Positions 1 through 64,000 of a stretch of DNA of 64,000 nucleotides are shown here, in pieces. Positions within the stretch are counted from its first letter, which is position 1. The number at the start of each line of letters is the position of its first letter. Source of the DNA: Candidatus Methylomirabilia bacterium (GTDB lineage: Bacteria; Methylomirabilota; Methylomirabilia; Rokubacteriales; CSP1-6). Location: positions 5,702 through 69,701 of the forward strand of contig JBGOVO010000001.1 in NCBI GenBank assembly GCA_041478145.1. The letters run 5' to 3'. Under the pieces are notes generated by a model that was given only the letters and a program-made list of their open reading frames with translations, was not told the DNA's origin and made no database searches. The position numbers and the translations under genes were made by a program.

Positions 1-938
1 CCGCGCGGATCCGGGAGCAGGGCGAGATGAACGTGGTCAAGGTCATCGACCCTCCCGGCTTCCCGAGCAAGGCGCCGAACCAGCGCCGCATGCAGTTCGT
101 GGGGCTGGCGCTCGCCCTGGCCCTCGTGATCGGTCTGGGCGCCCCCGCCACGGCCGAGTACTTCAACCGTCCAATCATGGGTGAGGTGGACGTCAAGCAT
201 CTCACCGGTCTGCCGATCCTGACCGCGGTGCCCCAGGTCCACTCGCAGAAAGTGATGATCAACTCGGCCGACGACCAGACTGGGCGAGAGGACTATCACC
301 TCTTCGTCGACGCCTTCCGCCGACTGCGCGTCGAGCTGCAGATGCTCGGCGGCGAGACGCCCCTGCGACGGATCCTGGTGGCCAGCTCCCTGCCCTTCGA
401 GGGTAAGTCCACGATCGTCTTCAACCTCGGCCTGGCCTTCGGTGAGGTCGGCAAGCGGGTCCTCATCGCGGACGCCGACTTCCACCGGCCCACGCTCCAC
501 CGGATCGCCAACGCCACGCCGCGGAAGGGCTTCACGGACCTGCTGGCGGGCGCGACCACGCTCGCCGACACGATCACGTCGATCACGGAGAACGTGCACC
601 TCACTCCGCGAGGCAGCGCCCTTACCGCCCCCGCCAAGACGGGCCTCGGGACCGAGCGGCTCGCCCGGATCCTCGGCGACATGGCGGACGAGGCCGACTA
701 CGTGTTGATGGACTCGTCGCCCATTCTCCTGATTCCGGACAACCTGTACATGGCCGCGGCGGCCGACGGCATTGTGCTCGTGGTGGCGGTGGGGCAAACG
801 CGTCCCCGCGATCTCGTCCGGAGCAAGGCCATCCTGGAGCGGTCCGGAACACCGATCGTCGGCGTGGTGCTGAACCGCACGCCGCTGAAGCACCTGAACT
901 CCTACTACAAGCAGTACAGCGCGTACTACAGCGACTGA
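1..938 (+). CDS. Wzc-like polysaccharide co-polymerase / BY-family tyrosine autokinase, C-terminal part (5' partial; first in-window Met at 27 is probably internal)
   Basis: A TM segment (FVGLALALALVIGLG) is followed by a ParA/MinD-like P-loop domain (PFEGKSTIVFNLGLAFGEVGKRVLIADADFHRPTLH) and a tyrosine-rich C-terminal tail (SYYKQYSAYYSD), as in BY-kinases. The reading frame is open to position 1. Confidence 0.6.
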   Translation, partial: ARIREQGEMNVVKVIDPPGFPSKAPNQRRMQFVGLALALALVIGLGAPATAEYFNRPIMGEVDVKHLTGLPILTAVPQVHSQKVMINSADDQTGREDYHLFVDAFRRLRVELQMLGGETPLRRILVASSLPFEGKSTIVFNLGLAFGEVGKRVLIADADFHRPTLHRIANATPRKGFTDLLAGATTLADTITSITENVHLTPRGSALTAPAKTGLGTERLARILGDMADEADYVLMDSSPILLIPDNLYMAAAADGIVLVVAVGQTRPRDLVRSKAILERSGTPIVGVVLNRTPLKHLNSYYKQYSAYYSD

Positions 939-976
939 CCTTCAACCCCCAAACCGCACAGGGAGCACTGACAGCC

Positions 977-2287
977 GTGTGGACCAAGATCCTCCGCGAG
1001 AAACTGGAGACGCGCAGCGCGCGCGTGAGTGTCATCGGACTCGGCTACGTCGGCCTCAGTCTCGCCGTCGAGCTGGCCAAGGCCGGGGTGGTCGTCCGCG
1101 GTATCGACCTGGACCTCGAGCGGGTCAGCCTCCTGAACCGCGGGGAGTCGTACCTGGTGGACGTCCCCACCGAGGCCCTCGCCCCGCTGGTGGCGGACGG
1201 CCGCCTGACCGCCTCCACCGCCTTCGACGAGGCGGGCGGCGCTGACGCCCTCATCATCTGCGTTCCGACTCCGCTCCGGAAGACCAAGGAGCCGGACATC
1301 TCCTTCATCCTCTCGGCGGTGGAGAGCCTCCTGCCGCACCTCCGGCCCGGCCAGCTCATGGTGCTGGAGAGCACGACGTACCCCGGCACGACTGAGGAGG
1401 TCGTCCAGCCGCGCCTCGAAGCGAGCGGGCTCGTGATCGGCCACGACTTCTTCCTCGCCTTCTCGCCTGAGCGGGTGGACCCCGGCAACAAGTGCTTCAC
1501 CACCGCCAACATCCCCAAGGTGGTGGGGGGCGTGACACCGGCCTGCACGCAACTCGCGGCCGCGCTCTACCGGCAGGTCACCACGAGCGTGTTCGAGGTC
1601 TCCAGCCCTCGTGTGGCCGAGACCGCAAAGCTCCTCGAGAACACCTTCCGGAGCGTGAACATCGCGCTCGCCAACGAGCTGGCCTTCGCCTGCCGGAAGA
1701 TCGGCGTGGATCCGTGGGAGGTCATCGACGCGGCGGCTACGAAGCCCTTCGGCTTCATGCCGTTCTATCCCGGGCCCGGCATCGGCGGTCATTGCATCCC
1801 GGTCGACCCCCTGTACCTCTCCTGGAAGATCCGTCTCACCGGCTACGAGGCGCAGTTCATCGCGCTGGCTGACCAGGTCAACCGGGCCATGCCGGAGCAC
1901 GTCGTCACCCTGGTCGTCGACGCCCTGAACGAGCGCGGGCGGGCCCTGCGTGGCGCTTCCGTCCTCGTCATGGGCGTCACCTACAAGGCGGACGTCAACG
2001 ATATCCGTGAGTCCCCGTCGCTCGAGATCATCGAGATGCTCGAGAAGAAGGGCGCGCAGGTCTCCTACGCGGATCCGTTCACCCCGCAGATCGTCTCGAG
2101 CGGCATCAAGCTGAGCGCGGTCGAGCCCAGCCCGGAGAACATCGCGGCCGCCGACTGCGTGCTGATCCTCACGAACCACTCGAGCTTCGACGGCGCCGTT
2201 ATCGCGGATCGCGCCAAGCTCGTGGTGGATACCCGGAACGCGCTCAAGGCTCATCGGCAGAGCCGCGCCTCCATCGTCACCCTCTGA
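977..2287 (+). CDS. UDP-N-acetyl-D-hexosamine 6-dehydrogenase (UDP-glucose/GDP-mannose dehydrogenase family, WbpA/TviB-like)
   Basis: N-terminal Rossmann motif VSVIGLGYVGLSLAVELAKAG and a catalytic-Cys region GPGIGGHCIPVDP. Length about 436 aa, with a GTG start. Confidence 0.85.
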   Translation: MWTKILREKLETRSARVSVIGLGYVGLSLAVELAKAGVVVRGIDLDLERVSLLNRGESYLVDVPTEALAPLVADGRLTASTAFDEAGGADALIICVPTPLRKTKEPDISFILSAVESLLPHLRPGQLMVLESTTYPGTTEEVVQPRLEASGLVIGHDFFLAFSPERVDPGNKCFTTANIPKVVGGVTPACTQLAAALYRQVTTSVFEVSSPRVAETAKLLENTFRSVNIALANELAFACRKIGVDPWEVIDAAATKPFGFMPFYPGPGIGGHCIPVDPLYLSWKIRLTGYEAQFIALADQVNRAMPEHVVTLVVDALNERGRALRGASVLVMGVTYKADVNDIRESPSLEIIEMLEKKGAQVSYADPFTPQIVSSGIKLSAVEPSPENIAAADCVLILTNHSSFDGAVIADRAKLVVDTRNALKAHRQSRASIVTL

Positions 2288-2295
2288 GGTTCACC

Positions 2296-3297
2296 ATGCG
2301 TACCGTCCTTGTCACCGGCGGCGCCGGCTTCATCGGCTCTCATCTCGTCGACCAGCTCCTGGACGGCGGGGCCGCCGTACGGGTTCTCGACAATCTCTCG
2401 ACGGGCTCCCTGGTCAACCTGCAGGCGGCCGCCGAGCGGCACCCGCAGCAAGGCCGCGCGCCGAACCGCGGCCGTCTCGAGTTCATCATCGGCGACATCC
2501 GGGATCGGGAACTCCTTCGCAAGGCCCTCCGGAACGTCAAGTACGTCTTTCATCTGGCGGCCCTGCCGCCGAGCGCCGTCTCGGTCACGGACCCCGGTGA
2601 CGTCCATGCCGTGAACGTGGAAGGCACCTTGAACCTGCTCCACGGCGCCCTCACGGAGGGGGTGTGGCGCGTGGTCCTCGGGTCCTGCGCCTCCGTGTAT
2701 GGGCTGCCCGAGGTCGTGCCGGTCTCCGAGGACGCCCCCCTGCGGCCCACCAGTCTCTTCGCCGCCTCCAAGGTGGCCGCGGAGACGTACTGTCGAGCCT
2801 TCCATGCGCGCCACCAGCTGGACACCGTGATGCTGCGCTATTTCACGATCTACGGTCCGCGACAGAGAGCGACGGCGGCCGGGGTCATCGCCCCCAAGCT
2901 GATCGAGGCCCTCCGGCAGCGCCACCCCTTCGTCGATCAGGACGACCGCAGCGCCGAGGATTTCACCTACGTGGAGGACGCCGTCGCCGCCACCCTGGCC
3001 GCGGCGCGCGCCCCGCGGGCCGCCGGCCGGGCCATCAACGTCGGCTCCGGCCAGATGGTGGCCATCAGCGACGTGCTGGGCATTCTCGCCAGTCTCGTGC
3101 GCGTACCGGTCACCACCGGTTTCCCGCGGAGCCCGGACGCGCCAGTGTACCGGATCTGCGCCCAGACAACGCTCGCCACCGAGCTGCTCGAGTTCACCCC
3201 GCGCGTGTCGCTGATCGCCGGGCTGGCGCGCATGGTCAGCTCCCTGGACGGACAGCCTGAACGAGCAGCCCTCGCGCCCGTGGGCTCCGATGATTAA
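2296..3297 (+). CDS. NAD-dependent epimerase/dehydratase (WbpP/TviC-like UDP-HexNAc(A) 4-epimerase candidate)
   Basis: MRTVLVTGGAGFIGSHLVDQLL Rossmann motif and SDR fold. Lies immediately downstream of the dehydrogenase, as in the WbpA-WbpP / TviB-TviC gene pairs. Confidence 0.8.
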   Translation: MRTVLVTGGAGFIGSHLVDQLLDGGAAVRVLDNLSTGSLVNLQAAAERHPQQGRAPNRGRLEFIIGDIRDRELLRKALRNVKYVFHLAALPPSAVSVTDPGDVHAVNVEGTLNLLHGALTEGVWRVVLGSCASVYGLPEVVPVSEDAPLRPTSLFAASKVAAETYCRAFHARHQLDTVMLRYFTIYGPRQRATAAGVIAPKLIEALRQRHPFVDQDDRSAEDFTYVEDAVAATLAAARAPRAAGRAINVGSGQMVAISDVLGILASLVRVPVTTGFPRSPDAPVYRICAQTTLATELLEFTPRVSLIAGLARMVSSLDGQPERAALAPVGSDD

Positions 3298-4150
3298 CGC
3301 CCTGACGTTCGACGTTGAGGATTATTTCCACGCCGAGGCCTTCGCGGGCGTCGTGCGGCCTGAGGAGTGGCCTGGCCTCGAGAGCCGGGTGGTGGCCGCC
3401 ACCGAGCGAATCCTGAGCCTGCTCGGGGAGACCGGCACGCGCGCGACCTTCTTCGTGCTGGGCTGGGTCGCGGAGCGTCATCCGCGCCTGGTGGCCGCCA
3501 TCCGGTCCAAGGGCCATGAGGTCGCCTGCCATGGCTATGGCCACCAGATGATCACGCGGCTGAGCCGGCCTCAGTTCGCCGCCGATCTGGAGCGCGCGAA
3601 GGCCACCCTGGAGGACGCCGCCGGCGTCGCGGTGGTCGGCTATCGAGCGCCGACCTTCTCGGTGGTACGCGAGACCCTCTGGAGCCTGGAGGTCCTCGCC
3701 GAGACCGGCTTCCTCTACGATTCGAGCATCTTTCCGATCGTGCACGACCGCTACGGCATCCCGGACGCGCCGCGCTTCCCACACCGGCGGGCCGTGGGCT
3801 CCGGGAGCGCCATCGCGGAGTTTCCGCTCTCGACGGTCTGCCGGCTGAGGTGGCGCTTCCCGGTCGCGGGCGGCGGCTACTTCCGGCTGCTTCCCTACGC
3901 GGTCACGGCCTGGGCGCTCCGCCAGCTCAACCGGAAGGAAAGCCAACCCGCGATCGTCTACCTGCACCCGTGGGAGATCGACCCCGGGCAGCCGCGGCTG
4001 CCGGTGGACCGGCTCACCCAGTTTCGCCACTCGGTCAATACCCGCACCACCGAGGCGAAGCTCCGACGGCTGCTGCGCGACTTCCACTTCGCCCCGGTCC
4101 GGGACGTGTTGGCGGGCTCCGGGATCATGGCGGCCGGAGGAGTCTCGTGA
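3290..4150 (+). CDS. polysaccharide deacetylase family protein, PEP-CTERM-locus subfamily
   Basis: N-terminus MINALTFDVEDYFH is typical of the NodB-like deacetylases that accompany exosortase A loci. Its ATG overlaps the stop of the upstream gene. Confidence 0.8.
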   Translation: MINALTFDVEDYFHAEAFAGVVRPEEWPGLESRVVAATERILSLLGETGTRATFFVLGWVAERHPRLVAAIRSKGHEVACHGYGHQMITRLSRPQFAADLERAKATLEDAAGVAVVGYRAPTFSVVRETLWSLEVLAETGFLYDSSIFPIVHDRYGIPDAPRFPHRRAVGSGSAIAEFPLSTVCRLRWRFPVAGGGYFRLLPYAVTAWALRQLNRKESQPAIVYLHPWEIDPGQPRLPVDRLTQFRHSVNTRTTEAKLRRLLRDFHFAPVRDVLAGSGIMAAGGVS

Positions 4151-5235
4151 GGATTCTCGCCGTCGTCGGAGCCCGGCCGAACTTCGTCAAGATCGCGCCG
4201 ATCATGGCGGAGCTGGCGGAGTACCCCTACATCGCCACCACGCTGGTGCACACCGGTCAGCACTACGACGCGCAGATGTCGGACTCCTTCTTCGCGAACC
4301 TCGAGATCCCGCGGCCGGACGTCAACCTGAAGGTGCAGGCGGCAAGAGCGGTGACCCAGATTGCGGAGATCATGACGCGGATCGAGCCGGTGATCGAGCA
4401 CACGCGCCCCGACGTCGTGGTGGTGGTGGGTGACGTCAACTCCACCGTGGCCGCCACCCTCGCCGCGGTCAAGGCGGGACGGCCGGTGGCGCACGTGGAG
4501 GCGGGACTCCGCAGCTTCGACCGCAACATGCCGGAAGAGGTGAACCGGGTCCTCACCGACGCCGTCTCCGATCTGCTCTTCACCACGGAGTTATCGGGGG
4601 ACGAGAACCTCGCGCGAGAGGGTGTGGCCGCCGACAAGGTCCACTTCGTCGGCAACGTGATGATCGACACCCTGTTCCGCTACCGGGAGCGCGCGCGCCA
4701 GTCGGACGTGCTCGATCGCCTCGGTCTCGGGTCCGCCGGGTACGCCGTGCTGACGCTGCACCGGCCGAGCAACGTGGACGACGAGGGCACGCTGGGGCTG
4801 CTCCTGGGCGCCATCGCGCGCATCCAGGCCGAGATCCCGGTGGTCTTCCCCGTGCACCCGAGGACGCGGCGGCGGCTGGAGGCGCTTTCCGCCGTCCTTC
4901 CTCCGATGCCCGGCCTTCGACTGGCCGATCCGATGCCGTATCTCGACTTCGTCCAGCTCATGGGGGAGTCACGCTGCATCCTGACGGACTCCGGCGGCAT
5001 CCAGGAGGAGACTACCGCGCTGGGGATTCCGTGCCTCACCCTCCGCCACAACACCGAAAGGCCGGTGACCGTGACGCGCGGCACCAACCGCATCGTGGGT
5101 ACGGAGCCCGACGCGATCTATCAAAGCTGGCGCGAGGTGGCGGAGGGGCGCTGGCCCGCGGGCGAGCTGCCGGAGCTGTGGGACGGCAAGGCTGCGGGGC
5201 GGATCGTACGCATTCTCCTCGGGACCACCAAGTAG
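4147..5235 (+). CDS. wecB: UDP-N-acetylglucosamine 2-epimerase (non-hydrolysing)
   Basis: VRILAVVGARPNFVKIAPIMAEL...HTGQHYD...VVVGDVNST...VHVEAGLRSFDR is the WecB/MnaA signature. A GTG at 4147 overlaps the upstream TGA (GTGA). The longer track ORF from 3850 overlaps the deacetylase and was rejected. Confidence 0.85.
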   Translation: MRILAVVGARPNFVKIAPIMAELAEYPYIATTLVHTGQHYDAQMSDSFFANLEIPRPDVNLKVQAARAVTQIAEIMTRIEPVIEHTRPDVVVVVGDVNSTVAATLAAVKAGRPVAHVEAGLRSFDRNMPEEVNRVLTDAVSDLLFTTELSGDENLAREGVAADKVHFVGNVMIDTLFRYRERARQSDVLDRLGLGSAGYAVLTLHRPSNVDDEGTLGLLLGAIARIQAEIPVVFPVHPRTRRRLEALSAVLPPMPGLRLADPMPYLDFVQLMGESRCILTDSGGIQEETTALGIPCLTLRHNTERPVTVTRGTNRIVGTEPDAIYQSWREVAEGRWPAGELPELWDGKAAGRIVRILLGTTK

Positions 5236-5247
5236 GCCGGGAACGCC

Positions 5248-6273
5248 GTGGACATCCGACCGCTCACGACCGAGACCGTTGAGTGGGATGCCTTCGTGCG
5301 CAGCGCGTCGGGAGGCAGCCCCTTCCACCTGATCGCCTGGAAGCGTGCAGTCGAGAGCGCCTTCGGGCACCGGCCACACTACCTCATGGCCGTGCGCGGA
5401 GGTGGCCTCGAAGGCGTGCTGCCCCTGTTCGAGGTGCGCGGGCTGTTCGGAGGCCGCGGGCTCGTTTCCGTGCCCTACGGCGTCTACGGCGGCATCTGCG
5501 CGTCGGTCGCGCCCGCTCGCCGCGCGCTCGTGGAAGCGGCGCGCGAGCTGGGCCGCCGCCTCGGCGTCGAGTACGTGGAGCTGAGGCATCGGCCCACCCA
5601 GCAGCTAGACGAGCTTCCGACCAAGAGCATGTACGTGACGTTCTCGCGTTCCGTCTCGGCCAACGACGAGGAGAACCTCACCGCTATCCCGCGCAAGCAG
5701 CGGCGGATGACGCGCCAGGGCCTCAAGCACGGGCTCCGCGCCGAGATCGGTCTGCACCACCTCGACGCTTTCTGGCACGTCTATGCCCACAGCGTGCACG
5801 CGCTCGGCTCGCCGGTGTTCCCGCGCCGGCTCTTCCGCGCGATCGCCCACGAGTTCGGCAAGGAGTGCGAGCTGCTGACGGTCTGGAAGGACGAGCGGAT
5901 GGTCTCGGGCGTGCTCTCGCTCTACTACGAGGACCAGGTGCTCCCCTACTACGGAGGAGCCCTGTCGGACGCGCTGCCGTACGCGGTGAACGACTTCATG
6001 TACTGGGAGCTCATGTGCCACGTGGCGAAGGCCGGCTGCCGGATCTTCGACTTCGGCCGCAGTCGCGAGGGCACCGGCGCCTATCATTTCAAGCGGCACT
6101 GGGGCTTCGAGCCCGTGCCGCTCCCGTATCAGTACATCCTGGCGGGCGGTCGTGAGATGCCCAATGTGAGCCCGTCCAACCCCAAGATGCGCCTGGCCGT
6201 GAAGACCTGGAAGCGACTGCCGCTGCCGCTGACGAAGGTCGTCGGCCCGCTGCTGACGCGATACCTGCCATGA
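5248..6273 (+). CDS. FemAB-family protein, PEP-CTERM system-associated subfamily
   Basis: About 340 aa with a FemAB/GNAT-like fold (HLIAWKRAV...YYGGALSDALPYAVNDFMYWELMCHVAKAGCRIFDFGRS). This architecture is typical of the pepcterm_femAB proteins of exosortase A loci. Confidence 0.7.
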   Translation: MDIRPLTTETVEWDAFVRSASGGSPFHLIAWKRAVESAFGHRPHYLMAVRGGGLEGVLPLFEVRGLFGGRGLVSVPYGVYGGICASVAPARRALVEAARELGRRLGVEYVELRHRPTQQLDELPTKSMYVTFSRSVSANDEENLTAIPRKQRRMTRQGLKHGLRAEIGLHHLDAFWHVYAHSVHALGSPVFPRRLFRAIAHEFGKECELLTVWKDERMVSGVLSLYYEDQVLPYYGGALSDALPYAVNDFMYWELMCHVAKAGCRIFDFGRSREGTGAYHFKRHWGFEPVPLPYQYILAGGREMPNVSPSNPKMRLAVKTWKRLPLPLTKVVGPLLTRYLP

Positions 6274-7526
6274 ATATCCTCATGCTCGGACGGTGGCTCC
6301 CGCCGCCGCGGCGGCCCGTCAAGGCCACGCGCGAGTACCAGTTCGCGCGCGAGCTGGCCCGGAGCCATCACCTCACGCTCGCGTTCATCAACGACAATCC
6401 CGACGCGGCCGGCGTGATATCCGCGCTGCGCAGCGATTTCGGCGATCTGGAGTTTGCCTCGGTGCCACGCGCCTGGAGGTCGCTCGCCGGCGCCATCAGC
6501 CTCGCCACCGGCGAGTCGTGCACGCTGTCGTACTTCCGGTCGGAAGCCCTGAGAACCCGGCTCGCCGAGCGGCTCCGTCGCGCTCCCTACGACGCCGTGC
6601 TCGTGACGTCCTCCAGCATGCTCCAGTACGCGCTCGGGGTGGACCGGGCCATTCCCCTGGTCGTGGACTTCGGCTCCGTGGACTCGGAGTGGTGGGCCGC
6701 CCAGGGCACGCGGAGCTCGTTCCCGTCGGGCCAATTCTTCCGGACCGAGGCCGCCCGCCTTCGGGCCGCGGAGTCGGCGGCCGCCAAGCTAGCCGCGCGC
6801 TGCATCGTCGCGACCTCGGAGGCGGCGCGGATCGTCCAGTCGCTCTCGGCGGGAGAGCCGACCGCGGTGATTCCCAACGGGCTGGATCTCGACTTTTTCG
6901 GTGCGGTGCCGCGTCCGAGCACCAGCCCGACCGTCATCCTGAATGCCGCGCCGGGTGTCGACGACGGGCTCGCCGACATCGTGCAGTTCTGCCGCGAAGT
7001 CGTTCCGCTGGTGAAGGCGCGCTTTCCGAAGGTCCGGTTCATCGTCTCCACCCGGGACCCGCTCGCCGGCGGCAAGCGGCCCGCTAGTCTCCCGGAGCTC
7101 GAGATCGCGGGGCCGGCGACCGACCTCCGTGCCCTCTTCCATAGCCACGCGGTGGCGGCGGCCCCGGCCGGCTCGAGGGTGGACGTGCGGAGCAGCGTGC
7201 TCGAGCCCATGGCGGCCGGCATCCCGGTGGTCGCGGGTACCTATCTTCGGGATGAGCTCGGGGCCAAGGCCGGCGGGGCGCTGCTCGTCTGCGAGACCGC
7301 GTTCGATTTCGGCCTGCGGATCATTCAGCTCCTGGAAGATGCGGCCTTCCGGGTGGAGCTCGGGGCGCGGGGCCGGGCGTATGCGGCCGCCCATCACGCC
7401 TGGAGCGTGCTGACGCCGAGGCTCGCCGAGATCGTGGAGAGCCTGGCCAAGCCGACCTGCGGGCCGCCCTCGCTGGCCCCCGCCGCGCTCAATCCCCGAA
7501 CTCCACTCCACGGCGACGCGCAATGA
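6270..7526 (+). CDS. glycosyltransferase family 4 (PEP-CTERM/EpsH1-associated sugar transferase-like, divergent)
   Basis: MNILMLGRWLPPP... N-terminus parallels the MNILFLCHRLPYPP gene at 20644. C-terminal GT-B fold motifs are present (EPMAAGIPVVAG). ATG overlaps the upstream stop. Confidence 0.65.
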   Translation: MNILMLGRWLPPPRRPVKATREYQFARELARSHHLTLAFINDNPDAAGVISALRSDFGDLEFASVPRAWRSLAGAISLATGESCTLSYFRSEALRTRLAERLRRAPYDAVLVTSSSMLQYALGVDRAIPLVVDFGSVDSEWWAAQGTRSSFPSGQFFRTEAARLRAAESAAAKLAARCIVATSEAARIVQSLSAGEPTAVIPNGLDLDFFGAVPRPSTSPTVILNAAPGVDDGLADIVQFCREVVPLVKARFPKVRFIVSTRDPLAGGKRPASLPELEIAGPATDLRALFHSHAVAAAPAGSRVDVRSSVLEPMAAGIPVVAGTYLRDELGAKAGGALLVCETAFDFGLRIIQLLEDAAFRVELGARGRAYAAAHHAWSVLTPRLAEIVESLAKPTCGPPSLAPAALNPRTPLHGDAQ

Positions 7527-9367
7527 GCGGCGTGGCGGGGATCGTCTTCCGGGATCCGGAGCGGCCGATCGAGGTGTCGGCGGCCGTCGCGTTTACGCCG
7601 GGAGTCGGTGACCACCCGCGGCCGGCACCGCTGTCGGCGCCCGGTCTCTTCCTGCAGGGCGTCGGCGGAAGCACACGCTCGGAGAAGCGGCCAGACGCGC
7701 TCGTCGTCGCCGATCTCGACGTCACGAACCTCGACGACCTTCTCACGAGTGCGCGCAGCGCCTCCCCGGGAGAAGCCCTGAGCCGGCTCTATCGTCGAGA
7801 GGGCGCCGAGTTCCTGACGCGGCTCCGGGGACCGTTCGCCCTGGCGATCTGGCTCCCGGTCGAGCGCCGTCTCCTGCTCGCGGGGGACCGCTTCGGCATC
7901 CGTCGCATCTACTACGCCGCCAGCGGCGACGGGCTGGCTTTCGGTCCGCAGGCGCCCGACGTCCTGGCGCGGGCGGACGGTCCGAGGGACCTGGATCCGA
8001 GCGCGATCTACGCCTACATGAACTTCGGCACCGTCCCGGCGCCCCAGAGCATGTACCGCGCCGTCCGGCGTCTGCCGCCCGGGCAGGCGCTTCTCTGGGA
8101 TGACGGCCACGTCTCGGTGCGGCCGTACTGGGACCTCGCCTACGAGGAGCAGCGGCGCCCACCCGCGATGGCCGCCGCCGACATGGTGCGCTACACCGAA
8201 GAGGCAGTACGTCAGGCTCTGGTCGGGACCGATCCGAAGAGCACCGGTGCCTTCCTCAGCGGCGGCACGGACAGCAGCACGGTGGTGGGCCTGATGGCCC
8301 GACTGACCGGCGAGCAGGTCCATACCTTCTCGATCGGCTTCCGTGAGCAGCGCTACAACGAGCTGGCCTACGCGCAGCTGGCCGCGCGCCACTTCAGCGC
8401 CGCCCACTATACGCAGCTGGTCACTCCCGACCAGGCGTTCGCTTGCCTCCCCGAGCTCGTCGCGGGGTACGACGAGCCCTTCGGCAACAACTCGGCGATC
8501 CCCACCTACCTCTGCGCGCGCCTGGCCCGCGAGAACGGCATGGAGCGGCTCCTGGCGGGCGATGGTGGCGACGAGATCTTCGGTGGCAACGAGCGCTACC
8601 GGCGGGAGCAAATCCTGGCCCGCTACGGTGTCATCCCCGCGCCGATCCGGGCCCGGCTCATCGAGCCCGTGCTCCGCGCGCTTCCGGCCGGAGGCCCGAC
8701 CCTCCTGGGCAAGGCCCAGCGCTACGTCGCTCGGGCGTCGCAGCCGAATCCCGACCGCTTCTACTCGAGCGAGTTCCTTCTCGCCCACGAAGGCGGCCGG
8801 CTGCTCGACCCGGGCTTCCTCGGGCTCGTCGACCGCGACGGGCCCCTGGAGATCGCTCGGGGCCACTACCGGGCCGCCCGCGCCACCTCCAATCTCAACC
8901 GCCTCCTCTACGTGGACATGAAGATCACCCTCGGGGACAACGATCTGCTCAAGGTCTCGCGAGCGGCCGAGCTGGCGGGCATCGCAGTCCGCTTTCCGAT
9001 GCTGGACCATCCGCTGGTTGAGTTCACCGCCACCCTCCCCGCTCGCGACAAGGTCCGAGGGACCGAGAAGCGTTACCTCTTCAAGCGCGCCTTCGCCTCG
9101 CTGCTTCCCCGCGAGATCCTGGCGAAGACGAAGCACGGCTTTGGTCTCCCGATCAGCGACTGGCTGAAGAATCACGCGCCGTTCCGGGACCTAGCCCGCG
9201 ACACGCTCCTATCGGCCCGGTCCCGCCAGCGTGGCTACTATGCGCCCGGTGCCCTCCAGTGGCTGTTCGACCAGCACCAGGCCGACGGGACGCCGTACTA
9301 CGGCGACATCCTCTGGTCGCTTCTCATGCTCGAGCTGTGGCACTGCCATCACGAGGCCGGCGAATGA
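7523..9367 (+). CDS. asparagine synthetase (AsnB)-family amidotransferase paralog with degenerate glutaminase domain (Cys1 to Ser)
   Basis: C-terminal synthetase domain is intact (FLSGGTDSST, DEPFGNNSAIPTYLCARLARENG..LAGDGGDEIFGGNERY). N-terminus is MSGVAGIVF instead of MCGI, and the HRGPD and NGEIYN glutaminase motifs are absent. Confidence 0.8.
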   Translation: MSGVAGIVFRDPERPIEVSAAVAFTPGVGDHPRPAPLSAPGLFLQGVGGSTRSEKRPDALVVADLDVTNLDDLLTSARSASPGEALSRLYRREGAEFLTRLRGPFALAIWLPVERRLLLAGDRFGIRRIYYAASGDGLAFGPQAPDVLARADGPRDLDPSAIYAYMNFGTVPAPQSMYRAVRRLPPGQALLWDDGHVSVRPYWDLAYEEQRRPPAMAAADMVRYTEEAVRQALVGTDPKSTGAFLSGGTDSSTVVGLMARLTGEQVHTFSIGFREQRYNELAYAQLAARHFSAAHYTQLVTPDQAFACLPELVAGYDEPFGNNSAIPTYLCARLARENGMERLLAGDGGDEIFGGNERYRREQILARYGVIPAPIRARLIEPVLRALPAGGPTLLGKAQRYVARASQPNPDRFYSSEFLLAHEGGRLLDPGFLGLVDRDGPLEIARGHYRAARATSNLNRLLYVDMKITLGDNDLLKVSRAAELAGIAVRFPMLDHPLVEFTATLPARDKVRGTEKRYLFKRAFASLLPREILAKTKHGFGLPISDWLKNHAPFRDLARDTLLSARSRQRGYYAPGALQWLFDQHQADGTPYYGDILWSLLMLELWHCHHEAGE

Positions 9368-10368
9368 GCGCCCGGACCCGCGCGATTCGCGCCGTCGCCG
9401 GGGGGCTCTACCACAGCGGCCTGCTCCGGCCCCTCGCGGCGGCGGCCTCGCGGCTCCGGAGAGGCAACGCCTTCACCGTGTTGACGTTCCACCGGGTGAA
9501 CGACGAGGTGGATCCGTTCTTTCCGTCGCTCGCGACGGCGGTCTTCGCGGAGCGCATGCAGCACATCGCGCAGAACTACTCCGTCCTCGCCGTGGAGGAG
9601 CTCGTGGATCTCCAGCGGCAGGAGCGCGTGCCGCGGAACGCCCTCGCCGTGACCTTCGACGACGGCTACCGCGACACCCTCACGCATGCGGCGCCGATCC
9701 TGGCCCGTCACGGGCTAGCCGCGACGGTGTTCCTTGCCACCGGGTACATCTCGAGCCCGTCCATGCCGTGGTACGACCTCTTGGCCCTCGCGCTCAAGAC
9801 GACCCGGCGGGAGAGTATCGAGCTCGCGCCCGGGGAGCGGCTCGCGCTCGACTCGCCCACCCGGCGGCTGCAGGCGCTCGCGAGTGCCCTCCGTCACATG
9901 AAGCGGCTGCCGGACCCGGCGCGCCGGCGCGCCGTGGACCGCCTCGTGTCCGAGCTCGAACCATCCGGCTCGGAGCGCCAGAAGCGTCTCATGCTGAACT
10001 GGGATGAGGTGCACGCGCTGCGCGGCCTCGGCTTTTCGATCGGGGCTCACACTGTGAGCCACCCGATCCTGTCGCGGCTCGAGCCCGATGAGGCCTGGGC
10101 CGAGATCCACGGCGCCAAGCAGAGCATCGAGGAGAATCTCGGGACCCGGGTCAAGGCATTCGCGTATCCGAACGGGGGCGCGGACGACTATGACCAGGTC
10201 GCGCTCGGGCTCCTCGAGCGGGCGGGTTTCACCTGCGCTGTGACCACCCGCCGTGGACTCAACACGGCCCGGACGCCGCGCTTCGAGCTCCGCCGGGGCG
10301 GCCCCTGGGAGCAGCACTTGCCGACGTACGCGCTGAAGCTGGCCTGTTACCAGCTCAGTGGCATCTAG
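9364..10368 (+). CDS. polysaccharide deacetylase (NodB homology domain)
   Basis: Motifs VLTFHRVNDE, TFDDGYRD and HTVSHPIL. ATGA overlap with the upstream AsnB-like gene. Confidence 0.75.
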   Translation: MSARTRAIRAVAGGLYHSGLLRPLAAAASRLRRGNAFTVLTFHRVNDEVDPFFPSLATAVFAERMQHIAQNYSVLAVEELVDLQRQERVPRNALAVTFDDGYRDTLTHAAPILARHGLAATVFLATGYISSPSMPWYDLLALALKTTRRESIELAPGERLALDSPTRRLQALASALRHMKRLPDPARRRAVDRLVSELEPSGSERQKRLMLNWDEVHALRGLGFSIGAHTVSHPILSRLEPDEAWAEIHGAKQSIEENLGTRVKAFAYPNGGADDYDQVALGLLERAGFTCAVTTRRGLNTARTPRFELRRGGPWEQHLPTYALKLACYQLSGI

Positions 10369-10382
10369 AGAGGAGAGCGTCC

Positions 10383-12221
10383 ATGTGCGGCATCGTGGGC
10401 TACATCGGTGGGCGGGACGCGGTCGCGACCCTGCTCGATGGACTTCGGCGTCTCGAGTATCGTGGCTACGACTCCGCCGGGCTGGCGGTCCAGAGCGGTT
10501 CCCGCCTCGAGGTCCGGCGCACCGCCGGAAACGTGGATCAGCTCGAGCGGCTGCTCCAGGAGTCGCCGGTGGCCGGGACCACCGGCCTCGGCCACACGCG
10601 CTGGGCGACCCACGGGCGTCCCTCGGACGGCAACGCCCATCCCCACGCCGACTGCACCGGCGGGGTCGTGGTCGTCCATAACGGCATCCTCGAGAACTAC
10701 CTCGACCTCAAAACCCGGCTGGAGGCGGATGGCCACCACTTCCGGTCGGAGACCGACACCGAGGTCATGGCTCACCTAGTCGAGCACTTCCTGGCGGCGG
10801 GCGACGACCTGCACCGGGCGGTCAAGGCGGCGCTCCGGGAGGTCCGTGGCGCCTATGCCTTCTGCGTGCTCTCCGCGCGTGAGCCGGGGCGGATCGTGGC
10901 CGCGAAGCGCGGGGCGGGCGCGGTGGTCGTCGGAGTCGGCAAGGGCGAGGTCTTCATCGCCTCCGACATCCCGGCCGTGCTGCCCCACACGCGGAGCGTG
11001 ATCATCCTCGAGGACGATGAGCTGGCCGTCCTGAGCCGGAGCGGTGTCTCCCTCTTCCGCGCGGATGACACGCCGGTCGAGCGCACCCCTTCCATCATCG
11101 CCTGGGACGCCGCCATGGCCCAGAAGGGCGGGTTCGCCCACTTCATGCTGAAGGAGATCTACGAGCAACCCGACGCGGTGACCGCCACCTTCCGGTCGTG
11201 CGTGAGCCCCGACGGCGGCACCGTGACCCTACCGGAAGCCAACGTGACACCCGAGGTCGCCGGGCGGCTCCGCCGGGTGGTCCTCGTGTCGTGCGGGACG
11301 TCCTACCACGCCGCGCTCGTCGGCCGTCTGATGATCGAGCGGCTCGCCGGGCTGACCGCGGAGGTCGATCTCGCCTCCGAGTTCAGGTACCGGGATCCGG
11401 TCATCGGACCGGACACCCTGGTTGTGGCCATCTCGCAGTCCGGCGAGACCGCCGATACGCTCGGGGCGGCCAAGACGGCCCGCCTGCGCGGGGCCCCGGT
11501 GATTGCCATCACGAATGTCGTCGGCTCCGCATTGGCCCGCGAGGCGGGCGGGGTGATCTACACCCACGCCGGTCCGGAGATCGGCGTCGCGTCCAGCAAG
11601 ACCTTCACGGCCACCCTGACCGCCTCGTATTTGCTCGCGCTCGCTCTGGGGCTTGGCCGCGGCTTCCTGACCGCGCGCGATGGGCAGAAGCGTATCGAGG
11701 AGCTCCTGGAGGTCCCCGGACTGATGGCGCAGGCCCTCGCCGCGGAAGAGCCGGTGCGCGAGCTGGCGACACTGCTGGCCGGGCACCGGAATTTCCTCTA
11801 CCTGGGCCGTGGCGTCCATTACCCCATCGCGCTCGAGGGCGCGCTGAAGCTGAAGGAGATCTCCTACATCCACGCCGAAGGCTACGCCGCGGGCGAGATG
11901 AAGCACGGGCCCATCGCCCTGATCGACGAGAGCCTGCCGGTGGTGGCCCTGGTCCCCCGCGACGGTACCTATGAGCGGATGGTCGGGAACGTCGAGGAGG
12001 TCAAGGCCCGCGCGGGCCGCGTGATCGCGGTCTGTCACCGGGGCGATTCCGCGATCGCGAGTCGTGCGGACCACGTCCTGGAAGTACCACCGGCCGCGGA
12101 CCTCCTCGCTCCCATGGTCACGGTGATCCCGCTGCAGCTCCTCGCGTATCACATCGCCGTGCTCCGCGGGTGCCACGTGGACCGCCCGCGCAACCTCGCC
12201 AAGAGCGTGACCGTCGAGTAA
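10383..12221 (+). CDS. glmS: glutamine--fructose-6-phosphate aminotransferase (isomerising)
   Basis: MCGIVGYIGGRDAVATLLDGLRRLEYRGYDSAGLAV N-terminus, two SIS domains, and the C-terminal tail KSVTVE typical of GlmS. 612 aa. Confidence 0.9.
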   Translation: MCGIVGYIGGRDAVATLLDGLRRLEYRGYDSAGLAVQSGSRLEVRRTAGNVDQLERLLQESPVAGTTGLGHTRWATHGRPSDGNAHPHADCTGGVVVVHNGILENYLDLKTRLEADGHHFRSETDTEVMAHLVEHFLAAGDDLHRAVKAALREVRGAYAFCVLSAREPGRIVAAKRGAGAVVVGVGKGEVFIASDIPAVLPHTRSVIILEDDELAVLSRSGVSLFRADDTPVERTPSIIAWDAAMAQKGGFAHFMLKEIYEQPDAVTATFRSCVSPDGGTVTLPEANVTPEVAGRLRRVVLVSCGTSYHAALVGRLMIERLAGLTAEVDLASEFRYRDPVIGPDTLVVAISQSGETADTLGAAKTARLRGAPVIAITNVVGSALAREAGGVIYTHAGPEIGVASSKTFTATLTASYLLALALGLGRGFLTARDGQKRIEELLEVPGLMAQALAAEEPVRELATLLAGHRNFLYLGRGVHYPIALEGALKLKEISYIHAEGYAAGEMKHGPIALIDESLPVVALVPRDGTYERMVGNVEEVKARAGRVIAVCHRGDSAIASRADHVLEVPPAADLLAPMVTVIPLQLLAYHIAVLRGCHVDRPRNLAKSVTVE

Positions 12222-12226
12222 GCCCC

Positions 12227-13603
12227 ATGGGCCCGACGCGCGACCTCCTCCTGGTGGCGATCCTGATCCCCCTGGTCCCCATCAGCTTCCTCCGGCCCTG
12301 GATCGGGCTCCTCGCCTGGTTCTGGATCGCCTATTTCGTGCCGCACAGCTTCACGTGGGGGTTCGCCCGGAATCTCCCGCTCGCCATGATGGTGGGAGGC
12401 GCGGCGCTGGCCGGCTTCGTCTTCACCGAGGAGCGAGCGCCCCTGCCCCGCTCCGCCAACGTGCTGCTGCTCCTTGCCTTCTCCGTGCACGTCACCGCGA
12501 GCACGGTCTTGGCCTTCAATCCGGAGGAAGCGTGGGGCAAGTGGGACTGGGTGAGCAAGTCGCTCCTGATGACGTTCGTCACGATGTGCCTCTTCCAGGA
12601 CCGGCAGCGCCTCCACTGGCTGTACGTGGTGGTGGCGACCAGCTTCGGCCTCCACGGGCTCAAGGGGGGCCTCTGGGTGCTCCGCACGGGAGGCGGCAAC
12701 CGCGTCTACGGGCCGGAGCGCAGCTTCTTCGGCGACAACAACACGCTCGGCCTCGCGCTCTGCATGGCCCTCCCCATGCTCCTGTACCTCTCCCGCCAGG
12801 AGAGCCGGCTGTGGCTCAAGCGGGCCTATCGGGTAATGTTCGGCTTCTCGATCATCGCCATCCTGTTCACGTATTCGCGGGGCGCGTTCGTCGGGCTCGT
12901 GGTCGTCACCGGCATCCTGGTGTGGCGGTCACCATGGCGGATGCGCTTCGCGGTCGCCATCGTCATCGCGGCCTTCGTGACCGCGGCCGTAATACCCGAC
13001 CGGCTCAAGGAGCGGATCGGATCGATCAGCGACCAGGAGTCGAGCGAGACGCGGGACAGCTCGGTGGCCGGACGCTTCGACGCTTGGCAGACCGCCAGCC
13101 GCATCGCGTCCACCCATCCGGTCTTCGGGGCGGGCTTCCGGGCGCTCTGGAACGCGGACGTGTGGGAGACCTTCTACGGGAGCGACTACGTGGCCGCGCG
13201 CGACGCCCACAGCATCTACTTCGAGCTCCTGGCGGAGCAAGGCTTCGTGGGGCTCGGCCTCTACCTGACCTTGCTCGTGAGCACCCTCTTCGCCCTCGGC
13301 CACGTCCGGAGGCGGTGGCGAGGACATCCGGAGTACGGATACCTTTCCGGCTACGCTGAGATGAACCAGCTCTCGCTGTACCCGTTCATGGTCAGCGGAG
13401 CATTTCTCGGGGTCGCCTACTTCGACTTGTACTTCCTGCTCGTGGGCACGTCGGCCGTCCTCTGGGAGCTGTCGGCCAAGGCGGAGGCGGCGGTCAGCGC
13501 CGCGGCGACGGCAACGCCGTCGGCGGCGCTCGCGAAGGCCGGACCGCGGGGGCGGGCCCTGCGCCGGCCGATCCGGCCCGTGCCCAACGCCGGAGGTCGC
13601 TGA
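12227..13603 (+). CDS. O-antigen ligase / Wzy_C-domain membrane protein (exosortase A-associated O-glycosylation ligase-like; candidate polymerase)
   Basis: About 10 predicted TM helices. A central Wzy_C-like region (YSRGAFVGLVVVTGILVW) follows a periplasmic loop. The internal ATG at 12227 was chosen over the long upstream-extended ORF. Confidence 0.65.
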   Translation: MGPTRDLLLVAILIPLVPISFLRPWIGLLAWFWIAYFVPHSFTWGFARNLPLAMMVGGAALAGFVFTEERAPLPRSANVLLLLAFSVHVTASTVLAFNPEEAWGKWDWVSKSLLMTFVTMCLFQDRQRLHWLYVVVATSFGLHGLKGGLWVLRTGGGNRVYGPERSFFGDNNTLGLALCMALPMLLYLSRQESRLWLKRAYRVMFGFSIIAILFTYSRGAFVGLVVVTGILVWRSPWRMRFAVAIVIAAFVTAAVIPDRLKERIGSISDQESSETRDSSVAGRFDAWQTASRIASTHPVFGAGFRALWNADVWETFYGSDYVAARDAHSIYFELLAEQGFVGLGLYLTLLVSTLFALGHVRRRWRGHPEYGYLSGYAEMNQLSLYPFMVSGAFLGVAYFDLYFLLVGTSAVLWELSAKAEAAVSAAATATPSAALAKAGPRGRALRRPIRPVPNAGGR

Positions 13604-13604
13604 T

Positions 13605-15500
<1,896 letters not shown>

Positions 15501-15506
15501 TTCCCG

Positions 15507-16727
15507 ATGGACAGCGGGCGACCGGGCCGCATCTTGCACGTCCTCGACCATTCCCTGCCGATTACCAGCGGCTACAGCTACCGGAGCCGGAGCATCGTGA
15601 CCTGGCAGAAGCGGCTCGGCCTCGATCCGGCGGTGCTCACCTCGCCCAAGCACGGCAGCGATCGGAACCATTGCGAGATGCTCGACGGGATCGCCCACTA
15701 CCGGACGGGCCGGGCCGGGGGGCGCCTGCCGGTCGTCAGTGAGCTGCGCCTGATGGCCCGGCTGGCCCGCCGGATCATGCGGGTGGCCCGGGAGGTGCGC
15801 GCGGAGGTCATCCACGCGCACTCGCCGGTGCTGAATGGCCTTCCCGCCTTGTGGGCGGGCCGGCGGCTCGGCCTCCCCACCGTCTACGAGGTCCGGACGT
15901 TCTGGGAGGATGCCGCAGTGAGCCACGGGACCCACGGCGAGGGCTCAGTGCGCTACCGGCTGAGTCGGGCCATGGAGACATCCGTGCTCCGCCGGGTGGA
16001 CACGGTGGTCGCGATCGGCCGTGGCATCCAGGGCGAGGTGAGGGCCCGCGGTGTCGCCCCGGATCGGATCGTCATCGTGCCTAATGGCGTAGACGCCGAA
16101 TGGCTCGAGCCGCGCCCCAGGATCGAGGACCTCGCTCATCGCCTTGGGATCGGAGCCGGCCCGGTCTTCGGCTACGTCGGGTCCTTCAGCCACTACGAGG
16201 GCCTGCCATTCCTCATCGCGGCCATGTCCGATCTGGCGGCCCGCATCCCGGGCGTCAGGCTCGTCATCGCGGGGAGCGGCCGCGACGAACACGCGGTGCG
16301 TGAGGCCGCCTGGAAGGCGGGGCCGGCGGTCACCCTCCTGGGCCGCATCCCTCAGGAGCAGGTCCGGGATCTCTATACCCTGCTCGATGTCCTCGTCCTC
16401 CCGCGGCAGCGGATCCGGCTCACGGAACTGGTCACCCCGCTCAAACCGCTCGAGGCCATGGCGGCCGGGACGGCGGTTCTCGCCAGCGACATCGGGGGCC
16501 ATGCCGAGATGATCGTCGATGGGGACACCGGTCTCCTCTTCAAGGCGGAGAGCCGGGACTCCCTCGTCGAGCAGGCGACTCGACTCGCCGGCGACGCTCC
16601 CCTGCGGAGGCACCTTCGGGAGAACGCCCGCCGCTTCATCGAGAGCGAGCGCACCTGGGACCGTGTCGTCGCGCGTTACCTCCCGATCTACGCGGGCGCG
16701 GCTCGCCGCGCTGGGGGGACGGGTTGA
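15507..16727 (+). CDS. glycosyltransferase family 4 (PEP-CTERM/exosortase-associated sugar transferase-like)
   Basis: ILHVLDHSLPITSGYSYRSRS N-terminus and a GT-B fold. C-terminal E-x7-E region (EAMAAGTAVLASDIGG). Confidence 0.75.
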   Translation: MDSGRPGRILHVLDHSLPITSGYSYRSRSIVTWQKRLGLDPAVLTSPKHGSDRNHCEMLDGIAHYRTGRAGGRLPVVSELRLMARLARRIMRVAREVRAEVIHAHSPVLNGLPALWAGRRLGLPTVYEVRTFWEDAAVSHGTHGEGSVRYRLSRAMETSVLRRVDTVVAIGRGIQGEVRARGVAPDRIVIVPNGVDAEWLEPRPRIEDLAHRLGIGAGPVFGYVGSFSHYEGLPFLIAAMSDLAARIPGVRLVIAGSGRDEHAVREAAWKAGPAVTLLGRIPQEQVRDLYTLLDVLVLPRQRIRLTELVTPLKPLEAMAAGTAVLASDIGGHAEMIVDGDTGLLFKAESRDSLVEQATRLAGDAPLRRHLRENARRFIESERTWDRVVARYLPIYAGAARRAGGTG

Positions 16728-17959
16728 TGCGCGTCCTGGTCCTGAGCTCGGTCTATCCGAGCGCGACGATCCCGACGCGCGGGATCTTCGTCCACGAGCG
16801 GACGCGCCATCTCGTGCCGGCCTGCGAGATCGAGGTGGTGGCGCCCGTCTCCTGGTTCCCGTTCAACCGGCTGCTGCGCGGGCCCGAGCGCGCGCTCGTC
16901 CCGCCCGTCGAGGCTCGGGACGGGCTGACTGTCTTCCATCCCCGATTCGGGAGCTTTCCCCGTGTCGGTAAGAGCCTCGACGGTTTTCTCTACTTCGCCT
17001 CCGTGGTCCCGTTCCTGATTCGGCTGAGGCGTCGCTTCCGCTTTGACCTCATCGACGCGCACTTCGCCTATCCGGATGGCCTGGCCGGCGTTCTCCTCGG
17101 CCGCGTCTTCGGCGTTCCGGTCACCGTCACGCTTCGAGGCACGGAGGTGCGCCTGGCCCGCGCGTGCCTGCAGCGTCCGCAGCTCGCCATGGTCTTTCGC
17201 AAGGCGGACCGCATCATCGCGGTCAGCCAGTCTCTGGCCGACCTCGCCGCCGCCATGGGGGCGCCCCGGGAGCGGCTTCGCGTGATCCCGAACGGGATCG
17301 ACGGCGCGCGCTTCCGCCCGGGATCGAAGGTCGAAGCTCGGCGGCGCCTCGGTCTGGCCGGGGAGCGCCCGCTCATCGTTTCGATCGGAGGCCTGACCGA
17401 GCGCAAGGGGCACCACCGGGTTCTCGCCGCCCTCCCCGACCTGCTCCCGAAGTATCCTGATCTGCTCTTCGCCGCGGTGGGCGGCTCGAGCGTCGAGGGG
17501 GACACCGGCCCCCTTCTGCGTCGTCTCACCGCCGAGCTGGGCCTGGCGGAGCACGTCCTGTTGCCCGGGGCGACACCGCACGACCGGATCGCGACATGGC
17601 TGCAGGCGGCGGACCTCTTCTGCCTCGCCACCGGGAACGAGGGACGGCCCAACGCGGTCCTGGAGGCGCTCGCCTGCGGGCTCCCGGTGGTCACCACGGA
17701 CGTGGGCGGCAACCGTGAGATCGTGCAATCAGGTCGGGACGGCTTCCTGGTTCCTTTCGGGGAAGGGCCCGCGCTCTCCGACGCTATTCTGACCGCGCTC
17801 GCCGGCCAGTGGGATCGCGAGGCCATCAGCGCGCGGGCGCGCAGCCGGACCTGGGAGCAGACGGCCAGCCAGGTGGTCGCCGAGTTCGGCTCCGCGCTCC
17901 GCGAGGGCGCTCGCTCGACGCCCAGCCGGCTGGACGATCCAGCCCGGAGGCTGCCGTGA
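16724..17959 (+). CDS. glycosyltransferase family 4
   Basis: MMRVLVLSSVYPS... and a GT-B C-terminal motif (EALACGLPVVTTDVGGNREIV). ATG overlaps the upstream TGA. Confidence 0.75.
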   Translation: MMRVLVLSSVYPSATIPTRGIFVHERTRHLVPACEIEVVAPVSWFPFNRLLRGPERALVPPVEARDGLTVFHPRFGSFPRVGKSLDGFLYFASVVPFLIRLRRRFRFDLIDAHFAYPDGLAGVLLGRVFGVPVTVTLRGTEVRLARACLQRPQLAMVFRKADRIIAVSQSLADLAAAMGAPRERLRVIPNGIDGARFRPGSKVEARRRLGLAGERPLIVSIGGLTERKGHHRVLAALPDLLPKYPDLLFAAVGGSSVEGDTGPLLRRLTAELGLAEHVLLPGATPHDRIATWLQAADLFCLATGNEGRPNAVLEALACGLPVVTTDVGGNREIVQSGRDGFLVPFGEGPALSDAILTALAGQWDREAISARARSRTWEQTASQVVAEFGSALREGARSTPSRLDDPARRLP

Positions 17960-19341
17960 ACGACGCCCTGGTCCGGCACGTCCTCCTCCCGCTGCACGAG
18001 CGCCTCAAGCGCAAGCCCACCTTCCAGCGGCTGCACGAGCTCGAGCGCACGCAGTGGCTCTCGCCCGCGGAGCTAGCCGAGTACCGCGCCGCCCGCCTCC
18101 GCCGGCTGATCGGATTTGCCTACGACCACGTCCCGTACTTCCGTGCGCTGCTGGAGGAGCACGACCTCCCGCCGGCCCGTGTGCAGTCGTTCGCCGATCT
18201 CGAGCGGCTCCCCTTCCTGACCCGAGACGTGCTGCAGAGCCGCTTCGAGGACCTCCGCGCTCGCGCCGTCCTGCCTCGCGTCCACCGGCGCTCGTCCGGA
18301 GGCTCAACCGGCACTCCGGTCACCGTGCTGGTCGACATGAACCGGATGGGCATGGTGGAGGCGGGGCGCCTCCGCGCCCACGCCTGGTTCGGGATCCACC
18401 CGGGTGCGCGGGAGACCATCCTGTGGGGGACGCCGGCCCGGCTCTCCCGCGAGGAGCTCGTCCGCCGGATCCGGGACCGGTTCCTGAACTCGCGGCTCCT
18501 GTCGGCGTTCGACATGGGCGAGGAAGCCCTCCGCCGCCACGCCTCCGCGCTGTTTCGCTTCCGCCCCGCCAAGATCTACGGATACGCCAGCGCGGCCTAC
18601 CTGCTCGCCGCCCACTTCGAGCGCCATGGGCTCACACCCCCCCGCGGGCTCAAGGCCGTCTTCACCACCGCCGAGCCGCTCTTCGACTTCCAGCGGAAGA
18701 CCATCGAGGCGGGCCTCGGCTGCCCGGCGGCCGTGGAATACGGCTGCCGCGACGGCGGCCTGGTGGCCCTGGAGTGCCCGGAGGGCGGTCTCCACATCTT
18801 CGCCGAGAGCATGCACGTGGAGATCCTCGATCCCGACGCCGACGGGCGCGGGGAGATCGCGCTCACCAACCTCGATTCCCATGCCTTCCCGATCATCCGC
18901 TACCGCACCGGCGACATCGGGAGCCTGGATCCCACGCCCTGCCGCTGCGGGCGCACCCTTCCGAAGCTCCGCAGCGTGGAAGGACGCCGGACCGACTTTC
19001 TCGTCACCCCTGCCGGCAGGGTGCTCCATGCCCTCTCGGCAATCTACATCCTCCGGGACTCCCCGCTCGTGCACGAGTTCCGGATCGTCCAGGACGCGCT
19101 CGATCATCTCACCGTCCAGATCGTCCCGACCCGGCCGCTCGGCCGGGGCGACGAGGCCGCCCTGAAGGCGCAATTCGCGGTCGTCTTCGGCTCGGACCTC
19201 ACGGTGGACATGGTGCAGCTCGATCACATCCCTCGCACCGCGGCGGGGAAGTTCCGCTACGTCGAGTCGCGGATCGCCACGCCGATCCTCGAGCAGCTGA
19301 TGCAGCGTGGTGCCCAAGGAGCCTCCAAGAATGAGCACTGA
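17956..19341 (+). CDS. phenylacetate-CoA ligase / coenzyme F390 synthetase-family adenylating enzyme (CapK-like)
   Basis: PaaK-like N-terminal domain (LSPAELAEYRAARLRRLIGFAYDHVPYFRALLEE) and the adenylation core SSGGSTGTPVTVL. A GTG start overlaps the upstream stop. Confidence 0.65.
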   Translation: MNDALVRHVLLPLHERLKRKPTFQRLHELERTQWLSPAELAEYRAARLRRLIGFAYDHVPYFRALLEEHDLPPARVQSFADLERLPFLTRDVLQSRFEDLRARAVLPRVHRRSSGGSTGTPVTVLVDMNRMGMVEAGRLRAHAWFGIHPGARETILWGTPARLSREELVRRIRDRFLNSRLLSAFDMGEEALRRHASALFRFRPAKIYGYASAAYLLAAHFERHGLTPPRGLKAVFTTAEPLFDFQRKTIEAGLGCPAAVEYGCRDGGLVALECPEGGLHIFAESMHVEILDPDADGRGEIALTNLDSHAFPIIRYRTGDIGSLDPTPCRCGRTLPKLRSVEGRRTDFLVTPAGRVLHALSAIYILRDSPLVHEFRIVQDALDHLTVQIVPTRPLGRGDEAALKAQFAVVFGSDLTVDMVQLDHIPRTAAGKFRYVESRIATPILEQLMQRGAQGASKNEH

Positions 19342-20647
19342 GCCCAGAGTCTGTGTCGTCGGGACGGGCCACATCGGCCTCCCGCTGGCCGCCGTCCTCG
19401 CCGACGCCGGTTTCCAGGTCACGGGTTACGACACCAACGACGATCTCGTCACCCGCGTCAACACCACCGGCACCGTGGACTTCCGGGAGGAGGGGCTGGC
19501 GGACCTGCTGCGGCGCCACCTCCACGGGCGCCTCACGCTGACCTCGACGCCGGCGGCCGAACAGGACGTCTACATCATCACGGTTGGCACGCCGCTCGAG
19601 CGCGGAACCGACCGGCCGAACCTCCAGCTCATCCGGAATGCGGTGGAGCGGCTGGCGCCGAGCTTCGGTCCCGATCCTCTGGTCATCCTCCGCAGCACCG
19701 TGAGCATCGGGACGTCGCGGGGGATCGTGATGCCGGAGATCCGCCGGCGGACCGAGCGGTTCGGGCTGGCCTTCTGCCCGGAGCGGACGATCGAGGGCCG
19801 GGCCATTCCGGAGATGCGCTCCCTGCCCCAGATCATCGGCGGGCTCGACGAGCGGAGCGCCGACCGCGCGGCGGCTCTTTTCCGTCGGATCACCCCCCAC
19901 ATCGTCCGGGTGTCCTCCCTGGAGGCGGCGGAGATGATCAAGCTCATCAACAACACGTACCGGGACCTCACCTTCGCCTTCGCGAACGAGGTCGCGCTCA
20001 TCGGCGAGCGCCTCGGTCTCAGCGCCGGCGAGCTGATCCACGCCGCCAACGTCGACTATCCCCGGTCGAACGTCGCGCGGCCCGGCTTCGTGGGGGGCCC
20101 GTGCCTCGAGAAGGACGCCCTCATCCTCATCGACAGCCTCCACCAGATCGACTTCCGGCCGCGGGTCATCGAGGAGGCCCGGCGGCTCAATCAGGAGCTT
20201 CCGAACCATGTGGCGGCGCGGATCATCAGCCGCCTCGAGGAGATTCACGGCTCGACGGCCGGCCTCCGCGTGCTCGTCACCGGGTTCGCCTTCAAGGGGC
20301 GCCCCGCCACGGAGGACGTACGCGGCTCGGCCGCGGTGCCGCTCATGCGGCGCCTGCAGGCGGCGGGCATCGAGGTCTGGGGCCATGACTTCGTCACGCC
20401 GGAGAAGGTGATCGCCGATCTCGGAGCGCGGGCGTGCACGCTGGAGGAGGGCTTCACGGGGGCGGACGCCGTGATCGTCATGAATAACCATCCGGGATAT
20501 CTCGACGCGCGGCTCCCGGTCCTCGCGGGTCGCCTGAGGCGGCCGGCGGTGGTGTTCGACAGCTGGGGCCTCCTGAGCGCCGACGACTTCCGCGACGTAG
20601 CCGGACTGCACTACGGCGCCCTGGGGAGCCCATTCACGCAGTCATGA
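19331..20647 (+). CDS. nucleotide-sugar dehydrogenase (UDP-glucose/GDP-mannose dehydrogenase family; WecC-like UDP-ManNAc dehydrogenase candidate)
   Basis: VCVVGTGHIGLPLAAVLADAG Rossmann motif. Central GGPCLEKD catalytic-Cys region and a C-terminal UDP-binding domain. Confidence 0.8.
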   Translation: MSTEPRVCVVGTGHIGLPLAAVLADAGFQVTGYDTNDDLVTRVNTTGTVDFREEGLADLLRRHLHGRLTLTSTPAAEQDVYIITVGTPLERGTDRPNLQLIRNAVERLAPSFGPDPLVILRSTVSIGTSRGIVMPEIRRRTERFGLAFCPERTIEGRAIPEMRSLPQIIGGLDERSADRAAALFRRITPHIVRVSSLEAAEMIKLINNTYRDLTFAFANEVALIGERLGLSAGELIHAANVDYPRSNVARPGFVGGPCLEKDALILIDSLHQIDFRPRVIEEARRLNQELPNHVAARIISRLEEIHGSTAGLRVLVTGFAFKGRPATEDVRGSAAVPLMRRLQAAGIEVWGHDFVTPEKVIADLGARACTLEEGFTGADAVIVMNNHPGYLDARLPVLAGRLRRPAVVFDSWGLLSADDFRDVAGLHYGALGSPFTQS

Positions 20648-21858
20648 ACATCCTGTTCCTCTGTCACCGGCTGCCTTACCCGCCGAAGCGTGGGGGTAAG
20701 ATCAGACCGTTCAACATGATCCGGCACCTCTCGCGGAATCATCGCGTCACGGTGGCCACCCTGGCGCGGAGCGCGGAGGAGGTGGCCGAGGGGCGGCCTC
20801 TCGCGGAGCACTGCCACGAGCTCCACGTCGAGCGGATCACCCCGGTCGCCGGCTGGCTCCGGTTCGGGCTTCATACCGCGACCGCTTACCCCGCCACCTT
20901 CGGGTACTTCTACTCGCCGGCGCTCGCCCGCACCGTGAAGCAGGTGCTCGCGCGGGGTGACATCGACGCCGTCCTGGTCCACTGCTCCTCCATGGGCCCC
21001 TACGTTGCCGAGCATCGCGGCTGCCGCAAGATCATGGACTTCGGCGATGCGGATTCGGAGAAGTGGCTCGAGTACGGCCGCTCCGCGCCCTTCCCCATCT
21101 CGGTCGGCTTCCGGCTCGAAGGTGAAAAGGTGCGGCGCTTCGAGCGGCAGCTCGCCGAGCGCTTCGACGCCTGCTCCGTCACCGCTCCCCGCGAGCGCGA
21201 GGTCCTCGGCGCCCACGTGAAAGCCCCGATCCACGTGTTCCCCAACGGGGTGGACTCCGGATATTTCCGCTCCGTACGACGGCCGACGGAGCCCTATGCC
21301 CCGCACCGCCTGCTCTTCACCGGGAACATGTCCTACCGGCCCAACGTGGAGGCGGTGCAGCACCTGGTCGTGGATATCCTCCCGCGGATCTGGGAGCGGC
21401 GGCCGGAGGCGGAGCTCTACATCGTGGGAATGGATCCCGCTCCGGCGGTCCGCCGGTTGGCCGACGGCCGCCGCGTGGTCGTGACGGGGCGCGTGGACGA
21501 CGTCCGGCCGTACTTCGAGTCAGCGGCGGTCGCGGTGGCCCCGCTCCGAATCGCGCGCGGGCTGCAGAACAAGGTCCTCGAGGCGATGGCCATGCGGGTC
21601 CCGGTCGTCGCCAGTCCCCAGGCCTTCAACGGAATCAATGCCGTGGCGGACCGCGACCTGCTGGTCGCGGAGGGTCCGGAGGCGTTCGGCCGCGCGGTGG
21701 TGTCCCTGCTCGACGATCCCGTGCGCCGCGAACGCTACGCCGCCGCCGGTCGGGCGTGTGTCGAGGAGAATCACGACTGGGAGCGCATCCTCCACGACCT
21801 GGAGGCCCTCGTGGTGGACGGCCTGGAGCGGCCGACGGCGAGGATCGGCGCCGCGTGA
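20644..21858 (+). CDS. sugar transferase, PEP-CTERM/EpsH1 system-associated type (GT4)
   Basis: MNILFLCHRLPYPPKRGGKIRPFNMIRHL is the hallmark N-terminus of this exosortase-associated GT family. GT-B C-terminus EAMAMRVPVVASPQAF. Confidence 0.8.
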   Translation: MNILFLCHRLPYPPKRGGKIRPFNMIRHLSRNHRVTVATLARSAEEVAEGRPLAEHCHELHVERITPVAGWLRFGLHTATAYPATFGYFYSPALARTVKQVLARGDIDAVLVHCSSMGPYVAEHRGCRKIMDFGDADSEKWLEYGRSAPFPISVGFRLEGEKVRRFERQLAERFDACSVTAPREREVLGAHVKAPIHVFPNGVDSGYFRSVRRPTEPYAPHRLLFTGNMSYRPNVEAVQHLVVDILPRIWERRPEAELYIVGMDPAPAVRRLADGRRVVVTGRVDDVRPYFESAAVAVAPLRIARGLQNKVLEAMAMRVPVVASPQAFNGINAVADRDLLVAEGPEAFGRAVVSLLDDPVRRERYAAAGRACVEENHDWERILHDLEALVVDGLERPTARIGAA

Positions 21859-23330
21859 TGGAGACCCGGAGCGCGCCCCCCATCCGCACGCTGGCCATGA
21901 GGTCGGCGGCCTGGTACGGAGCCACCCGGCTCTGGGGTCAGTTGATCTCCTGGCTCGTCACGCTCCTGCTGGCCCGCCTGCTGCTGCCCCGGGACTACGG
22001 TCTGTTCGCGATGGCCCTGAGCGTTCTGTCCCTGCTGGAGCTGCTGCAGGAGTTCGGACTGGGCACGGCCCTCATCCAGCGCCAGAACCTCACGCAGGAG
22101 CAGATCAACAGTGTCTTCTGGGTCGTGGCCGGCGCGAGCCTCGTGCTCACCGCCGGGACCTTCCTGGCCGCCGGCGCGATCAGCGGCGTGTACGGTGAGC
22201 CGCAGCTCGCGTGGCCGCTGCGGATCCTGTCACTCACCTTCCTGCTGAACTCGCTCGGGATGGTCCCGTACAGCCTCATGACCAAGGCCATCAACCTGCG
22301 CCAGCGATCGCTCGCGGAGGCGTGCGCCACCACCGCCTCGGCGCTGGTCGCCCTCACGCTCGCCTCGATGGGCTGGGGCGTGGCGGCGCTGGTCCTCGGC
22401 CATCTCGCCCGGGCGGTCGTCTCCTGCGCGCTGCTGACGATCTTCTCCGGGTGGCTGCCTGGGCTCGCGGTCAGCCGGGATGGGGTGCGGGGTCTCCTCA
22501 GCTTCGGCCTGAAGGTCGCCGGGTCCCACCTCGTGGGTTCCGGCTCGACGGCGCTCGGAACCTTCGTGATGGCCCGCATGCTGAGCAGCGCCGCGGTCGG
22601 CCTCTACAGCATGGCGGAGAGCCTCACCGAGGCGCCCCATCGCCTGTCCACCGCCGTGATCAACCAGGTCTCGCTGCCCGTGTTCGCGAAGCTCCAGCAC
22701 GATCGGGAGAGCTTGGCCGCTCACTTCCTCAAGATCTCGAAGTTTCTCTGCGTCGTGTCGCTGCCCATGCAGATCGGTCTCGCCCTGGTGGCGCCCGATC
22801 TCATCCCGCTCCTGCTGTCGCCGAGCTGGTCGCCGATGACCGTGCCGTTCCAGATCCTCTGCCTACAGAGCACGATGGTGCTGTCGACGCTCACCTGCAG
22901 CCCCCTCCTTACCGCCCGGGGGCGGGCGACGCTCCTGTTCGGTCTCTCGGTCGCGTCGTTCGCCTGTCTGGTCGGAGGCGTGCTCGTGGGCAGCCTGTTC
23001 GGGCTGGTCGGCATCGCGGTCGCGCGCCTGATCACCACCCTGCCTCTGCGACTGGTGATGCTGCTGCAGACCCTGCGGGAGCTCGAGGTCACCTTCGGCA
23101 CCTTCCTCAAGACCCTGTCGGCGCCGATCGGGGCCTCGGCGGTGATGACTGCGGCCGTGCTTGCCGTCCGGCACGCCTGGATCCAGCCTGCTAGCCGCAT
23201 TGAGCTTCTTACCCTGAGCATTGCAGGGGGCGCCGTGACCTATGCGGTGGCACTCTTCTTGCTCGATCGAACCCTGGTTCCTGACCTCAAGATCATGGCT
23301 CGAGATCTGCGGGGAACCTCAAACGCATAG
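21858..23330 (+). CDS. Wzx-like oligosaccharide flippase / polysaccharide biosynthesis protein (MOP superfamily)
   Basis: About 12 TM helices. N-terminal region (WGQLISWLVTLLLARLLLPRDYGLFAMALSVLSLLELLQEFGLGTALIQ) is typical of Wzx/RfbX flippases. Confidence 0.7.
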   Translation: METRSAPPIRTLAMRSAAWYGATRLWGQLISWLVTLLLARLLLPRDYGLFAMALSVLSLLELLQEFGLGTALIQRQNLTQEQINSVFWVVAGASLVLTAGTFLAAGAISGVYGEPQLAWPLRILSLTFLLNSLGMVPYSLMTKAINLRQRSLAEACATTASALVALTLASMGWGVAALVLGHLARAVVSCALLTIFSGWLPGLAVSRDGVRGLLSFGLKVAGSHLVGSGSTALGTFVMARMLSSAAVGLYSMAESLTEAPHRLSTAVINQVSLPVFAKLQHDRESLAAHFLKISKFLCVVSLPMQIGLALVAPDLIPLLLSPSWSPMTVPFQILCLQSTMVLSTLTCSPLLTARGRATLLFGLSVASFACLVGGVLVGSLFGLVGIAVARLITTLPLRLVMLLQTLRELEVTFGTFLKTLSAPIGASAVMTAAVLAVRHAWIQPASRIELLTLSIAGGAVTYAVALFLLDRTLVPDLKIMARDLRGTSNA

Positions 23331-23333
23331 GAG

Positions 23334-23825
23334 ATGGTGGGTATCATGCTTAGTCGAATCGTTCTGGCAGGCGGCCTGCTGCTTGCGTCTCTCGTCGTCC
23401 TCGCCGTAGAGGCGAGGCCGATCGCGGCCCAGTCCAACGACCCCCTGACGAAGAACACGAAGGATCCGAAGATCATCGCCACCCAGATCAAGAGCGCCCT
23501 GCCTCTCGCGGAGCGCGGGTTCGCGATGCTCAACACCTCGATGGACCCCCAGCCGACGGAGAGCGCGGTGGAGCTGCTCCTGACGTCGTATCGCTATCTG
23601 CGCGCCGCCTACCAGAGCAACGACCTGATCCTCTCCACCTCGAAGGTGCCGGACCCGCTGCTGGAGCTCGAGAACAAGCAGATCATGTACGTCCGGCAGC
23701 GGCTGCTCGACTGCACCGGCAACCGCCAGTACCTCACCGATACGGGTCGAATCCGTACCACGTGTATCGAAGGCCTGGCCCTGGGCCTCCGCACGCTGCG
23801 GACTCTCGCCGTCACGCTGCCATGA
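23334..23825 (+). CDS. hypothetical secreted/periplasmic protein (signal peptide, no recognisable domain)
   Basis: N-terminal hydrophobic signal MLSRIVLAGGLLLASLVVLAVEA. 163 aa. It is translationally coupled to both neighbours. Confidence 0.45.
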   Translation: MVGIMLSRIVLAGGLLLASLVVLAVEARPIAAQSNDPLTKNTKDPKIIATQIKSALPLAERGFAMLNTSMDPQPTESAVELLLTSYRYLRAAYQSNDLILSTSKVPDPLLELENKQIMYVRQRLLDCTGNRQYLTDTGRIRTTCIEGLALGLRTLRTLAVTLP

Positions 23826-24979
23826 CCGCAGCGCGCCTTCGGCCGGTCGATGAGCGCCCCGTGATCGTCCATGCGGTGCACTCGCTCGCCGTGGGCGGGC
23901 TCGAGAACGGCGTCGTCAATCTCGTGAACGCCACCGAGCCCATGTTCCGGCACGTCATCGTCTGCATGACCACCGAGGGGCCAATGCGCGAGCGCCTTCG
24001 CCCCGGTGTCGAAGTGCTCGCGCTCGGCAAGCGTCCCGGCCACGACTTGCCTGCCTTCGTGCGCCTCGTGCGTACCCTCCGGCGGATACGTCCGGCGGTG
24101 GTGCACTCGAGGAACTGGGCGGCCTTCGATGCGGTGCCGGCGGCCCGTCTGGCCCGTGTCCCGTTCGTGGTCCATGGCGAGCACGGGCGCGAGATGAGTG
24201 ACCCGCATGGGCGGATGGGGCGGCGCAACCGGGCGCGGCGGACGCTCGCGCCGCTGGTGAGCCGGTTCGTGACCGTCTCCGAGGACCTGCGGCGCTGGCT
24301 GGTCGAGGTGGTGGGAGTGCCCCCGCACAAGGTCACGACCATCCAGAACGGCGTGGACCTCTCCCGCTTCGGGCATCTGGAGCGTTACCCGGCGCGCCTG
24401 CGGCTGGAGCTCTCGGGCGACTCCGTGGTGGTCGGCACCGTCGGCCGGCTCGATCCCGTGAAGGACCAAGCGGGGCTCATCCGCGCCTTCGCCACGCTGG
24501 CCCCATCTCACCCGGAGGCGGTGCTCGTCATCGCCGGAGACGGCCCGTGCCGCCCGGCTCTGACGCGGCTCATCGAGGACCTCGGGATGGCCAGCCGTGT
24601 CCACCTGCTCGGCGCCCGGCCCGACGTGCCGGCGGTCCTGGCCGCCATGGACCTGTTCGTCCTCCCGTCCATCGCCGAAGGGATCTCCAATACCATCCTC
24701 GAGGCCATGGCCAGCGGTCTGCCGGTGGTGGCGACGCGGGTCGGGGGGAACCCGGAGCTGGTCGAGCACGGAGTCGGCGGGGCGCTCGTCCCGGCCCAGG
24801 AGCCGGCGGCGCTGGCCGCCGCGATGGCCGCCTATCTCGACGAGCCCGGAATCCGCGCGCTCCACGGCAAGTCCTCGCGGCAGCGCGCGGCCGAGCGCTT
24901 CGGGCTCGAGCGCATGTGCAGCGCCTATGCCGGCCTCTACCGCGACCTGCTGGCCGGCGCCGCGGTGAGGAGCGCCTGA
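23822..24979 (+). CDS. sugar transferase, PEP-CTERM/EpsH1-associated type (GT4)
   Basis: VIVHAVHSLAVGGLENGVVNLVN N-terminus and a GT-B C-terminal motif (EAMASGLPVVATRVGGNPELV). Confidence 0.8.
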   Translation: MTAARLRPVDERPVIVHAVHSLAVGGLENGVVNLVNATEPMFRHVIVCMTTEGPMRERLRPGVEVLALGKRPGHDLPAFVRLVRTLRRIRPAVVHSRNWAAFDAVPAARLARVPFVVHGEHGREMSDPHGRMGRRNRARRTLAPLVSRFVTVSEDLRRWLVEVVGVPPHKVTTIQNGVDLSRFGHLERYPARLRLELSGDSVVVGTVGRLDPVKDQAGLIRAFATLAPSHPEAVLVIAGDGPCRPALTRLIEDLGMASRVHLLGARPDVPAVLAAMDLFVLPSIAEGISNTILEAMASGLPVVATRVGGNPELVEHGVGGALVPAQEPAALAAAMAAYLDEPGIRALHGKSSRQRAAERFGLERMCSAYAGLYRDLLAGAAVRSA

Positions 24980-24981
24980 CC

Positions 24982-26907
24982 ATGTGCGGCATCAGTGGAG
25001 TGGTGTACACGGATCGCTCGCATCCGGTGGACCGCGAGCTGGTGCGGCGGCTGACGAGCACCCTGGCCCATCGGGGCCCGGATTCCGACGGCTTCCTGTT
25101 CGACGAGGGGGCGGCGCTGGGGCACCGCCGGCTGAGCATCATCGACCTCTCGACCGGTGATCAGCCGATCTACAACGAGGACCGCAGCAAGGCGGTGGTC
25201 TTCAACGGCGAGATCTACAACTTCCGCGCGCTGCGGGCCGAGCTCGAGGGGTGCGGCCACCGGTTCGAGACCGCCTCGGACACGGAAGTGATCCTCCACG
25301 CCTGGGAGGAGTACGGCGACGGCTTCGTCTCGCGCCTGCGTGGGATGTTCGCGTTCGCGGTCTGGGACCTCCGTCATCGGCGGCTTCTGCTCGCCCGGGA
25401 CCGGGTCGGAAAGAAACCGCTCTACTACGCTCACGACGCCGAGCGGCTTCTCTTCGGGTCCGAGCTCAAGGCCATCGTTGCCGACCCGTCGGTCAAGCGG
25501 GCCATCAGCCTGGAGGCGGTGGACGAGTATCTGACGTTCGGGGCCGTCCCCGCGCCCCGCACGATCTATCAGAGCGTGCAGCAGCTGCCCCCCGCGCACT
25601 ACCTGGTCTGGGAGGCCGGACGCGTTCGCCTCGTCGAATACTGGGACCTGACCTACTCCCGGGTTCCGGCGCGGTCGGAAGCCGCGTGGCTCGAGGAGTT
25701 CGAGTCCATCTTCGAGGAGGCCGTGCGGCTGCGACTGATCAGCGACGTGCCCCTCGGCGCCTTCCTGAGCGGCGGGGTGGACTCGACCGTGGTGGTGGCG
25801 GCCATGGCACAGGCGTCCGACCGTCCCGTGGCCACCACCACGGTGACTTTCGATGAGCGCGCGTTCAACGAGGCTCCCCATGCTCGCGCCGTGGCCCGAA
25901 GCCTCGGGACCGATCATCAGGAGGTCGTGGTCGCGCCGCGCGCGGTGGACATCCTTCCCACCATTGCCTGGCATCTGGACGAGCCGTTCGCCGACTCCTC
26001 GGCGCTCCCGACCTACTATGTCGCCCGGGCCGCGCGCCAACGGGTAACGGTGGCCCTCTCCGGCGACGGCGGCGACGAGATCTTCGCCGGCTACGAGTGG
26101 CGCTACGGGCTCAACCTGCTCGAGGACCGGATCCGGCGGCGGATTCCCGGTGGGCTCCGGCGGGGGATCTTCGGGCCGCTGTCCGCGGTGTGGCCGAAGG
26201 CCGACCGGCTTCCGCGTCCGCTCCGCTGGAAATACCTTCTCCGGAACGTGAGCCTCGAGCCGGAGACCGCCTACTTCCAGGACCTGAGCCGGTTCACGCC
26301 GGCCGACAAGCGCGATCTGCTCACGCCCGACTTCCGGCGGAGCCTGCATGGCCACGATCCCTTCCAGGGCTTCCGGCGCCACTTCGACCGCGTCCGGGGG
26401 CTCGACCACCTCAACCGGATCCTCTACGTGGACCTCAAGACGTGGCTGGCGAACGACATCCTCGTCAAGGTGGACCGGATGGCGATGGCGAGCTCCCTCG
26501 AGGTGCGCTCCCCGCTGCTCGACCATCACATCATCGAGTTCGCAGCGACGCTGCCGCCCGACCTGAAGTTCCGCAACGGGAAGGCCAAGTACCTCCTCAA
26601 GCGCTATGCGGAGCGCCGGGCGCCGGCCTCCGTCATCCACCGGCCCAAGCAGGGTTTCTCGATTCCGCTCGCCGCCTGGCTCCGCACGGACCTGCGGCCG
26701 ATGGCCGAGGATCTGCTGCTCTCCGAGCGGGCGCTGGGCCGCGGCTACTTCCAGCCGGAGGTTGTGCGCGGCCTGTGGGGCCGCCACCAGGAGAGGACGC
26801 GGGACCACGCCCACCAGATGTGGGCCCTCATGATGCTCGAGCTGTGGCACCGGCTCTTCGTGGACCAGACGCCCGGCGCGGCGCCAGCGGCTCCGGAGCC
26901 CCGCTGA
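24982..26907 (+). CDS. asparagine synthetase-family amidotransferase (exosortase A-associated type)
   Basis: MCGISGVVY...HRGPDSDG...FNGEIYNF and SGGVDST, GDGGDEIFAGYEWRY motifs. The internal ATG at 24982 was chosen because the upstream part of the track ORF overlaps the preceding GT. Confidence 0.85.
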   Translation: MCGISGVVYTDRSHPVDRELVRRLTSTLAHRGPDSDGFLFDEGAALGHRRLSIIDLSTGDQPIYNEDRSKAVVFNGEIYNFRALRAELEGCGHRFETASDTEVILHAWEEYGDGFVSRLRGMFAFAVWDLRHRRLLLARDRVGKKPLYYAHDAERLLFGSELKAIVADPSVKRAISLEAVDEYLTFGAVPAPRTIYQSVQQLPPAHYLVWEAGRVRLVEYWDLTYSRVPARSEAAWLEEFESIFEEAVRLRLISDVPLGAFLSGGVDSTVVVAAMAQASDRPVATTTVTFDERAFNEAPHARAVARSLGTDHQEVVVAPRAVDILPTIAWHLDEPFADSSALPTYYVARAARQRVTVALSGDGGDEIFAGYEWRYGLNLLEDRIRRRIPGGLRRGIFGPLSAVWPKADRLPRPLRWKYLLRNVSLEPETAYFQDLSRFTPADKRDLLTPDFRRSLHGHDPFQGFRRHFDRVRGLDHLNRILYVDLKTWLANDILVKVDRMAMASSLEVRSPLLDHHIIEFAATLPPDLKFRNGKAKYLLKRYAERRAPASVIHRPKQGFSIPLAAWLRTDLRPMAEDLLLSERALGRGYFQPEVVRGLWGRHQERTRDHAHQMWALMMLELWHRLFVDQTPGAAPAAPEPR

Positions 26908-26915
26908 GACGAGCC

Positions 26916-27947
26916 ATGGCCGTCAAGATCCGTCCGGGCGACGTCGAGGCAGACCGCGCGGCCGCCATCTCGCTGCTCTCGCGCTATGTCAACCCGGCCT
27001 ACGACGGCGCCCGGTTCGACTGGCTCTACCGCGCGAATCCGGCCGGCCGCGGCCGCCTCTGGATGGCCGTGGACGGCTCCACCGGCGACCTCATCGGCAC
27101 CGCGGGCGCCTTCCCGCGCTGGCTGTCCACCGGCGGGCGCGACCTGCGCGGCTGGCTCCTCGCCGACTTCTGTATCGCGGAAGGCCACCGCGCGCTCGGT
27201 CCTGCCCTGCAACTCCAGCGAGCCTGCCTCGAGGATCTGGCCGCCGACGGCGCGGCCTTCTGGTACGACTTCCCCAGCCGGACCATGGAGGCCGTCTATC
27301 GGCGCCTCGGCGTGGCTCCGCGCGTTCAGGTCACACGGCGCGTCCGGTTGCTGCGGTCCTATGACGTGCTCCGGCAGCGCCTCGGCTCCCCGGTCCTGGC
27401 CCGAGCCCTGGGGCTCGCCGTCGACCTCGCCCTCGCCTGGGGCACACGGGCGCCTGCGTCACTGCCGGTGACGCGCCACGAGGGCCCCTGCGGCGGGGAG
27501 TTCACCGACCTTGCCCGCACTGCCGGGCCCGGGTACGGTGCCGTCGTGCGGCGGCGGGCGGAGTACCTCAATTGGCGCTATCTCGACAACCCGATCCGCC
27601 GGCATGACATCCTCGCCGCGCGCCGGGACGGCCGTCTGCTCGGCTACGCCGCGGTTACCATGGACGGGGACAGCGCATCCATCGTGGACCTGTTCGGGAT
27701 TCCAGACCCGCGCCTCATCGAGGGGCTGACCCGGGGCACCCTGGGCTGGCTCCGCCGGCGCGGCGCCGCCAGCGTGACGCTCTGGCTGCTTCCGCCCCAG
27801 GCCTGGGTCCCGGGGCTCCACCGCCTCGGGTTTCGGCCGCGCGAGACCGCGCCCGTGATGCTGGAGGCCGCGGCCTCGCCCGCCGGAGCGCCACGACTCG
27901 ACGATCCCGCCCTCTGGCTCCTCACGCATGGCGACGGGGACAGCTGA
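26916..27947 (+). CDS. GNAT-like acyl/acetyltransferase, two-lobed (hypothetical)
   Basis: About 343 aa with two GNAT-like halves. First gene of a translationally coupled run that continues into the carrier-protein module. Confidence 0.45.
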   Translation: MAVKIRPGDVEADRAAAISLLSRYVNPAYDGARFDWLYRANPAGRGRLWMAVDGSTGDLIGTAGAFPRWLSTGGRDLRGWLLADFCIAEGHRALGPALQLQRACLEDLAADGAAFWYDFPSRTMEAVYRRLGVAPRVQVTRRVRLLRSYDVLRQRLGSPVLARALGLAVDLALAWGTRAPASLPVTRHEGPCGGEFTDLARTAGPGYGAVVRRRAEYLNWRYLDNPIRRHDILAARRDGRLLGYAAVTMDGDSASIVDLFGIPDPRLIEGLTRGTLGWLRRRGAASVTLWLLPPQAWVPGLHRLGFRPRETAPVMLEAAASPAGAPRLDDPALWLLTHGDGDS

Positions 27948-27962
27948 GCCCAGGAGACCTCC

Positions 27963-28226
27963 ATGACCCTTCACCCGATCACCGTGCGGATCCGAGAATT
28001 CCTGATCGAGCACTTCCCGTCCGCGCGTAAGCACCCGCTGACCGAGGACGATCACCTGCTCGCCAACGGGATCGTCGACTCCCTCGGGGTCCTCGATCTG
28101 GTCGCGTATCTCGAGCGGGAATTCAACATCGCGGTCGGGGACGACGATCTCGTGCCCGAGCACTTCGAATCCCTTCGCCGCTTGACCGCATTCGTTCAAG
28201 ATAGGATGAGCGTCGGCTCTCGCTGA
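27963..28226 (+). CDS. acyl/peptidyl carrier protein
   Basis: 87 aa with a phosphopantetheine-attachment motif GIVDSLGVLDLVAYLE (DSL). An AGGAGA RBS lies upstream. Confidence 0.75.
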   Translation: MTLHPITVRIREFLIEHFPSARKHPLTEDDHLLANGIVDSLGVLDLVAYLEREFNIAVGDDDLVPEHFESLRRLTAFVQDRMSVGSR

Positions 28227-28238
28227 CGGGAGGAGGAT

Positions 28239-29804
28239 ATGGATTTCCTGATCCACCACATGCTCCAGGCGAGCGCGCGCCGCCATTCCGCGAAGGAAGC
28301 GCTCGTCCATGCCGAGGAGCGCCTGGCCTACGATGACGTGGCGCGGCGGGTCTCCGGCCTCGCCACCGGCCTCCGCGAGGCCGGGCTCGAGCGAGGCGAC
28401 CGCATCGGCATCTATCTGGACGCGTCGGTGCCGCAGGTGCTCTCCATCTTCGGCGTCTCCCAGGCGGGCGGGGTCTACGTGCCCGTGAACGGGCTGCTCT
28501 TCCCCGATCAGGTGGCCTTCATCGCTCGGGACTGCGGGATGAAGGGGCTCATCACCACCCCCGAGAAACTGGCCCCGCTCGCGCAGGCCTTGAAAGAGGT
28601 CCCGTCTCTCGAGTTCGTCGTCCTCGTGGGCGGCTTCGGCCTCGTGGACAGCCCGCTCGCCGTCCACGATTTCGAGGCCTGCTGCGCGCTCCCGCCGCCC
28701 TCGCCGTGGCGCGAGCAGGCCATCGAGAAGGATCTGGCCGCCATCCTGTACACGTCGGGCTCCACCGGGAAGCCGAAGGGCGTCATGCTGAGCCACGCGC
28801 AGGTCATGGCCGGCAGCTCCATCGTGTCCGCCTATCTCCGGATCACCGAGGCGGATCGGATCCTCGCGGTGCTGCCCTTCAGCTTCGACGCCGGCATGAA
28901 CCAGCTCATGACGGCCTTCCAGCAAGGGGCGACGCTCATCCTGATCAACTTCGTCTTCGCCCGTGAGGTCGTCCGGACGCTGCTCCGCGAGCGGGTCACG
29001 GGCCTCGCCGGCGTGCCCACGTTCTGGAGCCTCCTCGCGCAGCCCACCTCGGGCCTGCAGAAGCAGCCGCTGCCCGACCTGCGCTACCTCACCAACACGG
29101 GCGGAGCGATGCCCCAGACCGTGCTGGCGACGCTTCGGTCCCTCCTGCCCTCCACCGACATCTTTCTCATGTACGGTCTCACGGAGGCCTTTCGCTCGAC
29201 GTATCTCCCGCCCGAGGAGCTCGCCTACCGGCCCACGTCCATCGGCAAGGCGATCCCGGACACCGAGATCCTGGTGATCAACGAGCACGGCGGCCTCTGC
29301 AAGCCGGGAGAGGTCGGCGAGCTGGTCCACCGGGGCCCCACCGTGTCCCTCGGGTATTGGGGTCATCCGGAGCTGACGGCCAAGGTGCTCCGGCCGAACC
29401 CGCTGCTGCCGCCCGAGCTCGCCGACGTGGTCTGCTACTCGGGCGACTACGTGAAGATGGACGAGGAGGGGTATCTGTACTTCGTCGGGCGGCGCGACGC
29501 AATGATCAAGTCGTCCGGCTTCCGTATCAGCCCGACCGAGGTCGAGGAAGTCCTGTTCCGCAGCGGCCGGCTCAAGGGCGCCGCCGTCATCGGGCTGCCC
29601 GACGAGGTGCTCGGGCAATCGATCAAGGCGCTCGTGGTGGTCCGGGACGGCGAGCCGCTGGACCCGGCCCAGCTGCGCGAGTTCTGCGCCGCCAACATGC
29701 CGCGCCACATGGTGCCCAAGGTCATCGAGGTGCTGGACGACCTGCCGAAGACCCCGAGCGGCAAGGTGGACTATCCTGCCCTTCGCCGGCGTGAAGGGCT
29801 CTAG
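28239..29804 (+). CDS. acyl-CoA/AMP-forming ligase (adenylation enzyme), exosortase A-associated type
   Basis: LYTSGSTGKPKGVMLSH adenylation box, plus YGLTE and GDYVKMDEEGYLYFVGRRDAMIKSSGFRISPTEVE motifs. A strong RBS GGGAGGAGG lies upstream. Confidence 0.85.
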   Translation: MDFLIHHMLQASARRHSAKEALVHAEERLAYDDVARRVSGLATGLREAGLERGDRIGIYLDASVPQVLSIFGVSQAGGVYVPVNGLLFPDQVAFIARDCGMKGLITTPEKLAPLAQALKEVPSLEFVVLVGGFGLVDSPLAVHDFEACCALPPPSPWREQAIEKDLAAILYTSGSTGKPKGVMLSHAQVMAGSSIVSAYLRITEADRILAVLPFSFDAGMNQLMTAFQQGATLILINFVFAREVVRTLLRERVTGLAGVPTFWSLLAQPTSGLQKQPLPDLRYLTNTGGAMPQTVLATLRSLLPSTDIFLMYGLTEAFRSTYLPPEELAYRPTSIGKAIPDTEILVINEHGGLCKPGEVGELVHRGPTVSLGYWGHPELTAKVLRPNPLLPPELADVVCYSGDYVKMDEEGYLYFVGRRDAMIKSSGFRISPTEVEEVLFRSGRLKGAAVIGLPDEVLGQSIKALVVVRDGEPLDPAQLREFCAANMPRHMVPKVIEVLDDLPKTPSGKVDYPALRRREGL

Positions 29805-31128
29805 AGGCGTCGCGGTGGGTGCCGTGGCCGCCCTGGTCGACCGCAACTTCCCCGGGTCGGGGCGCGAGCTCCTCGTGGGCGGCTGCCCGGTCACCGAGCT
29901 CGCCGGGCGCCACGGCACCCCGCTCTACGTCTACGACACCGCCACCATCGATCGGCAGCTCGCGCGGCTGCGCGGCAGTCTGCCGCCCGGATTCTCGGTC
30001 TACTACTCCGTCAAGGCCAACCCGAGCCGCGCGCTGCTGCGCCATTTCCTCGCGCGGGGATGCGGGCTCGAGGTGGCCTCCGCGGGAGAGCTCGGCGGGG
30101 CGCTGGCCGCCGGCTGCCCGGCCGACCGCATCTTCTTCGCCGGCCCCGGCAAGACGGAGGCCGAGCTCGAGGAGGCCGTGGTCCAGGGCGTCGGCGAGAT
30201 CCACGTGGAGTCGCTCACCGAGGCCCGGCGGATCGGCGCTATCGCGCGTCGGCACGGCACCCGCGCCCGCGCAGCCCTCCGGGTGAACCCCGGTGCGGAG
30301 GCCCAGGGCGGCGCCATGCGCATGGGTGGCAAGCCCGCGCCCTTCGGCGTGGACGAAGAGCGGATCGAGGAAGCGCTGGATCTGCTGGAAGGCGATGCCG
30401 CCATCGACCTGCAAGGCCTGCATCTCTTCACGGGCACGCAGATCCTCGACCATGCCATCGTGGTCGCCCAGTACCGACACGGTCTCCAGCTCGCCCGGCG
30501 GGTGGCGGCCCGCCTGGGCCGACCACTCCACACGCTCGATTTCGGCGGAGGCTTCGGGATCCCGTACTTCGCCAACGAGACCGAGCTCGACATGGACAAG
30601 CTTCGAGAGGAGCTGCGCGCGCTCCTCGCCGCCGTCGAGGGCGACCCGCTCTTCCACGGCACCCGGTTCGTGGTCGAGCCCGGGCGCTACCTCGTCGGGG
30701 AGGCCGGGATCTTCGTCACGCGGATCACCGACATCAAGGTCTCGCGGGGCAAGACATTCCTGATCACGGACGGCGGGATGAACAATCATCTCGCCGCGTC
30801 GGGGAACCTCGGCCAGGTCATCAAGCGCAACTATCCGATCGCCATCGCCGGTCGCCTCGCTGAGGATCAGGCCGCTGCCGTGGATGTCGTGGGCCCTCTC
30901 TGCACCCCCCTCGATACCCTTGCGCGCGATGTCAGTCTCCCGCCCGCGGACATCGGCGACCTGGTCGTGATCTTCCAGTCCGGCGCATACGGTCTCACCG
31001 CGAGCCCGGTGATGTTCCTCGGCCATCCGGTGCCCGCGGAGGTGCTCGTCACCGACGGCCGGTCCGAGGTCGTTCGCGCCCGCACGCCGTCGTCCGGGAC
31101 GCTTGCGTCTGACAGGATGGGAACGTGA
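29791..31128 (+). CDS. PLP-dependent decarboxylase, Orn/DAP/Arg decarboxylase family 2 (diaminopimelate decarboxylase-like), exosortase A-associated type
   Basis: TPLYVYD...YSVKANP motif with the PLP lysine, and an alanine-racemase-like TIM barrel plus C-terminal beta domain. Start uncertain (GTG 29791, overlaps the ligase stop). Confidence 0.8.
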   Translation: MKGSRGVAVGAVAALVDRNFPGSGRELLVGGCPVTELAGRHGTPLYVYDTATIDRQLARLRGSLPPGFSVYYSVKANPSRALLRHFLARGCGLEVASAGELGGALAAGCPADRIFFAGPGKTEAELEEAVVQGVGEIHVESLTEARRIGAIARRHGTRARAALRVNPGAEAQGGAMRMGGKPAPFGVDEERIEEALDLLEGDAAIDLQGLHLFTGTQILDHAIVVAQYRHGLQLARRVAARLGRPLHTLDFGGGFGIPYFANETELDMDKLREELRALLAAVEGDPLFHGTRFVVEPGRYLVGEAGIFVTRITDIKVSRGKTFLITDGGMNNHLAASGNLGQVIKRNYPIAIAGRLAEDQAAAVDVVGPLCTPLDTLARDVSLPPADIGDLVVIFQSGAYGLTASPVMFLGHPVPAEVLVTDGRSEVVRARTPSSGTLASDRMGT

Positions 31129-32201
31129 CCTGGACGCTCCACTCGGCAGCCGAGGCCTTCGAGGGGCACCGGGAGACCTGGGATGCGCTGAACCGGGCGA
31201 ACGGGAATCACGTCCTGCTGGACTCGGGGTTCGTCGCCATCCTTCTCCGTCATTTCGGTCACGCGGGGGTGAAGCTCGCCGTGTCCGAGCATCCGGAACG
31301 GCCGGGCCTGGCCCTGCTCGAAAGGACCCGCGGCGGCTTCTGGCGGACATTTCAGCCCTCGCAGGCGCCGCTCGGCCTGATTCTGTTCGGCTCCCGCCAG
31401 GACATCTTCGGCCAGATCCAGCGGCTCATTCGCGCCCTGCCCGGGTACGCGCTGGGCCTGGCCGTGCTGCAACAGGATCCGGACTTCACCTGCTTCGGAG
31501 ACCTCGCTCCGAGGCCAGATCTGGAAACCCTCGACTACATCCGGACGGCCCGGCTGACCCTGACCGGCTCCTTCGATGACTACTGGAGCTCTCGCGACCG
31601 GCGCTGGTCTCGCGACCTCGCGCGGCAGCGGCGCCGCCTGGTCGAACGCGGGGCCCGCCTCGAGCTCCAAATCACCCGTGAGCCGGAGGAGGTCGGCGCC
31701 GCCATCCGCGACTACGGGGTCCTGGAGGCTGCGGGCTGGAAGGCGAAGCACGGTACGGCCATCGCGCCCGAGAACGCCCAGGGGCAGTTCTACCGGGAGG
31801 CCCTCGAGTACTTCTGCGCCCGAAATGAAGGCGTCATCTACCGGCTGCGCCTCGAAGGGCAGACGGTGGCCGCCAACCTGTCCATCGAGCGCGACACGAT
31901 GCTGATCGTCCTCAAGATCACCTACGACGAGAGCATCCCGACCCTGTCGCCGGGACATTTCCTCGAGGCGGAGATGCTGCGCGCGGTGTTCGCGGAGGGG
32001 CGCATCAAGGTCGAGGAGTACTACGGCCCCTTCAAGGACTGGCAGGCCCGCTGGACCGACGAGATCCGGACCATGCACCACCTGAACTTCTACCGGTCCG
32101 CGGCGGCGGCGAGGGTTCGTCAGCTCCTGAAGACGGCCGCCGGCGGCGTGCGTGATCTCCGGCGCCGGATCGCCGGGCGAGGAGCCAGGGAGCAGCCGTG
32201 A
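31125..32201 (+). CDS. CelD/BioF2-like GNAT-fold acyltransferase (FemAB-related)
   Basis: About 358 aa. GTG start overlaps the upstream TGA. C-terminal GNAT-like region (LEAAGWKAKHGTAIAPENAQGQFYRE). Confidence 0.5.
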   Translation: MTWTLHSAAEAFEGHRETWDALNRANGNHVLLDSGFVAILLRHFGHAGVKLAVSEHPERPGLALLERTRGGFWRTFQPSQAPLGLILFGSRQDIFGQIQRLIRALPGYALGLAVLQQDPDFTCFGDLAPRPDLETLDYIRTARLTLTGSFDDYWSSRDRRWSRDLARQRRRLVERGARLELQITREPEEVGAAIRDYGVLEAAGWKAKHGTAIAPENAQGQFYREALEYFCARNEGVIYRLRLEGQTVAANLSIERDTMLIVLKITYDESIPTLSPGHFLEAEMLRAVFAEGRIKVEEYYGPFKDWQARWTDEIRTMHHLNFYRSAAAARVRQLLKTAAGGVRDLRRRIAGRGAREQP

Positions 32202-33472
32202 CGCAGCGGGTGCTCATGGTCGCCTTCCACTACCCACCCTGCGTCGGGAGCAGCGGCGTCCATCGCACGCTCAAGTTCTCCCGCTACCTGCTGGATCACG
32301 CCTGGCAGCCCGTCGTCCTGACCGCGAACCCTCGCGCCTATGCCCAGCGCGCCGAGCACCAGCTCGCCGAGATACCCGCGGCGGTGGCGGTCGCGCGCGC
32401 ATTCGCACTGGACTCGCGCCGCCACCTGGCGATCCGCGGCTCCAGCCTGCGGCTCACCGCCCTGCCGGATGCCTGGTCGAGCTGGTGGCTCGGAGCGATT
32501 CCGGCCGGGCTCCGCCTGATCCGCCGGTACCGTCCCGCCGCACTCTGGTCCACGTATCCGATCGCCACTGCGCATCTGATCGGCTTGACGCTCCACCGGC
32601 TCACCCGGATCCCCTGGGTCGCCGACTTCCGCGACTCGATGACCGAGGAGTTCTCCCCTTCGGATCCGGCGACCCGGCGAGCGTTTCTCTGGATCGAGCG
32701 GCACACCGTCCGCGCCGCGGCCCGGCTGGTCTTCACCGCGCCGTCGACGAAGCGCATGTACCTCGACCGCTACCCCGGCCTACCCGCGTCGCGCTGCCTC
32801 GTCATCTCGAACGGCTACGACGAGACCGACTTCGCCGGTCTCCTGCCCTCGACGCCTCCGACACCGGCCCCGCTCCGGCTCATCCACGCCGGCGTGATCT
32901 ACGAGTTCGAGCGGGACCCGCGGCCCTTCTTCCGCGCCCTTGCGCGGCTTCGCCGGGAGGGGCGGGTCGGCGCGCAGAGCCTCCGCGTAGAGCTGAGGGG
33001 ATCGGGGACAGACGCTTACTGCGCCCGCCTCATCCGCGAGCTCGGGATCGACGACTTCGTGCACGTCCTCCCCGCGCTCCCGTACCACGAGAGCCTCGAG
33101 GACTGCATGACGGCCAGCGCCCTTCTCCTCCTCCAGGGGGAGAGCTGCAATCACCAGATCCCGGCGAAGGCGTACGAGTATCTCCGCCTCGGCAAGCCGA
33201 TCCTCGCGTTGACGTCGGCCACCGGGGACACCGCCGGGCTCCTCACCGAATGCGGTGGCAGCACGATCGAGGATCTGGCGGACGAAGAGGCCATCTACCG
33301 GATCCTGCCGGGGTTTCTCGACTCGCTGCGCGCTGGCACCCACGCTCTGCCCGAGCCCGCGCGGGCCGGGCGCTATGCGCGGCACAGCCAAGCGCGGGAC
33401 CTGGCCGCCTGTCTGTCCGAGGTTGCCGCGGCGCGGAGGGACGGCGCCGCCGTCGGAGTCGGCGATGGGTGA
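32198..33472 (+). CDS. glycosyltransferase (GT-B fold, GT4-like)
   Basis: VLMVAFHYPPCVGSSGVHRTLKFSRYLLDHAWQPVVLT N-terminus and a C-terminal GT-B half. A GTG start overlaps the upstream stop. Confidence 0.6.
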   Translation: MTQRVLMVAFHYPPCVGSSGVHRTLKFSRYLLDHAWQPVVLTANPRAYAQRAEHQLAEIPAAVAVARAFALDSRRHLAIRGSSLRLTALPDAWSSWWLGAIPAGLRLIRRYRPAALWSTYPIATAHLIGLTLHRLTRIPWVADFRDSMTEEFSPSDPATRRAFLWIERHTVRAAARLVFTAPSTKRMYLDRYPGLPASRCLVISNGYDETDFAGLLPSTPPTPAPLRLIHAGVIYEFERDPRPFFRALARLRREGRVGAQSLRVELRGSGTDAYCARLIRELGIDDFVHVLPALPYHESLEDCMTASALLLLQGESCNHQIPAKAYEYLRLGKPILALTSATGDTAGLLTECGGSTIEDLADEEAIYRILPGFLDSLRAGTHALPEPARAGRYARHSQARDLAACLSEVAAARRDGAAVGVGDG

Positions 33473-33479
33473 GCTGCTC

Positions 33480-34664
33480 TCAGGCCGTGCGGCCAGCTCC
33501 GGCGACCCGGCGGATCCCCTCGACGATGAGCTCCAGATCGCGTCGCCTGAGGTTCTGATGGACCGGCAGCATCACCAGGTTGTCGTAGAGGAAGTCGGCC
33601 CGCGGGAACTGCTCCCGCGAGATATCGGGTGGGCGGACGCCGTCCCAGGCCACGGCGGGAATACCCAATCGGCGGAGGTCGAGGTGCGCCTTCGGGCGTC
33701 CCTCGAAGAGCATCGGGTAGACCCACGGGCAGACGCCCTCCTCCAGCCGCGGAAACAGCGCCCGCGCTCCCATGACGTCCTGCGTGTGCTTGGACACGAA
33801 CTGGTAGTGCTCTCTCCGCCGCTGTCGGATCGCCTCGACGTCGGCGTGAGCGAGCAGCCAGCGGGAAGGGCGGCTCATCGGCAGGTTCAGCCGGCTCCGC
33901 TCGAACCAGCGGCACTCCTCGGCAGCGCCTGCGACCGCCGGCCGGGCCCCGCCCCGTCGGAGGAGCGCCTTGGGCCGCTGCAGCCATTTGTACACCGCGT
34001 TGACCTTGGTCCACTCCGTCCAGGTCATCGTACGATCGCACAGGTCCTTCGCGACCTGGAGCGTGTGCAGCGCGGTTTCCCGCTGCCACCTCACGGCGAC
34101 GGGACGCTCCGGCACGTTGACGATCAGCGTCGCGCCGTCATCGACGGGCAAGAGCTTCGGCCAGCTGAAGACCGCCAGCTCGCCGACCCGTCCGAGCGTC
34201 GGTTCGCCGCCCGCCCTCGGCAGTACGTGCGCGCAATCCTCGAGGAGCACGAGCCGGTGCCGGTTACAGAGCTCGCGGAGCGCGTCGAGCCGCTGCGGGA
34301 ATCCGAAGTAGTGGACGCACATCACCGCCCGCGTCCTCGGCTGTATCTTCCGCTCGAGCGCCCCGACGTCCACGCTGCAGTCGTCGCGCACGTCGTGGAA
34401 GTCCACCGTCGCGCCGAGCGCCATCACCGGCTTGACGGCGGCGATGCAGAGATACGCGGGGACGAGCACCCGGTCACCCGCCCCGATGCCCAGCGCCGCG
34501 AGCCCGTGGTAGATGGCATTCCTCGCCAGCAGGAACTGATACGAGCGGGACGTCCCGCCTTCGGGACGAGGCTCCTTCCGGCCGGCCCAGCGCACGAACT
34601 CCAGCGACGGATACTGCCGGATCGGCATGACGAAGGCGTCGTTCCCCGTATCCATCTCGCCCAT
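33480..34664 (-). CDS. DegT/DnrJ/EryC1/StrS-family PLP-dependent sugar aminotransferase
   Basis: ALAALGIGAGDRVLVPAYLCIAAVKPVMALGATVDFHDV and VMCVHYFGFPQ motifs of the AAT-I sugar aminotransferases. Convergent with the upstream GT, only 7 bp apart. Confidence 0.8.
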   Translation of the reverse strand: MGEMDTGNDAFVMPIRQYPSLEFVRWAGRKEPRPEGGTSRSYQFLLARNAIYHGLAALGIGAGDRVLVPAYLCIAAVKPVMALGATVDFHDVRDDCSVDVGALERKIQPRTRAVMCVHYFGFPQRLDALRELCNRHRLVLLEDCAHVLPRAGGEPTLGRVGELAVFSWPKLLPVDDGATLIVNVPERPVAVRWQRETALHTLQVAKDLCDRTMTWTEWTKVNAVYKWLQRPKALLRRGGARPAVAGAAEECRWFERSRLNLPMSRPSRWLLAHADVEAIRQRRREHYQFVSKHTQDVMGARALFPRLEEGVCPWVYPMLFEGRPKAHLDLRRLGIPAVAWDGVRPPDISREQFPRADFLYDNLVMLPVHQNLRRRDLELIVEGIRRVAGAGRTA

Positions 34665-34689
34665 AGTACCTCAGCGGGTTTCGCCCACC

Positions 34690-35751
34690 ATGGCGATCGA
34701 CCTCGTCACTGACGAAGACGCGCTGCTGCGTCTCGAGAACGACTGGGAGTCGCTCCTCGCCGACTCCGCGCACCCGTCCATCTTCATGTCGTTCGACTAT
34801 CAGTACGCGGGCTGGAAGACCTTTCATCGTCCGCACTCGGAGCCGTTCGTCGTCTCGGTGCGTGACGCCCGGGGCGGGCTGATCGGGCTGGTGCCGTTCC
34901 GGAGCTCTCGCGACCGCGGCTCGTGGGTGCGCTGGCGGAGCCTCACCTACCTCGCCTCTTTCGAGATCGACCGCCCCGCTCCACTCATCCGCCTGGGATC
35001 CGAAGCCGAGTTCTGGGCGGCTCTCCAGCGTTTCCTCGCGGACGCGGGCGGCGGCTGGGACGTCCTCCGGATGCCGGAGCTGCCCGCGGACCAGGTGGCG
35101 GCCGCCCTGGCGGCGTTCAGCTCGCCGCGGCAGCGCTTCACGGCCTCGCCCGGCCCCTCCGCCATCGGCGTCGACCTGCGGCCGTCCTGGGACGAGTTCA
35201 TCGGGCAGCACCGGAACCTCCGGAAGCACGTCCGGGGGGTCGAGCGGAAGGTGCCCGGGCTCGACGTCTGGCTCTACGACGATCCCAGCCGGATTCTCGA
35301 GGGCTTCGCCCTCTTCACGGAGGTCGAGAGCCGGAGCTGGAAGGCGGGCAAGGTCGGCGTCTCGAAGGACGCCCGTCATACGGAGTTCTACCGTGATCTT
35401 CTCCAGCGCCTGGTCCGCCGCAAGCGGGTCGCCGTCCGGATCCTGGCCGCGGGAGACCAGCCGGTCGCGGGCGACATCACCTACACGCTCGGGCGGCGCG
35501 TGTTCTTCCATCACGGCACGTACGACCAGGCCTACGCCGACTGGTCCCCCGGTACCTTCCTCACCTGCCGCCTCTTCCAGGACTACATGGACTGCGGCTA
35601 CGACTCGGGGGACTTCCTCTGCGGCTTCGCGGACTACATGCGACCGTGGTGCACCATCGAATGGCACACCACGAACGTGATGATCACCCGGGAGTCCGGT
35701 CTCATGCGCCTCAGCCGGCTCGCCCAGCGCCTCAAGGCGCCCCGGTCATGA
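34690..35751 (+). CDS. CelD/BioF2-like GNAT-fold acyltransferase (second paralog)
   Basis: Same architecture as the 31125 gene (FMSFDYQYAGWKTF...). Internal ATG at 34690. Divergent from the DegT gene across about 25 bp. Confidence 0.5.
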   Translation: MAIDLVTDEDALLRLENDWESLLADSAHPSIFMSFDYQYAGWKTFHRPHSEPFVVSVRDARGGLIGLVPFRSSRDRGSWVRWRSLTYLASFEIDRPAPLIRLGSEAEFWAALQRFLADAGGGWDVLRMPELPADQVAAALAAFSSPRQRFTASPGPSAIGVDLRPSWDEFIGQHRNLRKHVRGVERKVPGLDVWLYDDPSRILEGFALFTEVESRSWKAGKVGVSKDARHTEFYRDLLQRLVRRKRVAVRILAAGDQPVAGDITYTLGRRVFFHHGTYDQAYADWSPGTFLTCRLFQDYMDCGYDSGDFLCGFADYMRPWCTIEWHTTNVMITRESGLMRLSRLAQRLKAPRS

Positions 35752-36794
35752 CGGAGCCCACGGCACTCTCACTCTCGGGCGTCTCGGTGGTCATTCCGAC
35801 CCACAATCGGGCCGCCCTCGTCACCCGCGCGGTCGCTTCGGCGCTCGCCCAGTGCCGCGAGGGCGACGAGGTGATCGTCGTGGACGACGATTCCCAAGAC
35901 GAGACCGAGGCGCGCCTCGCGCCCTATCGCGACCGGATCGTGTATCGGCGGGTCGCTCATGGTGGCGCCGGAAGAGCCCGAAATGTCGGGGTCGAACTCG
36001 CCAGGAACCCGCTCGTCGCCTTCCTGGACTCCGATGACGAATGGGTGCCCGGCAAGCTGGACATCCAGCGCGCGCTCCTGGCTGCACGGCCCGACGTTCT
36101 CTTCTGCTTCACCGATCAGATGTATCGCCAGCCATCCGGGCAGGAGTTCCACGGCGTCCTGCGCTACCTGTGCGGGGACGACTGGATGCGCGAGGACTGT
36201 GCGCCCGCGTTCCCCTTGTCGTCGATCGTGCGGCTGCCCGAAGGGCAGCCGGAGATCTCCGTCTACATCGGCGATGTCTATCCCAAGCAGATGGAAAAGG
36301 AGTTGCCTTCGGTGGTCACGCTAGTCTACCGTCGGGAGGCCGCGGGCGAATCGGTCCGGTTCCCCGAGGACCTCGAGACCCGGGAGGACTGGGAGTTTGT
36401 CGGGCGTCTGGCCCGGCAAGGCCTCGCCGCCTATCTGGACTACGAGGCGGCGATCGTGCACCAGCACAGCGGGCCACAGCTCACCAAGCTCGACAACGCG
36501 CTGCTCGTCCCGGCTCGCCTGACGCTGCTGCAGCGCGTGTGGGGGTCCGACGAAAAGTTCCTGAGAGAGCACGGCCAGCGCTATCGGCAGGTGCTCGACC
36601 AGCTACGACTGCAGCGGGCCCGGGATCTCCTGGGCTTTGGCCGCGCTGGAGAGGCACGGGAGGAACTCAGGCAGATTCGCCAAACACCGATCGCCCTTCG
36701 GCTGTTGAGTCATATTCCCGGGATCTTTACGCGCGAGCTGGTTCGGGCGCGACGGTATCTCCGGAGTAGGCTGCGGGCCAGGGACGGGCGCTGA
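35748..36794 (+). CDS. glycosyltransferase family 2
   Basis: VSVVIPTHNRAALVTRAVASALAQ...VIVVDDDSQDET...LDSDDEW: GT-A fold with DxD-type motifs. Confidence 0.75.
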   Translation: MTEPTALSLSGVSVVIPTHNRAALVTRAVASALAQCREGDEVIVVDDDSQDETEARLAPYRDRIVYRRVAHGGAGRARNVGVELARNPLVAFLDSDDEWVPGKLDIQRALLAARPDVLFCFTDQMYRQPSGQEFHGVLRYLCGDDWMREDCAPAFPLSSIVRLPEGQPEISVYIGDVYPKQMEKELPSVVTLVYRREAAGESVRFPEDLETREDWEFVGRLARQGLAAYLDYEAAIVHQHSGPQLTKLDNALLVPARLTLLQRVWGSDEKFLREHGQRYRQVLDQLRLQRARDLLGFGRAGEAREELRQIRQTPIALRLLSHIPGIFTRELVRARRYLRSRLRARDGR

Positions 36795-36833
36795 GCGACG
36801 TGACCGAGGTGCATCCGTGATCCGGAGAGTCCA

Positions 36834-38210
36834 ATGCGCGTCACAATGATCGGCCATGCCGCGTTGCTGTGCGAGACGGAAGACCTCCGCATTCTGATGG
36901 ACCCGTGGATCGCGGGCCCGGCCAACTTTAGGAGCTGGTGGCATGTCCCCGAGGTGTGTCATGAGGTCGCGCGACTGCCGCGCGTCGACTACATTTACAT
37001 CTCCCATCTTCACGGAGACCACTTTCACGAGGCCACGCTGGCTCAGCTCACACAACGGCCGACGGTGCTGGTGCCCCGCCTATACCACGACCGGATGGTA
37101 ACCAAACTTCGCCGACTTGGGTTCACGAGTATCCGCGAGCTCCCCCACGGAGCGGAAGTAGGGCTGAGCGCCAGGACGCGCGTCTGCTGCACGCAGATGG
37201 GCAACGACAGCGTGATCGCGGTGGCAGACTCGTCGGCGGCCATGCTGAACGCCAACGATGCTTTGCAGGGATCGCGCCCAGACATCAAGCTGCCGCTCTT
37301 GCGCACGCTCAGTCAGCGCTATCGGTTCGATATCGCGTTTCTGGCTTTCGGGACCGCGGGGGCTTTTCCGAAGTGCTACCGCATCGAGGACATGTCGCCG
37401 AAGAGCATGGATCCCTGGCGGAAGGAACGGGCCATGCTGAGCAACTTCGTGACGGGAGTCAAGACGATCAATCCCAAGAGCGTCGTGCCCTTCGCCGGGG
37501 GCTTTGCTCTTTTGGCCGATCGCGTGATGTGGATGAACGAAGCCAAGACGACACCGGCGGACGCCCTGGCCGCCCTCGCCGAGGCGAAACTCTCCACGAC
37601 CGGCTTCGAGATGAACCCGGGCGATATCTGGGACAGCCGGGAGGGTCTTCTGCAGGTCCATCCGGCAGTGGACTGGACTCGGCGTCTGGATGTGATCCGG
37701 GAAATGCAGAGCACGCGGGCGGTCGAGGTGGCCCGAATCGAGGCCGATGATCGGCAGGGACCGGCGGACCTCTACGAAATCTTCCAGCGTCGGCTCAGTC
37801 AGAATGTACGCCGGTTCCCTCTTCTGCGGCGGCGGATGGACTGCTCGGTGCTCTTCGTTGTCGAGGGTGAGCCGGGAGGGCTGTGGGAAGTCGACCTCCG
37901 GAGACCATCCGGCTGGTTCCGGAACGGTGATTCAGGAGATTGGTCCCTGCGCGTGACCATTCCGGCGGGGCTCCTCGCCAGCGTGCTGAGTGACCCGGAC
38001 GGCTGGGAAACGCTGGGCATCGCCTATAAGCTCGACCTCTACATCCGGAAGGGGGCGCGCGCCAAGGAGGGGCTCCTCGATCGCTTGATCAATACACCCT
38101 CGCCGTTCTGGTTTCTTAAGGCGGTGCTGGCTCCTCGCTTCGCCGAGTTCGTGATTCACCGTCGGCTCGAGTTCTCGCAGATCCTCCGCGAGAAGATTTC
38201 GGGAACGTGA
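36834..38210 (+). CDS. MBL-fold metallo-hydrolase (function unknown)
   Basis: HxHxDH zinc-binding motif (YISHLHGDHFH). 458 aa. Local GC is noticeably lower than the flanking genes. Confidence 0.6.
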   Translation: MRVTMIGHAALLCETEDLRILMDPWIAGPANFRSWWHVPEVCHEVARLPRVDYIYISHLHGDHFHEATLAQLTQRPTVLVPRLYHDRMVTKLRRLGFTSIRELPHGAEVGLSARTRVCCTQMGNDSVIAVADSSAAMLNANDALQGSRPDIKLPLLRTLSQRYRFDIAFLAFGTAGAFPKCYRIEDMSPKSMDPWRKERAMLSNFVTGVKTINPKSVVPFAGGFALLADRVMWMNEAKTTPADALAALAEAKLSTTGFEMNPGDIWDSREGLLQVHPAVDWTRRLDVIREMQSTRAVEVARIEADDRQGPADLYEIFQRRLSQNVRRFPLLRRRMDCSVLFVVEGEPGGLWEVDLRRPSGWFRNGDSGDWSLRVTIPAGLLASVLSDPDGWETLGIAYKLDLYIRKGARAKEGLLDRLINTPSPFWFLKAVLAPRFAEFVIHRRLEFSQILREKISGT

Positions 38211-38247
38211 CGCGGAGCCACCGCGCGTCTTGAGGACATCGGATGCC

Positions 38248-38264
38248 CCTGTTCCGGGAACAGG
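38248..38264. promoter_or_regulatory. perfect 17-bp palindrome CCTGTTCC-G-GGAACAGG after the MBL-hydrolase gene
   Basis: Lies 38 nt after stop codon 38210, within the 158-bp gap before the secreted Cys-rich gene. It could be a terminator stem or an operator. Confidence 0.3.
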
Positions 38265-38368
38265 TACACTGCTTGTCTGGCCAGTCCCTGTATACTCGCC
38301 ATGCGTGTTAACCAATTTGGATGCGGCGGGGAGCGTCCTTTCCGTTGAGCCGGTCGAGGAGGTATTCA

Positions 38369-39445
38369 ATGCGTTGGGGGTTCCTTTTTCTGACAGTCTT
38401 GGTCGTCTCGGTCGTTTTCATGGGGGCAAGTGGCTCGACGCAGCGACTCCCGCTGGGTGACTGCTCGTCCGAACCTGGTCTCGCCGGGCGCTCGGACATC
38501 GTGTTCTGCGAGCCATGGGAGTCGCCGACGTGGTGGCGGCAAGGGTATTTACGCGACGGGCGGGTGGATCGTCCCTTGCCGGCGAGACCGGAAGAGCTCG
38601 TCGACGCCACGCTCGAGGGCAATGGGTGCGTTTCCGGGAAGTGTCTCCGTCTCACGATGAAGCAGTTCGAGACAACGGCCCTGAACCTTTACTGGCCCCT
38701 GAAGAACGCCGGGCTCCGGCCCGAGCAGCTCTATTTGCGGTACTACCTCAAGTTGGGGCCCACTTGGGATAACGAGAACTGCCGCGAGGTGAACGGCAAG
38801 CCGGTGCCAGAGGATGCGGGAGGAAAATTCCCCGGCCTCGCCGATATCCGCAACGACGGCGACCAGGCGGGTCAATGCGGTTATGGCGGAGAGCCCGGTG
38901 ACGGCATCGACTGCTGGTCCCACCGGGCCTACTTCCGCGACTGCTACAGCGGCAGCACCGGGAACCAGATCTGTCGGACGGTTCCGGGAGCGATCACTCG
39001 CTACGGGGGGTACGTCTATTTCGCGGGTCAGGAGGGCTTCACGGGCAACCCGGCCATCTGGGACAGCGATCCCTGGGGCCAGGCGTTTGGACGGGGCGGC
39101 TCGTGCGCCACCGATCCCACGGATCTCTTCTGCCCCGTCGGCCGCAACGCGGGCGTGCTCGTTCGGGAGCGCTGGTACGCGCTTGAGCAGTTCATCAAGA
39201 TGAACACGCCGGGCAAAGCCGACGGCGTCATCCGCGGGTGGGTGGACGGGGTCCTGGCCTATGAAAAGACCAACATGATTTTTCGGCTGCCCGGCCACCA
39301 CGGGCTGCACATCCGGCAGCTCTGGCTCGACGTCTACAAGGGCGGCGTCTATGGAGGATGCCGCGACGGCGAGGTGTGGCTGGACCAGCTCGTGCTCGCC
39401 ACTAACGCGCCGATCGGGCCGATCAAGCGGCCCGTCTCGCGCTGA
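38369..39445 (+). CDS. secreted cysteine-rich protein, possible beta-jelly-roll polysaccharide lyase/hydrolase-like (hypothetical)
   Basis: Signal peptide MRWGFLFLTVLVVSVVFMGASG, preceded by a GGAGG RBS 8 nt upstream of ATG 38369. Many Cys residues, and a C-terminal WYALEQFIKMNTPGKADGVIRGWVDG pattern reminiscent of lectin/lyase jelly rolls. Confidence 0.45.
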   Translation: MRWGFLFLTVLVVSVVFMGASGSTQRLPLGDCSSEPGLAGRSDIVFCEPWESPTWWRQGYLRDGRVDRPLPARPEELVDATLEGNGCVSGKCLRLTMKQFETTALNLYWPLKNAGLRPEQLYLRYYLKLGPTWDNENCREVNGKPVPEDAGGKFPGLADIRNDGDQAGQCGYGGEPGDGIDCWSHRAYFRDCYSGSTGNQICRTVPGAITRYGGYVYFAGQEGFTGNPAIWDSDPWGQAFGRGGSCATDPTDLFCPVGRNAGVLVRERWYALEQFIKMNTPGKADGVIRGWVDGVLAYEKTNMIFRLPGHHGLHIRQLWLDVYKGGVYGGCRDGEVWLDQLVLATNAPIGPIKRPVSR

Positions 39446-39451
39446 GGCTGC

Positions 39452-40498
39452 GTGACGATGGCCGCCGCCAGGGTTCCGGCCCTCCTCTTGCTCGCCACCG
39501 CCGCTCTGCTCCCGGCTGCGCCCCGGGCCGCCGCGGCCTCGGCCCTCGGCGACCTGGCCGCTTCCATGGCTCCCGGGACCTGGGCGGAGCTCAAGACGAA
39601 CGGGCTGACGCCGGCCCTCCTCCAGGTCCCGCGCCCCGTCATGATCTACAACGTGCTGGAGTACCAGAACAGCGGGGTCTGGGATCCTACCTCGCACCAG
39701 GTGCTCTTCGTGGGCGGGCCGCACGACGGCCTTGGGAAGTTCATCACCTACGACGAGCAGACCAATACCTGGCGGCAGGAGCCGGACCCGAAGCCAGAGG
39801 ACATGCTCGCGACCCACGGATACGACCACAACACGATCAATCCCAACACGGGTGAGCTGTACTTCCGTCCTTACGACAGCTCGAACATCTGGAAGTACCA
39901 CATCCCGACGAAGACGTGGAGCCGGCTGACGAGGATCCCGAACGAGGAGTACAACTGCTGTGGCGCCATCGAGTATTTTCCCGAGCGGAACGGCATCCTC
40001 TTCGTCGGCCGGAACGAGATCGAGTTCTACAGCTTCGGCTGGCGGAGCTGGTCCACGCCGTCCGCGACCATCAAGACGGGGCCGTACCATGCCACCGCGG
40101 AGTACAGCCCGGTGGACAAGGTCGTGGTGTTTGGGGGAGGCAGCGGCGTCAAGACCGTGTACGTCATGGACCAAAAGGGAGGCGTCAAGCGCGCCACCGA
40201 CTCCCCGTTCCCGCTCGACAGCGGAGGTCACGCCATTTTCACGGCGGACCCGGCCAGCGGGAAGTTCCTGCTCTTCGCCGAGGACGGGACCTTTCACGTT
40301 TACGATGCGGTCACCGATCGCTGGCAGCTCCAGAGCCAGCGGCCGCCCTTCTTCGACGTCGGACAATACGGCCCGGTGAGCTGCTCCATCGCGATCCCGA
40401 TCAGCACCCACGGCGTGGTGATGGTGCTCACCTACAATGCGCGCCGGCCCACGGTCTTTCTCTACAAGCACGCGGCCGGCCCCGCCGCGCCACGGTAA
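39452..40498 (+). CDS. secreted Kelch-like beta-propeller protein (hypothetical)
   Basis: Ala-rich signal peptide MTMAAARVPALLLLATAALLPAAPRAAAA. Repeated Kelch-like blades (ILFVGRNE, VVVFGGGSG, FLLFAEDGTFHVYD). Confidence 0.45.
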   Translation: MTMAAARVPALLLLATAALLPAAPRAAAASALGDLAASMAPGTWAELKTNGLTPALLQVPRPVMIYNVLEYQNSGVWDPTSHQVLFVGGPHDGLGKFITYDEQTNTWRQEPDPKPEDMLATHGYDHNTINPNTGELYFRPYDSSNIWKYHIPTKTWSRLTRIPNEEYNCCGAIEYFPERNGILFVGRNEIEFYSFGWRSWSTPSATIKTGPYHATAEYSPVDKVVVFGGGSGVKTVYVMDQKGGVKRATDSPFPLDSGGHAIFTADPASGKFLLFAEDGTFHVYDAVTDRWQLQSQRPPFFDVGQYGPVSCSIAIPISTHGVVMVLTYNARRPTVFLYKHAAGPAAPR

Positions 40499-40510
40499 GC
40501 CCGGAGCGTA

Positions 40511-42730
40511 GTGACCACCCTCCTGTCCCTCTTGGCTCCGTTCGTCGTGATTGGTGCCGTGTGGCTTCCTCATCTCGCCCACTACTACGTGGCCAGCCCG
40601 TACGTGCCTCCCGCGCTCCTTGAAGCGAGCCGCGCCACGCCGGACGATTCGCGGCTGCGCGAGCTGGCCAGCTTCGGTCCCGGGTTCGGAGTCGCCCTGC
40701 CCGTCTTTGCGCTCCCGGATGCGGTGCCGGCCGCCAGGAAGCTGCTCGCGGGGGAGGTGGATGTCCCCGGCCTTCGCCGGATGCGCGTCACACTGCCGTT
40801 CGCACCGGCCGACCTGGACAAGGACGACAACGAAGAACCGCTGAGCTTCGCCGGGCTGGTCCTGCCCCAGCTCCTGCTCCGCGCCTACTTCCAGAGCGGG
40901 GAGGACCGCTACCTCTTTGCAGCCCGGGATATGATCGTCGCGTGGGCCGAGTACGAGCGGCACGCATGGCTTCCGAGAGGCTTCCTCTGGAATGATCACG
41001 CGGTCGCGGCCCGGGTCCCTGTCCTCGCCGCCTTCTGGCTCGCCTATCGTCACCACCCAGCCTACGACCCGGCGGTCGGCGCGACACTTCTCACGTTCGT
41101 GGCCCGGAGCGGGTTGCTGCTCGCGCGGCCGGCGCACTTCACGGTCGCAACCAATCACGGTGTCATGCAGAACCTGGCGCTCTGGCACCTGGCCCTCGCG
41201 TTCCCGGAGCTGCCCGAGACCGCCCAGTACCGGAACACCGCGCTGGCCCGGCTCGACGAGGAGATGGGTTTCTACATCGATGACCAGGGCGTGGTTCTCG
41301 AGCATTCAGCAGGCTACCACCGGGCCGGCGTAGAGCTGCTCGCGATGGCCTTGAGATATCTCACCCTCATGGAGATGCCGCTCCCGGAGTCCTGGGTGCA
41401 GAAGTACGAGCGAGCGATCGACTTCTACGCCCAGCTGCGCCGGCCCGACGGCAGCCTTCCGGTCTTTGGCGATACCACTGGCGACCCCACTGACGATGCG
41501 TTTCCGGCCGGGCCGCTAACCACGCGGGTCCGGCCCGACGGCCGCAGCGAGCCGCTCGCGTATCGCGCGAGCTGGCCGGCAGCGCAGGCGCGGTCTCTCT
41601 ATCCGGTGGCCGGCTATTCGTTCTGGTGGAATGGCCTCGGAGCTACACGCGACTCGCGACACGCGAGCCAGACCGTGGTGGCCTGGTCGTATTTTCCCGG
41701 GCACGGCCACAAGCACGCCGACGAGATGAGCGTCCTCCTATGGGCGGCGGGCCAGACGTGGATCACGAACGTGGGCTACTGGCCTTACGGTGTGGCGGGT
41801 CGCTCCCGGGCCGAGTCGTGGAGTGGATCCAACGCGCCGCATCTCGTGACGGAGTCCCCGGCGAGCGCGCGCTCCACCCGGCTGATCTCATCCGCCTGGT
41901 CGGATCGTCTGGCCGCGCTCGACCTCGAGCGGCATCTCGATGCCGGGTACGTCGCCCGACGGCAGATCGTCCAGGTCGATCCGGACCTCTGGGTCATCGT
42001 GGATCATTCATCGGGAGCGCCGACGGAGACTGCCCGGATCCAGTGGACGACCGCGGCCGACGTGAAACTTCGGCGGGTCGGCCCGGTCGGGGTCTACCAT
42101 GTGGAGCCGCCGACAGCCCCGCCCCGCTTGTCGCTGCGTCTGGCCTCGTCATCGGGAGCCACGGTCCGGCAACTCCGGGGCAGCCTTGACCCGTTTGCCG
42201 GGTGGCACGTCGTGAACGACCGGCCGAAGCCGGCGGACACCCTCCTCGTCGATCAGCCAGCGGGGAACTCCTGGACGGTGGCCGTGTGGTGTCTCGATGC
42301 GGTGCCCGCGTCGAACCCCTGCCCGGACGATCCGGTCTCTACCCAATTCTCGGGCGACGAGGACTGGACGGTCACCGTTCCCCGGGCCGGCTCGTCCCTC
42401 ACGGTCGCCCGTGCCGGTCGAGCCGTGCGCGTCAGCCAGGCCGCGGTGGCCACCCCCGCCTCCGTGACGCTCCAGCCCCCCCCAGACGTCGCGGGTGCCA
42501 GAGCCCGGATCCGGGCCGCCTACGAGGCGGGGGTCAGGAAGTATCCACGGTTCCGCGATCTCGGTCCCTACCGCCTGCGCGTGACCTACGCATTGCTGGT
42601 CGTCGCCGGGCTCCAGGAGGTCTTCTTCGCGACGCTGTGCCCGACCGGATACCGGCTCTGGCTCCGACGCGTGGCGATTCTGGCGTGGGTAGCCATCGGG
42701 TTCTGGCTCGTCGCGGTCTACTTCGGTTGA
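40511..42730 (+). CDS. heparinase II/III-like family protein (alginate-lyase-like N-domain), membrane-anchored
   Basis: WSYFPGHGHKHADEMSVLLWAAGQTWITNVGYWPYG is the heparinase II/III signature. N- and C-terminal hydrophobic segments. GTG start. Confidence 0.7.
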   Translation: MTTLLSLLAPFVVIGAVWLPHLAHYYVASPYVPPALLEASRATPDDSRLRELASFGPGFGVALPVFALPDAVPAARKLLAGEVDVPGLRRMRVTLPFAPADLDKDDNEEPLSFAGLVLPQLLLRAYFQSGEDRYLFAARDMIVAWAEYERHAWLPRGFLWNDHAVAARVPVLAAFWLAYRHHPAYDPAVGATLLTFVARSGLLLARPAHFTVATNHGVMQNLALWHLALAFPELPETAQYRNTALARLDEEMGFYIDDQGVVLEHSAGYHRAGVELLAMALRYLTLMEMPLPESWVQKYERAIDFYAQLRRPDGSLPVFGDTTGDPTDDAFPAGPLTTRVRPDGRSEPLAYRASWPAAQARSLYPVAGYSFWWNGLGATRDSRHASQTVVAWSYFPGHGHKHADEMSVLLWAAGQTWITNVGYWPYGVAGRSRAESWSGSNAPHLVTESPASARSTRLISSAWSDRLAALDLERHLDAGYVARRQIVQVDPDLWVIVDHSSGAPTETARIQWTTAADVKLRRVGPVGVYHVEPPTAPPRLSLRLASSSGATVRQLRGSLDPFAGWHVVNDRPKPADTLLVDQPAGNSWTVAVWCLDAVPASNPCPDDPVSTQFSGDEDWTVTVPRAGSSLTVARAGRAVRVSQAAVATPASVTLQPPPDVAGARARIRAAYEAGVRKYPRFRDLGPYRLRVTYALLVVAGLQEVFFATLCPTGYRLWLRRVAILAWVAIGFWLVAVYFG

Positions 42731-42748
42731 CCGGAGCGACCTGGGGTG

Positions 42749-43543
42749 TCAAGCGGGACAACCAGTGGCCCGGAAGTAGAGGGAATCGGTCAGGATCACC
42801 TTGACGCGAGGATCCCGGGTGAGCTCGCACAGCGTGCCGGGATCATTGACGGTGAACAGGTGGATCGGCACGCGCGCGAACACGAAACCCACCGACCTGT
42901 CATATTGCATGTAATCGAGTGATACGGCGGCAAAGCTCGCTGAGCGGAATCGCATGCCGGCCACGAGGAGATCGCGTACATGCGCCAGGCGGCCCGCCCG
43001 CGTCGGGGTGATCTGGAGCCAGAGGCTGGTTCGCATCCCTAGGCTGGCCACTGCGCCGAGTCTCCTCGGATCCACGGACTCGACGATCGCCCGGTCACGC
43101 ATTCGGGCGGTCTCGAGCTCGGTCCGCAGGCTATCGGTGGCGCGCTGCGCATCCGTGTCGGACAGCGTTCTCAGGTTCCAAAAGTCCAGCCAGACCAGGC
43201 CGTGTGGCGGCACGGCGGCGAGCATTTCGGTCAGATGCAGAACCGCGGGCAGCCTCGCCGCAACCGCCTCTTCCGAGATCACGTAGAGTCCATTCCGCCG
43301 GGCATCGTAGATCACGTCGATCTCGACACCAGGTGCCCCGAGGGCAAAGGCGCGTCGGAGCCCCTGCGGAGAGTTCTCCGGCGCGCCGTCCGAGAGGGCC
43401 CGGTGAGACCAGGCCTTGCTCGGGCCCTGGTAGAAGACCGGCACCGTCGGATTCGGCCGGAGAACGTAGACGAGCGCCCCACCGAAGGCCAGGGGCGCGA
43501 TGGCAGCTGAGATCAGAATCGACCGCGCGGACCTGACCCGCAA
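42749..43543 (-). CDS. glycerophosphodiester phosphodiesterase family protein (membrane-anchored)
   Basis: GP-PDE motif HRALSDGAPENSPQGLRRAFALGAPGVEIDV with an N-terminal TM anchor. Last gene of the minus-strand operon. Confidence 0.7.
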   Translation of the reverse strand: MRVRSARSILISAAIAPLAFGGALVYVLRPNPTVPVFYQGPSKAWSHRALSDGAPENSPQGLRRAFALGAPGVEIDVIYDARRNGLYVISEEAVAARLPAVLHLTEMLAAVPPHGLVWLDFWNLRTLSDTDAQRATDSLRTELETARMRDRAIVESVDPRRLGAVASLGMRTSLWLQITPTRAGRLAHVRDLLVAGMRFRSASFAAVSLDYMQYDRSVGFVFARVPIHLFTVNDPGTLCELTRDPRVKVILTDSLYFRATGCPA

Positions 43544-43574
43544 GCTCTCTCCTGTCAGGCAGCGCCGCGGGCGC

Positions 43575-45461
43575 CTACGGGCGCGGCGGGCTAGAGGGCC
43601 GGGCCGGGCGCATCCGTGTCAGATTGACGGTTCGAACGACGGACGCTTCGTCGTCGACGTCACCGCTCACGAGCCCGGTCGTGTCGCCCGCGACCCGTAT
43701 CGTACCTTCCCGGCTCCCGCACTTGACGAAGATCAGGTCGCGGTCGTCGCCCCGCGCATGCATGATGCAGCGACCGGGCCTGGGCGGGTCGGCCAGGAAG
43801 GCACCCTCCTGCGGGCCCACGCAGTGCCGCTCGCCGAGCAGCGCCTCGATTGAGGCGCCGAAATCACGCTGTTGGAAGTGCTCGTCCAGCACTCGTGGCA
43901 GGGCGATGGCGCGGGTCACGATCACCCCCGGTATGCGCGTGACCGCGGATGCGCCGAAGCGAGCGAACTCGTCCTTCCGGAATGGCTCCATGGCCCGGTG
44001 GTCGCCGGTGATGAACAGCAGCCCGTTCTCGAAGAAGCGCGCGGCCATCAGTCGGTCGTAGAGCGCCCCGATTTGCGCGTCGGTCTCCCGGATCACCTGC
44101 TCCTCGCCGTGGAGCTGAGCGCCATCCGGAGTCATGAACGGGCGATGGCTCCAGTACGTCTGGATGACCGCGAAGTATGGTCGGCTCGCGGGCATCCCGC
44201 GGAGCTCCTCCAGCGCGACCGCGTAGAGCAGACGATCCGGCACCGAGTCGAAGGGCCCGCGCACGGTCTGTCCGTCGAACCGGGGATCGTCATGCCCGAC
44301 GAGCTTCTGGAAGCCCTGTGTCCGCAGCCACGTGTCCTGCCCGAGGAACCCCAGGTCTCCGCCCGCGATGAACTCGGTGCGGTAGCCCTGGTCCGACAGC
44401 ACCCGCGCGAGGGATCGCGAGGTATCCCCGAAGTCGGTGAGTCGCGGCGATCCCCACTTGTTGAACTCCGTCTTTTCCGGGACGAACGGAAACGTCCGCG
44501 TCAACAGCGAGATCAGCCCGCCGATCGTGGTCCACCCGTTGGCGTGGAAGTTGGTGAGCGACGTCTCCCGCTTCGCGATCTCATCGAGCCTCGGGGTCCA
44601 GTCCTCCACGCCCGAGAAGTATCTCGAGTGATACGCCGAGAGGCTCTCGACGATGAGGAGGATCACGTTGACGCGCCGCTGCCGGCTCAGGTGGCACGTC
44701 TCGGGCGGCGGGGGCGTCGCGAGTAGACTGGCGCGGAACGGGTCGGTGAAGTTGCTGTGGATGAAGAAGTTCGCGTTTCGCTCGAGGAAGTTCTCGAAGA
44801 GAGGCTTGTCACCGAACGAGTAGACATACCCTGGAATCGGAACGAAATGGAAGAACGTCAGCAGGAGGGCCGCAAAGACAAGAGACCGGCTCCGAAGAGG
44901 TTGGCGAGCCGGTCGGACGAAGAACAGGTAGCAGGTGTACAACGCCATCCAGACCACGACCCCGCCGACTGCGAGCTTGACGACGAGCTTCCAGGCCGGG
45001 ATGCCGAAGGCGATCAACCAGCCGGTGCGCAGCAAGGAAAAGATCGAACCAAGCTCCGCCGAGAAGGTGACGATGTCGCTGACGTAGAGGCGCGTGGCGA
45101 AGAAATAGTAGGCGAAGACGTCCGCGGTGTACAAGAGGACGATCGCGAGGCAGGTGACCATAGAAAGCCGGGACACGATGCCGGCGGCGCGGCTGGACGA
45201 GTGGCGCGCCACCGCCAGGGCCGCCGCGTAGAGGACCAGGAGCAGGGCGAGGATGGTCGCGTCGTGCTGGATGATGGCCAGGAGGATCCATCCGGTCGCG
45301 GCCGGTCGCATGAGCTTCACCTTGAAGAGGAGCGTCGCCATCACGAAGATCGCGAGGGCGAGCTCTGGACGGCGGACACGCAAGACAGAGAGGAGCCCCA
45401 CTTCATGGACAGTCGTGCGTTCCGTAGAGGGTTCGGAGGTCGCATCGCGCATCGGGTCCAT
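43575..45461 (-). CDS. LtaS/MdoB-like phosphoglycerol (or phosphoethanolamine) transferase, alkaline-phosphatase/sulfatase superfamily membrane protein
   Basis: Five N-terminal TM helices followed by a sulfatase-fold domain (NVILLIVESLSAYHSRYFSG ... FITGDHRAMEP). Confidence 0.7.
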   Translation of the reverse strand: MDPMRDATSEPSTERTTVHEVGLLSVLRVRRPELALAIFVMATLLFKVKLMRPAATGWILLAIIQHDATILALLLVLYAAALAVARHSSSRAAGIVSRLSMVTCLAIVLLYTADVFAYYFFATRLYVSDIVTFSAELGSIFSLLRTGWLIAFGIPAWKLVVKLAVGGVVVWMALYTCYLFFVRPARQPLRSRSLVFAALLLTFFHFVPIPGYVYSFGDKPLFENFLERNANFFIHSNFTDPFRASLLATPPPPETCHLSRQRRVNVILLIVESLSAYHSRYFSGVEDWTPRLDEIAKRETSLTNFHANGWTTIGGLISLLTRTFPFVPEKTEFNKWGSPRLTDFGDTSRSLARVLSDQGYRTEFIAGGDLGFLGQDTWLRTQGFQKLVGHDDPRFDGQTVRGPFDSVPDRLLYAVALEELRGMPASRPYFAVIQTYWSHRPFMTPDGAQLHGEEQVIRETDAQIGALYDRLMAARFFENGLLFITGDHRAMEPFRKDEFARFGASAVTRIPGVIVTRAIALPRVLDEHFQQRDFGASIEALLGERHCVGPQEGAFLADPPRPGRCIMHARGDDRDLIFVKCGSREGTIRVAGDTTGLVSGDVDDEASVVRTVNLTRMRPARPSSPPRP

Positions 45462-45479
45462 CCCTCCTTGGCGTGGGCG

Positions 45480-46421
45480 CTACTTCGGAAGAGCGGCTCG
45501 GCCGAAGATCGCGCTCAGCTCCGCGTGCAGCTCCTGGAGCAGCACGGTGCGTGCGCCGACTGCGCGTCGCGAGATCCGGCCGAGCAGCGCGAGCTTCTGT
45601 CGCGGGCTCAGGGGGCTGCGGCGGATCGCCCGCAGGTAGCCGGCGTAGTGCCGCCAGTAGTAGAACTGGGCGCGCCCCTTCTGTGTCGGCACCATGTAGG
45701 CGACCTTCTCTTCCAGCGACCCCAGGCCGCTGAAGGCCTCGCCGTGCATACGCCGGTAGAAGAGCCGCTCGTCGATCTCGTGGAATTGGCCATGCAGCGC
45801 GAGCTCCGCGACCAGCACCATGTCGGAGCCGAGGTAGCGCTCCATCAGCCCCGTCGTGATGAGCGCGTCCAGCCGCACCACGCCCTGCATCATGTTCACG
45901 AGGCCGAGCCGTCGGAGCACGGTCACGAAGCGCTCGCCCGGGTCCGGGTCCCGGACGTCCAGATCGTCGTCGTAGTCGCGGATCCGGCGGCCCTGCTCGT
46001 CGATCAGGGTCGTCCGGCCGAAGCAGGCGACCACCTCACAGTGAGCGTCCAGGACCCCGACACACTTCTCGACCAGGGTCAGGTCACACAGGTCGTCGGC
46101 ATTGGCGAGTTTGAAGTACGTGCCGGTCGAGAGGGTGATGACCCGGTTGAAGTTCCACGCCGAGCCGGCGTTGGTCTCGGCGCGATGGTAGCGGATGCGT
46201 GGGTCCATCGCCGCGTAGTCGCGGCAGATCTCGGGCGTCTCGTCGGTGGACGCGTTGTCGGAGATAACGATCTCGCTGTCCCGCCAGGTCTGGCCGACGA
46301 TGCAGTCGAGCGTCTCGCGGAGGAACGGCGCCCCGTTGAACACCGGGATCCCGATGCTCACCCGGGGACGCCGCTCCCGAGCCGCGTCAGCTGACATCCG
46401 GCGCCTCTCGCCTCCGCCCAC
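45480..46421 (-). CDS. glycosyltransferase family 2
   Basis: VSIGIPVFNGAPFLRETLDCIVGQT...VISDNASTDET: GT-A fold. Abuts the upstream stop codon. Confidence 0.75.
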   Translation of the reverse strand: MGGGERRRMSADAARERRPRVSIGIPVFNGAPFLRETLDCIVGQTWRDSEIVISDNASTDETPEICRDYAAMDPRIRYHRAETNAGSAWNFNRVITLSTGTYFKLANADDLCDLTLVEKCVGVLDAHCEVVACFGRTTLIDEQGRRIRDYDDDLDVRDPDPGERFVTVLRRLGLVNMMQGVVRLDALITTGLMERYLGSDMVLVAELALHGQFHEIDERLFYRRMHGEAFSGLGSLEEKVAYMVPTQKGRAQFYYWRHYAGYLRAIRRSPLSPRQKLALLGRISRRAVGARTVLLQELHAELSAIFGRAALPK

Positions 46422-47729
46422 CTAGTTACGCTGCCGCATGACCGGCTTCACCGGGCGGCCCAGCAGGTACTTGCCGATGCCTTCCTCGAGGGCCCGCCGG
46501 TACACGACGAGCGCCTCGCCCACGGCCTCCACCGTGCGATCGATGTCCTGGTCGGAGTGCGAGAAGCTCACCACCATGGACGGCATGATGAACCCGCGCT
46601 TCAGCATCTCCTGGAGGAACAACGTCCGGTGGGCCTGCGAGGGCTGCTTGTTCTCGTCGCGCGCCGCATAGACGAGGTTGCAAGGCATGCCGAGCACCTG
46701 GAAGTGCTCGGTCAAGCGGAGGCTGGCGATCACCTGCCCGAGTCCATCGCGCAGCCGCTGGCCCTGATGCCAGAGGTATTCGACGACCTTCTCCCGCTGG
46801 TAGATCCGCATGACCTCGATGGCGGCGGCCAGGCTGTGCGTCTCCGCGCCGTGCGTGGTGGAGAGCAGGAACACCCGGTCCCGGTCGTGCTGGAGACCGC
46901 CCAGGGCCATGATCTCCCGCTTGCCGACCATCGCCGAGACCGAGAAGCCGTTCCCCATCGCTTTCCCGAAGGAGGCCAAGTCGGGAACGACTCCGTAGTA
47001 CTCCTGGCCACCTCCCAGGTGCCAGCGGAAGCCGGTGATCATCTCGTCGAGCACGAACAGCGCCCCGTGCCGGGCGCACAGCCGCTGGACTTCGGTGAGG
47101 AAGCCGTCCACCGGCTCCATCGCGGTGGCCGGCTCGAGCATCACGCAGGCGATGCGCCCCGGGTACTGGGCGAACAGGGCCTCGATCCCCGCGCGATCGT
47201 TGTAGTGGAACTTCACGGTGAGCGCCTTCACCGCGTCCGGAATGCCCGCCGAGACCGGCGTGGTCCCGATGAACCAGTCCTCGACGGAGAAGAAGGGGTG
47301 CTCCGCGCAGACCGCCACCATGTCCCGGCCGGTGTAGGCGCGGGAGAGCTTCACCGCCGCCGTCGTCACGTCCGAGCCGTTCTTGGCGAACTTCACCATC
47401 TCGGCGCCGTGGATAAGCCCGAGGAGCTCCTCCGCGCATTCGAGCTCGATGGTCGCGGGGCGGGTGAAGTTGCTGCCGAGCAGCATTTGCCGCTGCGCCG
47501 CCTCGACCACCGGCCCGTAGGCGTGGCCGAGCGTCACCGCCCGGAGCCCCATGCCGTACTCGACGAGCTCGTTGCCGTCCGCGTCCCAGACGTGGCTGCC
47601 CGCTCCCCGCACGATGTAGGGCGCCGAGTGCTCGGGATACTGGTCGTCCCCCTTGGCGTAGGTGTGGCTGCCCCCGGGAATGACGGCGTGGAACCTCGAC
47701 TGCAACGCTTGCGATTTGGCGAAGTTCAT
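46422..47729 (-). CDS. class III PLP aminotransferase (glutamate-1-semialdehyde aminomutase-like)
   Basis: AVIPGGSHTY...YIVRGAGSHVWDADGNELVEYGMG...FVLDEMITGFRW...ASFGKAMGNGF: GSA-AM/AT-III signature including the PLP lysine. Confidence 0.8.
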   Translation of the reverse strand: MNFAKSQALQSRFHAVIPGGSHTYAKGDDQYPEHSAPYIVRGAGSHVWDADGNELVEYGMGLRAVTLGHAYGPVVEAAQRQMLLGSNFTRPATIELECAEELLGLIHGAEMVKFAKNGSDVTTAAVKLSRAYTGRDMVAVCAEHPFFSVEDWFIGTTPVSAGIPDAVKALTVKFHYNDRAGIEALFAQYPGRIACVMLEPATAMEPVDGFLTEVQRLCARHGALFVLDEMITGFRWHLGGGQEYYGVVPDLASFGKAMGNGFSVSAMVGKREIMALGGLQHDRDRVFLLSTTHGAETHSLAAAIEVMRIYQREKVVEYLWHQGQRLRDGLGQVIASLRLTEHFQVLGMPCNLVYAARDENKQPSQAHRTLFLQEMLKRGFIMPSMVVSFSHSDQDIDRTVEAVGEALVVYRRALEEGIGKYLLGRPVKPVMRQRN

Positions 47730-47748
47730 ACGCGTTTGGCCCCCGATG

Positions 47749-49095
47749 TCATGCGGTCGTGGTGCGCGGATGCTTCTCTCCGAACAGGGTGTCGAACTGC
47801 GACTCCAGCGCCCGCCGGCAGCGCCCGGCCTCCTCCTCGAGCCGGGCCGCGATCCGGGCTCGCGCGGACTCGAGCGCCTCGAAGCGCTCGGCGAGCGATC
47901 GGCTATCCAGGCCGGCCGCGGGCAGCAGGTAGGCGTCCTGGCCGGCCCGCTGCATCAGCTCGTCGATCTTGCTCTGGTACGATAGCCCCACCACCGGCTT
48001 GCGGAGCAGGAACGAGAGGAGGATGCCGTGGAACCTCCCGCTCACGACCAGGTCGAGCGTCGAGATCGTGGCCACGAGGTCGTCCACCGTTTCCACCGTC
48101 CGCTCCAGCACCCGCCCCGGCAGCCCCGGCCCGCGGGCGGCCAGCCGCGTCTTCAGGTCCGCGATCACGCGCGGGTCCGACCGCAGCTGCGTCGGGAAGA
48201 GCACCACCGAGTACCCGCGGGCGAGCAGCCACTCCGTGAAGCCCGCCAGGGTGTCCAGGTAGCCCTCGTACCGCGCGCGCTTCCCGCCCGGCCAGTACCG
48301 CGCGTCCTCGTGGGGAAACGGGTTGAGCCCGACCACCAGCGGCGCGCTCCCGGGCCGGGACGCGGCTTCCGCCTTCTCCACCCGCAGCGCCCACGCGGGA
48401 TCCGCATAGACCGCGCCCGCCACGCCGAGGGTCGCGATCAGCGCGCGCGAGCCCTCGTCGCGGAATGAGCGGTGGTCGCCGAGCCTCAGGGCGGCTCCGA
48501 CGAAGAGCCGGGCGAGGCGCGAGTCGAGCGGGCCCGCGCCCACGCTCACGAACAGCACCCGAGCCCCGGCCAGCCGCGCCATCACCGTCCACTTCAGGAC
48601 GAGGTACGGGAACGCCCACGTCCCGCCGAAATCGTCGGAGAGCTGGCCGCCGCCGCCCACCACGAGGCAATCGATCCCGCGCAGGGCCCTCACCGTCCGC
48701 GTGACGAAGGCCGCCTCCCCCACCAGACCCCGAGTTCCCGTCCAGAGGGCTCGCAGCCCACGCAGGAGCCGGCCCACGACCGGAGCGGCCCGCAGCCGCG
48801 CCTTGAGGCGGTCGAGAGCCGTGACCAGCCGGCCGCGCTGACTTGGGGCGGCGCTGACGACCTCGCGGCCGGATATCCTGGCGGCCTTCCGGGTCTGGCG
48901 CTGGGCGGGCAGCGCGATCACGCCGTGCCGGGCCTCCGTGTCCTCGGGGTCGAACGAGATCGCATAGAGCCGGGCCCCTTCACGCCGATCCCGGACCTGC
49001 TGCAGGATCGCCGCGAGCGTGGCTTCGTCCCCGAGGTTGCGGTTCCCGTAGTTGCTGAGGACCGCGATCGCCCCGACCCTGCCCCGGCGGTTCAC
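47749..49095 (-). CDS. polysaccharide pyruvyl transferase family protein (CsaB/WcaK-like)
   Basis: GNRNLGDEATLAAIL N-terminal motif and a C-terminal VVSGRFHGILLSF. Confidence 0.75.
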   Translation of the reverse strand: MNRRGRVGAIAVLSNYGNRNLGDEATLAAILQQVRDRREGARLYAISFDPEDTEARHGVIALPAQRQTRKAARISGREVVSAAPSQRGRLVTALDRLKARLRAAPVVGRLLRGLRALWTGTRGLVGEAAFVTRTVRALRGIDCLVVGGGGQLSDDFGGTWAFPYLVLKWTVMARLAGARVLFVSVGAGPLDSRLARLFVGAALRLGDHRSFRDEGSRALIATLGVAGAVYADPAWALRVEKAEAASRPGSAPLVVGLNPFPHEDARYWPGGKRARYEGYLDTLAGFTEWLLARGYSVVLFPTQLRSDPRVIADLKTRLAARGPGLPGRVLERTVETVDDLVATISTLDLVVSGRFHGILLSFLLRKPVVGLSYQSKIDELMQRAGQDAYLLPAAGLDSRSLAERFEALESARARIAARLEEEAGRCRRALESQFDTLFGEKHPRTTTA

Positions 49096-49102
49096 GAGCG
49101 CT

Positions 49103-49759
49103 TCAGCCCAGGATCAGCTTCCGGCCGTAGAAGCCTTCCGCGTATCCGTCCGGCGCGTTCGACTCCATGCCCCGCAACCTCAGGATCGCCTGGAAGGTCT
49201 CCTCCGAGAACCAGCGCCGGTCCGCCTGGCTCGGGAAGCTCCGGATGAGGTTCTCGATCTTGCGTCGGCAGAGAGCCCGGTCCAGGTGGACGAAGACGTT
49301 CGGCGACCCGAGGTCTCCGTCGAACTTGGGGATCTCGTACTCGAGGATCAGGTGGTCGCGAAAGGTATTCCACGTCAGCTCCGACACGAGCCGGTGGTCC
49401 TGGTGCAGGTCGGCGCGATAGTGCGTGAACACCATGTCCGGAGCCGCGATCTTCTTCAGCTCCTCGAAGGCCTCCTTGACCTCCGCGCCGTGGTACGGAA
49501 GGAACCCGTCGCGGAAGCTCTTGATCACGATGTGCTTTGCCTTCACGCCGGCCAGGATCGCCTCCGCGCTCGCGCGGGCCTCCCGGGCTCGCAGGTCGTT
49601 GGAGCTCCACACCACCCAGGTCACCGTCAGCCCCGGGTGCTCGTCCGCCAGCTTGGCGATCGTCCCGCCGCAGCCGATCTCGATGTCGTCGCAGTGAGCC
49701 CCCAGGCACAGGACGTGCCCGAGCCGCGGTTTCGTCCAGTCGAGTCCGATCGTGAGCAC
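49103..49759 (-). CDS. PIG-L/LmbE-family N-deacetylase
   Basis: VLCLGAHCDDIEIGCGGT and HQDHRLV zinc-binding motifs. Confidence 0.8.
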   Translation of the reverse strand: MLTIGLDWTKPRLGHVLCLGAHCDDIEIGCGGTIAKLADEHPGLTVTWVVWSSNDLRAREARASAEAILAGVKAKHIVIKSFRDGFLPYHGAEVKEAFEELKKIAAPDMVFTHYRADLHQDHRLVSELTWNTFRDHLILEYEIPKFDGDLGSPNVFVHLDRALCRRKIENLIRSFPSQADRRWFSEETFQAILRLRGMESNAPDGYAEGFYGRKLILG

Positions 49760-49771
49760 GCCGCCTCCCGC

Positions 49772-50644
49772 TCAGTCGGCGCGGCCGTCCAGCCGGCTCA
49801 TGACCTGCATCCGCTGCTCGTCGCCGTTGCCGTGGTGCGGGACCGGCTCCCCCGGAGCTCCCCTTCCGCCCGCCTTCCACACTTCCCACGGCCGCTCGCC
49901 CCGCGCGTGCATCTCGTCGAACAGCTGCTTGTCCTTCAGCGTGTCCATGCAGCCCCAGAAGCCCTCGTGCCGGTAGGCCATGAGCTGGTCACCCGCGATG
50001 AGCCGGTGGAACGGCTCCTGGACCAGCTCCTCGCCCTCGCGCATGTAGTCGAACACCTCGCGCCGGAACGCGAAGAACCCGCCGTTGATCCACAGCCCCG
50101 ACTTGGCCACGTGCTTGATGTCCTTCACGGCCCCTTCCGGGGAGAGCGAGACGAGATGGAAACTGTAGTTGGGCCGCACGCAGACAAAGCTGCCGACCTT
50201 GCCCTGGCTCAGGAAGTCGTCGAGATACCAGTCCAGCGGCAGGTCGGAGAGGCCGTCCGTATAGTTGGCGAGGAACACCTCCTCGCCGTCGAGGTACCGC
50301 TCCACCGCCTTGAGGCGCTGCCCGATGTTGGAGTGCTGTCCCGTGTCGGCGAACGTGATCGTCCAGTCCGCGATGTCACGCCCGTAGAGCCGTACGTCCT
50401 TGCCGCCCTTCGACAGCACGAAGTCGTTGGACAGGCACTCGTCGTAATTAAGGAAGTAATTCTTGACCATGTCGCCGCGGTATCCGAGGCAGAGAATGAA
50501 GTCGGTATGGCCGAAGTGGGCGTAGTACTTCATCACGTGCCAGATGATCGGCCGCGGCCCGATATTAACCATGGGCTTCGGGATGGTGTCGGAGTATTCC
50601 CGGAGCCGCGTCCCCAGTCCTCCGCAGAACAAGACGACCTTCAC
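49772..50644 (-). CDS. rfbF: glucose-1-phosphate cytidylyltransferase
   Basis: VKVVLFCGGLGTRLREYSDTIPKPMVNIGPRPIIWHVMKYY. A GTG at 50644 lies 6 nt downstream of GAGGGGG. The longer N-terminal extension in the track ORF overlaps the upstream gene in another frame and was rejected. Confidence 0.85.
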   Translation of the reverse strand: MKVVLFCGGLGTRLREYSDTIPKPMVNIGPRPIIWHVMKYYAHFGHTDFILCLGYRGDMVKNYFLNYDECLSNDFVLSKGGKDVRLYGRDIADWTITFADTGQHSNIGQRLKAVERYLDGEEVFLANYTDGLSDLPLDWYLDDFLSQGKVGSFVCVRPNYSFHLVSLSPEGAVKDIKHVAKSGLWINGGFFAFRREVFDYMREGEELVQEPFHRLIAGDQLMAYRHEGFWGCMDTLKDKQLFDEMHARGERPWEVWKAGGRGAPGEPVPHHGNGDEQRMQVMSRLDGRAD

Positions 50645-50693
50645 GATGGCCACCCCCTCTTCGCCCGGCAGGTGAAAGTTCCGATGCCGTCGG

Positions 50694-52010
50694 TCATTTC
50701 GCGAGCTCCTTGAGTAGGCCGTTGGCCTCGAGCAGATCGGCCGCTCGGCGGATCGCCCCCAGCTCGCGGTCCGAGCGCCGCGAGATGTCCAGCAGGGAGT
50801 GCTCCCCGTCGGACAGGTTGAGCACCCAGAGCAGGGCCAGCTCGTCCACCCCGTCCTGCGCGTAACCGCCCATCGACCGGTACAGGCCGCGCTTGCCGAG
50901 CTGCGGCTCACCCTTCGGGTTCTGGTTCAGGTAGCGCTGGTTGCCTTCGAGAGCGTCCAGGATCGCCAGGACCGTCTCGAGCGACTCCGCGAGCGACGCC
51001 GCCGAGACCAGGCCCGGGTTGTCGGCCGAGGTGTGGTACTCGGGGAAGCGTCCGTGCGGCGTGCGCATGAAGCAGCCGACCGGCAGGTTGAAGCCGGGCG
51101 AGCAGAACTGCCGCTCGTCGTACCCGTAGGGCGTGAACTCCTCAATCCGATGCGCGACACCCCGCTCCTGGAGCACGTGGGCGACCACGCGGTCCACCTC
51201 CGCGTCCCCGCGGCGACTCTTCTTGTAGGTGAAGGCCCCGCGGTCCCCCACGCACGCGAGCACGAGGCCGTGCTTGATCCGGTCCACCGTGGCCTCGTTG
51301 AGGGCCAGCCACGTGATAGAGCCGATGGTCCCTGGGATGAAGAGGAAGCGGTACGAGTACCGGAGCGCGCACTCGCGCAGCCGGCTGGCCAGCATCATCG
51401 CGAGCACGACACCCGAGAGGTTGTCGTTGGCGAGGGACGGATGGCAGACGTGGCAGGAGATCAGGACCTCATCCGACGTCGCTCCCGGCAGGTAGCACTC
51501 CCCGTAGGTGAGGGCGCCCGGCTCCAGGGTGGAGTCGATGCAGACCTCGTACTGGTCCTCGGGGAGGGTGGTCATCTGGCGGTGGCTGAGGCAGAACCCC
51601 CAGGTCTCGCGGTAGTACGACGTCCGGTACGGCACCCAGTCCGGCGCGGCCGGGAGGGTGTGCAGGTGGGGCACCAGCTCCTGCAGCGACATCCGCGCCC
51701 GGACAGGCGAGCTGTAGTTGACCACGTGAAGGTTCGAGCGACGGAAGTCGACCACCCGCTCTCCGCTCGAGCTGGCGATGTAGGCCTCCCGGATGTTCCA
51801 CTCCTTCGGCACTGCCCAGTCGAGCACCTGCGTTCCCGAAGGCACCTCGCGCAGCGCCAGCGGCGCGCGCTCGGCGACGTAGCGGAGCGTCTGCCGGAGC
51901 CCGTTGCCGGTGATGCTCCGGCACAGCGGGTAGAGGTCTTCCACGGCGCGGTACATGGCCGCGCCGGCCGCGCCCCGGTCGAGCCCCGCCCGCACGTCTG
52001 CGATCCGCAT
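50694..52010 (-). CDS. DUF4910/DUF2172-type aminopeptidase-like protein with C-terminal winged-helix region (polysaccharide-locus associated, function unknown)
   Basis: LYPLCRSITGNG N-terminal motif, an M28-like central fold, and a C-terminal wHTH-like tail. The start at MRIADV (ATG 52010) has a GAGG RBS and lies 10 nt after the RfbC-like stop. Confidence 0.55.
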   Translation of the reverse strand: MRIADVRAGLDRGAAGAAMYRAVEDLYPLCRSITGNGLRQTLRYVAERAPLALREVPSGTQVLDWAVPKEWNIREAYIASSSGERVVDFRRSNLHVVNYSSPVRARMSLQELVPHLHTLPAAPDWVPYRTSYYRETWGFCLSHRQMTTLPEDQYEVCIDSTLEPGALTYGECYLPGATSDEVLISCHVCHPSLANDNLSGVVLAMMLASRLRECALRYSYRFLFIPGTIGSITWLALNEATVDRIKHGLVLACVGDRGAFTYKKSRRGDAEVDRVVAHVLQERGVAHRIEEFTPYGYDERQFCSPGFNLPVGCFMRTPHGRFPEYHTSADNPGLVSAASLAESLETVLAILDALEGNQRYLNQNPKGEPQLGKRGLYRSMGGYAQDGVDELALLWVLNLSDGEHSLLDISRRSDRELGAIRRAADLLEANGLLKELAK

Positions 52011-52020
52011 GCCCGTCGCC

Positions 52021-52551
52021 TCAGGCCGGGAAGTCCGGATAGCTCCGGTCATGGTCGGAGATGGTCCGCTCGGCATCCGGCCACCGGATGCCGAAGACCG
52101 GATCGTCCCACCTCACCCCACGGGCGTGATCCGGCGCGTAGAACTCGGACATCTGATAGAAAACCTCGGTCTCGTCCTCGAGCGTCTGGAAACCGTGCGC
52201 GACGCCCTCAGGCACGTAGAGCATGCGGCGGCTGTCCGCGTCGAGCACCACCGCCTCGTGACGCCGGAAGGCCGGCGAGTCGGGGCGGAGGTCGATGATC
52301 ACGTCATGAATCGCTCCGCGCGTGCACCGGATGAGCTTGGCCTCCCGGTGTGGCACCGCCTGGTAGTGCATGCCGCGGAGGGTGCCCCGGCACTTGTTGA
52401 AGGACACGTTGCACTGCACGAGGCGGGGGTTGAGCCCCCGCTCCTGGAAGTCGCGCTCGCACCAGCTCCGCGCGAAGAAGCCCCGCGCGTCCTCGAGCCG
52501 CTCGAGGTCCACGATCCACGCGCCCGGGAGCGCGGTCTCGGTGAAGATCAC
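52021..52551 (-). CDS. NDP-4-keto-6-deoxyhexose 3,5-epimerase, cupin fold (RfbC-like)
   Basis: 176 aa covering only the C-terminal third of the 655-aa track ORF (the rest is off-frame junk). Motifs RGFFARSW, RGMHYQ and GVAHGFQTLED. GTG start overlaps the methyltransferase stop (GTGA). Confidence 0.8.
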   Translation of the reverse strand: MIFTETALPGAWIVDLERLEDARGFFARSWCERDFQERGLNPRLVQCNVSFNKCRGTLRGMHYQAVPHREAKLIRCTRGAIHDVIIDLRPDSPAFRRHEAVVLDADSRRMLYVPEGVAHGFQTLEDETEVFYQMSEFYAPDHARGVRWDDPVFGIRWPDAERTISDHDRSYPDFPA

Positions 52552-53786
52552 CGCACGACCTCGAGCCGCGGGATCGGGATCACGAACTGGCCGCCCCAGG
52601 TCCGGATCTCGACCATCTGCGCCATGATCTCGTCCTTGAGGTTCCAGGGCAGGATCAGGACGTAGTCCGGGCGCGTCTCCTTGATCTTCTCGGGATGGAA
52701 GATGGGGATGTGGGTGCCCGGCAGGAAGCGTCCGTGCTTGTAGGGGTTCCGGTCCACCGTGTAGTCGAGGAAGTCGGTCCGGATGCCGCAATAGTTGAGG
52801 AGCGTGTTGCCCTTGCCCGGCGCCCCGTACCCGACGATGGTCTTTCCTTCCCGCTTGGCCGCGATCAGGAACTCGAGGAGCCGGCGCTTGGTCTCCTGCA
52901 CCTGCTCGGTGAAGCGCGCGTACTTCTCGAGGCGGTCCAGGCTGGCCGCCCGCTCGCGGGCCAGGAGCTTCTCGACCCGGGGACCCCCCGGCCGCGACTC
53001 GTCCTCGGCGTGGCGCGCATAGATCCGCAGGGAGCCGCCGTGGGTCCAGAGCTCCTCGACGTCGAACAGGGTCAGGCCGTGCTTGGCGAAGATCCGCTCG
53101 ACGGTCAGGAAGGAGAAGTAGGAGAAATGCTCGTGGTAGATCGTGTCGAACTGGTTCTCGTCCATCAGGCGCAGGAGGTGGGGGAACTCCATGGTGATCA
53201 CGCCCTGCGGCTTCAGCAGCATCTTCATACCGGCCACGAAGCCGTTCAGGTCGGTGACCTGCGCCAGCACGTTGTTGCCGATGATCAGGTCGGCCCGGCC
53301 CCGCTCGGCCAGGAGCGCACCGGCCGTCTCCAGCCCGAACAGGCGGGTGGTGGTGGGCACGCCCTGCTTCACCGCCGCCGCCGCCACATTCGCGGCGGGC
53401 TCCACCCCGAGCACCGGGATGCTCTTCGCCACGAAGTTCCGCAGCAGGTAGCCGTCGTTGCTGCCCAGCTCCACCACGTAGCTGCCGGATCCGAGCTGGA
53501 GCCGGGAGGTGATCATATCCACGTAGGACTTTGCGTGCTCGAGCCACGCCGTCGAGAAGGAAGAGAAATATGCGTACTCGCTGAAGATCCGCTCCGGTCC
53601 GACGTACTCTTCCACCTGGACCAGGAAGCACCGCCCGCAGACATAGGCGTGCAGTGGGTAGAACGGCTCCATCTGGTTCACCTGCTCGCGGGTGAGGAAG
53701 CTTTCGCACAGCGGCGACATCCCCAGGTCCACGAAGGTGTGGTGGAGGCTCGCGCCGCAGAACCGGCATCCGGCCATGGTGGTCAT
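52548..53786 (-). CDS. SAM-dependent sugar C-methyltransferase with N-terminal zinc ribbon (TylCIII/NovU-like)
   Basis: Zinc ribbon CRFCGASL...CGRC, a class I methyltransferase core (VVELGSNDGYLL), and the C-terminal domain typical of NDP-hexose C-methyltransferases. Confidence 0.75.
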   Translation of the reverse strand: MTTMAGCRFCGASLHHTFVDLGMSPLCESFLTREQVNQMEPFYPLHAYVCGRCFLVQVEEYVGPERIFSEYAYFSSFSTAWLEHAKSYVDMITSRLQLGSGSYVVELGSNDGYLLRNFVAKSIPVLGVEPAANVAAAAVKQGVPTTTRLFGLETAGALLAERGRADLIIGNNVLAQVTDLNGFVAGMKMLLKPQGVITMEFPHLLRLMDENQFDTIYHEHFSYFSFLTVERIFAKHGLTLFDVEELWTHGGSLRIYARHAEDESRPGGPRVEKLLARERAASLDRLEKYARFTEQVQETKRRLLEFLIAAKREGKTIVGYGAPGKGNTLLNYCGIRTDFLDYTVDRNPYKHGRFLPGTHIPIFHPEKIKETRPDYVLILPWNLKDEIMAQMVEIRTWGGQFVIPIPRLEVVR

Positions 53787-53825
53787 CGCTCCTCTGACGG
53801 GTATGGGTGCGTGGGCGCGCTCGCG

Positions 53826-54857
53826 CTAGACGCGAACCCACCTCAGGTCGCGGTCCAGCCGTCCCTGGTCGAGCAGGTGCTTGATCTGGGTGAGGCGGAT
53901 GAATCGGCGCCCCTGGAACTCGGCCAGCGTCACGTCCGCGTCCTGGAGCGCGTCGTAGAGGTCCTTGGCGCCGAACGAGGCGTTCCACTGTGGCCGGAAA
54001 TCGGGGAGCGTCCGCGTCAGCTTCGAGAAGTCCACGCGGTAGCTGCGGGGGTCCGGGCCGGCACCTTCCGCGTACTCCACCGTGCAGCCCGCGACGGTGG
54101 CCCGCACGATCTCGGCCAGCTCGCGCACCTGATAGTTCTCGCCGTTCGCGCCCACGTTGAAGGCCTGGTTGTGGATGGCTTCGCGCGGCGCGGCCAGCGC
54201 GGCTGCGAACGCGCGCGAGATGTCCTGGACGTGCACGATGGGACGCCAGGGCGTTCCGTCACTCATGATGCGGATGCGGCCCGTCGTGTGTGCCCAGCAC
54301 ACGAGGTTGTTGAGTACGACGTCGGCCCGGAGCCGCGGGGATACGCCGTAGGCCGTGGCGTTCCGCATGAACACCGGGCTGAAGGAGCTGTCGGCGAGCT
54401 TGGCGACGTCTTCCTCGGTTCGCACCTTGGAGACCGCGTAGGCGGTGAGCGGTCGCAGCGGAGCGTCCTCGGTGAGCAGGTCGTCGGCGCCCGCCGCGCC
54501 GTACATGCTGCACGACGAGGCGTACAGGTAGCGCTTCACTCCCGCCTCGCGGGCGAGCCGGGCCAGGTCCACCGACGCCCGGTGGTTGATGTCGTGCGTC
54601 CACTCTGGATGCAGGTCCCCGAGAGGGTCGTTGCAGAGCGCGGCCAAGTGGGCCACGGCATCGAAGCCCTCCAGGTCGGACGATCGGATGTCCCGGATAT
54701 CCTTGCGGAGCACGGCGATGCGCTCGCTGCCATCCCTGAGGGTGCAGTCCTCGAAGAAGAACGTATCCAGCCCAACCACGTCGTGACCGGCCGCCTGCAG
54801 CACGGGAAGCATGACCGACCCGATGTAGCCGTTGTGCCCAGTCAGAAGAACGCGCAT
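53826..54857 (-). CDS. NAD-dependent epimerase/dehydratase (SDR; candidate CDP-hexose 4,6-dehydratase or 4-ketoreductase)
   Basis: MRVLLTGHNGYIGSVMLPVL Rossmann motif and a YAVSK catalytic dyad. First gene of the minus-strand operon. Confidence 0.8.
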   Translation of the reverse strand: MRVLLTGHNGYIGSVMLPVLQAAGHDVVGLDTFFFEDCTLRDGSERIAVLRKDIRDIRSSDLEGFDAVAHLAALCNDPLGDLHPEWTHDINHRASVDLARLAREAGVKRYLYASSCSMYGAAGADDLLTEDAPLRPLTAYAVSKVRTEEDVAKLADSSFSPVFMRNATAYGVSPRLRADVVLNNLVCWAHTTGRIRIMSDGTPWRPIVHVQDISRAFAAALAAPREAIHNQAFNVGANGENYQVRELAEIVRATVAGCTVEYAEGAGPDPRSYRVDFSKLTRTLPDFRPQWNASFGAKDLYDALQDADVTLAEFQGRRFIRLTQIKHLLDQGRLDRDLRWVRV

Positions 54858-54927
54858 TCCTGCTCCTCTCTCCTCTTAAAGGTCAGGGTGAGAACATCCG
54901 ACCCTGCCAAGTCGGGACGTGATGAGA

Positions 54928-54942
54928 GCAAACAAAGTGCCA
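54928..54942 (-). promoter_or_regulatory. sigma-54 (-24/-12) promoter for the minus-strand decoration operon
   Basis: The plus strand reads GCAAACAAAGTGCCA, so the minus strand reads TGGCAC-TTTGT-TTGCT, a perfect GG-N10-GC consensus. It lies about 70 nt upstream of the first operon gene, whose start is at 54857. Confidence 0.55.
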
Positions 54943-55158
54943 CCGAGGGGGGACTCTTTATTTCTAACCCATTGATTTATTTGGGGATAGAAGGCAATGA
55001 GATAGAGAAGTCGATTCGCTTCATTGGGAAACCGGATTCACTCCGATGTCGAAAGTGCGTGTGGATGCCGCGAGGACGGCCGAAACCTAGAAGAACACGC
55101 TTTGAATCAATTGGTTACGCCACACACTACCTACGCAAAACTTGCGCGACGGATCGAG

Positions 55159-56397
55159 TCATGGTTGGGGACTCAACTGAATCGGGCCGCTGGGTCGCTC
55201 GACCGCTCCGAGCGTCGGCGGGTTCCCGCGCTTCGAGCCGAAGAAGTCATCCGCGACCACGTCCTCACCGCGCACCCCCCCCAGCCCCTGCAGCAGGGAG
55301 CCCGGAGCCGGTGAGAAATCGAGGGCGTCGGGGTTCACAAAGCACGCTGCCCAGGTGCAGTCGACGTTGCCGCCCAGCCGCACGCCTACCCGAGGCCTGG
55401 GCAGGGCCGGGGTGCCGGACCGCACGTGCGCGGCGTTGTTGAGGATGCGCGCCAGCAGCAGTCCGGACTCGGGCGCGGTGATCCCACCCTGCCCGTTGTT
55501 GTAGACCGTGTTGTGGATCAGCGTGATGGCCCGGAGGAGTCCCCGCTGCTGATAGTTCTCCAGACCGATCCCTGCTTCCGCATTCCACCCGGAGATGTTG
55601 TTCCGGACGACGGCTGGGCCTCCCCCCACGACGATGCCCGACGAGGTGCGCGAGCCTCGCACGAAGTTGCGCTCGATCACGCTAACGAGCGTGATGTCGC
55701 GCGACCCGAAGACCATGATACCCGGGCCCTTCGTGCCCACGATGCGGTTGTCGCGAATCACCCCCGCCGAGTTCAGCTTCACCTCGAGCCCGTAGCCCAC
55801 CTCCTCGGGCACCGCCGTCACGCCGTGGATGTAGTTGCCCTCCACGAGCAGTCCGCTGACGGCGCACGCGGTACCATTGTGGCAGCCGAAGTACATGCCG
55901 GTAGAGCCGGAATCCACGATCACGTTGCCGCGAACCGTGAGGCCCTGCACACTCGCGTGGGTCGAGGCGATCGCGATCCCTCCCAGCTCGGAGAAACGGC
56001 AGTCTTCCACGGTGATGCGGTTGCCCGACATGATCCGCACTCCATCCGCTTCTCCGCGGGCCGCCCAGAAGTCGAGGCCCCGGATCGTGATATCGCTGGC
56101 GCGGATCTCGAGAAGATTGACCGGCTGGCCCGGATACACGAGTCGTGCCCGGTGGTCGGGATCCACCGACCGGATGACGAGCGGGCGTCCCGACTCTCCT
56201 CCGCGCCGCAGCTTGCAGCCTCCTCGATAGTCGCCCGGCCGGAGGACGAGCTCCTCGCCTGGCGGCAGCGCCCGGATGGCGGCACACAGATCCGACTCCG
56301 GACCGATCTCGAGCGCCCGCGCCGCGGCGGGGACGAGGCCGCCGGCCAGCAGGGCTGCCAAAGCGATGCCGGCGCCATCCATCAGTCGTGTCAACAC
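55159..56397 (-). CDS. secreted right-handed parallel beta-helix repeat protein (pectate-lyase fold; candidate polysaccharide lyase/depolymerase or C5-epimerase-like)
   Basis: Signal peptide MLTRLMDGAGIALAALLAGGLVPAAARA. Repeated beta-helix rungs (ITIRGLDFWA, ITVEDCRFSE, VQGLTVRGNVIVDS, LLVEGNYIHG, IRDNRIVG, VVRNNISG). Confidence 0.65.
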   Translation of the reverse strand: MLTRLMDGAGIALAALLAGGLVPAAARALEIGPESDLCAAIRALPPGEELVLRPGDYRGGCKLRRGGESGRPLVIRSVDPDHRARLVYPGQPVNLLEIRASDITIRGLDFWAARGEADGVRIMSGNRITVEDCRFSELGGIAIASTHASVQGLTVRGNVIVDSGSTGMYFGCHNGTACAVSGLLVEGNYIHGVTAVPEEVGYGLEVKLNSAGVIRDNRIVGTKGPGIMVFGSRDITLVSVIERNFVRGSRTSSGIVVGGGPAVVRNNISGWNAEAGIGLENYQQRGLLRAITLIHNTVYNNGQGGITAPESGLLLARILNNAAHVRSGTPALPRPRVGVRLGGNVDCTWAACFVNPDALDFSPAPGSLLQGLGGVRGEDVVADDFFGSKRGNPPTLGAVERPSGPIQLSPQP

Positions 56398-56490
56398 AGC
56401 ACCTCCTATGCGCTTGTCCGCTCCTGATCGTATACGCTAGACTCCCGTCGACGCCAATGTATAAGCCGAACACGCCTTGCCGGCTCCGCC

Positions 56491-56940
56491 ATGTCTGATG
56501 AGGCCGGCCCGACGCCCCGAATCTTCCCGGACATGGAGATGCGCCATCTCCTGGCCCGGGAGGTGCAGCGCTGCACGCGCTACCAAGCGTTCCTCTCGGT
56601 CTGTCTGATCCGCGCCGCCTATTCGGGCGCGCCGCGAGCCGACATGGAGAGCGCGATCGCCCGGCGCATCGCCGACATGCTGCGCTCCACCGATATCGTC
56701 GGCGTCATCGGGCAGGATATCGCGGTGGTCCTCGTGCACACGCCGGACACGGACGCGGCCACGATCGCCGACCGCATGCGTGATCGGGTCCAGAGCGACT
56801 CCTCCGGCGCGCCGCCGTCGGAAGGCCGCGTGGACCTCAGCATCGGCGTCGCCTCGTTTCCCACCGACGCCACGAGCGACCCCGGCCTTCTCGCGCACGC
56901 TCAGGCCCAGCTCCAGGCCGCGCGGCGCGCAGCCGGTTGA
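56491..56940 (+). CDS. stand-alone degenerate GGDEF-like domain protein (GQDIA in place of GGDEF, RxxD I-site retained)
   Basis: Aligns to the GGDEF core: RSTD-IVGVI-GQDIAVVLVHTPDTD corresponds to RxxD-5aa-GGEEFvvllPdtd, and the C-terminal VDLSIGVASFP corresponds to the ITvSiGVA element. The N-terminal substrate-binding part of the domain is missing. Confidence 0.5.
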   Translation: MSDEAGPTPRIFPDMEMRHLLAREVQRCTRYQAFLSVCLIRAAYSGAPRADMESAIARRIADMLRSTDIVGVIGQDIAVVLVHTPDTDAATIADRMRDRVQSDSSGAPPSEGRVDLSIGVASFPTDATSDPGLLAHAQAQLQAARRAAG

Positions 56941-56990
56941 GATGAGGCCAGAAGTCGGCTAACATCCCCCCAGCCCGGAGGAGGTAGGGC

Positions 56991-57650
56991 ATGGCTCTCT
57001 ACGTGGTCGAGCGCGATCTGAGCAATATCCCCCCGGAGCAATTGCGTCTCGACCAGCGCGATGTCGCCTCCGTGTGCATCCAGCTCAAGGCGCGGGGCAA
57101 GCGCATCCGCTATATCAGCAGCGCGGTGGTGCCGTCCGACGGACGCGCGCTCGATCTGTTCGGGGCGGAAAATGCCGAGCTGATCAAAGAGGCCCACGCC
57201 TCCGCCGGCGTCCACTACTCGCGCATCGTGGAGATTCTCGACCTCACGCCGAGCTTCGTCCACCGGGATACGTCGCGATCGAGGCGCTCACTGCAGCGAT
57301 CCGTCGGTGCCTCCGCCGATGCGGGCGCCGTGAAAGGGACCGGGCACACCATGACTGCAAACTCGGCGCCCGAGCTGGCACGATGGCTCGCCGACGGCCA
57401 GCGGCTCTTCGGCGTGTGCCTGGAAGCGCTCGAGAACCTGGAGCGCTTGCAGAGCCGGAGTCACACGCTGGAGAGGGAGAACGAGATGCTCCGGGAGGAG
57501 GTCGCGCGCCTGCGCCAGAAGGTCGATGTGCTGCAGGCAGACCGGTCCGAGATGGTGGCCGCGTTCAATGATCTCGCCGGCCACGTCACGCAGGTCGTGG
57601 ACCACATCCTGCAAAAGTCCGAGGACGGAGAAAACTCGAACCCGAAGTGA
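56991..57650 (+). CDS. DUF4242-like N-terminal domain protein with C-terminal coiled coil (hypothetical)
   Basis: MALYVVERDLSNIPPEQLRLDQRD...YISSAVVPSDGRALDLFGAENAELIKEAHASAGVHYSRIVEI resembles the DUF4242 (SCO4226-like) fold. C-terminus has heptad-like LERENEMLREEVARLRQKVDVLQ. A GGAGGAGG RBS lies upstream. Confidence 0.45.
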   Translation: MALYVVERDLSNIPPEQLRLDQRDVASVCIQLKARGKRIRYISSAVVPSDGRALDLFGAENAELIKEAHASAGVHYSRIVEILDLTPSFVHRDTSRSRRSLQRSVGASADAGAVKGTGHTMTANSAPELARWLADGQRLFGVCLEALENLERLQSRSHTLERENEMLREEVARLRQKVDVLQADRSEMVAAFNDLAGHVTQVVDHILQKSEDGENSNPK

Positions 57651-57668
57651 TCGCGAGGCAGCCGCGTC

Positions 57669-57685
57669 GGTGTAAAAGTTACACC
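57669..57685. promoter_or_regulatory. perfect 7-bp inverted repeat with 3-nt spacer (GGTGTAA-AAG-TTACACC); hairpin or operator candidate
   Basis: Lies 18 nt after the stop of the DUF4242-like gene. The extended arms pair over 8-9 bp (CGGTGTAA/TTACACCG). No U-tract follows. Confidence 0.3.
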
Positions 57686-58230
57686 GAACGTCGGTAAGTT
57701 CTTCGGGCGATCGACCCCGGAAAGATCAGCGCGGCGACGGGGGCCCGGTCCGTGACCGTTCATCCTGCCGCGCGTCAAAAACTCCGACACCATTTTCCGG
57801 GTCATGCTATGTGCAATTAAGATGTGCACACCGGGCGAGCAAGGACGCCGGCTCGCTTACGGGAGGGAGTCTCCTGGTTGCCGGGCAGCTTCGCAGAGGC
57901 GCTAACCATCCGGGAAGTCAGTCGAATTCGCCACTTCTTCTCCGCGGGCTGGAGTTGGCGCCGTACCGGAAGAAAAGTAGAAAGCTCGGTCACCGTGAAG
58001 CGCCTAGCACATTCCTTCGTAGTGCATGCAACAGTTGCGAGCGCTGAGCCTGCCCGGAAGTCATTGAATTCGGTGGCATTAATTCACGAGGAAACGCCAG
58101 CACGTCAGTCTTCATTAACAGTGGCGTCAGAAAGGAACTGGATTTCCCATTAAGTGAAGTTGATTGCCTCTCCACCGCGGCGTTCTGGTTCGGTAGATCA
58201 GGCACTTGCACACTTCAGTGATAAGTCCGG

Positions 58231-58245
58231 ATGGCACCTCCTTTG
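58231..58245 (+). promoter_or_regulatory. sigma-54 (-24/-12) promoter upstream of the enhancer-binding-protein operon
   Basis: TGGCAC-CTCCT-TTGCT is a perfect GG-N10-GC consensus, about 80 nt upstream of ATG 58325. Confidence 0.55.
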
Positions 58246-58324
58246 CTCTTCGTAACCACGCCAACGCGTATGGTCGGGATTTCACACGAGGGCTCATCTG
58301 AACCCCTGGACGAAAGATGACGCA

Positions 58325-59719
58325 ATGAAGAACAGACTAGTGCTCGTCGCTGCCCCGGAAGCGCGCTCCCAGCAGCACCTCGCCGCGACACTCAGCGAAT
58401 GGGGCTATGAGCCGGTGTGTACGAGCTCGCTCGAAGACGCGCTGCCGGAAATGGCGCAGCGACGGTTCTTGCTGAGCCTCCTCGACCTCGGCGCGAGCGC
58501 GGGAGAGCTGCTCCGCCGCCTCCGGACGCAAGGAGGCTCGCCGGGCGCCATCGTCGTGATCGCCGACGCCGACGCGGGCGAACGCGCTGTGGAGGCCACC
58601 TCGCTCGGCGCCGACGACTTCCTCCAGAAGCCGTTCACGTCCGACGACCTCGAGAACGTGATCAAGAGCGCCCTGTCACGCCCGCGGCGAAGCTGGGAGC
58701 GCACGCCCGACGACGAGACTCGGAGCCGACTCCACGAAGAGGTCGGGCTCTGGCGCAGCGCGAAGATGAGGGAGGTCCGCGACATCATCGAGCAGGCGGC
58801 CCGCGTGGACGTCACCGTGCTCATCTGCGGCGAGACGGGCACCGGCAAGGACGTCGTCGCGCGCGCGGTCCACGACGAGTCGATCCGCGAGAGCGGCCCC
58901 TTCGTCAAGGTCAACTGCGCCGCGGTGCCCCGCGAGCTGCTCGAGAGCGAGCTATTCGGCCACGAGCGCGGGGCCTTCACGGGCGCGCACCAGCTCAAGA
59001 TCGGCAAGTTCGAGTCGGCCGACCGCGGCACCATTTTCCTGGACGAGATCGGCGATCTGCATCCCGCGCTCCAGGGCAAGCTCCTGCACGTGTTGCAGGA
59101 CGGTCAGTTCTCGCGCGTGGGCGGCCGCTCCACCGTCAAGGTGGACGTCCGCGTGCTCGCCGCCACCAACCAGGATCTCGAGCAGGCGGTGGCGACGGGG
59201 CGGTTCCGGGAGGATCTCTACTACCGGCTGAACGTCATCCAGATCGTGGTGCCGCCGCTGCGCGAGCGCCCCGAAGAGATCCCGGTCCTCGCCGAGTACT
59301 TCATGCAGCGCTACTCGCAGCTCTTCCGCCGCGAGAGCCTGCGCCTCCCCGCGGAGACCGTGCAGCGGCTCATGCACCACCGGTTCCCGGGCAATGTCCG
59401 GGAGCTGGAGAACATGATCAAGCGCATGATCGTCCTCGGCGACCCGCTCCTGCGGCGCAGTCCCCTGCCCGGCGGCGTGCCCGTGACCGAGGAGAACGGC
59501 GCCCCGCGCCCGGCCAAGGCCGCGACGCTGTCGTTGAAGGACATTTCGCGCAAGGCCGCCCAGATCGCGGAGCGCGAAGCCATCCTTCAGGCGCTGGAGC
59601 AGACGCAGTGGAACCGCGTCCGCGCCGCCAAGCTCCTGGAGATCTCGTACCGGGCCCTCCTGTACAAGATCAAGGACGCCGGGCTGGACCGTGAGCGCCG
59701 CGGAGCCCACCGGTCATGA
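58325..59719 (+). CDS. sigma-54-dependent Fis-family transcriptional regulator (PEP-CTERM-box response-regulator PrsR-like) with atypical receiver domain
   Basis: AAA+ sigma-54 activator core (VLICGETGTGKDVVARAVH, ESELFGHERGAFTGA, GAFTGA-type loop) and a C-terminal Fis HTH (NRVRAAKLLEISYRALLYKIK). In the N-terminal receiver-like domain the acidic pair is replaced (LVLVAAPE), while LLDL and KPF are retained. Confidence 0.85.
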   Translation: MKNRLVLVAAPEARSQQHLAATLSEWGYEPVCTSSLEDALPEMAQRRFLLSLLDLGASAGELLRRLRTQGGSPGAIVVIADADAGERAVEATSLGADDFLQKPFTSDDLENVIKSALSRPRRSWERTPDDETRSRLHEEVGLWRSAKMREVRDIIEQAARVDVTVLICGETGTGKDVVARAVHDESIRESGPFVKVNCAAVPRELLESELFGHERGAFTGAHQLKIGKFESADRGTIFLDEIGDLHPALQGKLLHVLQDGQFSRVGGRSTVKVDVRVLAATNQDLEQAVATGRFREDLYYRLNVIQIVVPPLRERPEEIPVLAEYFMQRYSQLFRRESLRLPAETVQRLMHHRFPGNVRELENMIKRMIVLGDPLLRRSPLPGGVPVTEENGAPRPAKAATLSLKDISRKAAQIAEREAILQALEQTQWNRVRAAKLLEISYRALLYKIKDAGLDRERRGAHRS

Positions 59720-61299
59720 GCGACGCGGTCCGGGGCCTCGACGACGCGGCCGCCACCCCGCGCGGCTCCGGCCTCGGCCGCTTGCGCCTGGCCTGGAGCC
59801 GGCGGAAGTGGCTGGGCATGCTTGTGGCCTTGGTGCCGCTCACCGGCGGCGTCAGCATCATCATGGCGCTGCCGGATCTTTACCAGTCCACCGCCCTCGT
59901 GATGATCGAGCGCCAGCAGGTTCCGGAGGCGTTCGTCAGACCCACGGTGACGAGCCAGCTCGAGATCCGCCTGCAGACCATCAGTCAGGAGATCCTCAGC
60001 CGCTCCCGCCTCGACACCCTCATCACCCGCTTCAATCTGTACCCCGAGCTGCGGAAGGCCACCTCCTCCGAGGAGGCGGTGGACCGGCTGCGGACCGACA
60101 TCCGGCTCGAGCTGAAGGCCGACGCCGGCAGGGTCGGCACCACGACCGCCTTCGCCCTCTCCTACCGGGGACGCGACCCGCAGACGGTGGCGCTCGTCAC
60201 CAACACCCTGGCGTCCTTCTACATCGAGGAGAATCTCAAGGCGCGGGAGCGACAGGCGACGGGAACCGCCGAGTTCCTGCGTGTCCAGCTCACGGAAGCC
60301 AAGAAGCGCCTCGACGACCAGGAGACGCGGGTGAGCGGCCTGCGGCGCCGGTACCTTGGGCAGCTCCCCCAGCAGATGCAGGGTAACCTCGCCACCCTGG
60401 ATTCGCTCACCGGGCAACTCCGCATCAACAGCGACAACCAGGTCCGCCTGGCCGAGCGACGCGACCAGCTCGTCTCCCAGCTCGCCCAGGCCCGAATTGT
60501 CGCCGGCGACGAGACCGACGAGATGCTCCTGGCCCGGCTGCGGCGCGAGCTCAGCCTGCTGCGCATCAAGTACACGGACCTGTGGCCGGATATCATCCGG
60601 ATCAAGGACGAGATCGCCAACCTCGAGAAGCAGATAGCGGGGCCGAAGCCCAAGGCCGCGGCCAAGACACCGCCTCCGCCCAGCCCCGAGGTCATGCGGA
60701 TCCAGGAGGCGATCCAGATCGCCGAGACCGAGATGAAGCTGTTGAAGGTGGATGAGCAGCGCATCCGCCGCTCCCTCGAGACGTACCAGTCTCGCGTCGA
60801 GAACGCTCCCAAGAGCGAGCAGGAGTTTCTCGAGATGACGCGCGACTACGAGGGGACCCGGGAGCTCTACCAGACGCTCTCGAAGCGCTACGAGGAAGCT
60901 CTGCTCGCCGAGAGCATGGAGCAGCGCCAGAAGGGCGAGCAGTTCCGGGTCCTGGACCCGGCCCTCGCGTCCTCGGTGCCCACCGCGCCCAAGCGGTCAC
61001 GGCTTCTTCTCGCCTGCGTCGCGCTGTCACTGGCCCTCGGCGCCGGCGCCGTGGTGCTCGCGGAAATGCTCGATACCTCGTTCCATTCGACCGGCGATCT
61101 CCGTGCCTACACCACCGTCCCGGTCCTGGTGAGCATTCCGAGGATCTCGACCGGAGCGGACTCGCGGCGCGAGCGGTGGCGGTTCCGGTTCGCGGCCGCC
61201 GGCGTGCTCGTTTGCCTCGTGGTGCTCGCCGGCTCCTGCTACTTCTTCGCTCACGGGAACGAGCAGCTCGCCCAGCTGCTCTCCCGCGGGCGCGCGTGA
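59716..61299 (+). CDS. polysaccharide chain-length determinant protein, PEP-CTERM-locus subfamily (Wzz/PCP-like)
   Basis: N-terminal TM segment (WLGMLVALVPLTGGVSIIMAL), a long coiled-coil periplasmic domain, and a C-terminal TM segment (LLLACVALSLALGAGAVVLA). ATG overlaps the upstream TGA. Confidence 0.8.
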   Translation: MSDAVRGLDDAAATPRGSGLGRLRLAWSRRKWLGMLVALVPLTGGVSIIMALPDLYQSTALVMIERQQVPEAFVRPTVTSQLEIRLQTISQEILSRSRLDTLITRFNLYPELRKATSSEEAVDRLRTDIRLELKADAGRVGTTTAFALSYRGRDPQTVALVTNTLASFYIEENLKARERQATGTAEFLRVQLTEAKKRLDDQETRVSGLRRRYLGQLPQQMQGNLATLDSLTGQLRINSDNQVRLAERRDQLVSQLAQARIVAGDETDEMLLARLRRELSLLRIKYTDLWPDIIRIKDEIANLEKQIAGPKPKAAAKTPPPPSPEVMRIQEAIQIAETEMKLLKVDEQRIRRSLETYQSRVENAPKSEQEFLEMTRDYEGTRELYQTLSKRYEEALLAESMEQRQKGEQFRVLDPALASSVPTAPKRSRLLLACVALSLALGAGAVVLAEMLDTSFHSTGDLRAYTTVPVLVSIPRISTGADSRRERWRFRFAAAGVLVCLVVLAGSCYFFAHGNEQLAQLLSRGRA

Positions 61300-61306
61300 G
61301 CGCCCC

Positions 61307-62350
61307 GTGGCCATCTACGTCAACTTCTACGGGTTGGAGCGCGATCCCTTCGGGCCGACGCCCGATCCGGACTTCCTCTTCCTCACCCCGGGCCACAAGG
61401 AAGCCCTCGCCCAGCTGCTCTACGCCATCCAGGAGCGGAAGGGCTTCATCCTGGTCACGGCCGAGGTGGGCATGGGGAAGACGATGCTCCTGCAGGCCCT
61501 CCGCCAGGAGCTCGACAGCACGACGGCCGTCGCCTACGTGTCGAACTCGATGCTCCCCTTCCCCGGCATCCTCGAATACATGCTGGCGGAGTTCGAGATC
61601 CAGAAGCCCGGCGAGTCCCACGCCCAGCGGCTGGTGGCGCTCCAGAACTTCCTGCTCGAGCGCCACCGGACCGGGCAGAGCACGGTCCTGATCCTCGACG
61701 AGGCGCAAAACCTCTACCCGCAGACGCTCGAGCAGATCCGGCTCCTGTCCAACTTCGAGACCACCAAGGAGAAGATCCTCCAGATCGTGCTGGTTGGGCA
61801 GCCCGAGCTACTGGCCCGCCTCGATCTCCCGGAGCTGCGGCAGCTCAAGCAGCGCATCGCCATCCTGTGCACGATTCCGCCGATGACAGCGTCCGGAACC
61901 CGGAACTATATCCGGACCCGGCTGCGCCTAGCCGGTTCCCGGGATCTCGGGATCTTCACGGAAGAGGCGCTGGCCCGCATCTCGGCCCACGCCGCCGGCA
62001 TCCCGCGCGTGGTCAACACGCTCTGCGATCACTGCCTGCTCATCGGCTACGCCGACCAGACCCGACGCATCGACGGCGGCATCGTCGACCAGGCCGTATC
62101 CTATTTCCATGGCGGTCTGCCGGCCCGGCCGGCGCGGCGGGTGCGCTCGACCCCGAGCGTCGCGCGGCGGCGAGCCCGCCGCCGCATGGGGCCGCTCGGC
62201 TGGGGCCTTCTCGGCACGTCGGCCGCCGTCGTGGCCGCCGTCGGCGCCCTGGTCATCCTCCATCCCGGGCTTTTGCCCCAGGCGATGGGCCTCTCGAGCG
62301 ATCAGTTCTGGGACATGGCGCGCACCCTGCGCACCTTGATCGGCGGATGA
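61307..62350 (+). CDS. AAA ATPase of the PEP-CTERM/XrtA-locus secretion-ATPase type (ExeA/GspA-like)
   Basis: LERDPFGPTPDPDFLFLTPGHKEALAQLLYAIQERKGFILVTAEVGMGKTML contains the Walker A motif, and the Walker B motif is VLILDEAQNL. GTG start. Confidence 0.8.
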   Translation: MAIYVNFYGLERDPFGPTPDPDFLFLTPGHKEALAQLLYAIQERKGFILVTAEVGMGKTMLLQALRQELDSTTAVAYVSNSMLPFPGILEYMLAEFEIQKPGESHAQRLVALQNFLLERHRTGQSTVLILDEAQNLYPQTLEQIRLLSNFETTKEKILQIVLVGQPELLARLDLPELRQLKQRIAILCTIPPMTASGTRNYIRTRLRLAGSRDLGIFTEEALARISAHAAGIPRVVNTLCDHCLLIGYADQTRRIDGGIVDQAVSYFHGGLPARPARRVRSTPSVARRRARRRMGPLGWGLLGTSAAVVAAVGALVILHPGLLPQAMGLSSDQFWDMARTLRTLIGG

Positions 62351-63231
62351 GCAAGTTCTCGAAGGCCCTCGAGCAGGCGCAGCGAGACCGGGTCCTCCGG
62401 GCCCGGCCCGTCCCGACCGACAACGGGCACGCTGCCGAGCCGCGACCGACGCGACCGGTGCCCAAGCCCCCGTCGACGCGTCGGCGCGGGGTGGGACCGA
62501 CCGGAGCCGTCGATGACCACCTGGTGAGCCTGGTGGCCCCCGCGGGCCTGGAGGCCGAGCAATATCGCGCGCTCCGTCACGTGGTGGAGCAGCGGCGTCG
62601 GAGCGACAATCTGACCGTGATCGCCGTCTCGAGTCCCGGGGGCGGCGACGGCAAGACGATCACCGCCATCAACCTGGCCGGCGCGCTGGCCCAGGCGCCG
62701 GACGCCCGGGTGCTGCTGGTCGAGGCGGACCTGCGTCGGCCCTCGATCGGGTCTCTCCTCGGTCTCAACGATCCCGGCGCTCCGGGGCTGGTGCACGCCA
62801 TCCTCGATCCGGGTCTGTCACTGGCCCAGGTCGCCCAGACCCTGACGACGTTCAATCTGAGCGTGGTGCTTGCCGGCCAGACCCCGCCAAGCCCCTACGA
62901 GATCCTGAAGTCGCCCCGTCTGGCCGAGCTGCTCGACGAGGCCCGCCGCGACTATGACTATGTCGTCCTGGACACGCCGCCCCTGGTTCCGGTCCAGGAT
63001 TGCCGGCTGATCGCCCGCCTGGTGGACGGGCTCGTCCTCGTGGTGGCCGCCCACCGCACGCCGCGCCCGATGCTCGAGGCGGCGCTCGACGTCCTTGACC
63101 CCACGCGACTGATCGGTCTCGTCTTCAATGGCGACGATCACCTTCTGGCCGGCCGCCAGCTCGGGTACAACGCCGGCTACTACGCGCCGCCGAAGGCAAG
63201 GAGTCGGCGGCCCACGGATCGGTCACGGTGA
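62347..63231 (+). CDS. exopolysaccharide/PEP-CTERM-locus tyrosine autokinase (CpsD/CapB-like BY-kinase)
   Basis: Walker A VSSPGGGDGKTITAINLAGALA, plus VVLDTPPLVPVQD and a Tyr-rich tail (LGYNAGYYAPP). ATGA overlap with the ATPase gene. The upstream part of the track ORF is off-frame junk. Confidence 0.8.
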   Translation: MSKFSKALEQAQRDRVLRARPVPTDNGHAAEPRPTRPVPKPPSTRRRGVGPTGAVDDHLVSLVAPAGLEAEQYRALRHVVEQRRRSDNLTVIAVSSPGGGDGKTITAINLAGALAQAPDARVLLVEADLRRPSIGSLLGLNDPGAPGLVHAILDPGLSLAQVAQTLTTFNLSVVLAGQTPPSPYEILKSPRLAELLDEARRDYDYVVLDTPPLVPVQDCRLIARLVDGLVLVVAAHRTPRPMLEAALDVLDPTRLIGLVFNGDDHLLAGRQLGYNAGYYAPPKARSRRPTDRSR

Positions 63232-64000
63232 GCCTCGCCATCCTCGAGGGCCTCGTCTTGTTCCTGGCGGTGTCCGGAAGCATCTTCGCCTGGGGCCATC
63301 TCCTGCTCGTGGATTGGCTCGACGTCGCCACGCTGCTCTGGCAAGCCGCGGCAGTGTCGCTCTGCTGCATCGTCGCCTTCTACTACAACGATCTGTACGA
63401 CATCCAGGTCGTCCGGAGCTTCAGCCTCTTTGCGTCCCGGCTGCTCCAGTCCTTCGGCGTGGCCCTGATCCTGCTGGCCGGCTTCTACACGCTCTTCCCC
63501 GCGACGCAGATCCGCGAGAGCGCCTTCTTCTCGAGCCTGGTGGTCAGCGCCGGTCTCCTGGTCCCCCTCCGCGCCGTGGGCTATGCGATCATGCGCCGCC
63601 GGGCCTTCGCCGATCGCGTGCTCATCCTGGGCACCGGCCCCCTGGCCACGCGGCTGCTGCGCGAGATCGAGGCGCGGCCGAACTTCCGCTACTCGATCGC
63701 CGGCGTCGCCGATGAGGGCACCGGGGCTCCGCCGAGCGATCTCCCGTATCCGGTGCTCGGTCCGGTGGAGCGCCTGGACAAGATCATCGAGGAGGTCAAG
63801 CCCGACCGCATCATCGTGGCCCTCGCCGAGCGGCGCGGGCGAATGCCGGTGGGCCATCTCCTCGAGTGCGGCGCGCGGGGCATCCTGGTCGAGGACGGGC
63901 TGCGGACTTACGAGTACTTCACCGGGAAGCTTCCGATCGAGTCGCTCACGCCGTCGTTCCTCATCTTCTCGGGGGCCTTCCGCAAGTCCCGCCTTCAGCT
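63228..64000 (+). CDS. polyprenyl-phosphate sugar phosphotransferase, PEP-CTERM-associated (WbaP/CpsE-like priming transferase), 3' partial
   Basis: By-eye translation from GTG 63228 gives VSLAILEGLVLFLAVSGS...AFYYNDLYDIQVVRSFS...VLILGTGPLATRLLREIEARPNFRYSIAGV. This matches the TM plus Rossmann-like N-half of EPS priming transferases. The frame is open to the window end. Confidence 0.7.
   Translation, partial: MSLAILEGLVLFLAVSGSIFAWGHLLLVDWLDVATLLWQAAAVSLCCIVAFYYNDLYDIQVVRSFSLFASRLLQSFGVALILLAGFYTLFPATQIRESAFFSSLVVSAGLLVPLRAVGYAIMRRRAFADRVLILGTGPLATRLLREIEARPNFRYSIAGVADEGTGAPPSDLPYPVLGPVERLDKIIEEVKPDRIIVALAERRGRMPVGHLLECGARGILVEDGLRTYEYFTGKLPIESLTPSFLIFSGAFRKSRLQ

Follow-up and report, generated by a model that had tools for sequence, protein, structure and literature searches.

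Outside the cytoplasm, where ATP is lacking, the known route by which bacteria attach charged groups to glycans is the transfer of head groups from membrane lipids, and examples are LTA, OPG, pEtN-cellulose, the streptococcal glycerol-phosphate (GroP) decoration and the pEtN of lipid A. A paper on the EPS of Actinoplanes has a mention of "LTAs" only. In LtaS and LtaP, the lipoteichoic acid synthase and primase of Firmicutes, five transmembrane (TM) helices precede an alkaline-phosphatase-fold domain outside the cytoplasm, in which Thr is the nucleophile and the metal site is of the E/D/H kind. BcsG, EptA and OpgE are membrane-anchored proteins of the same superfamily, by which the head group of a phospholipid is transferred onto a glycan or onto lipid A, and BcsG is a precedent for the transfer of phosphoethanolamine (pEtN) to a glycan (bioRxiv 10.64898/2026.09.23.753746). 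OpgB (MdoB) of E. coli is a Gram-negative inner-membrane enzyme transferring phosphoglycerol derived from phosphatidylglycerol to a periplasmic glycan, and both OpgB and OpgE are precedents for head-group transfer (PMC3818809). GacH/SccH, an LtaS-family protein encoded in a polysaccharide gene cluster, adds single GroP groups to rhamnopolysaccharide extracellularly, with phosphatidylglycerol as the likely donor (PMC9574508).

Proteins with a GDPD fold act on related compounds. The lysophosphatidylglycerol phospholipase D of S. aureus (LpgD, PDB 8ghh/8ghi) is metal dependent and consists of one N-terminal TM helix and a GDPD barrel. It has the usual catalytic residues of GDPDs, of which His93 is required, the Ala mutant being inactive, and the equivalent His is reported to be essential in GlpQ (PMC10404611). 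The GlpQ teichoicase and the GDPD domains of phage K gp155, which are soluble or virion proteins with complete catalytic sites, cleave glycerol-phosphate from envelope polymers. LtaS-type products are sn-glycerol-1-phosphate, whereas characterised GDPD teichoicases, to which GlpQ belongs, act on sn-glycerol-3-phosphoryl esters (PMC7086022); the same specificity holds for gp155. No GDPD partner has been described for GacH/SccH, nor a pairing of LpgD with an LtaS-like gene, and no description of an LtaS-like/GDPD pair was found in the literature. We also know of no GDPD partner for OpgB. In the present study, such a pair, here called genes A and B, was analysed in a window of 64,000 nucleotides from a Candidatus Methylomirabilia bacterium (contig JBGOVO010000001.1).

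Gene A at the end of an EPS operon

Both genes are co-directional ORFs on the minus strand and together occupy 42749–45461, exactly where a sequence-only reading had placed them. Gene A (43575–45461) and gene B (42749–43543) are separated by a spacer of 31 nt (43544–43574), in which AGGAGA serves as the ribosome-binding site of B. Nothing resembling a terminator was found between them, and a promoter/terminator scan gave nothing informative. GC3, at 0.86 in A and 0.79 in B, is of coding type. Since 18 nt lie between the end of B and the stop codon of a convergent heparinase II/III-like gene, the pair stands at the end of its operon, as had been proposed. A gap of 18 nt separates A from the glycosyltransferase (GT2) gene before it, and the upstream part of the operon (45480–54875, minus strand), with tight gene junctions throughout, encodes according to Pfam and NCBIfam this GT2, a GSA-aminomutase-like aminotransferase, a polysaccharide pyruvyl transferase, a PIG-L deacetylase, an NTP transferase, a DUF4910/DUF2172 protein, a C-methyltransferase and an epimerase/dehydratase. 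The earlier description of a Wzx/Wzy locus agrees with the presence of Polysacc_synt_3 (21756–23330) and Wzy_C (11975–13603), and the locus is, more precisely, an EPS locus of the XrtA/PEP-CTERM type.

The product of A has 628 aa when read from the first ATG and 625 aa when read from 45452. The latter start is likelier, because the spacing from the AGGAGG box is only 1 nt for the first ATG and about 10 nt for the second, and because the 625-aa form is used by database gene calls (P0007). Residues 265–542 match the Pfam Sulfatase domain (PF00884, E 2e-21). Five hydrophobic segments, all before residue 211, were found by hydropathy, and they agree with helices 32–54, 60–87, 91–121, 156–182 and 191–206 of the AF2 model (pLDDT 87.7). 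The protein is thus composed of five TM helices (about 32–206), an alkaline-phosphatase-fold domain (about 255–545), which the positive charges preceding TM1 would place in the periplasm, and a C-terminal beta-rich extension (545–616). E272, T311, H439, D487 and H488 are invariant among 31 homologues, down to 30% identity, and these residues are predicted to form the catalytic set, with T311 as the nucleophile (the register allows T311 or T312). In the AF2 model, T311, which belongs to the local motif NGWTTIGG, caps helix 312–321.

In profile searches against PDB, A matched 3lxq (8e-27), LtaP (3e-16) and LtaS (3e-12), and the same three were the top matches by Foldseek (E 1e-20 to 1e-14), together with PbgA/YejM over the full length. 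The closest relatives are therefore Vibrio VP1736 (PDB 3lxq), LtaP/LtaS and OpgB, and A is an LtaS/OpgB-type membrane transferase in the COG1368-like branch of the alkaline phosphatase superfamily. This bears out the earlier view of a five-TM, sulfatase-fold transferase. A sulfatase identity is ruled out, since the C/S-x-P-x-R motif is absent, the Thr is invariant and a TM bundle is present. Membership among the EptA/BcsG-type pEtN transferases is likewise ruled out, because their N-terminal Pfam domains were absent at E <= 0.01, and BcsG, EptA and OpgE are not among the top fold matches of A.

A is not an orthologue of OpgB: its best NCBIfam match, phosphoglycerol transferase I (PRK12363), reached 50.5 bits where the equivalog cut-off is 572. 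A also lies in an EPS operon rather than in an opg locus. Identity to LtaS and LtaP is only 15–17%; the host of A has a Gram-negative-type envelope, A has no sign of polymerisation, and no Pfam LtaS_N domain was detected at E <= 0.01. The residues contacting glycerol-phosphate in S. aureus LtaS (H347, W354, R356 and H416) were compared by way of the profile alignment with LtaS of B. subtilis (2w8d), which is of moderate reliability: A has A366, L373 and Q375 opposite the first three, and only the last is kept, as H439. By this alignment, A does not show the conserved GroP-binding residues by which LtaS sensu stricto, the poly-GroP synthase, is recognised. The best functional analogy is GacH/SccH, which is likened to A by function and not by sequence and which acts on a Gram-positive cell-wall polymer.

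Gene B, a membrane-anchored protein with a GDPD barrel

B encodes 264 aa from a TTG start after the AGGAGA box, and the call in databases is identical (P0001). A single hydrophobic N-terminal helix (residues 9–27) was found by hydropathy and in the AF2 model (pLDDT 83.4, pTM 0.82), the remainder of which is a GDPD-type TIM barrel. The Pfam GDPD (PF03009) match, at 17.5 bits, does not reach the gathering threshold of 23.6 and covers residues 47–77 only; the GDPD fold is clear from the predicted structure and from the profile. The best Foldseek matches in PDB are all GDPDs (E about 1e-9, TM 0.6–0.67), and nearly all of the top 40 or more are of GDPD type. GlpQ and gp155 are among the top structural matches, LpgD was found at E about 2e-7, and the profile of the B family reached PDB GDPDs at 6e-14. 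B is thus a type-II membrane-anchored periplasmic protein with a GDPD fold, and neither B nor A had a match in PLSDB plasmids by tblastn.

The metal ligands and the first His-Arg of the HRG motif are retained (H47, R48, E74, D76 and D120). Two other catalytic residues are replaced: the second His, of the HD motif, is Ser90 at the position of His93 in LpgD, and the phosphate-binding Lys of the E/D-x-K motif is Trp122. Both replacements are invariant in an alignment of the 12 sequences of the subclade, in which Ser90 is followed by E91 and E92 in a strictly conserved Ser-Glu-Glu and no further invariant His is present. The proposal of a glycerophosphodiesterase with a TM anchor is therefore supported for the anchor and the fold and is not supported as regards a canonical hydrolase. 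Judging from these residues, B of the window's subclade is most likely not a conventional glycerophosphodiesterase, and it could catalyse by another route using the Ser-Glu-Glu.

Linkage of the two genes and the proposed module

Among 12 members of the B family examined on unrelated contigs, 11 adjoin a gene with a PF00884 sulfatase domain, and most of these genes are LtaS-like in length. The two reading frames overlap by 4 nt in L091 and L100, by 1 nt in L093 and L098 and by 29 nt in L097. The arrangement is variable, both gene orders and convergent pairs being found, and several pairs lie inside Wzx/Wzy/glycosyltransferase loci. This linkage exceeds chance, and the two genes are functionally linked, as had been suggested from the single pair, and far more strongly than that pair alone could show. 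In unrelated lineages (L007, L010–12, L015, L098–L100), the module lies beside genes for Wzx, Wzy, GT2, GT4 and pyruvyl transferase. In Acidobacteria (L010–L012), A homologues have a pyruvyl transferase gene on one side and a GT2 or acyltransferase gene on the other, and in a planctomycete (L015) the homologue lies inside the same set of amino- and C-methyl-sugar genes. Seen from A, a B gene is present in one of 79 genome loci with an A homologue, and four of the 79 have a canonical GDPD instead. Since most A homologues are without B, B should be regarded as an optional accessory.

We consider it about an even chance that A and B form a module on the periplasmic face, which decorates a glycan, probably the EPS of the locus, with a phospho-head group derived from a phospholipid. 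A would be held in the inner membrane by its five helices and, with Thr311 and the metal site (E272, D487 and H488), would detach the polar phospho-alcohol head group of a membrane phospholipid and free diacylglycerol. The head group would then be passed to a sugar hydroxyl. We infer a lipid donor because the gene immediately preceding A in L003 encodes a YegS/BmrU lipid (diacylglycerol-type) kinase, and pssA is the next gene downstream in L014 and L007. A glycan acceptor is suggested because A is inside an EPS operon, after GT2, and has homologues in polysaccharide loci; the acceptor is most likely the EPS of the XrtA/Wzx/Wzy locus. B would be tethered beside A by its one helix, with the metal triad and the first His-Arg serving for glycerophosphodiester binding. 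With the general-base His changed to Ser and the Lys to Trp in the window's clade, B is most likely a partner with a special role beside A: it may edit, with a chemistry or specificity that has changed, or it may be a subunit that binds and hands over without hydrolysis. Ancestral, catalytically complete members of the B family would be true hydrolytic "erasers" or trimmers. The head group would most probably be sn-glycerol-1-phosphate from phosphatidylglycerol, and phosphoethanolamine is also possible. It is not readable from the sequence, because the GroP contacts of LtaS are not conserved in A and close alphaproteobacterial homologues of A adjoin a phosphatidylserine synthase gene (pssA). 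For these same reasons, the glycerol-phosphate named in the sequence-only reading is to be taken as an assumption.

Alternative roles and the B family

In the first alternative, phosphatidylglycerol is the donor of the sn-glycerol-1-phosphate that A attaches to the EPS, and B is an active glycerophosphodiesterase trimming or removing these groups or recycling released glycerophosphodiesters. The retained fold, metal ligands and first His-Arg are consistent with this, and E91 and E92 beside Ser90 could serve as the base. Most members of the B family keep the full GDPD catalytic set (His in 123 and Lys in 134 of the best 150 representatives) and are equally linked to LtaS-like genes. In addition, canonical GDPD genes (PF03009) stand directly upstream of distant A homologues in L029, L031, L060 and L074, and the two that were scanned gave E values of 2.5e-32 (L060) and 1.8e-45 (L074). 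However, B has Ser90 in place of the His essential in LpgD and GlpQ and Trp122 in place of the Lys, and no other invariant His could act instead. Furthermore, the ester specificity of the teichoicase GlpQ is for the enantiomer opposite to LtaS-type products (PMC7086022). Since two catalytic residues are replaced, B is probably not a simple trimming enzyme, and we regard this alternative as rather unlikely. The trimming or recycling of glycerol-phosphate proposed earlier is not supported for B as it was stated, and the earlier reading of GroP addition and trimming is, as a whole, only partly supported.

It is also conceivable, and in our view quite unlikely, that the pair is a module for membrane-lipid or envelope homeostasis, in which A acts on periplasmic glucans, LPS, lipid A or another acceptor, B acts on lipids like LpgD, and the position in the operon is incidental. 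Among the genome hits, the one closest to A (75% identity, in a Ca. Deferrimicrobiaceae MAG, L009) lies outside any polysaccharide locus, with neither B nor polysaccharide genes nearby, so acceptors may differ across the A family. The alphaproteobacterial homologues beside pssA, and the homologue in Brucella tritici, which is between TetR and YkuD genes, point in the same direction. LpgD, which acts on lyso-PG, shares the architecture of a single TM helix and a GDPD domain; PbgA/YejM, the full-length structural neighbour of A, is lipid/LPS-related; and periplasmic glucans are modified by OpgB and CgmB. Against this, A and B share one operon with eight genes for sugar modification and transfer, with gaps of only 18 and 31 nt, and the module recurs by polysaccharide genes in the unrelated lineages listed above.

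To a third alternative we give little probability: an identical architecture in which A moves phosphoethanolamine or another non-glycerol head group (such as phosphoserine or phosphocholine) and a cationic head group bound by B accounts for its change from Lys to Trp. Trp is a common binder of quaternary or primary ammonium groups. A pssA gene (TIGR00473, 118–120 bits against a cut-off of 107) comes immediately after A, or after A and B, in L014 and L007, the GroP-contact residues are not conserved, and pEtN on glycans has precedents in BcsG and OpgE. On the other hand, the characterised members nearest A in sequence or fold (LtaS, LtaP and OpgB) all use phosphatidylglycerol, the N-terminal Pfam domains specific for EptA and BcsG are absent, and the adjacency of pssA may be housekeeping synteny.

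Returning to the preferred reading of a glycan-decorating module, a dedicated GDPD-like partner with a membrane tether, which nearly always stands beside such a transferase and often in Gram-negative Wzx/Wzy loci, points to an unrecognised second step of removal, editing or hand-over. It also predicts phosphate-bearing, teichoic-acid-like substituents on the exosortase-type EPS of environmental bacteria. A wider extension, which is speculative and improbable, is that the TM-anchored B family is an undescribed obligate partner of LtaS-like transferases, forming with them a widespread "writer plus editor" in the periplasm for phosphate decorations, derived from phospholipids, on Wzx/Wzy polysaccharides, and that the partner in the Ser/Trp subclade is neofunctionalised. 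Within this extension, Ser90 might possibly be a covalent nucleophile, or cleavage might take place on the glycerol side and leave a bare sugar-phosphate; B might alternatively be a non-catalytic specificity subunit of the transferase. If true, a bare sugar-phosphate would mean ATP-independent phosphorylation of an extracytoplasmic glycan with a membrane lipid as phosphate donor.

B had at one point seemed an orphan, since a word-indexed search gave six relatives only, and an exhaustive HMM search showed this to be an artefact of sensitivity. The latter search collected 615 cluster representatives at 50% identity, which make up a sizeable and essentially unannotated protein family. Neither of two variants examined with hhalign carries a recognisable LtaS-like TM module, the 479-aa P0266 giving a non-significant result (E 0.019, probability 2.5%) and P0277 nothing. 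A metagenome scan with patterns of the B subclade returned only unrelated GDPDs among the matches listed. Ser and Trp occur, always both together, in 10 of the best 150 representatives, which are exactly the window's subclade, and also in two further members, P0005 and P0006, from outside that set. This subclade is a natural experiment, a GDPD barrel without its general base. A protein search with the family profile gave metagenomic sequences only, with no cluster from UniRef or nr among those listed, and three of its 27 clusters bear a name, two being called "hypothetical protein" and one "glycerophosphoryl diester phosphodiesterase".

Gene pair and its exopolysaccharide locus

The pair consists of A (43575-45461, minus strand), a membrane transferase gene of the LtaS/OpgB type, and B (42749-43543, minus strand), a gene for a membrane-anchored protein with a GDPD fold. 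Both open reading frames named in a sequence-only reading exist exactly at the places given; they run in the same direction and have a coding-type third-position GC (0.86 and 0.79, respectively). They are separated by a spacer of 31 nt, and an AGGAGA box precedes the TTG start of B. The AGGAGG box of A stands only 1 nt upstream of the first ATG and about 10 nt upstream of the next, and database gene calls use a 625-aa form (P0007), so that 45452 is a likelier start of A than the first ATG; residue numbers for A refer to the 628-aa form throughout.

By Pfam and NCBIfam matches, the minus-strand operon that ends in this pair spans 54875 to 42749 and encodes, in order, epimerase/dehydratase, C-methyltransferase, DUF4910/DUF2172, NTP transferase, PIG-L deacetylase, pyruvyl transferase, GSA-aminomutase-like aminotransferase, GT2, A and B. 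Since 18 nt separate the GT2 gene from A, and another 18 nt separate the end of B from the stop codon of a heparinase II/III-like gene that converges on it, the pair closes the operon, as had been proposed. Upstream of A, an unusual sugar-tailoring set (46422-54875, minus) includes the aminotransferase (NF004856, 720 bits), the M28-like DUF4910/DUF2172 protein and the C-methyltransferase (Methyltransf_13/14), with the NTP transferase, deacetylase and epimerase. Three plus-strand genes converging on the pair (38312-42730) encode a PL14-like lyase, a Kelch-type beta-propeller with a signal peptide and the heparinase II/III-like protein, whose end seems hydrophobic and possibly membrane-spanning; processing or breakdown of the same exopolysaccharide (EPS) is a possible role for them.

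Judged by its accessory gene set, the whole window (1-64000) is a single EPS locus of the XrtA/PEP-CTERM (exosortase A) type, with further example segments at 28227-32201 and 59695-63998. The Wzx/Wzy context claimed earlier is borne out by a Wzx-type flippase (21756-23330) and a Wzy_C/DUF5935 protein (11975-13603), and many GT4 and GT2 genes and three Asn-synthase-like amidotransferases are also present. Of the hallmark XrtA/PEP-CTERM accessory genes, an acyl-CoA ligase (TIGR03098, 625 bits) and a chain-length determinant (TIGR03007) score above cut-off; the decarboxylase (TIGR03099), ATPase (TIGR03015) and priming transferase (TIGR03013) are named by best matches that stay below it. FemAB-like GNATs and a sigma-54 response regulator likewise occur in the locus. 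A 540-aa open reading frame (17719-19341, plus) has coding-type GC3 and no Pfam match, and a NosD/beta-helix protein (55159-56436, minus) adjoins a short GGDEF-domain frame and an SCO4226-like/coiled-coil protein (55159-57650).

The transferase and its GDPD-like partner

The sole Pfam match of A is Sulfatase (E 2e-21, residues 265-542), and its top NCBIfam match, phosphoglycerol transferase I, reaches 50 bits against an equivalog cut-off of 572. A family profile built from 31 sequences was compared with solved structures, and matched Vibrio VP1736 (3lxq, 8e-27), the Listeria LTA primase LtaP (3e-16) and LtaS of Bacillus, Listeria and Staphylococcus (1e-9 to 3e-12), with true sulfatases ranking behind or interleaved. 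The AF2 model (pLDDT 87.7, pTM 0.86) has long helices at 32-54, 60-87, 91-121, 156-182 and 191-206, coinciding with five hydropathy segments, followed by an alpha/beta domain and a beta-rich C-terminal extension. Its Foldseek leaders are 3lxq, LtaP and LtaS, and full-length PbgA/YejM is aligned over about 640-680 columns. E272, T311, H439, D487 and H488 are invariant in homologues down to 30% identity. T311 caps the N-terminus of helix 312-321 in the model, which is the usual nucleophile site in the alkaline-phosphatase/sulfatase-fold superfamily. Assignment as a sulfatase was rejected, as the local motif is NGWTTIGG and not the sulfatase C/S-x-P-x-R. These profile and fold matches, the five-helix bundle, the invariant residues and the motif mark A as an LtaS/OpgB-type membrane transferase with its catalytic equipment in place; its earlier description as a five-TM enzyme of this type is correct.

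The Pfam GDPD match of B is under threshold (17.5 bits vs 23.6). An AF2 model from a six-sequence alignment (pLDDT 83.4, pTM 0.82) consists of an N-terminal helix (2-27) and a TIM barrel. Nearly all Foldseek neighbours are of GDPD type, and every one of the best is a GDPD (E about 1e-9, TM 0.6-0.67); B. subtilis GlpQ, a phage K gp155 domain and S. aureus LpgD are among them. Residues 9-27 form a long hydrophobic stretch, preceded by Arg residues, that looks like a signal anchor and would place the barrel on the periplasmic side, as the catalytic domain of A. The TM-anchored GDPD fold that the first description implied is thus supported.

B is not an orphan: a word-indexed search gave six relatives only, and an exhaustive HMM search of 1.84 billion representatives gave 615 clusters at E <= 1e-3 (246 at <= 1e-10, 67 at <= 1e-30). 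Most members are 240-290 aa long with the same N-terminal helix, and searches reporting names found only four named members, three as "hypothetical protein" and one as "glycerophosphoryl diester phosphodiesterase". In a comparison of the family profile with solved structures, GDPDs match at 6e-14 by way of HRG...EN...GxExD...V-x-HD. Among the 150 best of the 615 representatives the active site is overwhelmingly canonical (first His 125, Arg 121, E74 146, D76 145, second His 123, D120 145, Lys 134). B of the window and its nearest relatives, 10 of the 150, have Ser (Ser90 in B) in place of the second His and Trp (Trp122 in B) in place of the phosphate-binding Lys, always both together; P0005 and P0006 are two further such proteins outside this set. 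This subclade has the invariant patterns V-x-S-E-E and W-L-D-F-W, and its alignment contains no further invariant His. Purifying selection acts on the replacement pattern, which argues for changed function and against decay. Side branches also exist: P0156-P0158, P0173 and P0185 (379-392 aa) have an N-terminus lengthened by several helices and carry Arg in place of the second His, and the one looked up (L094, 4554-5726) lies among housekeeping genes with no adjoining sulfatase gene.

The earlier proposal was that A adds glycerol-phosphate to the EPS and B trims or recycles it. The transferase and the linkage stand; trimming by B meets two further obstacles. B retains what metal and phosphodiester binding would need, and active trimming accords with its GDPD fold. 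The H93A mutant of LpgD, equivalent to the swapped second His, is deficient in LPG hydrolysis, and the same His is reported essential in GlpQ (PMC10404611), so B lacks the canonical general base, together with one phosphate ligand. Furthermore, the substrates of GlpQ-type enzymes are sn-glycerol-3-phosphoryl esters, and those of LtaS type make sn-glycerol-1-phosphate (PMC7086022). We therefore consider an active trimming enzyme improbable.

Genomic association of the two families

Neighbourhoods of 12 B-family members were examined: five of the Ser/Trp subclade, six with canonical His/Lys, and P0157, N-terminally extended with Arg at the second-His site. A PF00884 (sulfatase-domain) gene, with a product of 450-646 aa, adjoins 11 of them, in agreement with the pairing claimed earlier; the sole exception is P0157 (390 aa). 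The order is A then B in the window (L001), L003, L004, L007, L091 and L100 (4-nt overlaps in the last two), B then A in L093, L098 (1-nt overlaps) and L097 (29-nt overlap), and convergent in L095 and L099. The partner transferases are 63% to 25% identical to A; that of L100 has a weak LtaS_N match, and that of L095 gave no BLAST match to A at 1e-3. The pairs of L007, L098, L099 and L100 sit amid Wzx, Wzy, GT2, GT4, deacetylase or pyruvyl transferase genes.

Conversely, B was found in only one of 79 genome loci with an A homologue, and B-type proteins thus appear dependent on an LtaS-like neighbour while the transferases can do without B. In the Ca. Deferrimicrobiaceae MAG with the nearest genome homologue of A (75% identity), both B and polysaccharide genes are absent from its surroundings. 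An ordinary GDPD gene lies immediately upstream of the A homologue in four of the 79 (L029/L031 6610-7932, L060 1247-2227, L074 6875-7780), confirmed by PF03009 in L060 (E 2.5e-32) and L074 (E 1.8e-45) and by jackhmmer in all four. This is a second, independent association of GDPD and LtaS-like genes. These A homologues are about 30% identical to A and come from Desulfobacteraceae, Thiobacillaceae and Burkholderiales MAGs; their GDPDs include a lipoprotein, a secreted protein that carries an additional N-terminal domain, and a protein of cytoplasmic appearance.

In wastewater-type metagenome contigs (L004 2723-7461, also L005 and L006) the pair is flanked by IS481 and IS66 transposase genes and a fragmented aminotransferase, which suggests that it moves as a unit. 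P0266 and P0277 of the B family (479-492 aa) have a long multi-TM N-terminal region; the faint likeness of P0266 to TM3-5 of A (motif D..YF..R...D.F) was not significant by hhalign (E 0.019, probability 2.5%). If true, a fusion between a GDPD domain and a membrane module of LtaS type would be informative.

Proposed mechanism, head group and acceptor

In the mechanism to which we give about an even chance, A would move a phospho-alcohol head group, most probably phosphoglycerol, from an outer-leaflet phospholipid onto Thr311 and then hand it to a sugar of nascent or exported EPS, with B tethered beside it and engaging the same glycerophosphodiester. The canonical majority of the B family would probably be true phosphodiesterases that remove or edit the decoration, and the Ser/Trp subclade, having lost the general base, would be either an editing enzyme of altered chemistry or a partner that does not hydrolyse. 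Head-group transfer has characterised precedents: GacH decorates streptococcal rhamnan (PMC9574508), OpgB and OpgE modify periplasmic glucans (PMC3818809), and BcsG modifies cellulose (bioRxiv 10.64898/2026.09.23.753746). Such transferases in polysaccharide loci are already known, and A alone fits this class. What appear new are the near-obligate placement of genes for a large, unannotated family of TM-anchored GDPD-like proteins beside genes for LtaS-like transferases, the occurrence of the A-B module in Wzx/Wzy and exosortase EPS loci of Gram-negative type, and a conserved GDPD-like subclade without the catalytic His and Lys; our literature search found no description of such a pair. We regard the A-B result as solid and testable, and its function we infer.

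The head group used by A cannot be read from its sequence. H347, W354 and R356, glycerol-phosphate contacts of S. aureus LtaS, stand opposite A366, L373 and Q375 in a profile alignment of moderate quality to B. subtilis LtaS. A CDP-alcohol phosphatidyltransferase passing the pssA equivalog cut-off (TIGR00473, 118-120 bits vs 107) is encoded directly downstream of the A homologue in Mesorhizobium sp. KR2-14 (L014, 9862-10641) and of the A-B pair in a related alphaproteobacterial MAG (L007, 3920-4717). This adjacency ties the module to phospholipid metabolism, and the head group may come from PS or PE and not PG. A non-glycerol group such as phosphoethanolamine, compatible with the main architecture, is unlikely in our estimate, slightly more so than active trimming. 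Tim44-like genes come next after pssA in both loci, so the region is syntenic.

Equally unlikely is a role in envelope or lipid homeostasis apart from EPS with B acting as does LpgD, a fold neighbour of B. In the metagenomic contig L003, a YegS/BmrU-family lipid kinase gene (DAGK_cat, 1468-2334) lies immediately upstream of the pair and fits recycling of diacylglycerol freed from a phospholipid donor. A homologues of Acidobacteria lie between pyruvyl transferase and GT2 or acyltransferase genes, and that of a Planctomycetaceae MAG (L015, 5689-17762) lies inside the C-methyl/amino-sugar gene set of the window, sharing GT2, C-methyltransferase, DUF4910 and aminotransferase; these neighbourhoods support a glycan acceptor for A.

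Follow-up and report, generated by a model that had tools for sequence, protein, structure and literature searches.

How a methyl-branched nucleotide sugar could be made by an operon that encodes a single SDR of this type beside a C-methyltransferase, an RmlC-like epimerase and an RfbF-like nucleotidyltransferase is the question raised by this locus, which lies on a Rokubacteria-like metagenome contig of which 64 kb (the window) were analysed. An initial annotation had given the SDR the role of 4,6-dehydratase and/or terminal 4-ketoreductase. Here, we argue that the region may be the core of a conserved cassette making a C-methyl-branched nucleotide hexose for exopolysaccharide by a C4-dehydrogenase route, with an aminotransferase as the sink for the ketone. 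We judge the chances of this reading to be roughly even, every step of it being drawn from homology and gene context.

Operon structure and gene content

The genes in question make up the leading half of an operon of 11 genes on the minus strand (54857 to 42749), which lies within an XrtA/PEP-CTERM exopolysaccharide locus:

54928..54942, minus strand: sigma-54-type -24/-12 promoter element, TGGCACtttgtTTGC
53826..54857, minus strand: extended SDR, 343 aa, proposed Cj1427-type NDP-hexose C4-dehydrogenase (Pfam Epimerase, 147 bits)
52548..53786, minus strand: TylC3/TcaB9-type SAM-dependent sugar C-methyltransferase, 412 aa (zinc-binding Methyltransf_13, 91 bits; Methyltransf_23, 58 bits; Methyltransf_14, 238 bits)
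52021..52551, minus strand: RmlC-like cupin, putative 3,5-epimerase for NDP-4-keto sugars, 176 aa (dTDP_sugar_isom, 215 bits)
50694..52010, minus strand: DUF4910/DUF2172/HTH_47 protein, 438 aa, M28-like, single-zinc, CA_C2195/Cj1295 family (374, 138 and 87 bits)
49772..50653, minus strand: RfbF-like nucleotidyltransferase, 293 aa, divergent glucose-1-phosphate cytidylyltransferase paralogue (profile match)
49103..49759, minus strand: PIG-L/LmbE-family zinc deacetylase, 218 aa (Pfam PIG-L, 62 bits)
47749..49095, minus strand: polysaccharide pyruvyl transferase-like protein, 448 aa (PS_pyruv_trans, 117 bits)
46422..47729, minus strand: class III (PRK06209 family) aminotransferase, 435 aa, proposed to convert a keto sugar to an amino sugar (Aminotran_3, 119 bits)
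45480..46397, minus strand: family 2 glycosyltransferase, 305 aa in the public gene call (Glycos_transf_2, 96 bits)
43575..45461, minus strand: membrane sulfatase-fold protein of phosphoglycerol-transferase/LTA-synthase type, 628 aa (Pfam Sulfatase, 77 bits)
42749..43543, minus strand: last operon gene, 264 aa, called in the public record

Profile searches with Pfam and NCBIfam recovered all of the domains of the initial annotation at their coordinates on the minus strand, as strong matches and not by chance. The reading frames of the SDR, C-methyltransferase, RmlC, DUF4910, RfbF-like and aminotransferase genes are supported by a third-position GC of 87-93%. The 379-aa RfbF ORF first given is over-extended, the public gene call being 293 aa, and the 460-aa DUF4910 ORF, which extends to 52076, is called at 438 aa. 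The stop codon of the C-methyltransferase overlaps the RmlC start (GTGA).

The promoter element is an exact match that precedes the start codon of the SDR gene by ~70 bp; the motif is matched exactly at three places in the window, the number expected being 0.07, and a sigma-54 activator gene is found at 58325-59719. The operon is probably transcribed from this sigma-54 promoter under the activator of the EPS locus. Further downstream, the pyruvyl transferase-like protein scores under the cut-off of the CsaB model (TIGR03609, 131 against 213) and its gene, present in just 6 of 84 related loci, is specific to this locus. The 628-aa sulfatase-fold protein matches phosphoglycerol transferase I weakly, and the 264-aa protein matched no Pfam or NCBIfam family.

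Conservation of the cassette

At least 600 matched stretches in a one-genome-per-species collection encode a relative, and 80 loci spanning >10 phyla were fetched. Many other genomes share the gene set: DUF4910, the C-methyltransferase, the RmlC-like cupin, an RfbF-type transferase and one particular SDR recur together. In 84 loci, DUF4910 is accompanied by the C-methyltransferase (72), RfbF (70), RmlC (66), the SDR (61) and PIG-L (48), and RmlC lies immediately upstream of it in 46/61, although co-occurrence statistics here and below ignore the shared ancestry of the loci. The five core genes adjoin in the same orientation and behave as one sugar-nucleotide pathway; the set is kept together in 60-72 of the 84 loci.

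The C-methyltransferase matches PDB entry 4RV9 (308 bits), KijD1 (249) and TcaB9 (227), with CxxC pairs at residues 7 and 50 and a YHEH motif at 217. It shares the three-domain architecture, the four zinc cysteines and the Y-x-E-H motif of the dTDP-sugar 3-C-methyltransferases TylC3, TcaB9 and KijD1 (PDB 4RV9, 3NDI, 5T64). However, these act on dTDP-4-keto-2,6- or 2,3,6-deoxy sugars in secondary metabolism, whereas the gene of the window enzyme shares a polysaccharide operon with that of an RfbF-type transferase, and TcaB9 His181 aligns with Gln in the window enzyme. The RmlC-like cupin exceeds the TIGR01221 cut-off (169.5 bits against 155.75) and matches RmlC structures in the PDB at up to 143 bits.

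An RfbF-type gene is present where the initial annotation placed it, but it is a distinct paralogue. Its TIGR02623 score (219.7 bits) is under the curated cut-off of 300.25, which makes it a relative of glucose-1-phosphate cytidylyltransferase and not a confirmed equivalent. It matches PDB 1TZF at 187 bits and keeps GGLGTRL and PKPMV, while R162, G164, F176 and the E178-K179-P180 loop are lost. Loss of this sugar-phosphate loop weakens the substrate assignment; the product is still probably a CDP-hexose, since in one relative the same paralogue is paired with a genuine CDP-glucose 4,6-dehydratase. Of the 49 loci with the window-type RfbF, 44 also contain a PIG-L gene, whose product here has BshB and LmbE-related GlcNAc deacetylases as its nearest PDB relatives. 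Such PIG-L-containing loci (variant A) stand beside others that use canonical glucose-1-phosphate cytidylyltransferase (variant B).

The SDR as a putative C4-dehydrogenase

The SDR reaches no NCBIfam cut-off, all 4,6-dehydratase models included. Its best PDB match is 6VO6 (115 bits, 30% identity); a family profile scores 170.6 bits to this entry, the next structure reaching 106. We take 6VO6 to be Cj1427, an alpha-ketoglutarate-using C4-dehydrogenase, and its molecule name agrees. The motifs SSCSMYG (residue 114) and YAVSK (residue 140) correspond to SSCSxYG/YxxxK, invariant in 60 orthologues, and the dehydratase Asp/Glu acid/base residues are missing from the motif in 60/60. RfbG (CDP-glucose 4,6-dehydratase) was not found in the window or in 85 of the 87 loci searched, so that the "missing" dehydratase is not the local oddity it had seemed. 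The two loci in which it occurs (L021 and L042; TIGR02622, 493 and 481 bits) are exactly those without the SDR, which fits the same role for both enzymes better than consecutive roles. The SDR is therefore unlikely to be either the 4,6-dehydratase or the final reductase.

Cj1427 reduces alpha-ketoglutarate to L-2-hydroxyglutarate (PMC10680097). A gene for L-2-hydroxyglutarate oxidase (NF008726), which matches this by-product, lies beside or within the cassette in seven loci from five lineages; none was found in the window. A separate reductase is present in 7/7 of these loci vs 35/75 of the others (Fisher P = 0.007).

Fate of the 4-keto group

The aminotransferase exceeds the cut-off of NF004856 (720 bits against 486); HemL was considered and rejected, the score to the hemL model TIGR00713 being 208 against a cut-off of 527. 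Orthologues with 61-67% identity occur in 13 related loci, in ten of which the SDR accompanies them, and in P0251 the aminotransferase is fused to DUF4910. Co-occurrence and fusion bear out the earlier assignment of both proteins to the pathway. No related locus combines the aminotransferase with adh or SDR2 (P = 3e-5), a pattern that points to a single ketone as the substrate of all three. Among the 42 complete loci, 14 have adh, nine the aminotransferase, seven SDR2, one adh plus SDR2, and 11 none of these. The 4-keto group thus appears to be consumed by one of a classical SDR, a second extended SDR or a class III aminotransferase, as mutually exclusive sinks. We know of no precedent for class III aminotransferases on NDP-4-keto sugars, and the enzyme could act at a position other than C4.

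Alternative roles for the SDR

The Bacillus cereus operon of Li et al. 2017 is said to consist of four genes, for RfbF, CDP-glucose 4,6-dehydratase, a methyltransferase and a 4-reductase, and to make 6-deoxy sugars. The initial annotation followed this scheme: RfbF would form CDP-glucose, a 4,6-dehydratase encoded elsewhere would give CDP-4-keto-6-deoxyglucose, the C-methyltransferase and RmlC would act on it, and the SDR would be the terminal 4-ketoreductase, yielding a 6-deoxy-3-C-methyl-hexose. The B. cereus operon for CDP-cereose and CDP-cillose (Li et al. 2017, J Biol Chem 292:7636; cited in PMC10050317 and PMC7725333) is like the present cassette in having a cytidine-nucleotide-linked hexose, an RfbF-type enzyme and a C-methyltransferase of the TylC3 type whose substrate is a 4-keto intermediate. 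PMC7725333 names both pathways as known, and a CDP-linked C-methyl sugar is not unprecedented. Moreover, GalE-type extended SDRs include many 4-ketoreductases, and in the two RfbG loci RfbG adjoins the same C-methyltransferase, RmlC and DUF4910 genes. The window cassette, unlike the B. cereus operon, has no dehydratase, and instead contains the Cj1427-like SDR, the RmlC-like cupin, DUF4910, PIG-L and the class III aminotransferase. The scheme is unlikely here: apart from the near-absence of RfbG and its replacement of the SDR, the further reductase in 22/42 complete loci would be redundant, the aminotransferase and SDR found together would compete for the same ketone, the oxidase linkage would be left unexplained, and the solved structure closest to the SDR belongs to a dehydrogenase and not to a reductase.

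Alternatively, the SDR could oxidise C4, hold the NADH and re-reduce C4 after methylation and epimerisation to give a 3-C-methyl-hexose, with the aminotransferase acting elsewhere, for example on a C6 aldehyde or a non-sugar; in aminoglycoside biosynthesis, C6' aldehydes are substrates of class III aminotransferases. That the SDR may also re-reduce the sugar is suggested by the 11 complete loci that have the SDR and C-methyltransferase with no recognisable keto sink nearby. Cj1427 binds NADH tightly with a ping-pong mechanism (PMC10680097), which would permit such a cycle, and the L-2-hydroxyglutarate oxidase occurs only where a separate reductase exists. Even so, this redox-neutral cycle seems rather improbable, as the strict exclusion between the aminotransferase and adh/SDR2 points to one shared ketone, the window shows no evident C6 oxidase, and re-entry of a released 4-keto intermediate into the same enzyme is without example among relatives.

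Possible function of the DUF4910 protein

The DUF4910 protein is a weak match to Peptidase_M28 and a strong one to PDB 3K9T (494 bits), with zinc ligands in CHPSLANDN (residue 189) and YHTSADN (residue 325). CA_C2195 (3K9T) and Cj1295 have the same three domains and His/Asp/His ligands, with the M28 catalytic Asp and Glu replaced by Ser and Pro and no obvious catalytic base (PMC4000134, PMC3068675). All three proteins are encoded among sugar-modifying genes, an association published in 2010 and 2014 (PMC4000134, PMC3068675), although the 2014 paper did not resolve the C-methyl cassette. CA_C2195 and Cj1295 belong to flagellin nonulosonic-acid glycosylation islands, where their homologues adjoin ACP, N-acyltransferase and NeuB-type genes; in the window and ~70 related loci, the neighbours are instead RmlC, C-methyltransferase, SDR and RfbF-type genes.

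One possible, if doubtful, role is that of an N-deacylase that strips an N-acetyl or N-acyl group from a nucleotide sugar for replacement, as proposed for Cj1295, the product here being an N-acylated amino sugar. Cj1295 is needed to replace the N5-acetyl of pseudaminic acid, which in its absence remains where N5-di-O-methylglyceroyl should be (PMC3068675). The single-zinc site is similar to the metal sites of metal-dependent deacetylases; its residues, including the replacements for the M28 catalytic pair (PMC4000134), are conserved here. Fusion partners of DUF4910 include the PRK06209 aminotransferase and, repeatedly, AAC(3)-type and GNAT N-acyltransferases, formyltransferases and an AMP-ligase, and the order ACP, NAT, DUF4910 occurs in nonulosonic-acid islands. 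Against this, most cassette loci lack an aminotransferase or N-acyltransferase (DegT is present in three, NAT in none), variant A already holds a PIG-L deacetylase, and no amide is apparent in variant B with its canonical cytidylyltransferase. DUF4910 is equally conserved in loci that have a canonical RfbF and lack an aminotransferase, where no amine is evident, which counts against a purely amide-directed role, and only two fixed positions differ between the two contexts, so that a context-specific substrate is hard to argue. A non-enzymatic scaffold or regulator, whose C-terminal winged helix organises or controls the sugar-modifying enzymes, would fit the fusions to at least six classes of such enzyme and the missing catalytic base (PMC4000134), yet is very improbable given 59 residues, zinc ligands included, that are invariant over very different contexts as is typical of an active site, a winged helix that is circularly permuted and in the structure paper thought to mediate protein contacts, not DNA binding, and the specific chemical phenotype of the Cj1295 knockout (PMC3068675).

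Proposed pathway and its relatives

On the C4-dehydrogenase reading, the locus probably encodes an unusual oxidation route to a methyl-branched nucleotide sugar. The RfbF-like transferase would form an NDP-hexose, probably a CDP-hexose, and the SDR would oxidise C4 with the 6-OH kept, passing its hydride, by analogy with Cj1427, to alpha-ketoglutarate to give L-2-hydroxyglutarate. The TylC3-type enzyme would methylate the carbon adjoining the ketone, most likely C3, and the RmlC-like cupin would epimerise C5, possibly also C3 ahead of methylation. The ketone would then be consumed, elsewhere by a classical SDR or second extended SDR and here by the PRK06209-family aminotransferase, which would yield a 4-amino-4-deoxy-3-C-methyl-hexose. 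DUF4910, usually encoded straight after RmlC, is placed by its gene fusions as a putative single-zinc, hydrolase-like enzyme that would take this nucleotide sugar as its substrate, at or near the keto/amino stage. The family 2 glycosyltransferase and other downstream genes would then use the sugar.

The route is similar to the Campylobacter jejuni GDP-heptose pathway of Cj1427 (C4-dehydrogenase), Cj1430 (C3/C5-epimerase) and Cj1428 (C4-reductase) (PMC10680097) in its C4 oxidation with the 6-OH kept, RmlC-like epimerisation and consumption of the ketone. It differs in that the C. jejuni pathway acts on a GDP-heptose, not a CDP-hexose, and has no C-methyltransferase, DUF4910 or aminotransferase. 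Another CDP-linked C-methyl sugar is CDP-vinelose of Azotobacter vinelandii (CDP-6-deoxy-3-C-methyl-2-O-methyl-L-talose), which is methyl-branched at C-3. To our knowledge, no biosynthetic genes have been assigned to CDP-vinelose or to Man3CMe. The latter, the 3-C-methyl-D-mannose of the Helicobacter pylori O-antigen, is a natural C-3 methyl-branched hexose with the 6-OH kept, as for the product proposed here (PMC9912281). The cassette as a whole is widely conserved, and it includes an orphan zinc enzyme family, DUF4910.

Gene content of the sugar operon

The initial annotation had assigned a CDP-hexose C-methyl sugar pathway to positions 49772-54857, and profile searches with Pfam and NCBIfam recovered all of its genes at the positions it had given. 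Its account of the gene content stood, with two ORF starts corrected and the gene called RfbF placed below the curated cut-off. The main genes are as follows:

53826-54857, minus strand: extended SDR (Pfam Epimerase)
52548-53786, minus strand: C-methyltransferase (zinc-binding Methyltransf_13, Methyltransf_23, and Methyltransf_14)
52021-52551, minus strand: RmlC-like cupin
50694-52010, minus strand: DUF4910/DUF2172/HTH_47 protein (three Pfam domains)
49772-50653, minus strand: RfbF-type nucleotidyltransferase
49103-49759, minus strand: PIG-L deacetylase
46422-47729, minus strand: class III aminotransferase (NF004856, PRK06209)

The first five genes (the cassette) form the front of a tightly packed 11-gene minus-strand operon, in which the C-methyltransferase and RmlC genes overlap at their stop and start codons and gaps of 0-40 bp separate the other genes. 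The PIG-L gene follows the RfbF-like gene, and the rest of the operon encodes a pyruvyl-transferase-like protein, the aminotransferase, a GT2 glycosyltransferase, a sulfatase-fold membrane protein, and a 264-aa protein without a family match. Because the G+C content of the window is high (~65-72%), real genes could be recognized by their third-position GC, which was 87-93%. The public record of the contig (JGI metagenome 3300052991) contains identical genes of identical lengths. The two genes at the operon end, encoding the sulfatase-fold membrane protein of the phosphoglycerol-transferase type (43575-45461, minus strand) and the 264-aa protein (42749-43543, minus strand), are not conserved in related loci, and their products may attach a non-sugar substituent to the polymer.

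Conservation of the cassette across genomes

The cassette is conserved and is not a local oddity. A one-genome-per-species collection was scanned with two conserved DUF4910 peptides, which matched at least 600 stretches, and 80 loci were fetched. These loci span Cyanobacteria, Acidobacteriota, Nitrospirota, Planctomycetota (including Brocadia), Verrucomicrobiota, Chloroflexota, Beta- and Gammaproteobacteria, Actinomycetota, Gemmatimonadota, and Zixibacteria; the closest relatives of the window DUF4910 protein itself are from Rokubacteria/Methylomirabilota. ORFs of the related loci were called mechanically. With the window proteins as tblastn queries, partners were counted in 84 loci, including some short contigs, and further partners were found by clustering all neighboring ORFs. 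As the loci were anchored on DUF4910, the counts are those of DUF4910's partners.

Recurrent neighbors of DUF4910 in related loci
C-methyltransferase: 72/84 loci
RfbF-type transferase: 70/84 loci
RmlC: 66/84 loci
SDR: 61/84 loci
PIG-L: 48/84 loci
Class III aminotransferase: 13-14/84 loci
Classical short-chain dehydrogenase (adh): 30 loci
Uncharacterized ~310-aa protein: 14 loci
Second extended SDR (SDR2): 13 loci
Further nucleotidyltransferase-like protein: 9 loci
L-2-hydroxyglutarate oxidase: 7 loci

DUF4910 shares its strand with nearly all of the partners counted by tblastn, and the gene directly upstream of it is RmlC in 46 of 61 cases. The ~310-aa protein (found in loci L008, L012, L033 at 9061-9993, L055, L060, L061, L065, and others) had no Pfam or NCBIfam match, often adjoins the class III aminotransferase, and is absent from the window; its H-x-D…H pattern recalls Fe(II)/2-oxoglutarate oxygenases. 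A reduced cassette occurs in filamentous cyanobacteria (L006, L007, L019, L023, L054, and L071), consisting of C-methyltransferase, RfbF-like, PIG-L, and DUF4910 genes, with SDR and RmlC missing within 9 kb. Either the SDR and RmlC functions are encoded elsewhere in these genomes, or the four genes are a unit of their own.

The SDR as the proposed keto-forming enzyme

The initial annotation had offered the single SDR as a possible 4,6-dehydratase, a role that we rejected in view of its motif (SSCS) and the profile cut-offs. The protein reaches no NCBIfam cut-off, scoring 42 bits against the RmlB model (TIGR01181; cut-off 365), and the model of RfbG, the CDP-glucose 4,6-dehydratase (TIGR02622), is not among the matches listed for it. 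The catalytic region S-S-C-S-x-Y-G and the Y-x-x-x-K motif were found in 60/60 SDR orthologues, which thus keep the Ser/Tyr/Lys triad without the Asp/Glu (TDE in RmlB) or Asp/Lys (SDK in RfbG) of 4,6-dehydration; the true RfbGs of loci L021 and L042 show TSDKCY.

The closest solved relative of the SDR is PDB entry 6VO6 (115 bits with the window protein), and a profile of 20 family members scored it at 170.6 bits vs 106 for the next structure, at an identity between SDR and 6VO6 of only 30%. We take 6VO6 to be Cj1427 of Campylobacter jejuni, and the deposited molecule name agrees. Cj1427 is reported to oxidize C4 of GDP-heptose without dehydration and to hold NADH tightly, with alpha-ketoglutarate recycling the enzyme and becoming L-2-hydroxyglutarate (PMC10680097). 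By analogy, the SDR could be re-oxidized by alpha-ketoglutarate.

Three independent patterns in the related loci fit a Cj1427-like role. First, a true RfbG (TIGR02622, 493 and 481 bits) was present in 2/87 loci, L021 and L042, and precisely these two have no copy of this SDR; SDR and RfbG therefore look interchangeable as makers of a 4-keto sugar. Second, an L-2-hydroxyglutarate oxidase adjoins or lies inside the cassette in seven loci from five lineages (L026, L032, L041, L048, L062, L070, and L084), all seven proteins matching NF008726. Third, a separate reductase was found in 7/7 of these loci vs 35/75 of the others (P = 0.007, kinship ignored), as would be expected if alpha-ketoglutarate is used stoichiometrically only where another enzyme reduces the ketone. 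An L-2-hydroxyglutarate oxidase within a nucleotide-sugar cassette is an unusual link, and it may mark alpha-ketoglutarate-dependent ping-pong SDRs generally. In the window, no homologues of the oxidase, adh, or SDR2 were found, and no RfbG was detected by Pfam/NCBIfam scans of the SDRs, by reading all long ORFs, or by tblastn with the two true RfbGs. Taken together, we lean toward the SDR being the keto-forming enzyme.

Possible alternative sinks for the keto group

Enzymes that could consume the 4-keto group (sinks) were counted in 42 loci whose flanks were complete and which carried the SDR as well as the C-methyltransferase. Fourteen of these carried adh only, nine the class III aminotransferase only, seven SDR2 only, and one adh plus SDR2, with no sink in the remaining 11. 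Neither adh nor SDR2 occurred in any of 13 aminotransferase loci vs 42/83 loci (hypergeometric P = 3e-5, kinship ignored), and the exclusion also held within the window-type variant alone (P = 1.4e-4, kinship ignored); the SDR itself was present in 10/13 aminotransferase loci. These counts are most simply explained if one and the same keto group is either reduced or transaminated. With the aminotransferase as the sink, no second SDR would be required in the window operon.

The class III aminotransferase, which the initial annotation had singled out as an atypical family for sugar amination, is indeed encoded at 46422-47729. It matches NF004856 (PRK06209) at 720 bits (cut-off 486) and fails the HemL model TIGR00713 (207.7 bits vs cut-off 527.3); a PDB search returned only generic relatives. 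Its genomic context and the natural fusion P0251, in which DUF4910 is joined to a PRK06209-family aminotransferase (662 bits), link it to the pathway and argue for a role in sugar synthesis. To our knowledge, there is no precedent for a class III aminotransferase acting on an NDP-4-keto sugar, and its assignment as the sink is plausible, if a little short of an even chance.

C-methyltransferase, epimerase, and nucleotidyltransferase

By domains and motif, the C-methyltransferase belongs to the TylC3/TcaB9 type (Methyltransf_13, 90.6 bits vs cut-off 31.3; Methyltransf_23, 57.9; Methyltransf_14, 238), and the four cysteines of its N-terminal zinc-binding domain lie in CRFC (residue 7) and CGRC (residue 50). 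It aligned end to end with 4RV9 (D-mycarose 3-C-methyltransferase, 308 bits), KijD1 (5T64), and TcaB9 (3NDI). Its YHEH at 217-220 aligned with the catalytic Tyr-x-Glu-His motif, which is YDEH in TcaB9 (Y222/E224/H225) and YHEH in 4RV9, and Gln stands at the TcaB9 His181 position. We propose that the enzyme would methylate C3 of an NDP-4-keto sugar. The RmlC-like cupin exceeds the equivalog cut-off of TIGR01221 (169.5 bits vs 155.75) and carries the His/Lys/Tyr motifs GMHYQ at 60, KLIRC at 72, and FYQ at 131. The matches of both proteins do not discriminate between nucleotides.

An RfbF-type transferase is present, as the initial annotation had said, but it is not a canonical RfbF: it scores 219.7 bits against TIGR02623, below the curated equivalog cut-off of 300.25, and has lost the E-K-P loop. 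The motifs GGLGTRL (residue 11) and PKPMV (residue 25) are there, and G10, G11, G13, R15, and K25 are kept in both canonical and window-type groups. R162-F-G164 and F176-x-E178-K179-P180 (1TZF numbering), invariant in canonical RfbFs, are missing in the window paralogue, which has S-F-H and D-I-K-H-V instead, and throughout the set of 46 window-type paralogues these positions either vary or have been substituted. The window protein also has a low-complexity C-terminal tail of ~30 residues (49772-49870, minus strand; …GRGAPGEPVPHHGNGDEQRMQVMSRLDGRAD) that is absent from the 257-268-aa orthologues.

Two variants of the cassette can be distinguished by this gene:

Variant A: 49 loci plus the window; TIGR02623 ~220 bits (cut-off 300); 54-69% identity to the window RfbF-like protein; PIG-L in 44/49
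Variant B: 20 loci (Nitrospira, Brocadia, Sulfurifustis, and others); TIGR02623 389 and 370 bits (two tested); 35-47% identity to the window RfbF-like protein; PIG-L in 1/20

One locus, L074 from a Verrucomicrobiae MAG, combines a canonical RfbF (370 bits) with a divergent RfbF-like/PIG-L pair (223 bits) in one cassette, and thus the two kinds may not be simple functional equivalents. A PDB search with PIG-L returned only generic relatives. In L042, the RfbF-like paralogue occurs together with a true CDP-glucose 4,6-dehydratase, and for this reason our best guess for its product is still a CDP-hexose. The labels "glucose-1-phosphate cytidylyltransferase" and "glutamate-1-semialdehyde aminomutase" are likely mis-annotations.

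The DUF4910 protein

The DUF4910 protein, with an inserted DUF2172 and a C-terminal HTH_47 (374, 138, and 87 bits), is a member of the PIRSF015244 family and aligned with CA_C2195 (PDB 3K9T) over residues 14-434 (494 bits). CA_C2195 has a single zinc site (His189/Asp195/His324), and Ser191 and Pro225 replace the catalytic Asp and Glu of M28 peptidases (PMC4000134). The window protein has the corresponding H190, S192, and D196 in CHPSLANDN, P226 in FIPGT, and H326 in YHTSADN; H190, D196, P226, and H326 are invariant in ~93 aligned sequences, and S192 falls outside the invariant list. The Peptidase_M28 match is marginal (21.9 bits vs cut-off 21.3), and a co-catalytic M28 aminopeptidase, with two zincs held by five ligands and a catalytic Asp/Glu pair, can be rejected, as the catalytic residues are replaced as in CA_C2195. 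Clustered at 50%, the family has 5,247 representatives, of which 1,281 lie below 1e-30. Separate subfamilies for each RfbF variant or for the flagellin context were also rejected: among the DUF4910 sequences, which have 59 invariant residues, only two positions differ systematically between cassette and flagellin contexts, with identities of 56-63% throughout.

A non-peptidase role in modified polysaccharide synthesis was proposed for the family by Das et al. (2014; PMC4000134), and Cj1295 of C. jejuni is needed for 5-N-(di-O-methylglyceroyl) pseudaminic acid (Hitchen et al., 2010; PMC3068675); a 2026 paper still handles the DUF4910 protein as a putative transferase. The link to sugar clusters is therefore already published. 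The coupling of RmlC to DUF4910 is a new observation, as are the residue conservation described above and the fusions and island gene order described below. The 2014 paper mentions merely "some gene fusions" (PMC4000134). We found fusions to at least seven enzyme classes: class III aminotransferase (PRK06209), AAC(3)-type N-acyltransferase, GNAT, formyltransferase, AMP-ligase, SAM methyltransferase, and UDP-glucose dehydrogenase (proteins P0242, P0243, P0251, P0259, P0273, P0323, P0341, P0358, P0363, P0366, P0172, P0175, and P0230). In flagellin nonulosonic-acid islands, DUF4910 homologues lie behind ACP and AAC(3)-type N-acyltransferase genes. The short-chain dehydrogenase beside DUF4910 in a nonulosonic-acid island is not orthologous to adh.

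The fusion partners suggest that DUF4910 works at an amino or N-acyl group of a sugar, deacylation being the simplest idea; however, most cassette loci have neither an aminotransferase nor an N-acyltransferase, and among amide-making enzymes in these loci, DegT was found in only three and AAC(3)-type N-acyltransferase in none. For this reason, we regard it as rather unlikely that DUF4910 is specifically an N-deacylase. Among other roles, (i) removal of SAH, (ii) hydrolysis of a CDP-sugar followed by re-activation by a second nucleotidyltransferase, and (iii) zinc-dependent retro-aldol C2-epimerization or ketol rearrangement were considered and left unsupported, and (iv) 5,6-dehydration is contradicted by the persistence of DUF4910 in RfbG-containing loci.

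Putative promoter and surrounding exopolysaccharide locus

An exact sigma-54 -24/-12 consensus (TGGCAC-N5-TTGC) lies at 54928-54942 (minus strand), within the 300-bp gap upstream of the SDR gene. It is one of three exact sites in the window (0.07 expected), together with 23248-23262 and 58232-58246 (both plus strand). All three are intergenic and face downstream genes. The site at 23248-23262 precedes the gene at 23331 for a small secreted protein, that at 54928-54942 precedes the sugar operon, and that at 58232-58246 precedes a sigma-54 activator gene 3.5 kb from the operon's promoter match. Since the last site faces the activator gene itself, autoregulation of this gene is suggested. A scan for sigma-70 promoters and terminators gave no signal above chance.

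The surroundings are an XrtA/PEP-CTERM exopolysaccharide (EPS) locus, with a chain-length determinant (TIGR03007, 291 bits vs cut-off 279), a PEP-CTERM ATPase, asparagine-synthetase-like amidotransferases, and glycosyltransferases; judging by positions 1-36000 and 58325-64000, the whole window is a locus of this type. Translations read by eye showed apparently three asparagine-synthetase-like amidotransferases, FemAB-like proteins, GlmS, an ACP with an acyl-CoA ligase and a PLP decarboxylase, two sugar dehydrogenases, and a Bac_transf priming transferase. Three genes occupy the interval (55159-57650) that separates the operon from the sigma-54 regulator. They encode a secreted protein with a right-handed beta-helix (NosD/pectate-lyase-like), a small GGDEF-domain protein (public gene call), and an SCO4226-like protein with a coiled-coil tail, and they hint at c-di-GMP-linked control of the polysaccharide. 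A second extended SDR in the window (2299-3297, plus strand) has LegB/GalE-like scores, all below cut-off, and apparently Phe at the catalytic Tyr position of YxxxK (SLFAASK), which would mean a non-canonical active site unless the alignment is at fault.

Proposed pathway and implications

The computations show the family membership of the domains, the conservation of the cassette, the complementary distribution of SDR and RfbG, the linked oxidase, the exclusivity of sinks, and the fusions. The predicted pathway would run as follows: (i) an NDP-hexose, probably a CDP-hexose, would be formed; (ii) the SDR would oxidize C4, with the 6-OH kept; (iii) C3 would be methylated; (iv) epimerization would follow at C5 and possibly C3; (v) DUF4910 would act on a pathway intermediate; (vi) the PRK06209 enzyme would transaminate the ketone in the window operon, with reduction taking its place in other genomes; and (vii) the GT2 would move the sugar into the exopolysaccharide. 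Speculatively, glutamate-derived alpha-ketoglutarate from the transamination could supply the SDR oxidation. As a composite read from sequence, this pathway seems to us about equally likely to be right or wrong.

The initial annotation had considered CDP-linked C-methylation unusual; the Bacillus cereus CDP-cereose pathway is a precedent, as it combines a CDP-sugar with a TylC3-type methyltransferase. That pathway reportedly encodes RfbF, CDP-glucose 4,6-dehydratase, C-methyltransferase, and a dedicated 4-reductase together, whereas in the window the methyltransferase is present but the dehydratase and a dedicated reductase (an adh/SDR2 homologue) were not found. CDP-vinelose of Azotobacter vinelandii is a further CDP-linked C-methyl sugar. 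The Cj1427/Cj1430 heptose pathway of C. jejuni combines a C4-dehydrogenase with an RmlC-like epimerase, as we propose for the cassette. Compared with both systems, the window adds DUF4910, PIG-L, and the class III aminotransferase, and the nucleotide and sugar differ. The cassette may work like a hybrid of the two, without belonging to either. Searching the literature for this set of genes returned nothing relevant. The parts are known families; the reachable literature offers no explanation for the conserved combination, the putative dehydratase-free route, or the orphan zinc enzyme.

C-methyl-branched sugars are rare and chiefly known from antibiotics. Those 3-C-methyl hexoses that retain the 6-OH have been described as very rare, with Man3CMe of Helicobacter pylori as the known example (PMC9912281). 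Our broadest proposal is a tentative one, in which we have less confidence than doubt: the cassette would make undescribed 3-C-methyl hexoses with a 6-OH (4-amino or 4-hydroxy, depending on the sink) through a ping-pong C4-dehydrogenase, for surface polysaccharides of more than 10 phyla, with DUF4910 catalyzing a step, on the keto or amino sugar while it is still nucleotide-linked, for which there is no known enzyme family. If true, it would explain the absence of a 4,6-dehydratase from cassette clusters (RfbG in just 2/87 loci), and the C4-dehydrogenase route that depends on alpha-ketoglutarate, which is known for heptoses in Campylobacter, would extend to hexoses. C-methyl sugars would then be common in the envelopes or EPS of Cyanobacteria, Acidobacteriota, Nitrospira, anammox bacteria, Verrucomicrobia, and others. 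DUF4910 has a solved structure and an orphan function, and in C. jejuni and Clostridium it has a part in shaping the glycans of flagellin as well. The five or six soluble enzymes are a reconstitutable system that could assign its reaction, and this would provide a reaction for an orphan family that numbers over 5,000 sequence clusters, C. jejuni Cj1295 included.

What the first reader, a model, noticed from the sequence alone, without database searches (positions are those of the whole stretch)
56491..56940. Stand-alone degenerate GGDEF (GQDIA) with intact RxxD I-site next to the sigma-54 EPS regulator: candidate c-di-GMP receptor
The 149-aa protein aligns to the GGDEF catalytic core but has GQDIA in place of GG(D/E)EF and lacks the N-terminal GTP-binding half, so it cannot be a cyclase. 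The inhibitory-site RxxD (RSTD) sits exactly five residues upstream of the degenerate motif, as in PleD, which is a known c-di-GMP-binding configuration. The gene is the nearest same-strand neighbour upstream of the orphan enhancer-binding protein, whose receiver lacks the acidic pair and which has no adjacent sensor kinase. A c-di-GMP-responsive protein-protein input into sigma-54 activation of the EPS operons is therefore plausible.
Basis: partly seen in the sequence, partly recalled or inferred. Interest (0 to 1): 0.6.

Follow-up and report, generated by a model that had tools for sequence, protein, structure and literature searches.

The report
Dead GGDEF domain, likely c-di-GMP sensor
A small, catalytically dead relative of the enzymes that make the bacterial signal c-di-GMP has kept only its c-di-GMP-binding pocket and always sits beside a sigma-54 gene activator in a slime-polysaccharide cluster, so it is probably a new sensor linking that signal to polysaccharide production in uncultured soil bacteria.

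Summary
The 149-aa ORF at 56491-56940 (+) is real. It is a whole but trimmed GGDEF fold (Pfam 35.4 bits against a cut-off of 23.8; AF2 pLDDT 88.8; TM 0.70-0.79 to solved cyclases).

It cannot be a cyclase:
- The GG(D/E)EF hairpin is variable across the family.
- The metal-binding Asp is Arg.
- The FKxxND GTP-binding stretch is deleted.

Among 182 distinct homologues (33-69% identical) only eight residues never change. Five of them are the c-di-GMP allosteric-site positions: R65/D68 (RxxD), R95 (PleD R390) and R27/R30 (the two alternative secondary-site arginines).

The gene is part of a conserved module in Rokubacteria/Methylomirabilota: dead GGDEF, then a SCO4226-like/coiled-coil protein, then a sigma-54 activator with a pseudo-receiver, then XrtA/PEP-CTERM-type EPS genes. 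A downstream activator was found in 28 of 32 informative loci. A distant clade places the GGDEF between two activators instead. A perfect sigma-54 promoter precedes the activator gene in all 31 sequences checked (30 loci plus the window).

Three details are wrong: the domain is not "half", another gene lies in between, and the activator fails the PrsR cut-off. Ligand binding and protein partners remain untested.

Verdict: a new variant of a known kind.

The parts
56414..56443 (+). Probable sigma-70-type promoter of the dGGDEF/SCO4226cc two-gene unit (TTGTCC-N18-TAGACT, with the conserved 'GCTAGACTCCC' box).
   Evidence: The motif 'G(T/C)GCTAGACTCC' is conserved 20-60 bp upstream of the start codon in most aligned loci. 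The sequence was read. That it acts as a promoter is an inference.
56491..56940 (+). 149-aa stand-alone degenerate GGDEF domain protein (dGGDEF), the predicted c-di-GMP sensor.
56569..56580 (+). Codons R27-C-T-R30: the two alternative secondary I-site (Is) arginines on helix alpha1.
   Evidence: Both are invariant in 182 of 182 sequences. R30 aligns with DgcR R163 (alignment, index offset 20, checked on R206xxD209). R27 is at the PleD R313 position, 14 residues before the metal Asp position. That count uses the PleD sequence from memory.
56683..56694 (+). Codons R65-S-T-D68: the primary I-site RxxD motif.
   Evidence: R65 and D68 are invariant in 182 of 182 sequences. They align with PleD R359/D362 and DgcR R206/D209.
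56710..56724 (+). Codons G74-Q-D-I-A78: the degenerate remnant of the GG(D/E)EF active-site hairpin.
   Evidence: The columns vary across the family: G 71%, position 75 is D in only 42%, position 76 is D in 61%. The hairpin is one residue shorter than in cyclases.
56773..56775 (+). Codon R95: the third primary I-site residue (PleD R390, DgcR R237, PelD R402-type).
   Evidence: Invariant in 182 of 182 sequences. 'iaeRir' aligns with PleD 'IAERIR'. Role taken.
56991..57650 (+). 219-aa SCO4226-like (ferredoxin-like) domain, then a disordered basic linker, then a 90-residue helix (coiled coil). Conserved middle gene of the module and a candidate partner or anti-activator.
   Evidence: PF14026 scores 38 bits against a cut-off of 28.5. 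AF2 gives beta-alpha-beta-beta-alpha-beta for residues 1-84, disorder for 87-121 and a helix for 125-215. 408 homologues were found; the 120 listed are 67-94% identical, with an invariant C-terminus. Present within 300 bp downstream of dGGDEF in 34 of 53 loci. Reverse look-ups gave 3 of 3.
57651..58231 (+). Long regulatory intergenic region with phylogenetic footprints: TGTAAAAGTTACA (57671-57683), TGTGCAATTAAGATGTGCACA (57810-57830), GCAACAGTTGC (58028-58038) and AAGGAACTGGATTTCCC (58132-58148). These are candidate activator or IHF sites.
   Evidence: Conserved blocks appear in the alignment of 12 loci. The motifs are unique in the window. The gap length of about 610-750 bp is conserved. Their function is inferred.
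58232..58247 (+). Sigma-54 promoter (TGGCACCTCCTTTGCT), 78 bp upstream of the activator ATG.
   Evidence: Perfect consensus match. TGGCA[CT]-N5-TTGCT is present 71-162 bp upstream of the activator start in 31 of 31 sequences (30 loci plus the window).
58325..59719 (+). 464-aa sigma-54 enhancer-binding protein: pseudo-receiver, AAA+ domain and Fis-type HTH.
59716..62350 (+). First genes of the downstream EPS operon: the XrtA-system chain-length determinant (59716-61299) and a PEP-CTERM-associated ATPase-like gene (61307-62350).
   Evidence: TIGR03007 scores 290.8 against 278.85. TIGR03015 scores 250.9, below its cut-off of 324.5. The first gene overlaps the activator stop codon by 4 bp. Synteny.
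54927..54942 (-). Second perfect sigma-54 promoter (TGGCACTTTGTTTGCT), about 70 bp upstream of the divergent sugar-modification operon (epimerase 53826-54857 and following genes).

Best explanation
The 149-aa protein descends from a diguanylate cyclase. It has lost everything needed for catalysis and kept, under absolute selection, the complete allosteric product-binding site: the primary site R65xxD68 plus R95, and the secondary-site arginines R27/R30.

Most likely it is a cytoplasmic c-di-GMP sensor. When c-di-GMP rises, intercalated c-di-GMP dimers bind the primary site of one monomer and the secondary site of another. This cross-links two copies into a defined dimer, as in product-inhibited PleD and DgcR.

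This ligand-dependent change is then passed by protein-protein contact to the adjacent regulatory proteins. The contact is either direct, to the non-phosphorylatable pseudo-receiver of the sigma-54 activator, or indirect, through the co-transcribed SCO4226-like/coiled-coil protein acting as anti-activator or co-activator. Either way the AAA+ activator is released. The activator then fires the conserved sigma-54 promoter of its own operon (positive feedback, with the chain-length determinant and downstream EPS genes) and the other sigma-54 promoters of the XrtA/PEP-CTERM-type polysaccharide cluster.

Shown here: the fold, loss of the A-site, invariance of the I-site, the conserved gene module, the pseudo-receiver, and the conserved sigma-54 promoter.
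Inferred: c-di-GMP binding, ligand-induced dimerisation, the identity of the partner, and the direction of the effect.
For: 1. GGDEF homology and fold.
2. Catalytic residues are gone. R41 replaces the metal Asp, the FKxxNDxxGH segment is deleted, and the hairpin is variable and one residue short.
3. In 182 distinct homologues (33-69% identical to the query) only R27, R30, Y31, R65, D68, R95, F123 and P124 are 100% invariant. Five of these eight are the I-site positions defined for PleD and DgcR (alignment; roles from PMC7288161 and PMC8041772). [quoted passage not shown]
4. Synteny. 28 of 32 loci with at least 2.5 kb downstream carry a sigma-54 activator downstream. Five distant loci have the order activator-dGGDEF-activator. 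The four exceptions belong to a paralogous subgroup. Reverse look-ups from the middle gene gave 3 of 3.
5. The activator downstream of dGGDEF has a non-canonical receiver in both architectures. In architecture A there is no acidic pair, a loop deletion and no Thr/Ser. In architecture B, Asn replaces the phospho-Asp and Arg replaces Lys. No kinase is nearby.
6. A sigma-54 promoter lies upstream of the activator in 31 of 31 sequences (30 loci plus the window), and there are three perfect sites in the window, all correctly placed in front of genes.
7. The cluster is an XrtA/PEP-CTERM-type EPS locus. TIGR03006, 03007, 03019, 03097 and 03098 are above their cut-offs.
Against: - No binding data exist.
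- No diguanylate cyclase, phosphodiesterase or PilZ gene was found in the 645 kb of window plus related loci.
- I could not verify that these uncultured lineages make c-di-GMP.
- No fusion of this domain to an activator exists among the best 150 representatives, so there is no Rosetta-stone support.
- A paralogous subgroup with the same invariant residues occurs away from activators (L007, L087, L088, L090), so the domain is not tied to one partner.
- The window's own copy has Ala at position 33, where 181 of 182 relatives have Asp.
- dGGDEF evolves much faster (40-70% identity) than the activator (80-90%) or the middle gene (67-94%). That is unusual for a tight obligate complex.
- The predicted models give no coordinates, so the spatial arrangement of the five residues was not checked.
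Confidence: 0.5

Rival explanations
1. The protein is a c-di-GMP receptor, but its target is the polysaccharide machinery itself rather than transcription. That would be post-translational activation, as with PelD, BcsE, PssE or YdaK. Possible targets are the chain-length determinant/tyrosine-kinase pair or the ExeA-like ATPase.
For: It sits inside a 64-kb EPS cluster. All well-studied degenerate-GGDEF receptors for EPS act on the synthesis apparatus (PelD in PMC2170427; the others are from my own knowledge). I-site invariance fits this reading equally well.
Against: Those precedents are membrane-anchored or are subunits of synthase-dependent systems. This protein is a soluble single domain in a Wzx/Wzy-type cluster (Polysacc_synt flippase, Wzy_C, GNVR). 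The gene that stays next to it in both architectures is an activator, not a biosynthetic gene. It is transcribed separately from the EPS operon, from its own conserved promoter-like box.
Confidence: 0.15
2. The protein is a ligand-independent pseudo-enzyme, a structural adaptor or anti-activator. Its conserved arginines and aspartate serve protein-protein (or nucleic-acid) contacts, not nucleotide binding.
For: No c-di-GMP enzymes lie near any of the loci and no ligand data exist. Arginine-rich surfaces can bind acidic partners. The other invariant residues (Y31, H83, F123-P124, and E24 at about 99%) are family-specific.
Against: The invariant set coincides with five predefined ligand-contact positions of homologous solved complexes. 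With 8 invariant residues out of 149 positions, the naive chance that 5 named positions are all among them is about 1e-7 (my arithmetic; it is not corrected for their partial conservation in cyclases). Active-site positions, which would be equally available for contacts, are not conserved.
Confidence: 0.18
3. The pocket binds a different nucleotide, such as cGAMP, another cyclic dinucleotide or (p)ppGpp. The module then reports a signal other than c-di-GMP.
For: The best sequence match in the PDB is the Geobacter GGDEF of entry 6d9m. From my own knowledge this is a cGAMP-making Hypr enzyme. PleD structures with (p)ppGpp exist (9g85 and 9g86, listed). Nothing is known about second messengers in these phyla.
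Against: The RxxD plus Arg site is documented for c-di-GMP in every case I could read. I did not establish where ppGpp binds in PleD.
Confidence: 0.07
4. The protein is a weakly active or GTP-sensing GGDEF, meaning a cyclase or a GTP-binding regulator like the degenerate GGDEF of CC3396.
For: It passes the Pfam and TIGRFAM GGDEF thresholds, and databases name relatives 'diguanylate cyclase'.
Against: The GG(D/E)EF motif is absent and variable. The metal Asp is Arg in 81% of sequences. The segment carrying the guanine-binding Asn/Asp is deleted. The position that aligns with the phosphate-binding Lys (by my own alignment to the PleD sequence from memory) is not conserved.
Confidence: 0.02

Closest known systems
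PelD (Pseudomonas aeruginosa): degenerate-GGDEF I-site receptor for Pel polysaccharide
   Same: Both have a catalytically dead GGDEF-like domain. [quoted passage not shown] The same triad is invariant here (R65, D68, R95). Both are encoded within an EPS cluster.
   Different: PelD is a membrane protein with TM and GAF domains and acts on the Pel synthase complex (my own knowledge). This protein is a soluble single domain of 149 aa. It also keeps the secondary-site arginines and is linked to a transcription activator. PelD was not among the top 50 structural matches, which were all canonical cyclases.
Product-inhibited diguanylate cyclases PleD and DgcR (I-site cross-linked GGDEF dimers)
   Same: Same fold (TM 0.76-0.79). 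All I-site residues are shared: PleD R359/D362/R390 plus R313*, and DgcR R206/D209/R237 plus R163*. The predicted mode of ligand binding and dimerisation is copied from these structures.
   Different: They are active enzymes with receiver domains, in which the I-site serves feedback inhibition. Here nothing is left to inhibit, so the site must be the output-generating sensor.
PopA (Caulobacter) and the predicted class of 'A-site-minus, I-site-plus' GGDEF-only effectors
   Same: Seshasayee et al. 2010 predicted that most degenerate GGDEF-only proteins keep the I-site and act as effectors, with PopA as the proven case (PMC2952852). This family is a textbook example of that class.
   Different: PopA and most members of the class carry REC, PAS or GAF partner domains. 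This family has no partner domain at all. Its output must therefore be entirely through other proteins.
c-di-GMP-binding enhancer-binding proteins FleQ, VpsR, BerB and Nla24/EpsI
   Same: Same logic: c-di-GMP controls EPS genes through an NtrC-family activator. FleQ controls the pel promoter (PMC3424551, listed); the others are from my own knowledge.
   Different: In those systems the activator binds c-di-GMP itself. Here a separate GGDEF-derived protein is proposed as the sensor. I did not test whether this activator could also bind c-di-GMP.
PrsK/PrsR two-component system of PEP-CTERM/exosortase EPS loci
   Same: Same type of locus (XrtA/PEP-CTERM marker families above cut-off). The regulatory output is also a sigma-54 activator placed next to the EPS genes (PMC1569441 and PMC9850573, listed).
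   Different: The activator fails the PrsR model (344.6 against 502.6 bits). Its receiver lacks the acidic pair. No PrsK-type kinase is present in the window. The dGGDEF/SCO4226cc pair occupies the place where a sensory input would be expected.
Anti-activator or co-regulator partners of sigma-54 activators (PspA-PspF, HrpV/HrpG-HrpS, NifL-NifA, FleN-FleQ) and the GGDEF-transcription-factor pair DgcM-MlrA
   Same: These are precedents for controlling an activator lacking a functional receiver through small partner proteins, including a coiled-coil one (PspA), and for a GGDEF protein acting directly on a transcription factor. All are from my own knowledge.
   Different: There is no sequence relationship to any of these partners. 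The analogy is only mechanistic, and nothing here tests it.

Membership tests
GGDEF domain superfamily (PF00990 / TIGR00254) | Score above the curated threshold of the family model. | tested here: met
   PF00990 scores 35.4 bits against 23.8, and TIGR00254 scores 41.5 against 37.4.
GGDEF domain superfamily (PF00990 / TIGR00254) | GGDEF (palm-like beta-alpha-alpha-beta-beta-alpha-beta-alpha) fold. | tested here: met
   AF2 pLDDT 88.8 and pTM 0.84. The top 50 Foldseek PDB hits are all GGDEF domains, with TMq 0.70-0.79.
Active diguanylate cyclases | GG(D/E)EF active-site motif. | tested here: not met
   GQDIA in the window. The family columns are variable, and the hairpin is one residue short.
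Active diguanylate cyclases | Metal-binding Asp (PleD D327) and guanine-binding Asn/Asp (N335/D344) in the DxDxFKxxND segment. | tested here: not met
   R41 aligns with the first Asp (Arg in 81% of sequences). A 7-8-residue deletion removes the FKxxNDxxGH stretch. Residue numbering is from PMC7288161 and my own knowledge.
I-site (degenerate GGDEF) c-di-GMP receptors | [quoted passage not shown] | tested here: met
   R65-S-T-D68, then five residues, then G74. Invariant in 182 of 182 sequences. The criterion is as defined in PMC2952852.
I-site (degenerate GGDEF) c-di-GMP receptors | Additional Arg about 30-35 residues downstream (PleD R390, PelD R402). | tested here: met
   R95 aligns with PleD R390 and DgcR R237 and is invariant.
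I-site (degenerate GGDEF) c-di-GMP receptors | Secondary-site Arg on helix alpha0'/alpha1, needed for c-di-GMP-mediated domain cross-linking. | tested here: met
   R30 aligns with DgcR R163. R27 is at the PleD R313 position (my count). Both are invariant.
I-site (degenerate GGDEF) c-di-GMP receptors | Specific binding of c-di-GMP that is lost in RxxD mutants. | not testable with these tools
   Requires purified protein (DRaCALA, ITC or MST).
PrsR (TIGR02915), for the neighbouring activator | Score above the equivalog cut-off. | tested here: not met
   344.6 bits against 502.6. The NifA, AtoC and NtrC models score higher.
PrsR (TIGR02915), for the neighbouring activator | Phosphorylatable receiver with a cognate PrsK kinase. 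| tested here: not met
   The acidic pair and Thr/Ser are absent, and there is a 3-residue loop deletion. No kinase is present in the window.
XrtA/PEP-CTERM-associated EPS locus (context) | Marker families above cut-off. | tested here: met
   Above cut-off: TIGR03007 (290.8 against 278.85), TIGR03098 (624.7 against 592.35), TIGR03006 (369.8 against 276.2), TIGR03019 (398.1 against 260.35) and TIGR03097 (427.2 against 188.1). Below cut-off: TIGR03015, 03018, 03087 and 03108. No exosortase gene or PEP-CTERM protein was identified in the window.

The most novel reading that the evidence does not exclude
A previously undescribed three-protein signalling module consists of a minimal I-site-only GGDEF domain, a SCO4226-like/coiled-coil protein and a pseudo-receiver sigma-54 activator. 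In Rokubacteria/Methylomirabilota it replaces the PrsK/PrsR two-component input of XrtA/PEP-CTERM polysaccharide loci. c-di-GMP-induced dimerisation of the GGDEF remnant would switch the activator on, directly or by titrating the coiled-coil protein. This would be the first case of a GGDEF-derived adaptor controlling a bacterial enhancer-binding protein.
Probability: 0.35. Interest if true: 0.7.

Novelty: new variant of a known kind. Interest (0 to 1): 0.55.

Why it matters
Degenerate GGDEF domains that keep the I-site have been predicted as c-di-GMP effectors since 2010, yet few have a known output. This family is the stripped-down case: one domain, no partner domain, and an invariant ligand site. 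Its conserved gene neighbourhood points to a concrete, testable target.

If confirmed, it would show a new way for c-di-GMP to reach sigma-54 transcription, through an adaptor rather than by direct binding to the activator. It would also explain how receiver domains that cannot be phosphorylated are controlled. And it would give a first handle on biofilm and aggregate regulation in abundant but uncultured soil phyla.

The module is small enough (three genes plus one promoter) to reconstitute in a heterologous host.

Tried and rejected
- c-di-GMP riboswitch or any known RNA in the window or in the 674-bp intergenic region: no Rfam hit at gathering score or at E of 1 or less.
- Rosetta-stone fusion of this domain to a sigma-54 AAA+ domain: none among the 150 best of 31,589 representative hits. 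The ten multi-domain hits I scanned are ordinary cyclases with GAF, PAS, TPR or HD-type domains.
- A local cyclase, phosphodiesterase or HD-GYP gene: tblastn with canonical domains against the window plus 92 loci (645 kb) found only the dGGDEF genes themselves.
- Evidence that the host phyla use c-di-GMP: two literature searches gave nothing relevant, and the cluster look-up of canonical hits returned other phyla.
- Shared upstream activator sites among the three sigma-54 promoters: the conserved palindromes upstream of the activator gene occur nowhere else in the window.
- The gene inserted between dGGDEF and the middle gene in some loci (L038): an unrelated minus-strand 346-aa ORF, not a signalling gene.
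- I considered modelling a complex by fusing chains. I dropped it because the tool returns no coordinates or inter-chain confidence and refuses non-window sequences.
- Overlapping antisense ORFs (for example 56437-56898, minus strand) were dismissed as GC-rich artefacts on codon-position GC.
Full report
**1. What is at the coordinates**

The ORF 56491-56940 (+) starts with ATG and encodes 149 aa. Its third-position GC is 0.87, like the surrounding genes. The same protein was called on independent metagenome contigs. It passes the curated thresholds of both GGDEF models: PF00990 at 35.4 bits against 23.8 (E 1.2e-8), and TIGR00254 at 41.5 against 37.4.

**2. Anatomy of the protein**

An AlphaFold2 model built from 30 homologues is confident (pLDDT 88.8, pTM 0.84). 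Its order of elements is helix 14-31, strand 35-44, helix 52-63, hairpin 69-73/76-82, helix 86-105, strand 114-123, helix 130-148. All 50 best Foldseek matches in the PDB are GGDEF domains, with TM 0.70-0.79 normalised on the query. They include T. maritima, DgcR, YfiN, WspR and PleD. So this is a whole, compact GGDEF fold, not the C-terminal half.

Profile alignments to solved cyclases and tblastn alignments to canonical domains show what has gone:
- The first metal-binding Asp of the DxD motif is Arg41.
- The following FKxxNDxxGH stretch, which carries the guanine-binding residues, is deleted (7-8 residues).
- The GG(D/E)EF hairpin is one residue short.

Catalysis or GTP sensing is therefore excluded for practical purposes.

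**3. What selection has kept**

The family has more than 120 clusters at 90% identity. All are stand-alone proteins of roughly 125-200 aa from soil and sediment metagenomes. Where named, they come from Candidatus Rokuibacteriota or Methylomirabilota. A full HMM search of 1.8 billion representatives finds 18 family representatives at E below 1e-30, all short single-domain proteins or fragments.

I aligned 182 distinct members, 33-69% identical to the query. Only eight columns are 100% invariant: R27, R30, Y31, R65, D68, R95, F123 and P124. The former active-site hairpin is free to vary: G74 71%, position 75 is D in 42%, position 76 is D in 61%.

The HMM alignment to DgcR can be put on the published numbering, because the aligned RxxD falls on R206xxD209 with an index offset of 20. 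On that numbering:
- R65/D68 correspond to DgcR R206/D209 and PleD R359/D362.
- R95 corresponds to DgcR R237 and PleD R390.
- R30 corresponds to DgcR R163.

R163 is the secondary-site arginine that cross-links two GGDEF domains through a c-di-GMP dimer (with PMC8041772).

R27 lies 14 residues before the metal-Asp position, which is where PleD has R313. That count is mine and uses the PleD sequence from memory, although it is consistent with residues N335, D344, R359 and D362.

The literature defines the I-site as exactly these residues: R359, D362 and R390 of one domain, plus R313 of the neighbouring domain (PMC7288161). It also notes that arginines are enriched at either the R313 or the R163 position. 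PelD needs the same triad (R367, D370, R402) to bind c-di-GMP and to make pellicle (PMC2170427).

So five of the eight invariant residues are the ligand-contact positions of the allosteric site. This is the strongest single argument that ligand binding is the function under selection.

**4. Genomic setting in the window**

The whole 64 kb is a polysaccharide super-cluster. It encodes glycosyltransferases, sugar-nucleotide enzymes, a flippase, a Wzy-like ligase, asparagine-synthase-type amidotransferases and deacetylases. Several XrtA/PEP-CTERM-system marker families score above cut-off: TIGR03006, 03007, 03019, 03097 and 03098. There is no histidine kinase and no other GGDEF, EAL or HD-GYP gene.

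The local gene order is:
- a beta-helix protein on the minus strand (55159-56397);
- dGGDEF (56491-56940);
- a 219-aa protein (56991-57650), 50 bp downstream;
- a 674-bp gap;
- a sigma-54 activator (58325-59719), whose stop codon overlaps the start of the chain-length determinant (59716-61299);
- an ExeA-like ATPase, a ParA-like kinase, a priming transferase and further genes.

**5. Conservation of the module**

I fetched 9 genome loci and 80 metagenome loci encoding relatives and mapped the window's neighbours onto them.
- Of 32 loci with at least 2.5 kb downstream, 28 have a sigma-54 activator downstream on the same strand.
- Every locus in which the dGGDEF is more than 45% identical to the query has one.
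- The usual order is dGGDEF, SCO4226-like protein, activator, chain-length determinant, ATPase.
- The four exceptions (L007, L087, L088, L090) belong to a paralogous subgroup with a longer 'GGNRVV' C-terminus. It keeps the same invariant residues.
- Members of that same subgroup also occur in a second architecture (L004-L006, L008, L009): activator-1, dGGDEF, activator-2, followed by Wza-like, outer-membrane, priming-transferase and GNVR-kinase genes.
- Starting instead from three homologues of the middle gene, chosen only for contig length, I found the small GGDEF gene upstream and the activator downstream in all three.

The link between GGDEF remnant, activator and EPS genes is therefore not an accident of this window.

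**6. The activator**

It has the Sigma54_activat, AAA-lid and HTH_8 domains, and a receiver that barely passes Pfam (33.5 against 30.2). It fails the PrsR equivalog model, scoring 344.6 against 502.6.

In 29 orthologues:
- the acidic pair is A/G followed by A/P/T;
- the phospho-acceptor Asp is kept;
- three residues are deleted from the loop after that Asp;
- the conserved Thr/Ser is D, A or S.

In the second architecture, activator-2, directly downstream of dGGDEF, has Asn in place of the phospho-Asp and Arg in place of the conserved Lys. Activator-1 looks canonical. In both arrangements the activator that follows the GGDEF remnant looks unable to be phosphorylated in the normal way. This fits an input by protein contact.

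**7. Sigma-54 promoters**

The consensus TGGCAC-N5-TTGCW occurs three times without mismatch in the window. About 0.06 such matches would be expected by chance (my arithmetic). Each site is correctly oriented in front of a gene:
- 58232-58247, 78 bp before the activator ATG;
- 54927-54942 (minus strand), before the epimerase/methyltransferase operon;
- 23248-23263, before a 163-aa secreted protein.

TGGCA[CT]-N5-TTGCT is present 71-162 bp upstream of the activator gene in 31 of 31 sequences, that is 30 loci plus the window. So the activator operon is sigma-54-dependent, probably autoregulated.

dGGDEF and the middle gene lie outside that operon. They sit behind a conserved 'GCTAGACTCC' box that looks like an extended -10 element. 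The sensor would then be made constitutively and the activator operon inducibly.

**8. The middle gene**

It has an N-terminal SCO4226-like ferredoxin-type domain (PF14026), a disordered basic linker and one 90-residue helix. It is far better conserved (67-94%) than dGGDEF, and its C-terminus is invariant: EMVAAFNDLAGHVTQVVDHILQKSEDGE. It is absent from the second architecture.

It could be the direct partner of dGGDEF, of the activator, or of both. I cannot decide among these with the present tools.

**9. Mechanism proposed**

Because both the primary-site and secondary-site residues are invariant, I expect intercalated c-di-GMP dimers to cross-link two copies, as in inhibited PleD and DgcR. 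That ligand-dependent dimer, or the loss of the monomer, would be read by the activator's pseudo-receiver or by the coiled-coil protein. This would release AAA+ assembly and sigma-54 transcription of the EPS operons, with positive feedback.

Shown: sections 2 to 7. Inferred: ligand identity, dimerisation, partner and sign of the effect. I put 0.5 on the combined statement. That is about 0.7 for I-site nucleotide binding, multiplied by about 0.7 for action through the activator module.

**10. Rivals**

- A PelD-like post-translational role on the EPS machinery (0.15).
- A ligand-independent adaptor (0.18).
- A different nucleotide as ligand (0.07).
- Residual cyclase activity or GTP sensing (0.02).

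The points against my reading are these:
- There is no nearby c-di-GMP enzyme.
- I have no proof that these phyla use c-di-GMP.
- No domain fusions exist.
- Paralogues occur away from activators.
- dGGDEF diverges faster than its neighbours.
- The window's own copy has Ala33 where 181 of 182 relatives have Asp.

**11. Comparison with what is known, and novelty**

The kind is known. Catalytically dead GGDEF domains with an intact I-site were predicted as effectors in 2010 (PMC2952852) and proven for PelD and PopA.

The protein meets every sequence-level criterion of that class. It fails every criterion of an active cyclase (see the membership table).

What appears new:
- the minimal single-domain format;
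- retention of the secondary-site arginines;
- conserved coupling to pseudo-receiver sigma-54 activators, plus a SCO4226-like coiled-coil protein, in XrtA/PEP-CTERM-type loci that lack PrsK/PrsR.

Literature searches found no description of such a module. Known c-di-GMP-responsive activators such as FleQ bind the ligand themselves.

I rate it a new variant of a known kind, with interest 0.55. It is a well-supported, directly testable hypothesis in uncultured phyla, not a surprise in principle.

Noticed in passing
window 57651-58324: The gap between the SCO4226-like gene and the activator is unusually long. Its length is conserved (about 610-750 bp in 29 sequences). It carries sharply conserved palindromes and repeats: TGTAAAAGTTACA at 57671-57683, TGTGCAATTAAGATGTGCACA at 57810-57830, GCAACAGTTGC at 58028-58038 and AAGGAACTGGATTTCCC at 58132-58148. 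These occur nowhere else in the window. There is no Rfam match. They are probably activator or IHF sites, but an unannotated small RNA or peptide was not excluded.
   Followed up: partly
window 23248-23263 (+) and ORF 23334-23825 (+): A third perfect sigma-54 promoter sits inside the glycosyltransferase/flippase region. It lies about 70 bp upstream of a 163-aa protein with a signal peptide and no family match in NCBIfam. This is not a PEP-CTERM protein (it ends ...TLAVTLP). It may be a regulated secreted matrix or accessory protein.
   Followed up: partly
window 54927-54942 (-): A perfect sigma-54 promoter lies between the beta-helix gene and the epimerase/methyltransferase/dTDP-sugar operon. 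This suggests that the sugar-modification genes on the minus strand belong to the same regulon.
   Followed up: no
window 56587-56589 (codon 33 of the dGGDEF): The window's copy has Ala33 in the otherwise near-universal R-Y-Q-D-F motif; 181 of 182 relatives have Asp. The identical protein occurs on contigs from three samples (one JGI metagenome and two sequencing runs), so this is not a sequencing error.
   Followed up: partly
window 56991-57650: The SCO4226-like/coiled-coil protein is much more conserved than either neighbour would suggest (67-94% identity). Its C-terminal 28 residues are invariant, and its basic linker (TSRSRRS) is disordered. NCBI names relatives 'nickel-binding protein', but nothing here indicates metal sensing.
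   Followed up: partly
L004 8227-11894 (also L005, L006, L008, L009): A second architecture exists in more distant Rokubacteria. A canonical receiver-activator is followed by the dead GGDEF, then a second activator whose receiver has Asn instead of the phospho-Asp, then Wza-like and other EPS export genes. L008 and L009 show frameshifted calls, probably long-read errors.
   Followed up: partly
L001 and L003 (contigs CAYYRT010000407.1 and CAYYRT010000410.1): Two paralogous copies of the whole module (58% and 48% identical dGGDEFs) lie in one MAG labelled 'uncultured Acidimicrobiaceae'. All other named relatives are Rokubacteria or Methylomirabilota. This points to either a mis-binned or mis-labelled MAG, or a genuine duplication.
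   Followed up: no
window 1-64000: Many XrtA/PEP-CTERM-associated marker genes are present, but I saw no exosortase gene, no PEP-CTERM protein and no PrsK kinase in the 64 kb. Three ORFs have no family hit at the threshold used: 32198-33472, 39452-40498 and 42749-43543 (minus strand).
   Followed up: partly
L038 4248-5288 (-), similarly L045, L046, L052, L053: In one sub-clade an unrelated minus-strand gene of about 1.1 kb (346 aa in L038) is inserted between the dGGDEF and the SCO4226-like gene. The two genes are therefore not always co-transcribed.
   Followed up: partly
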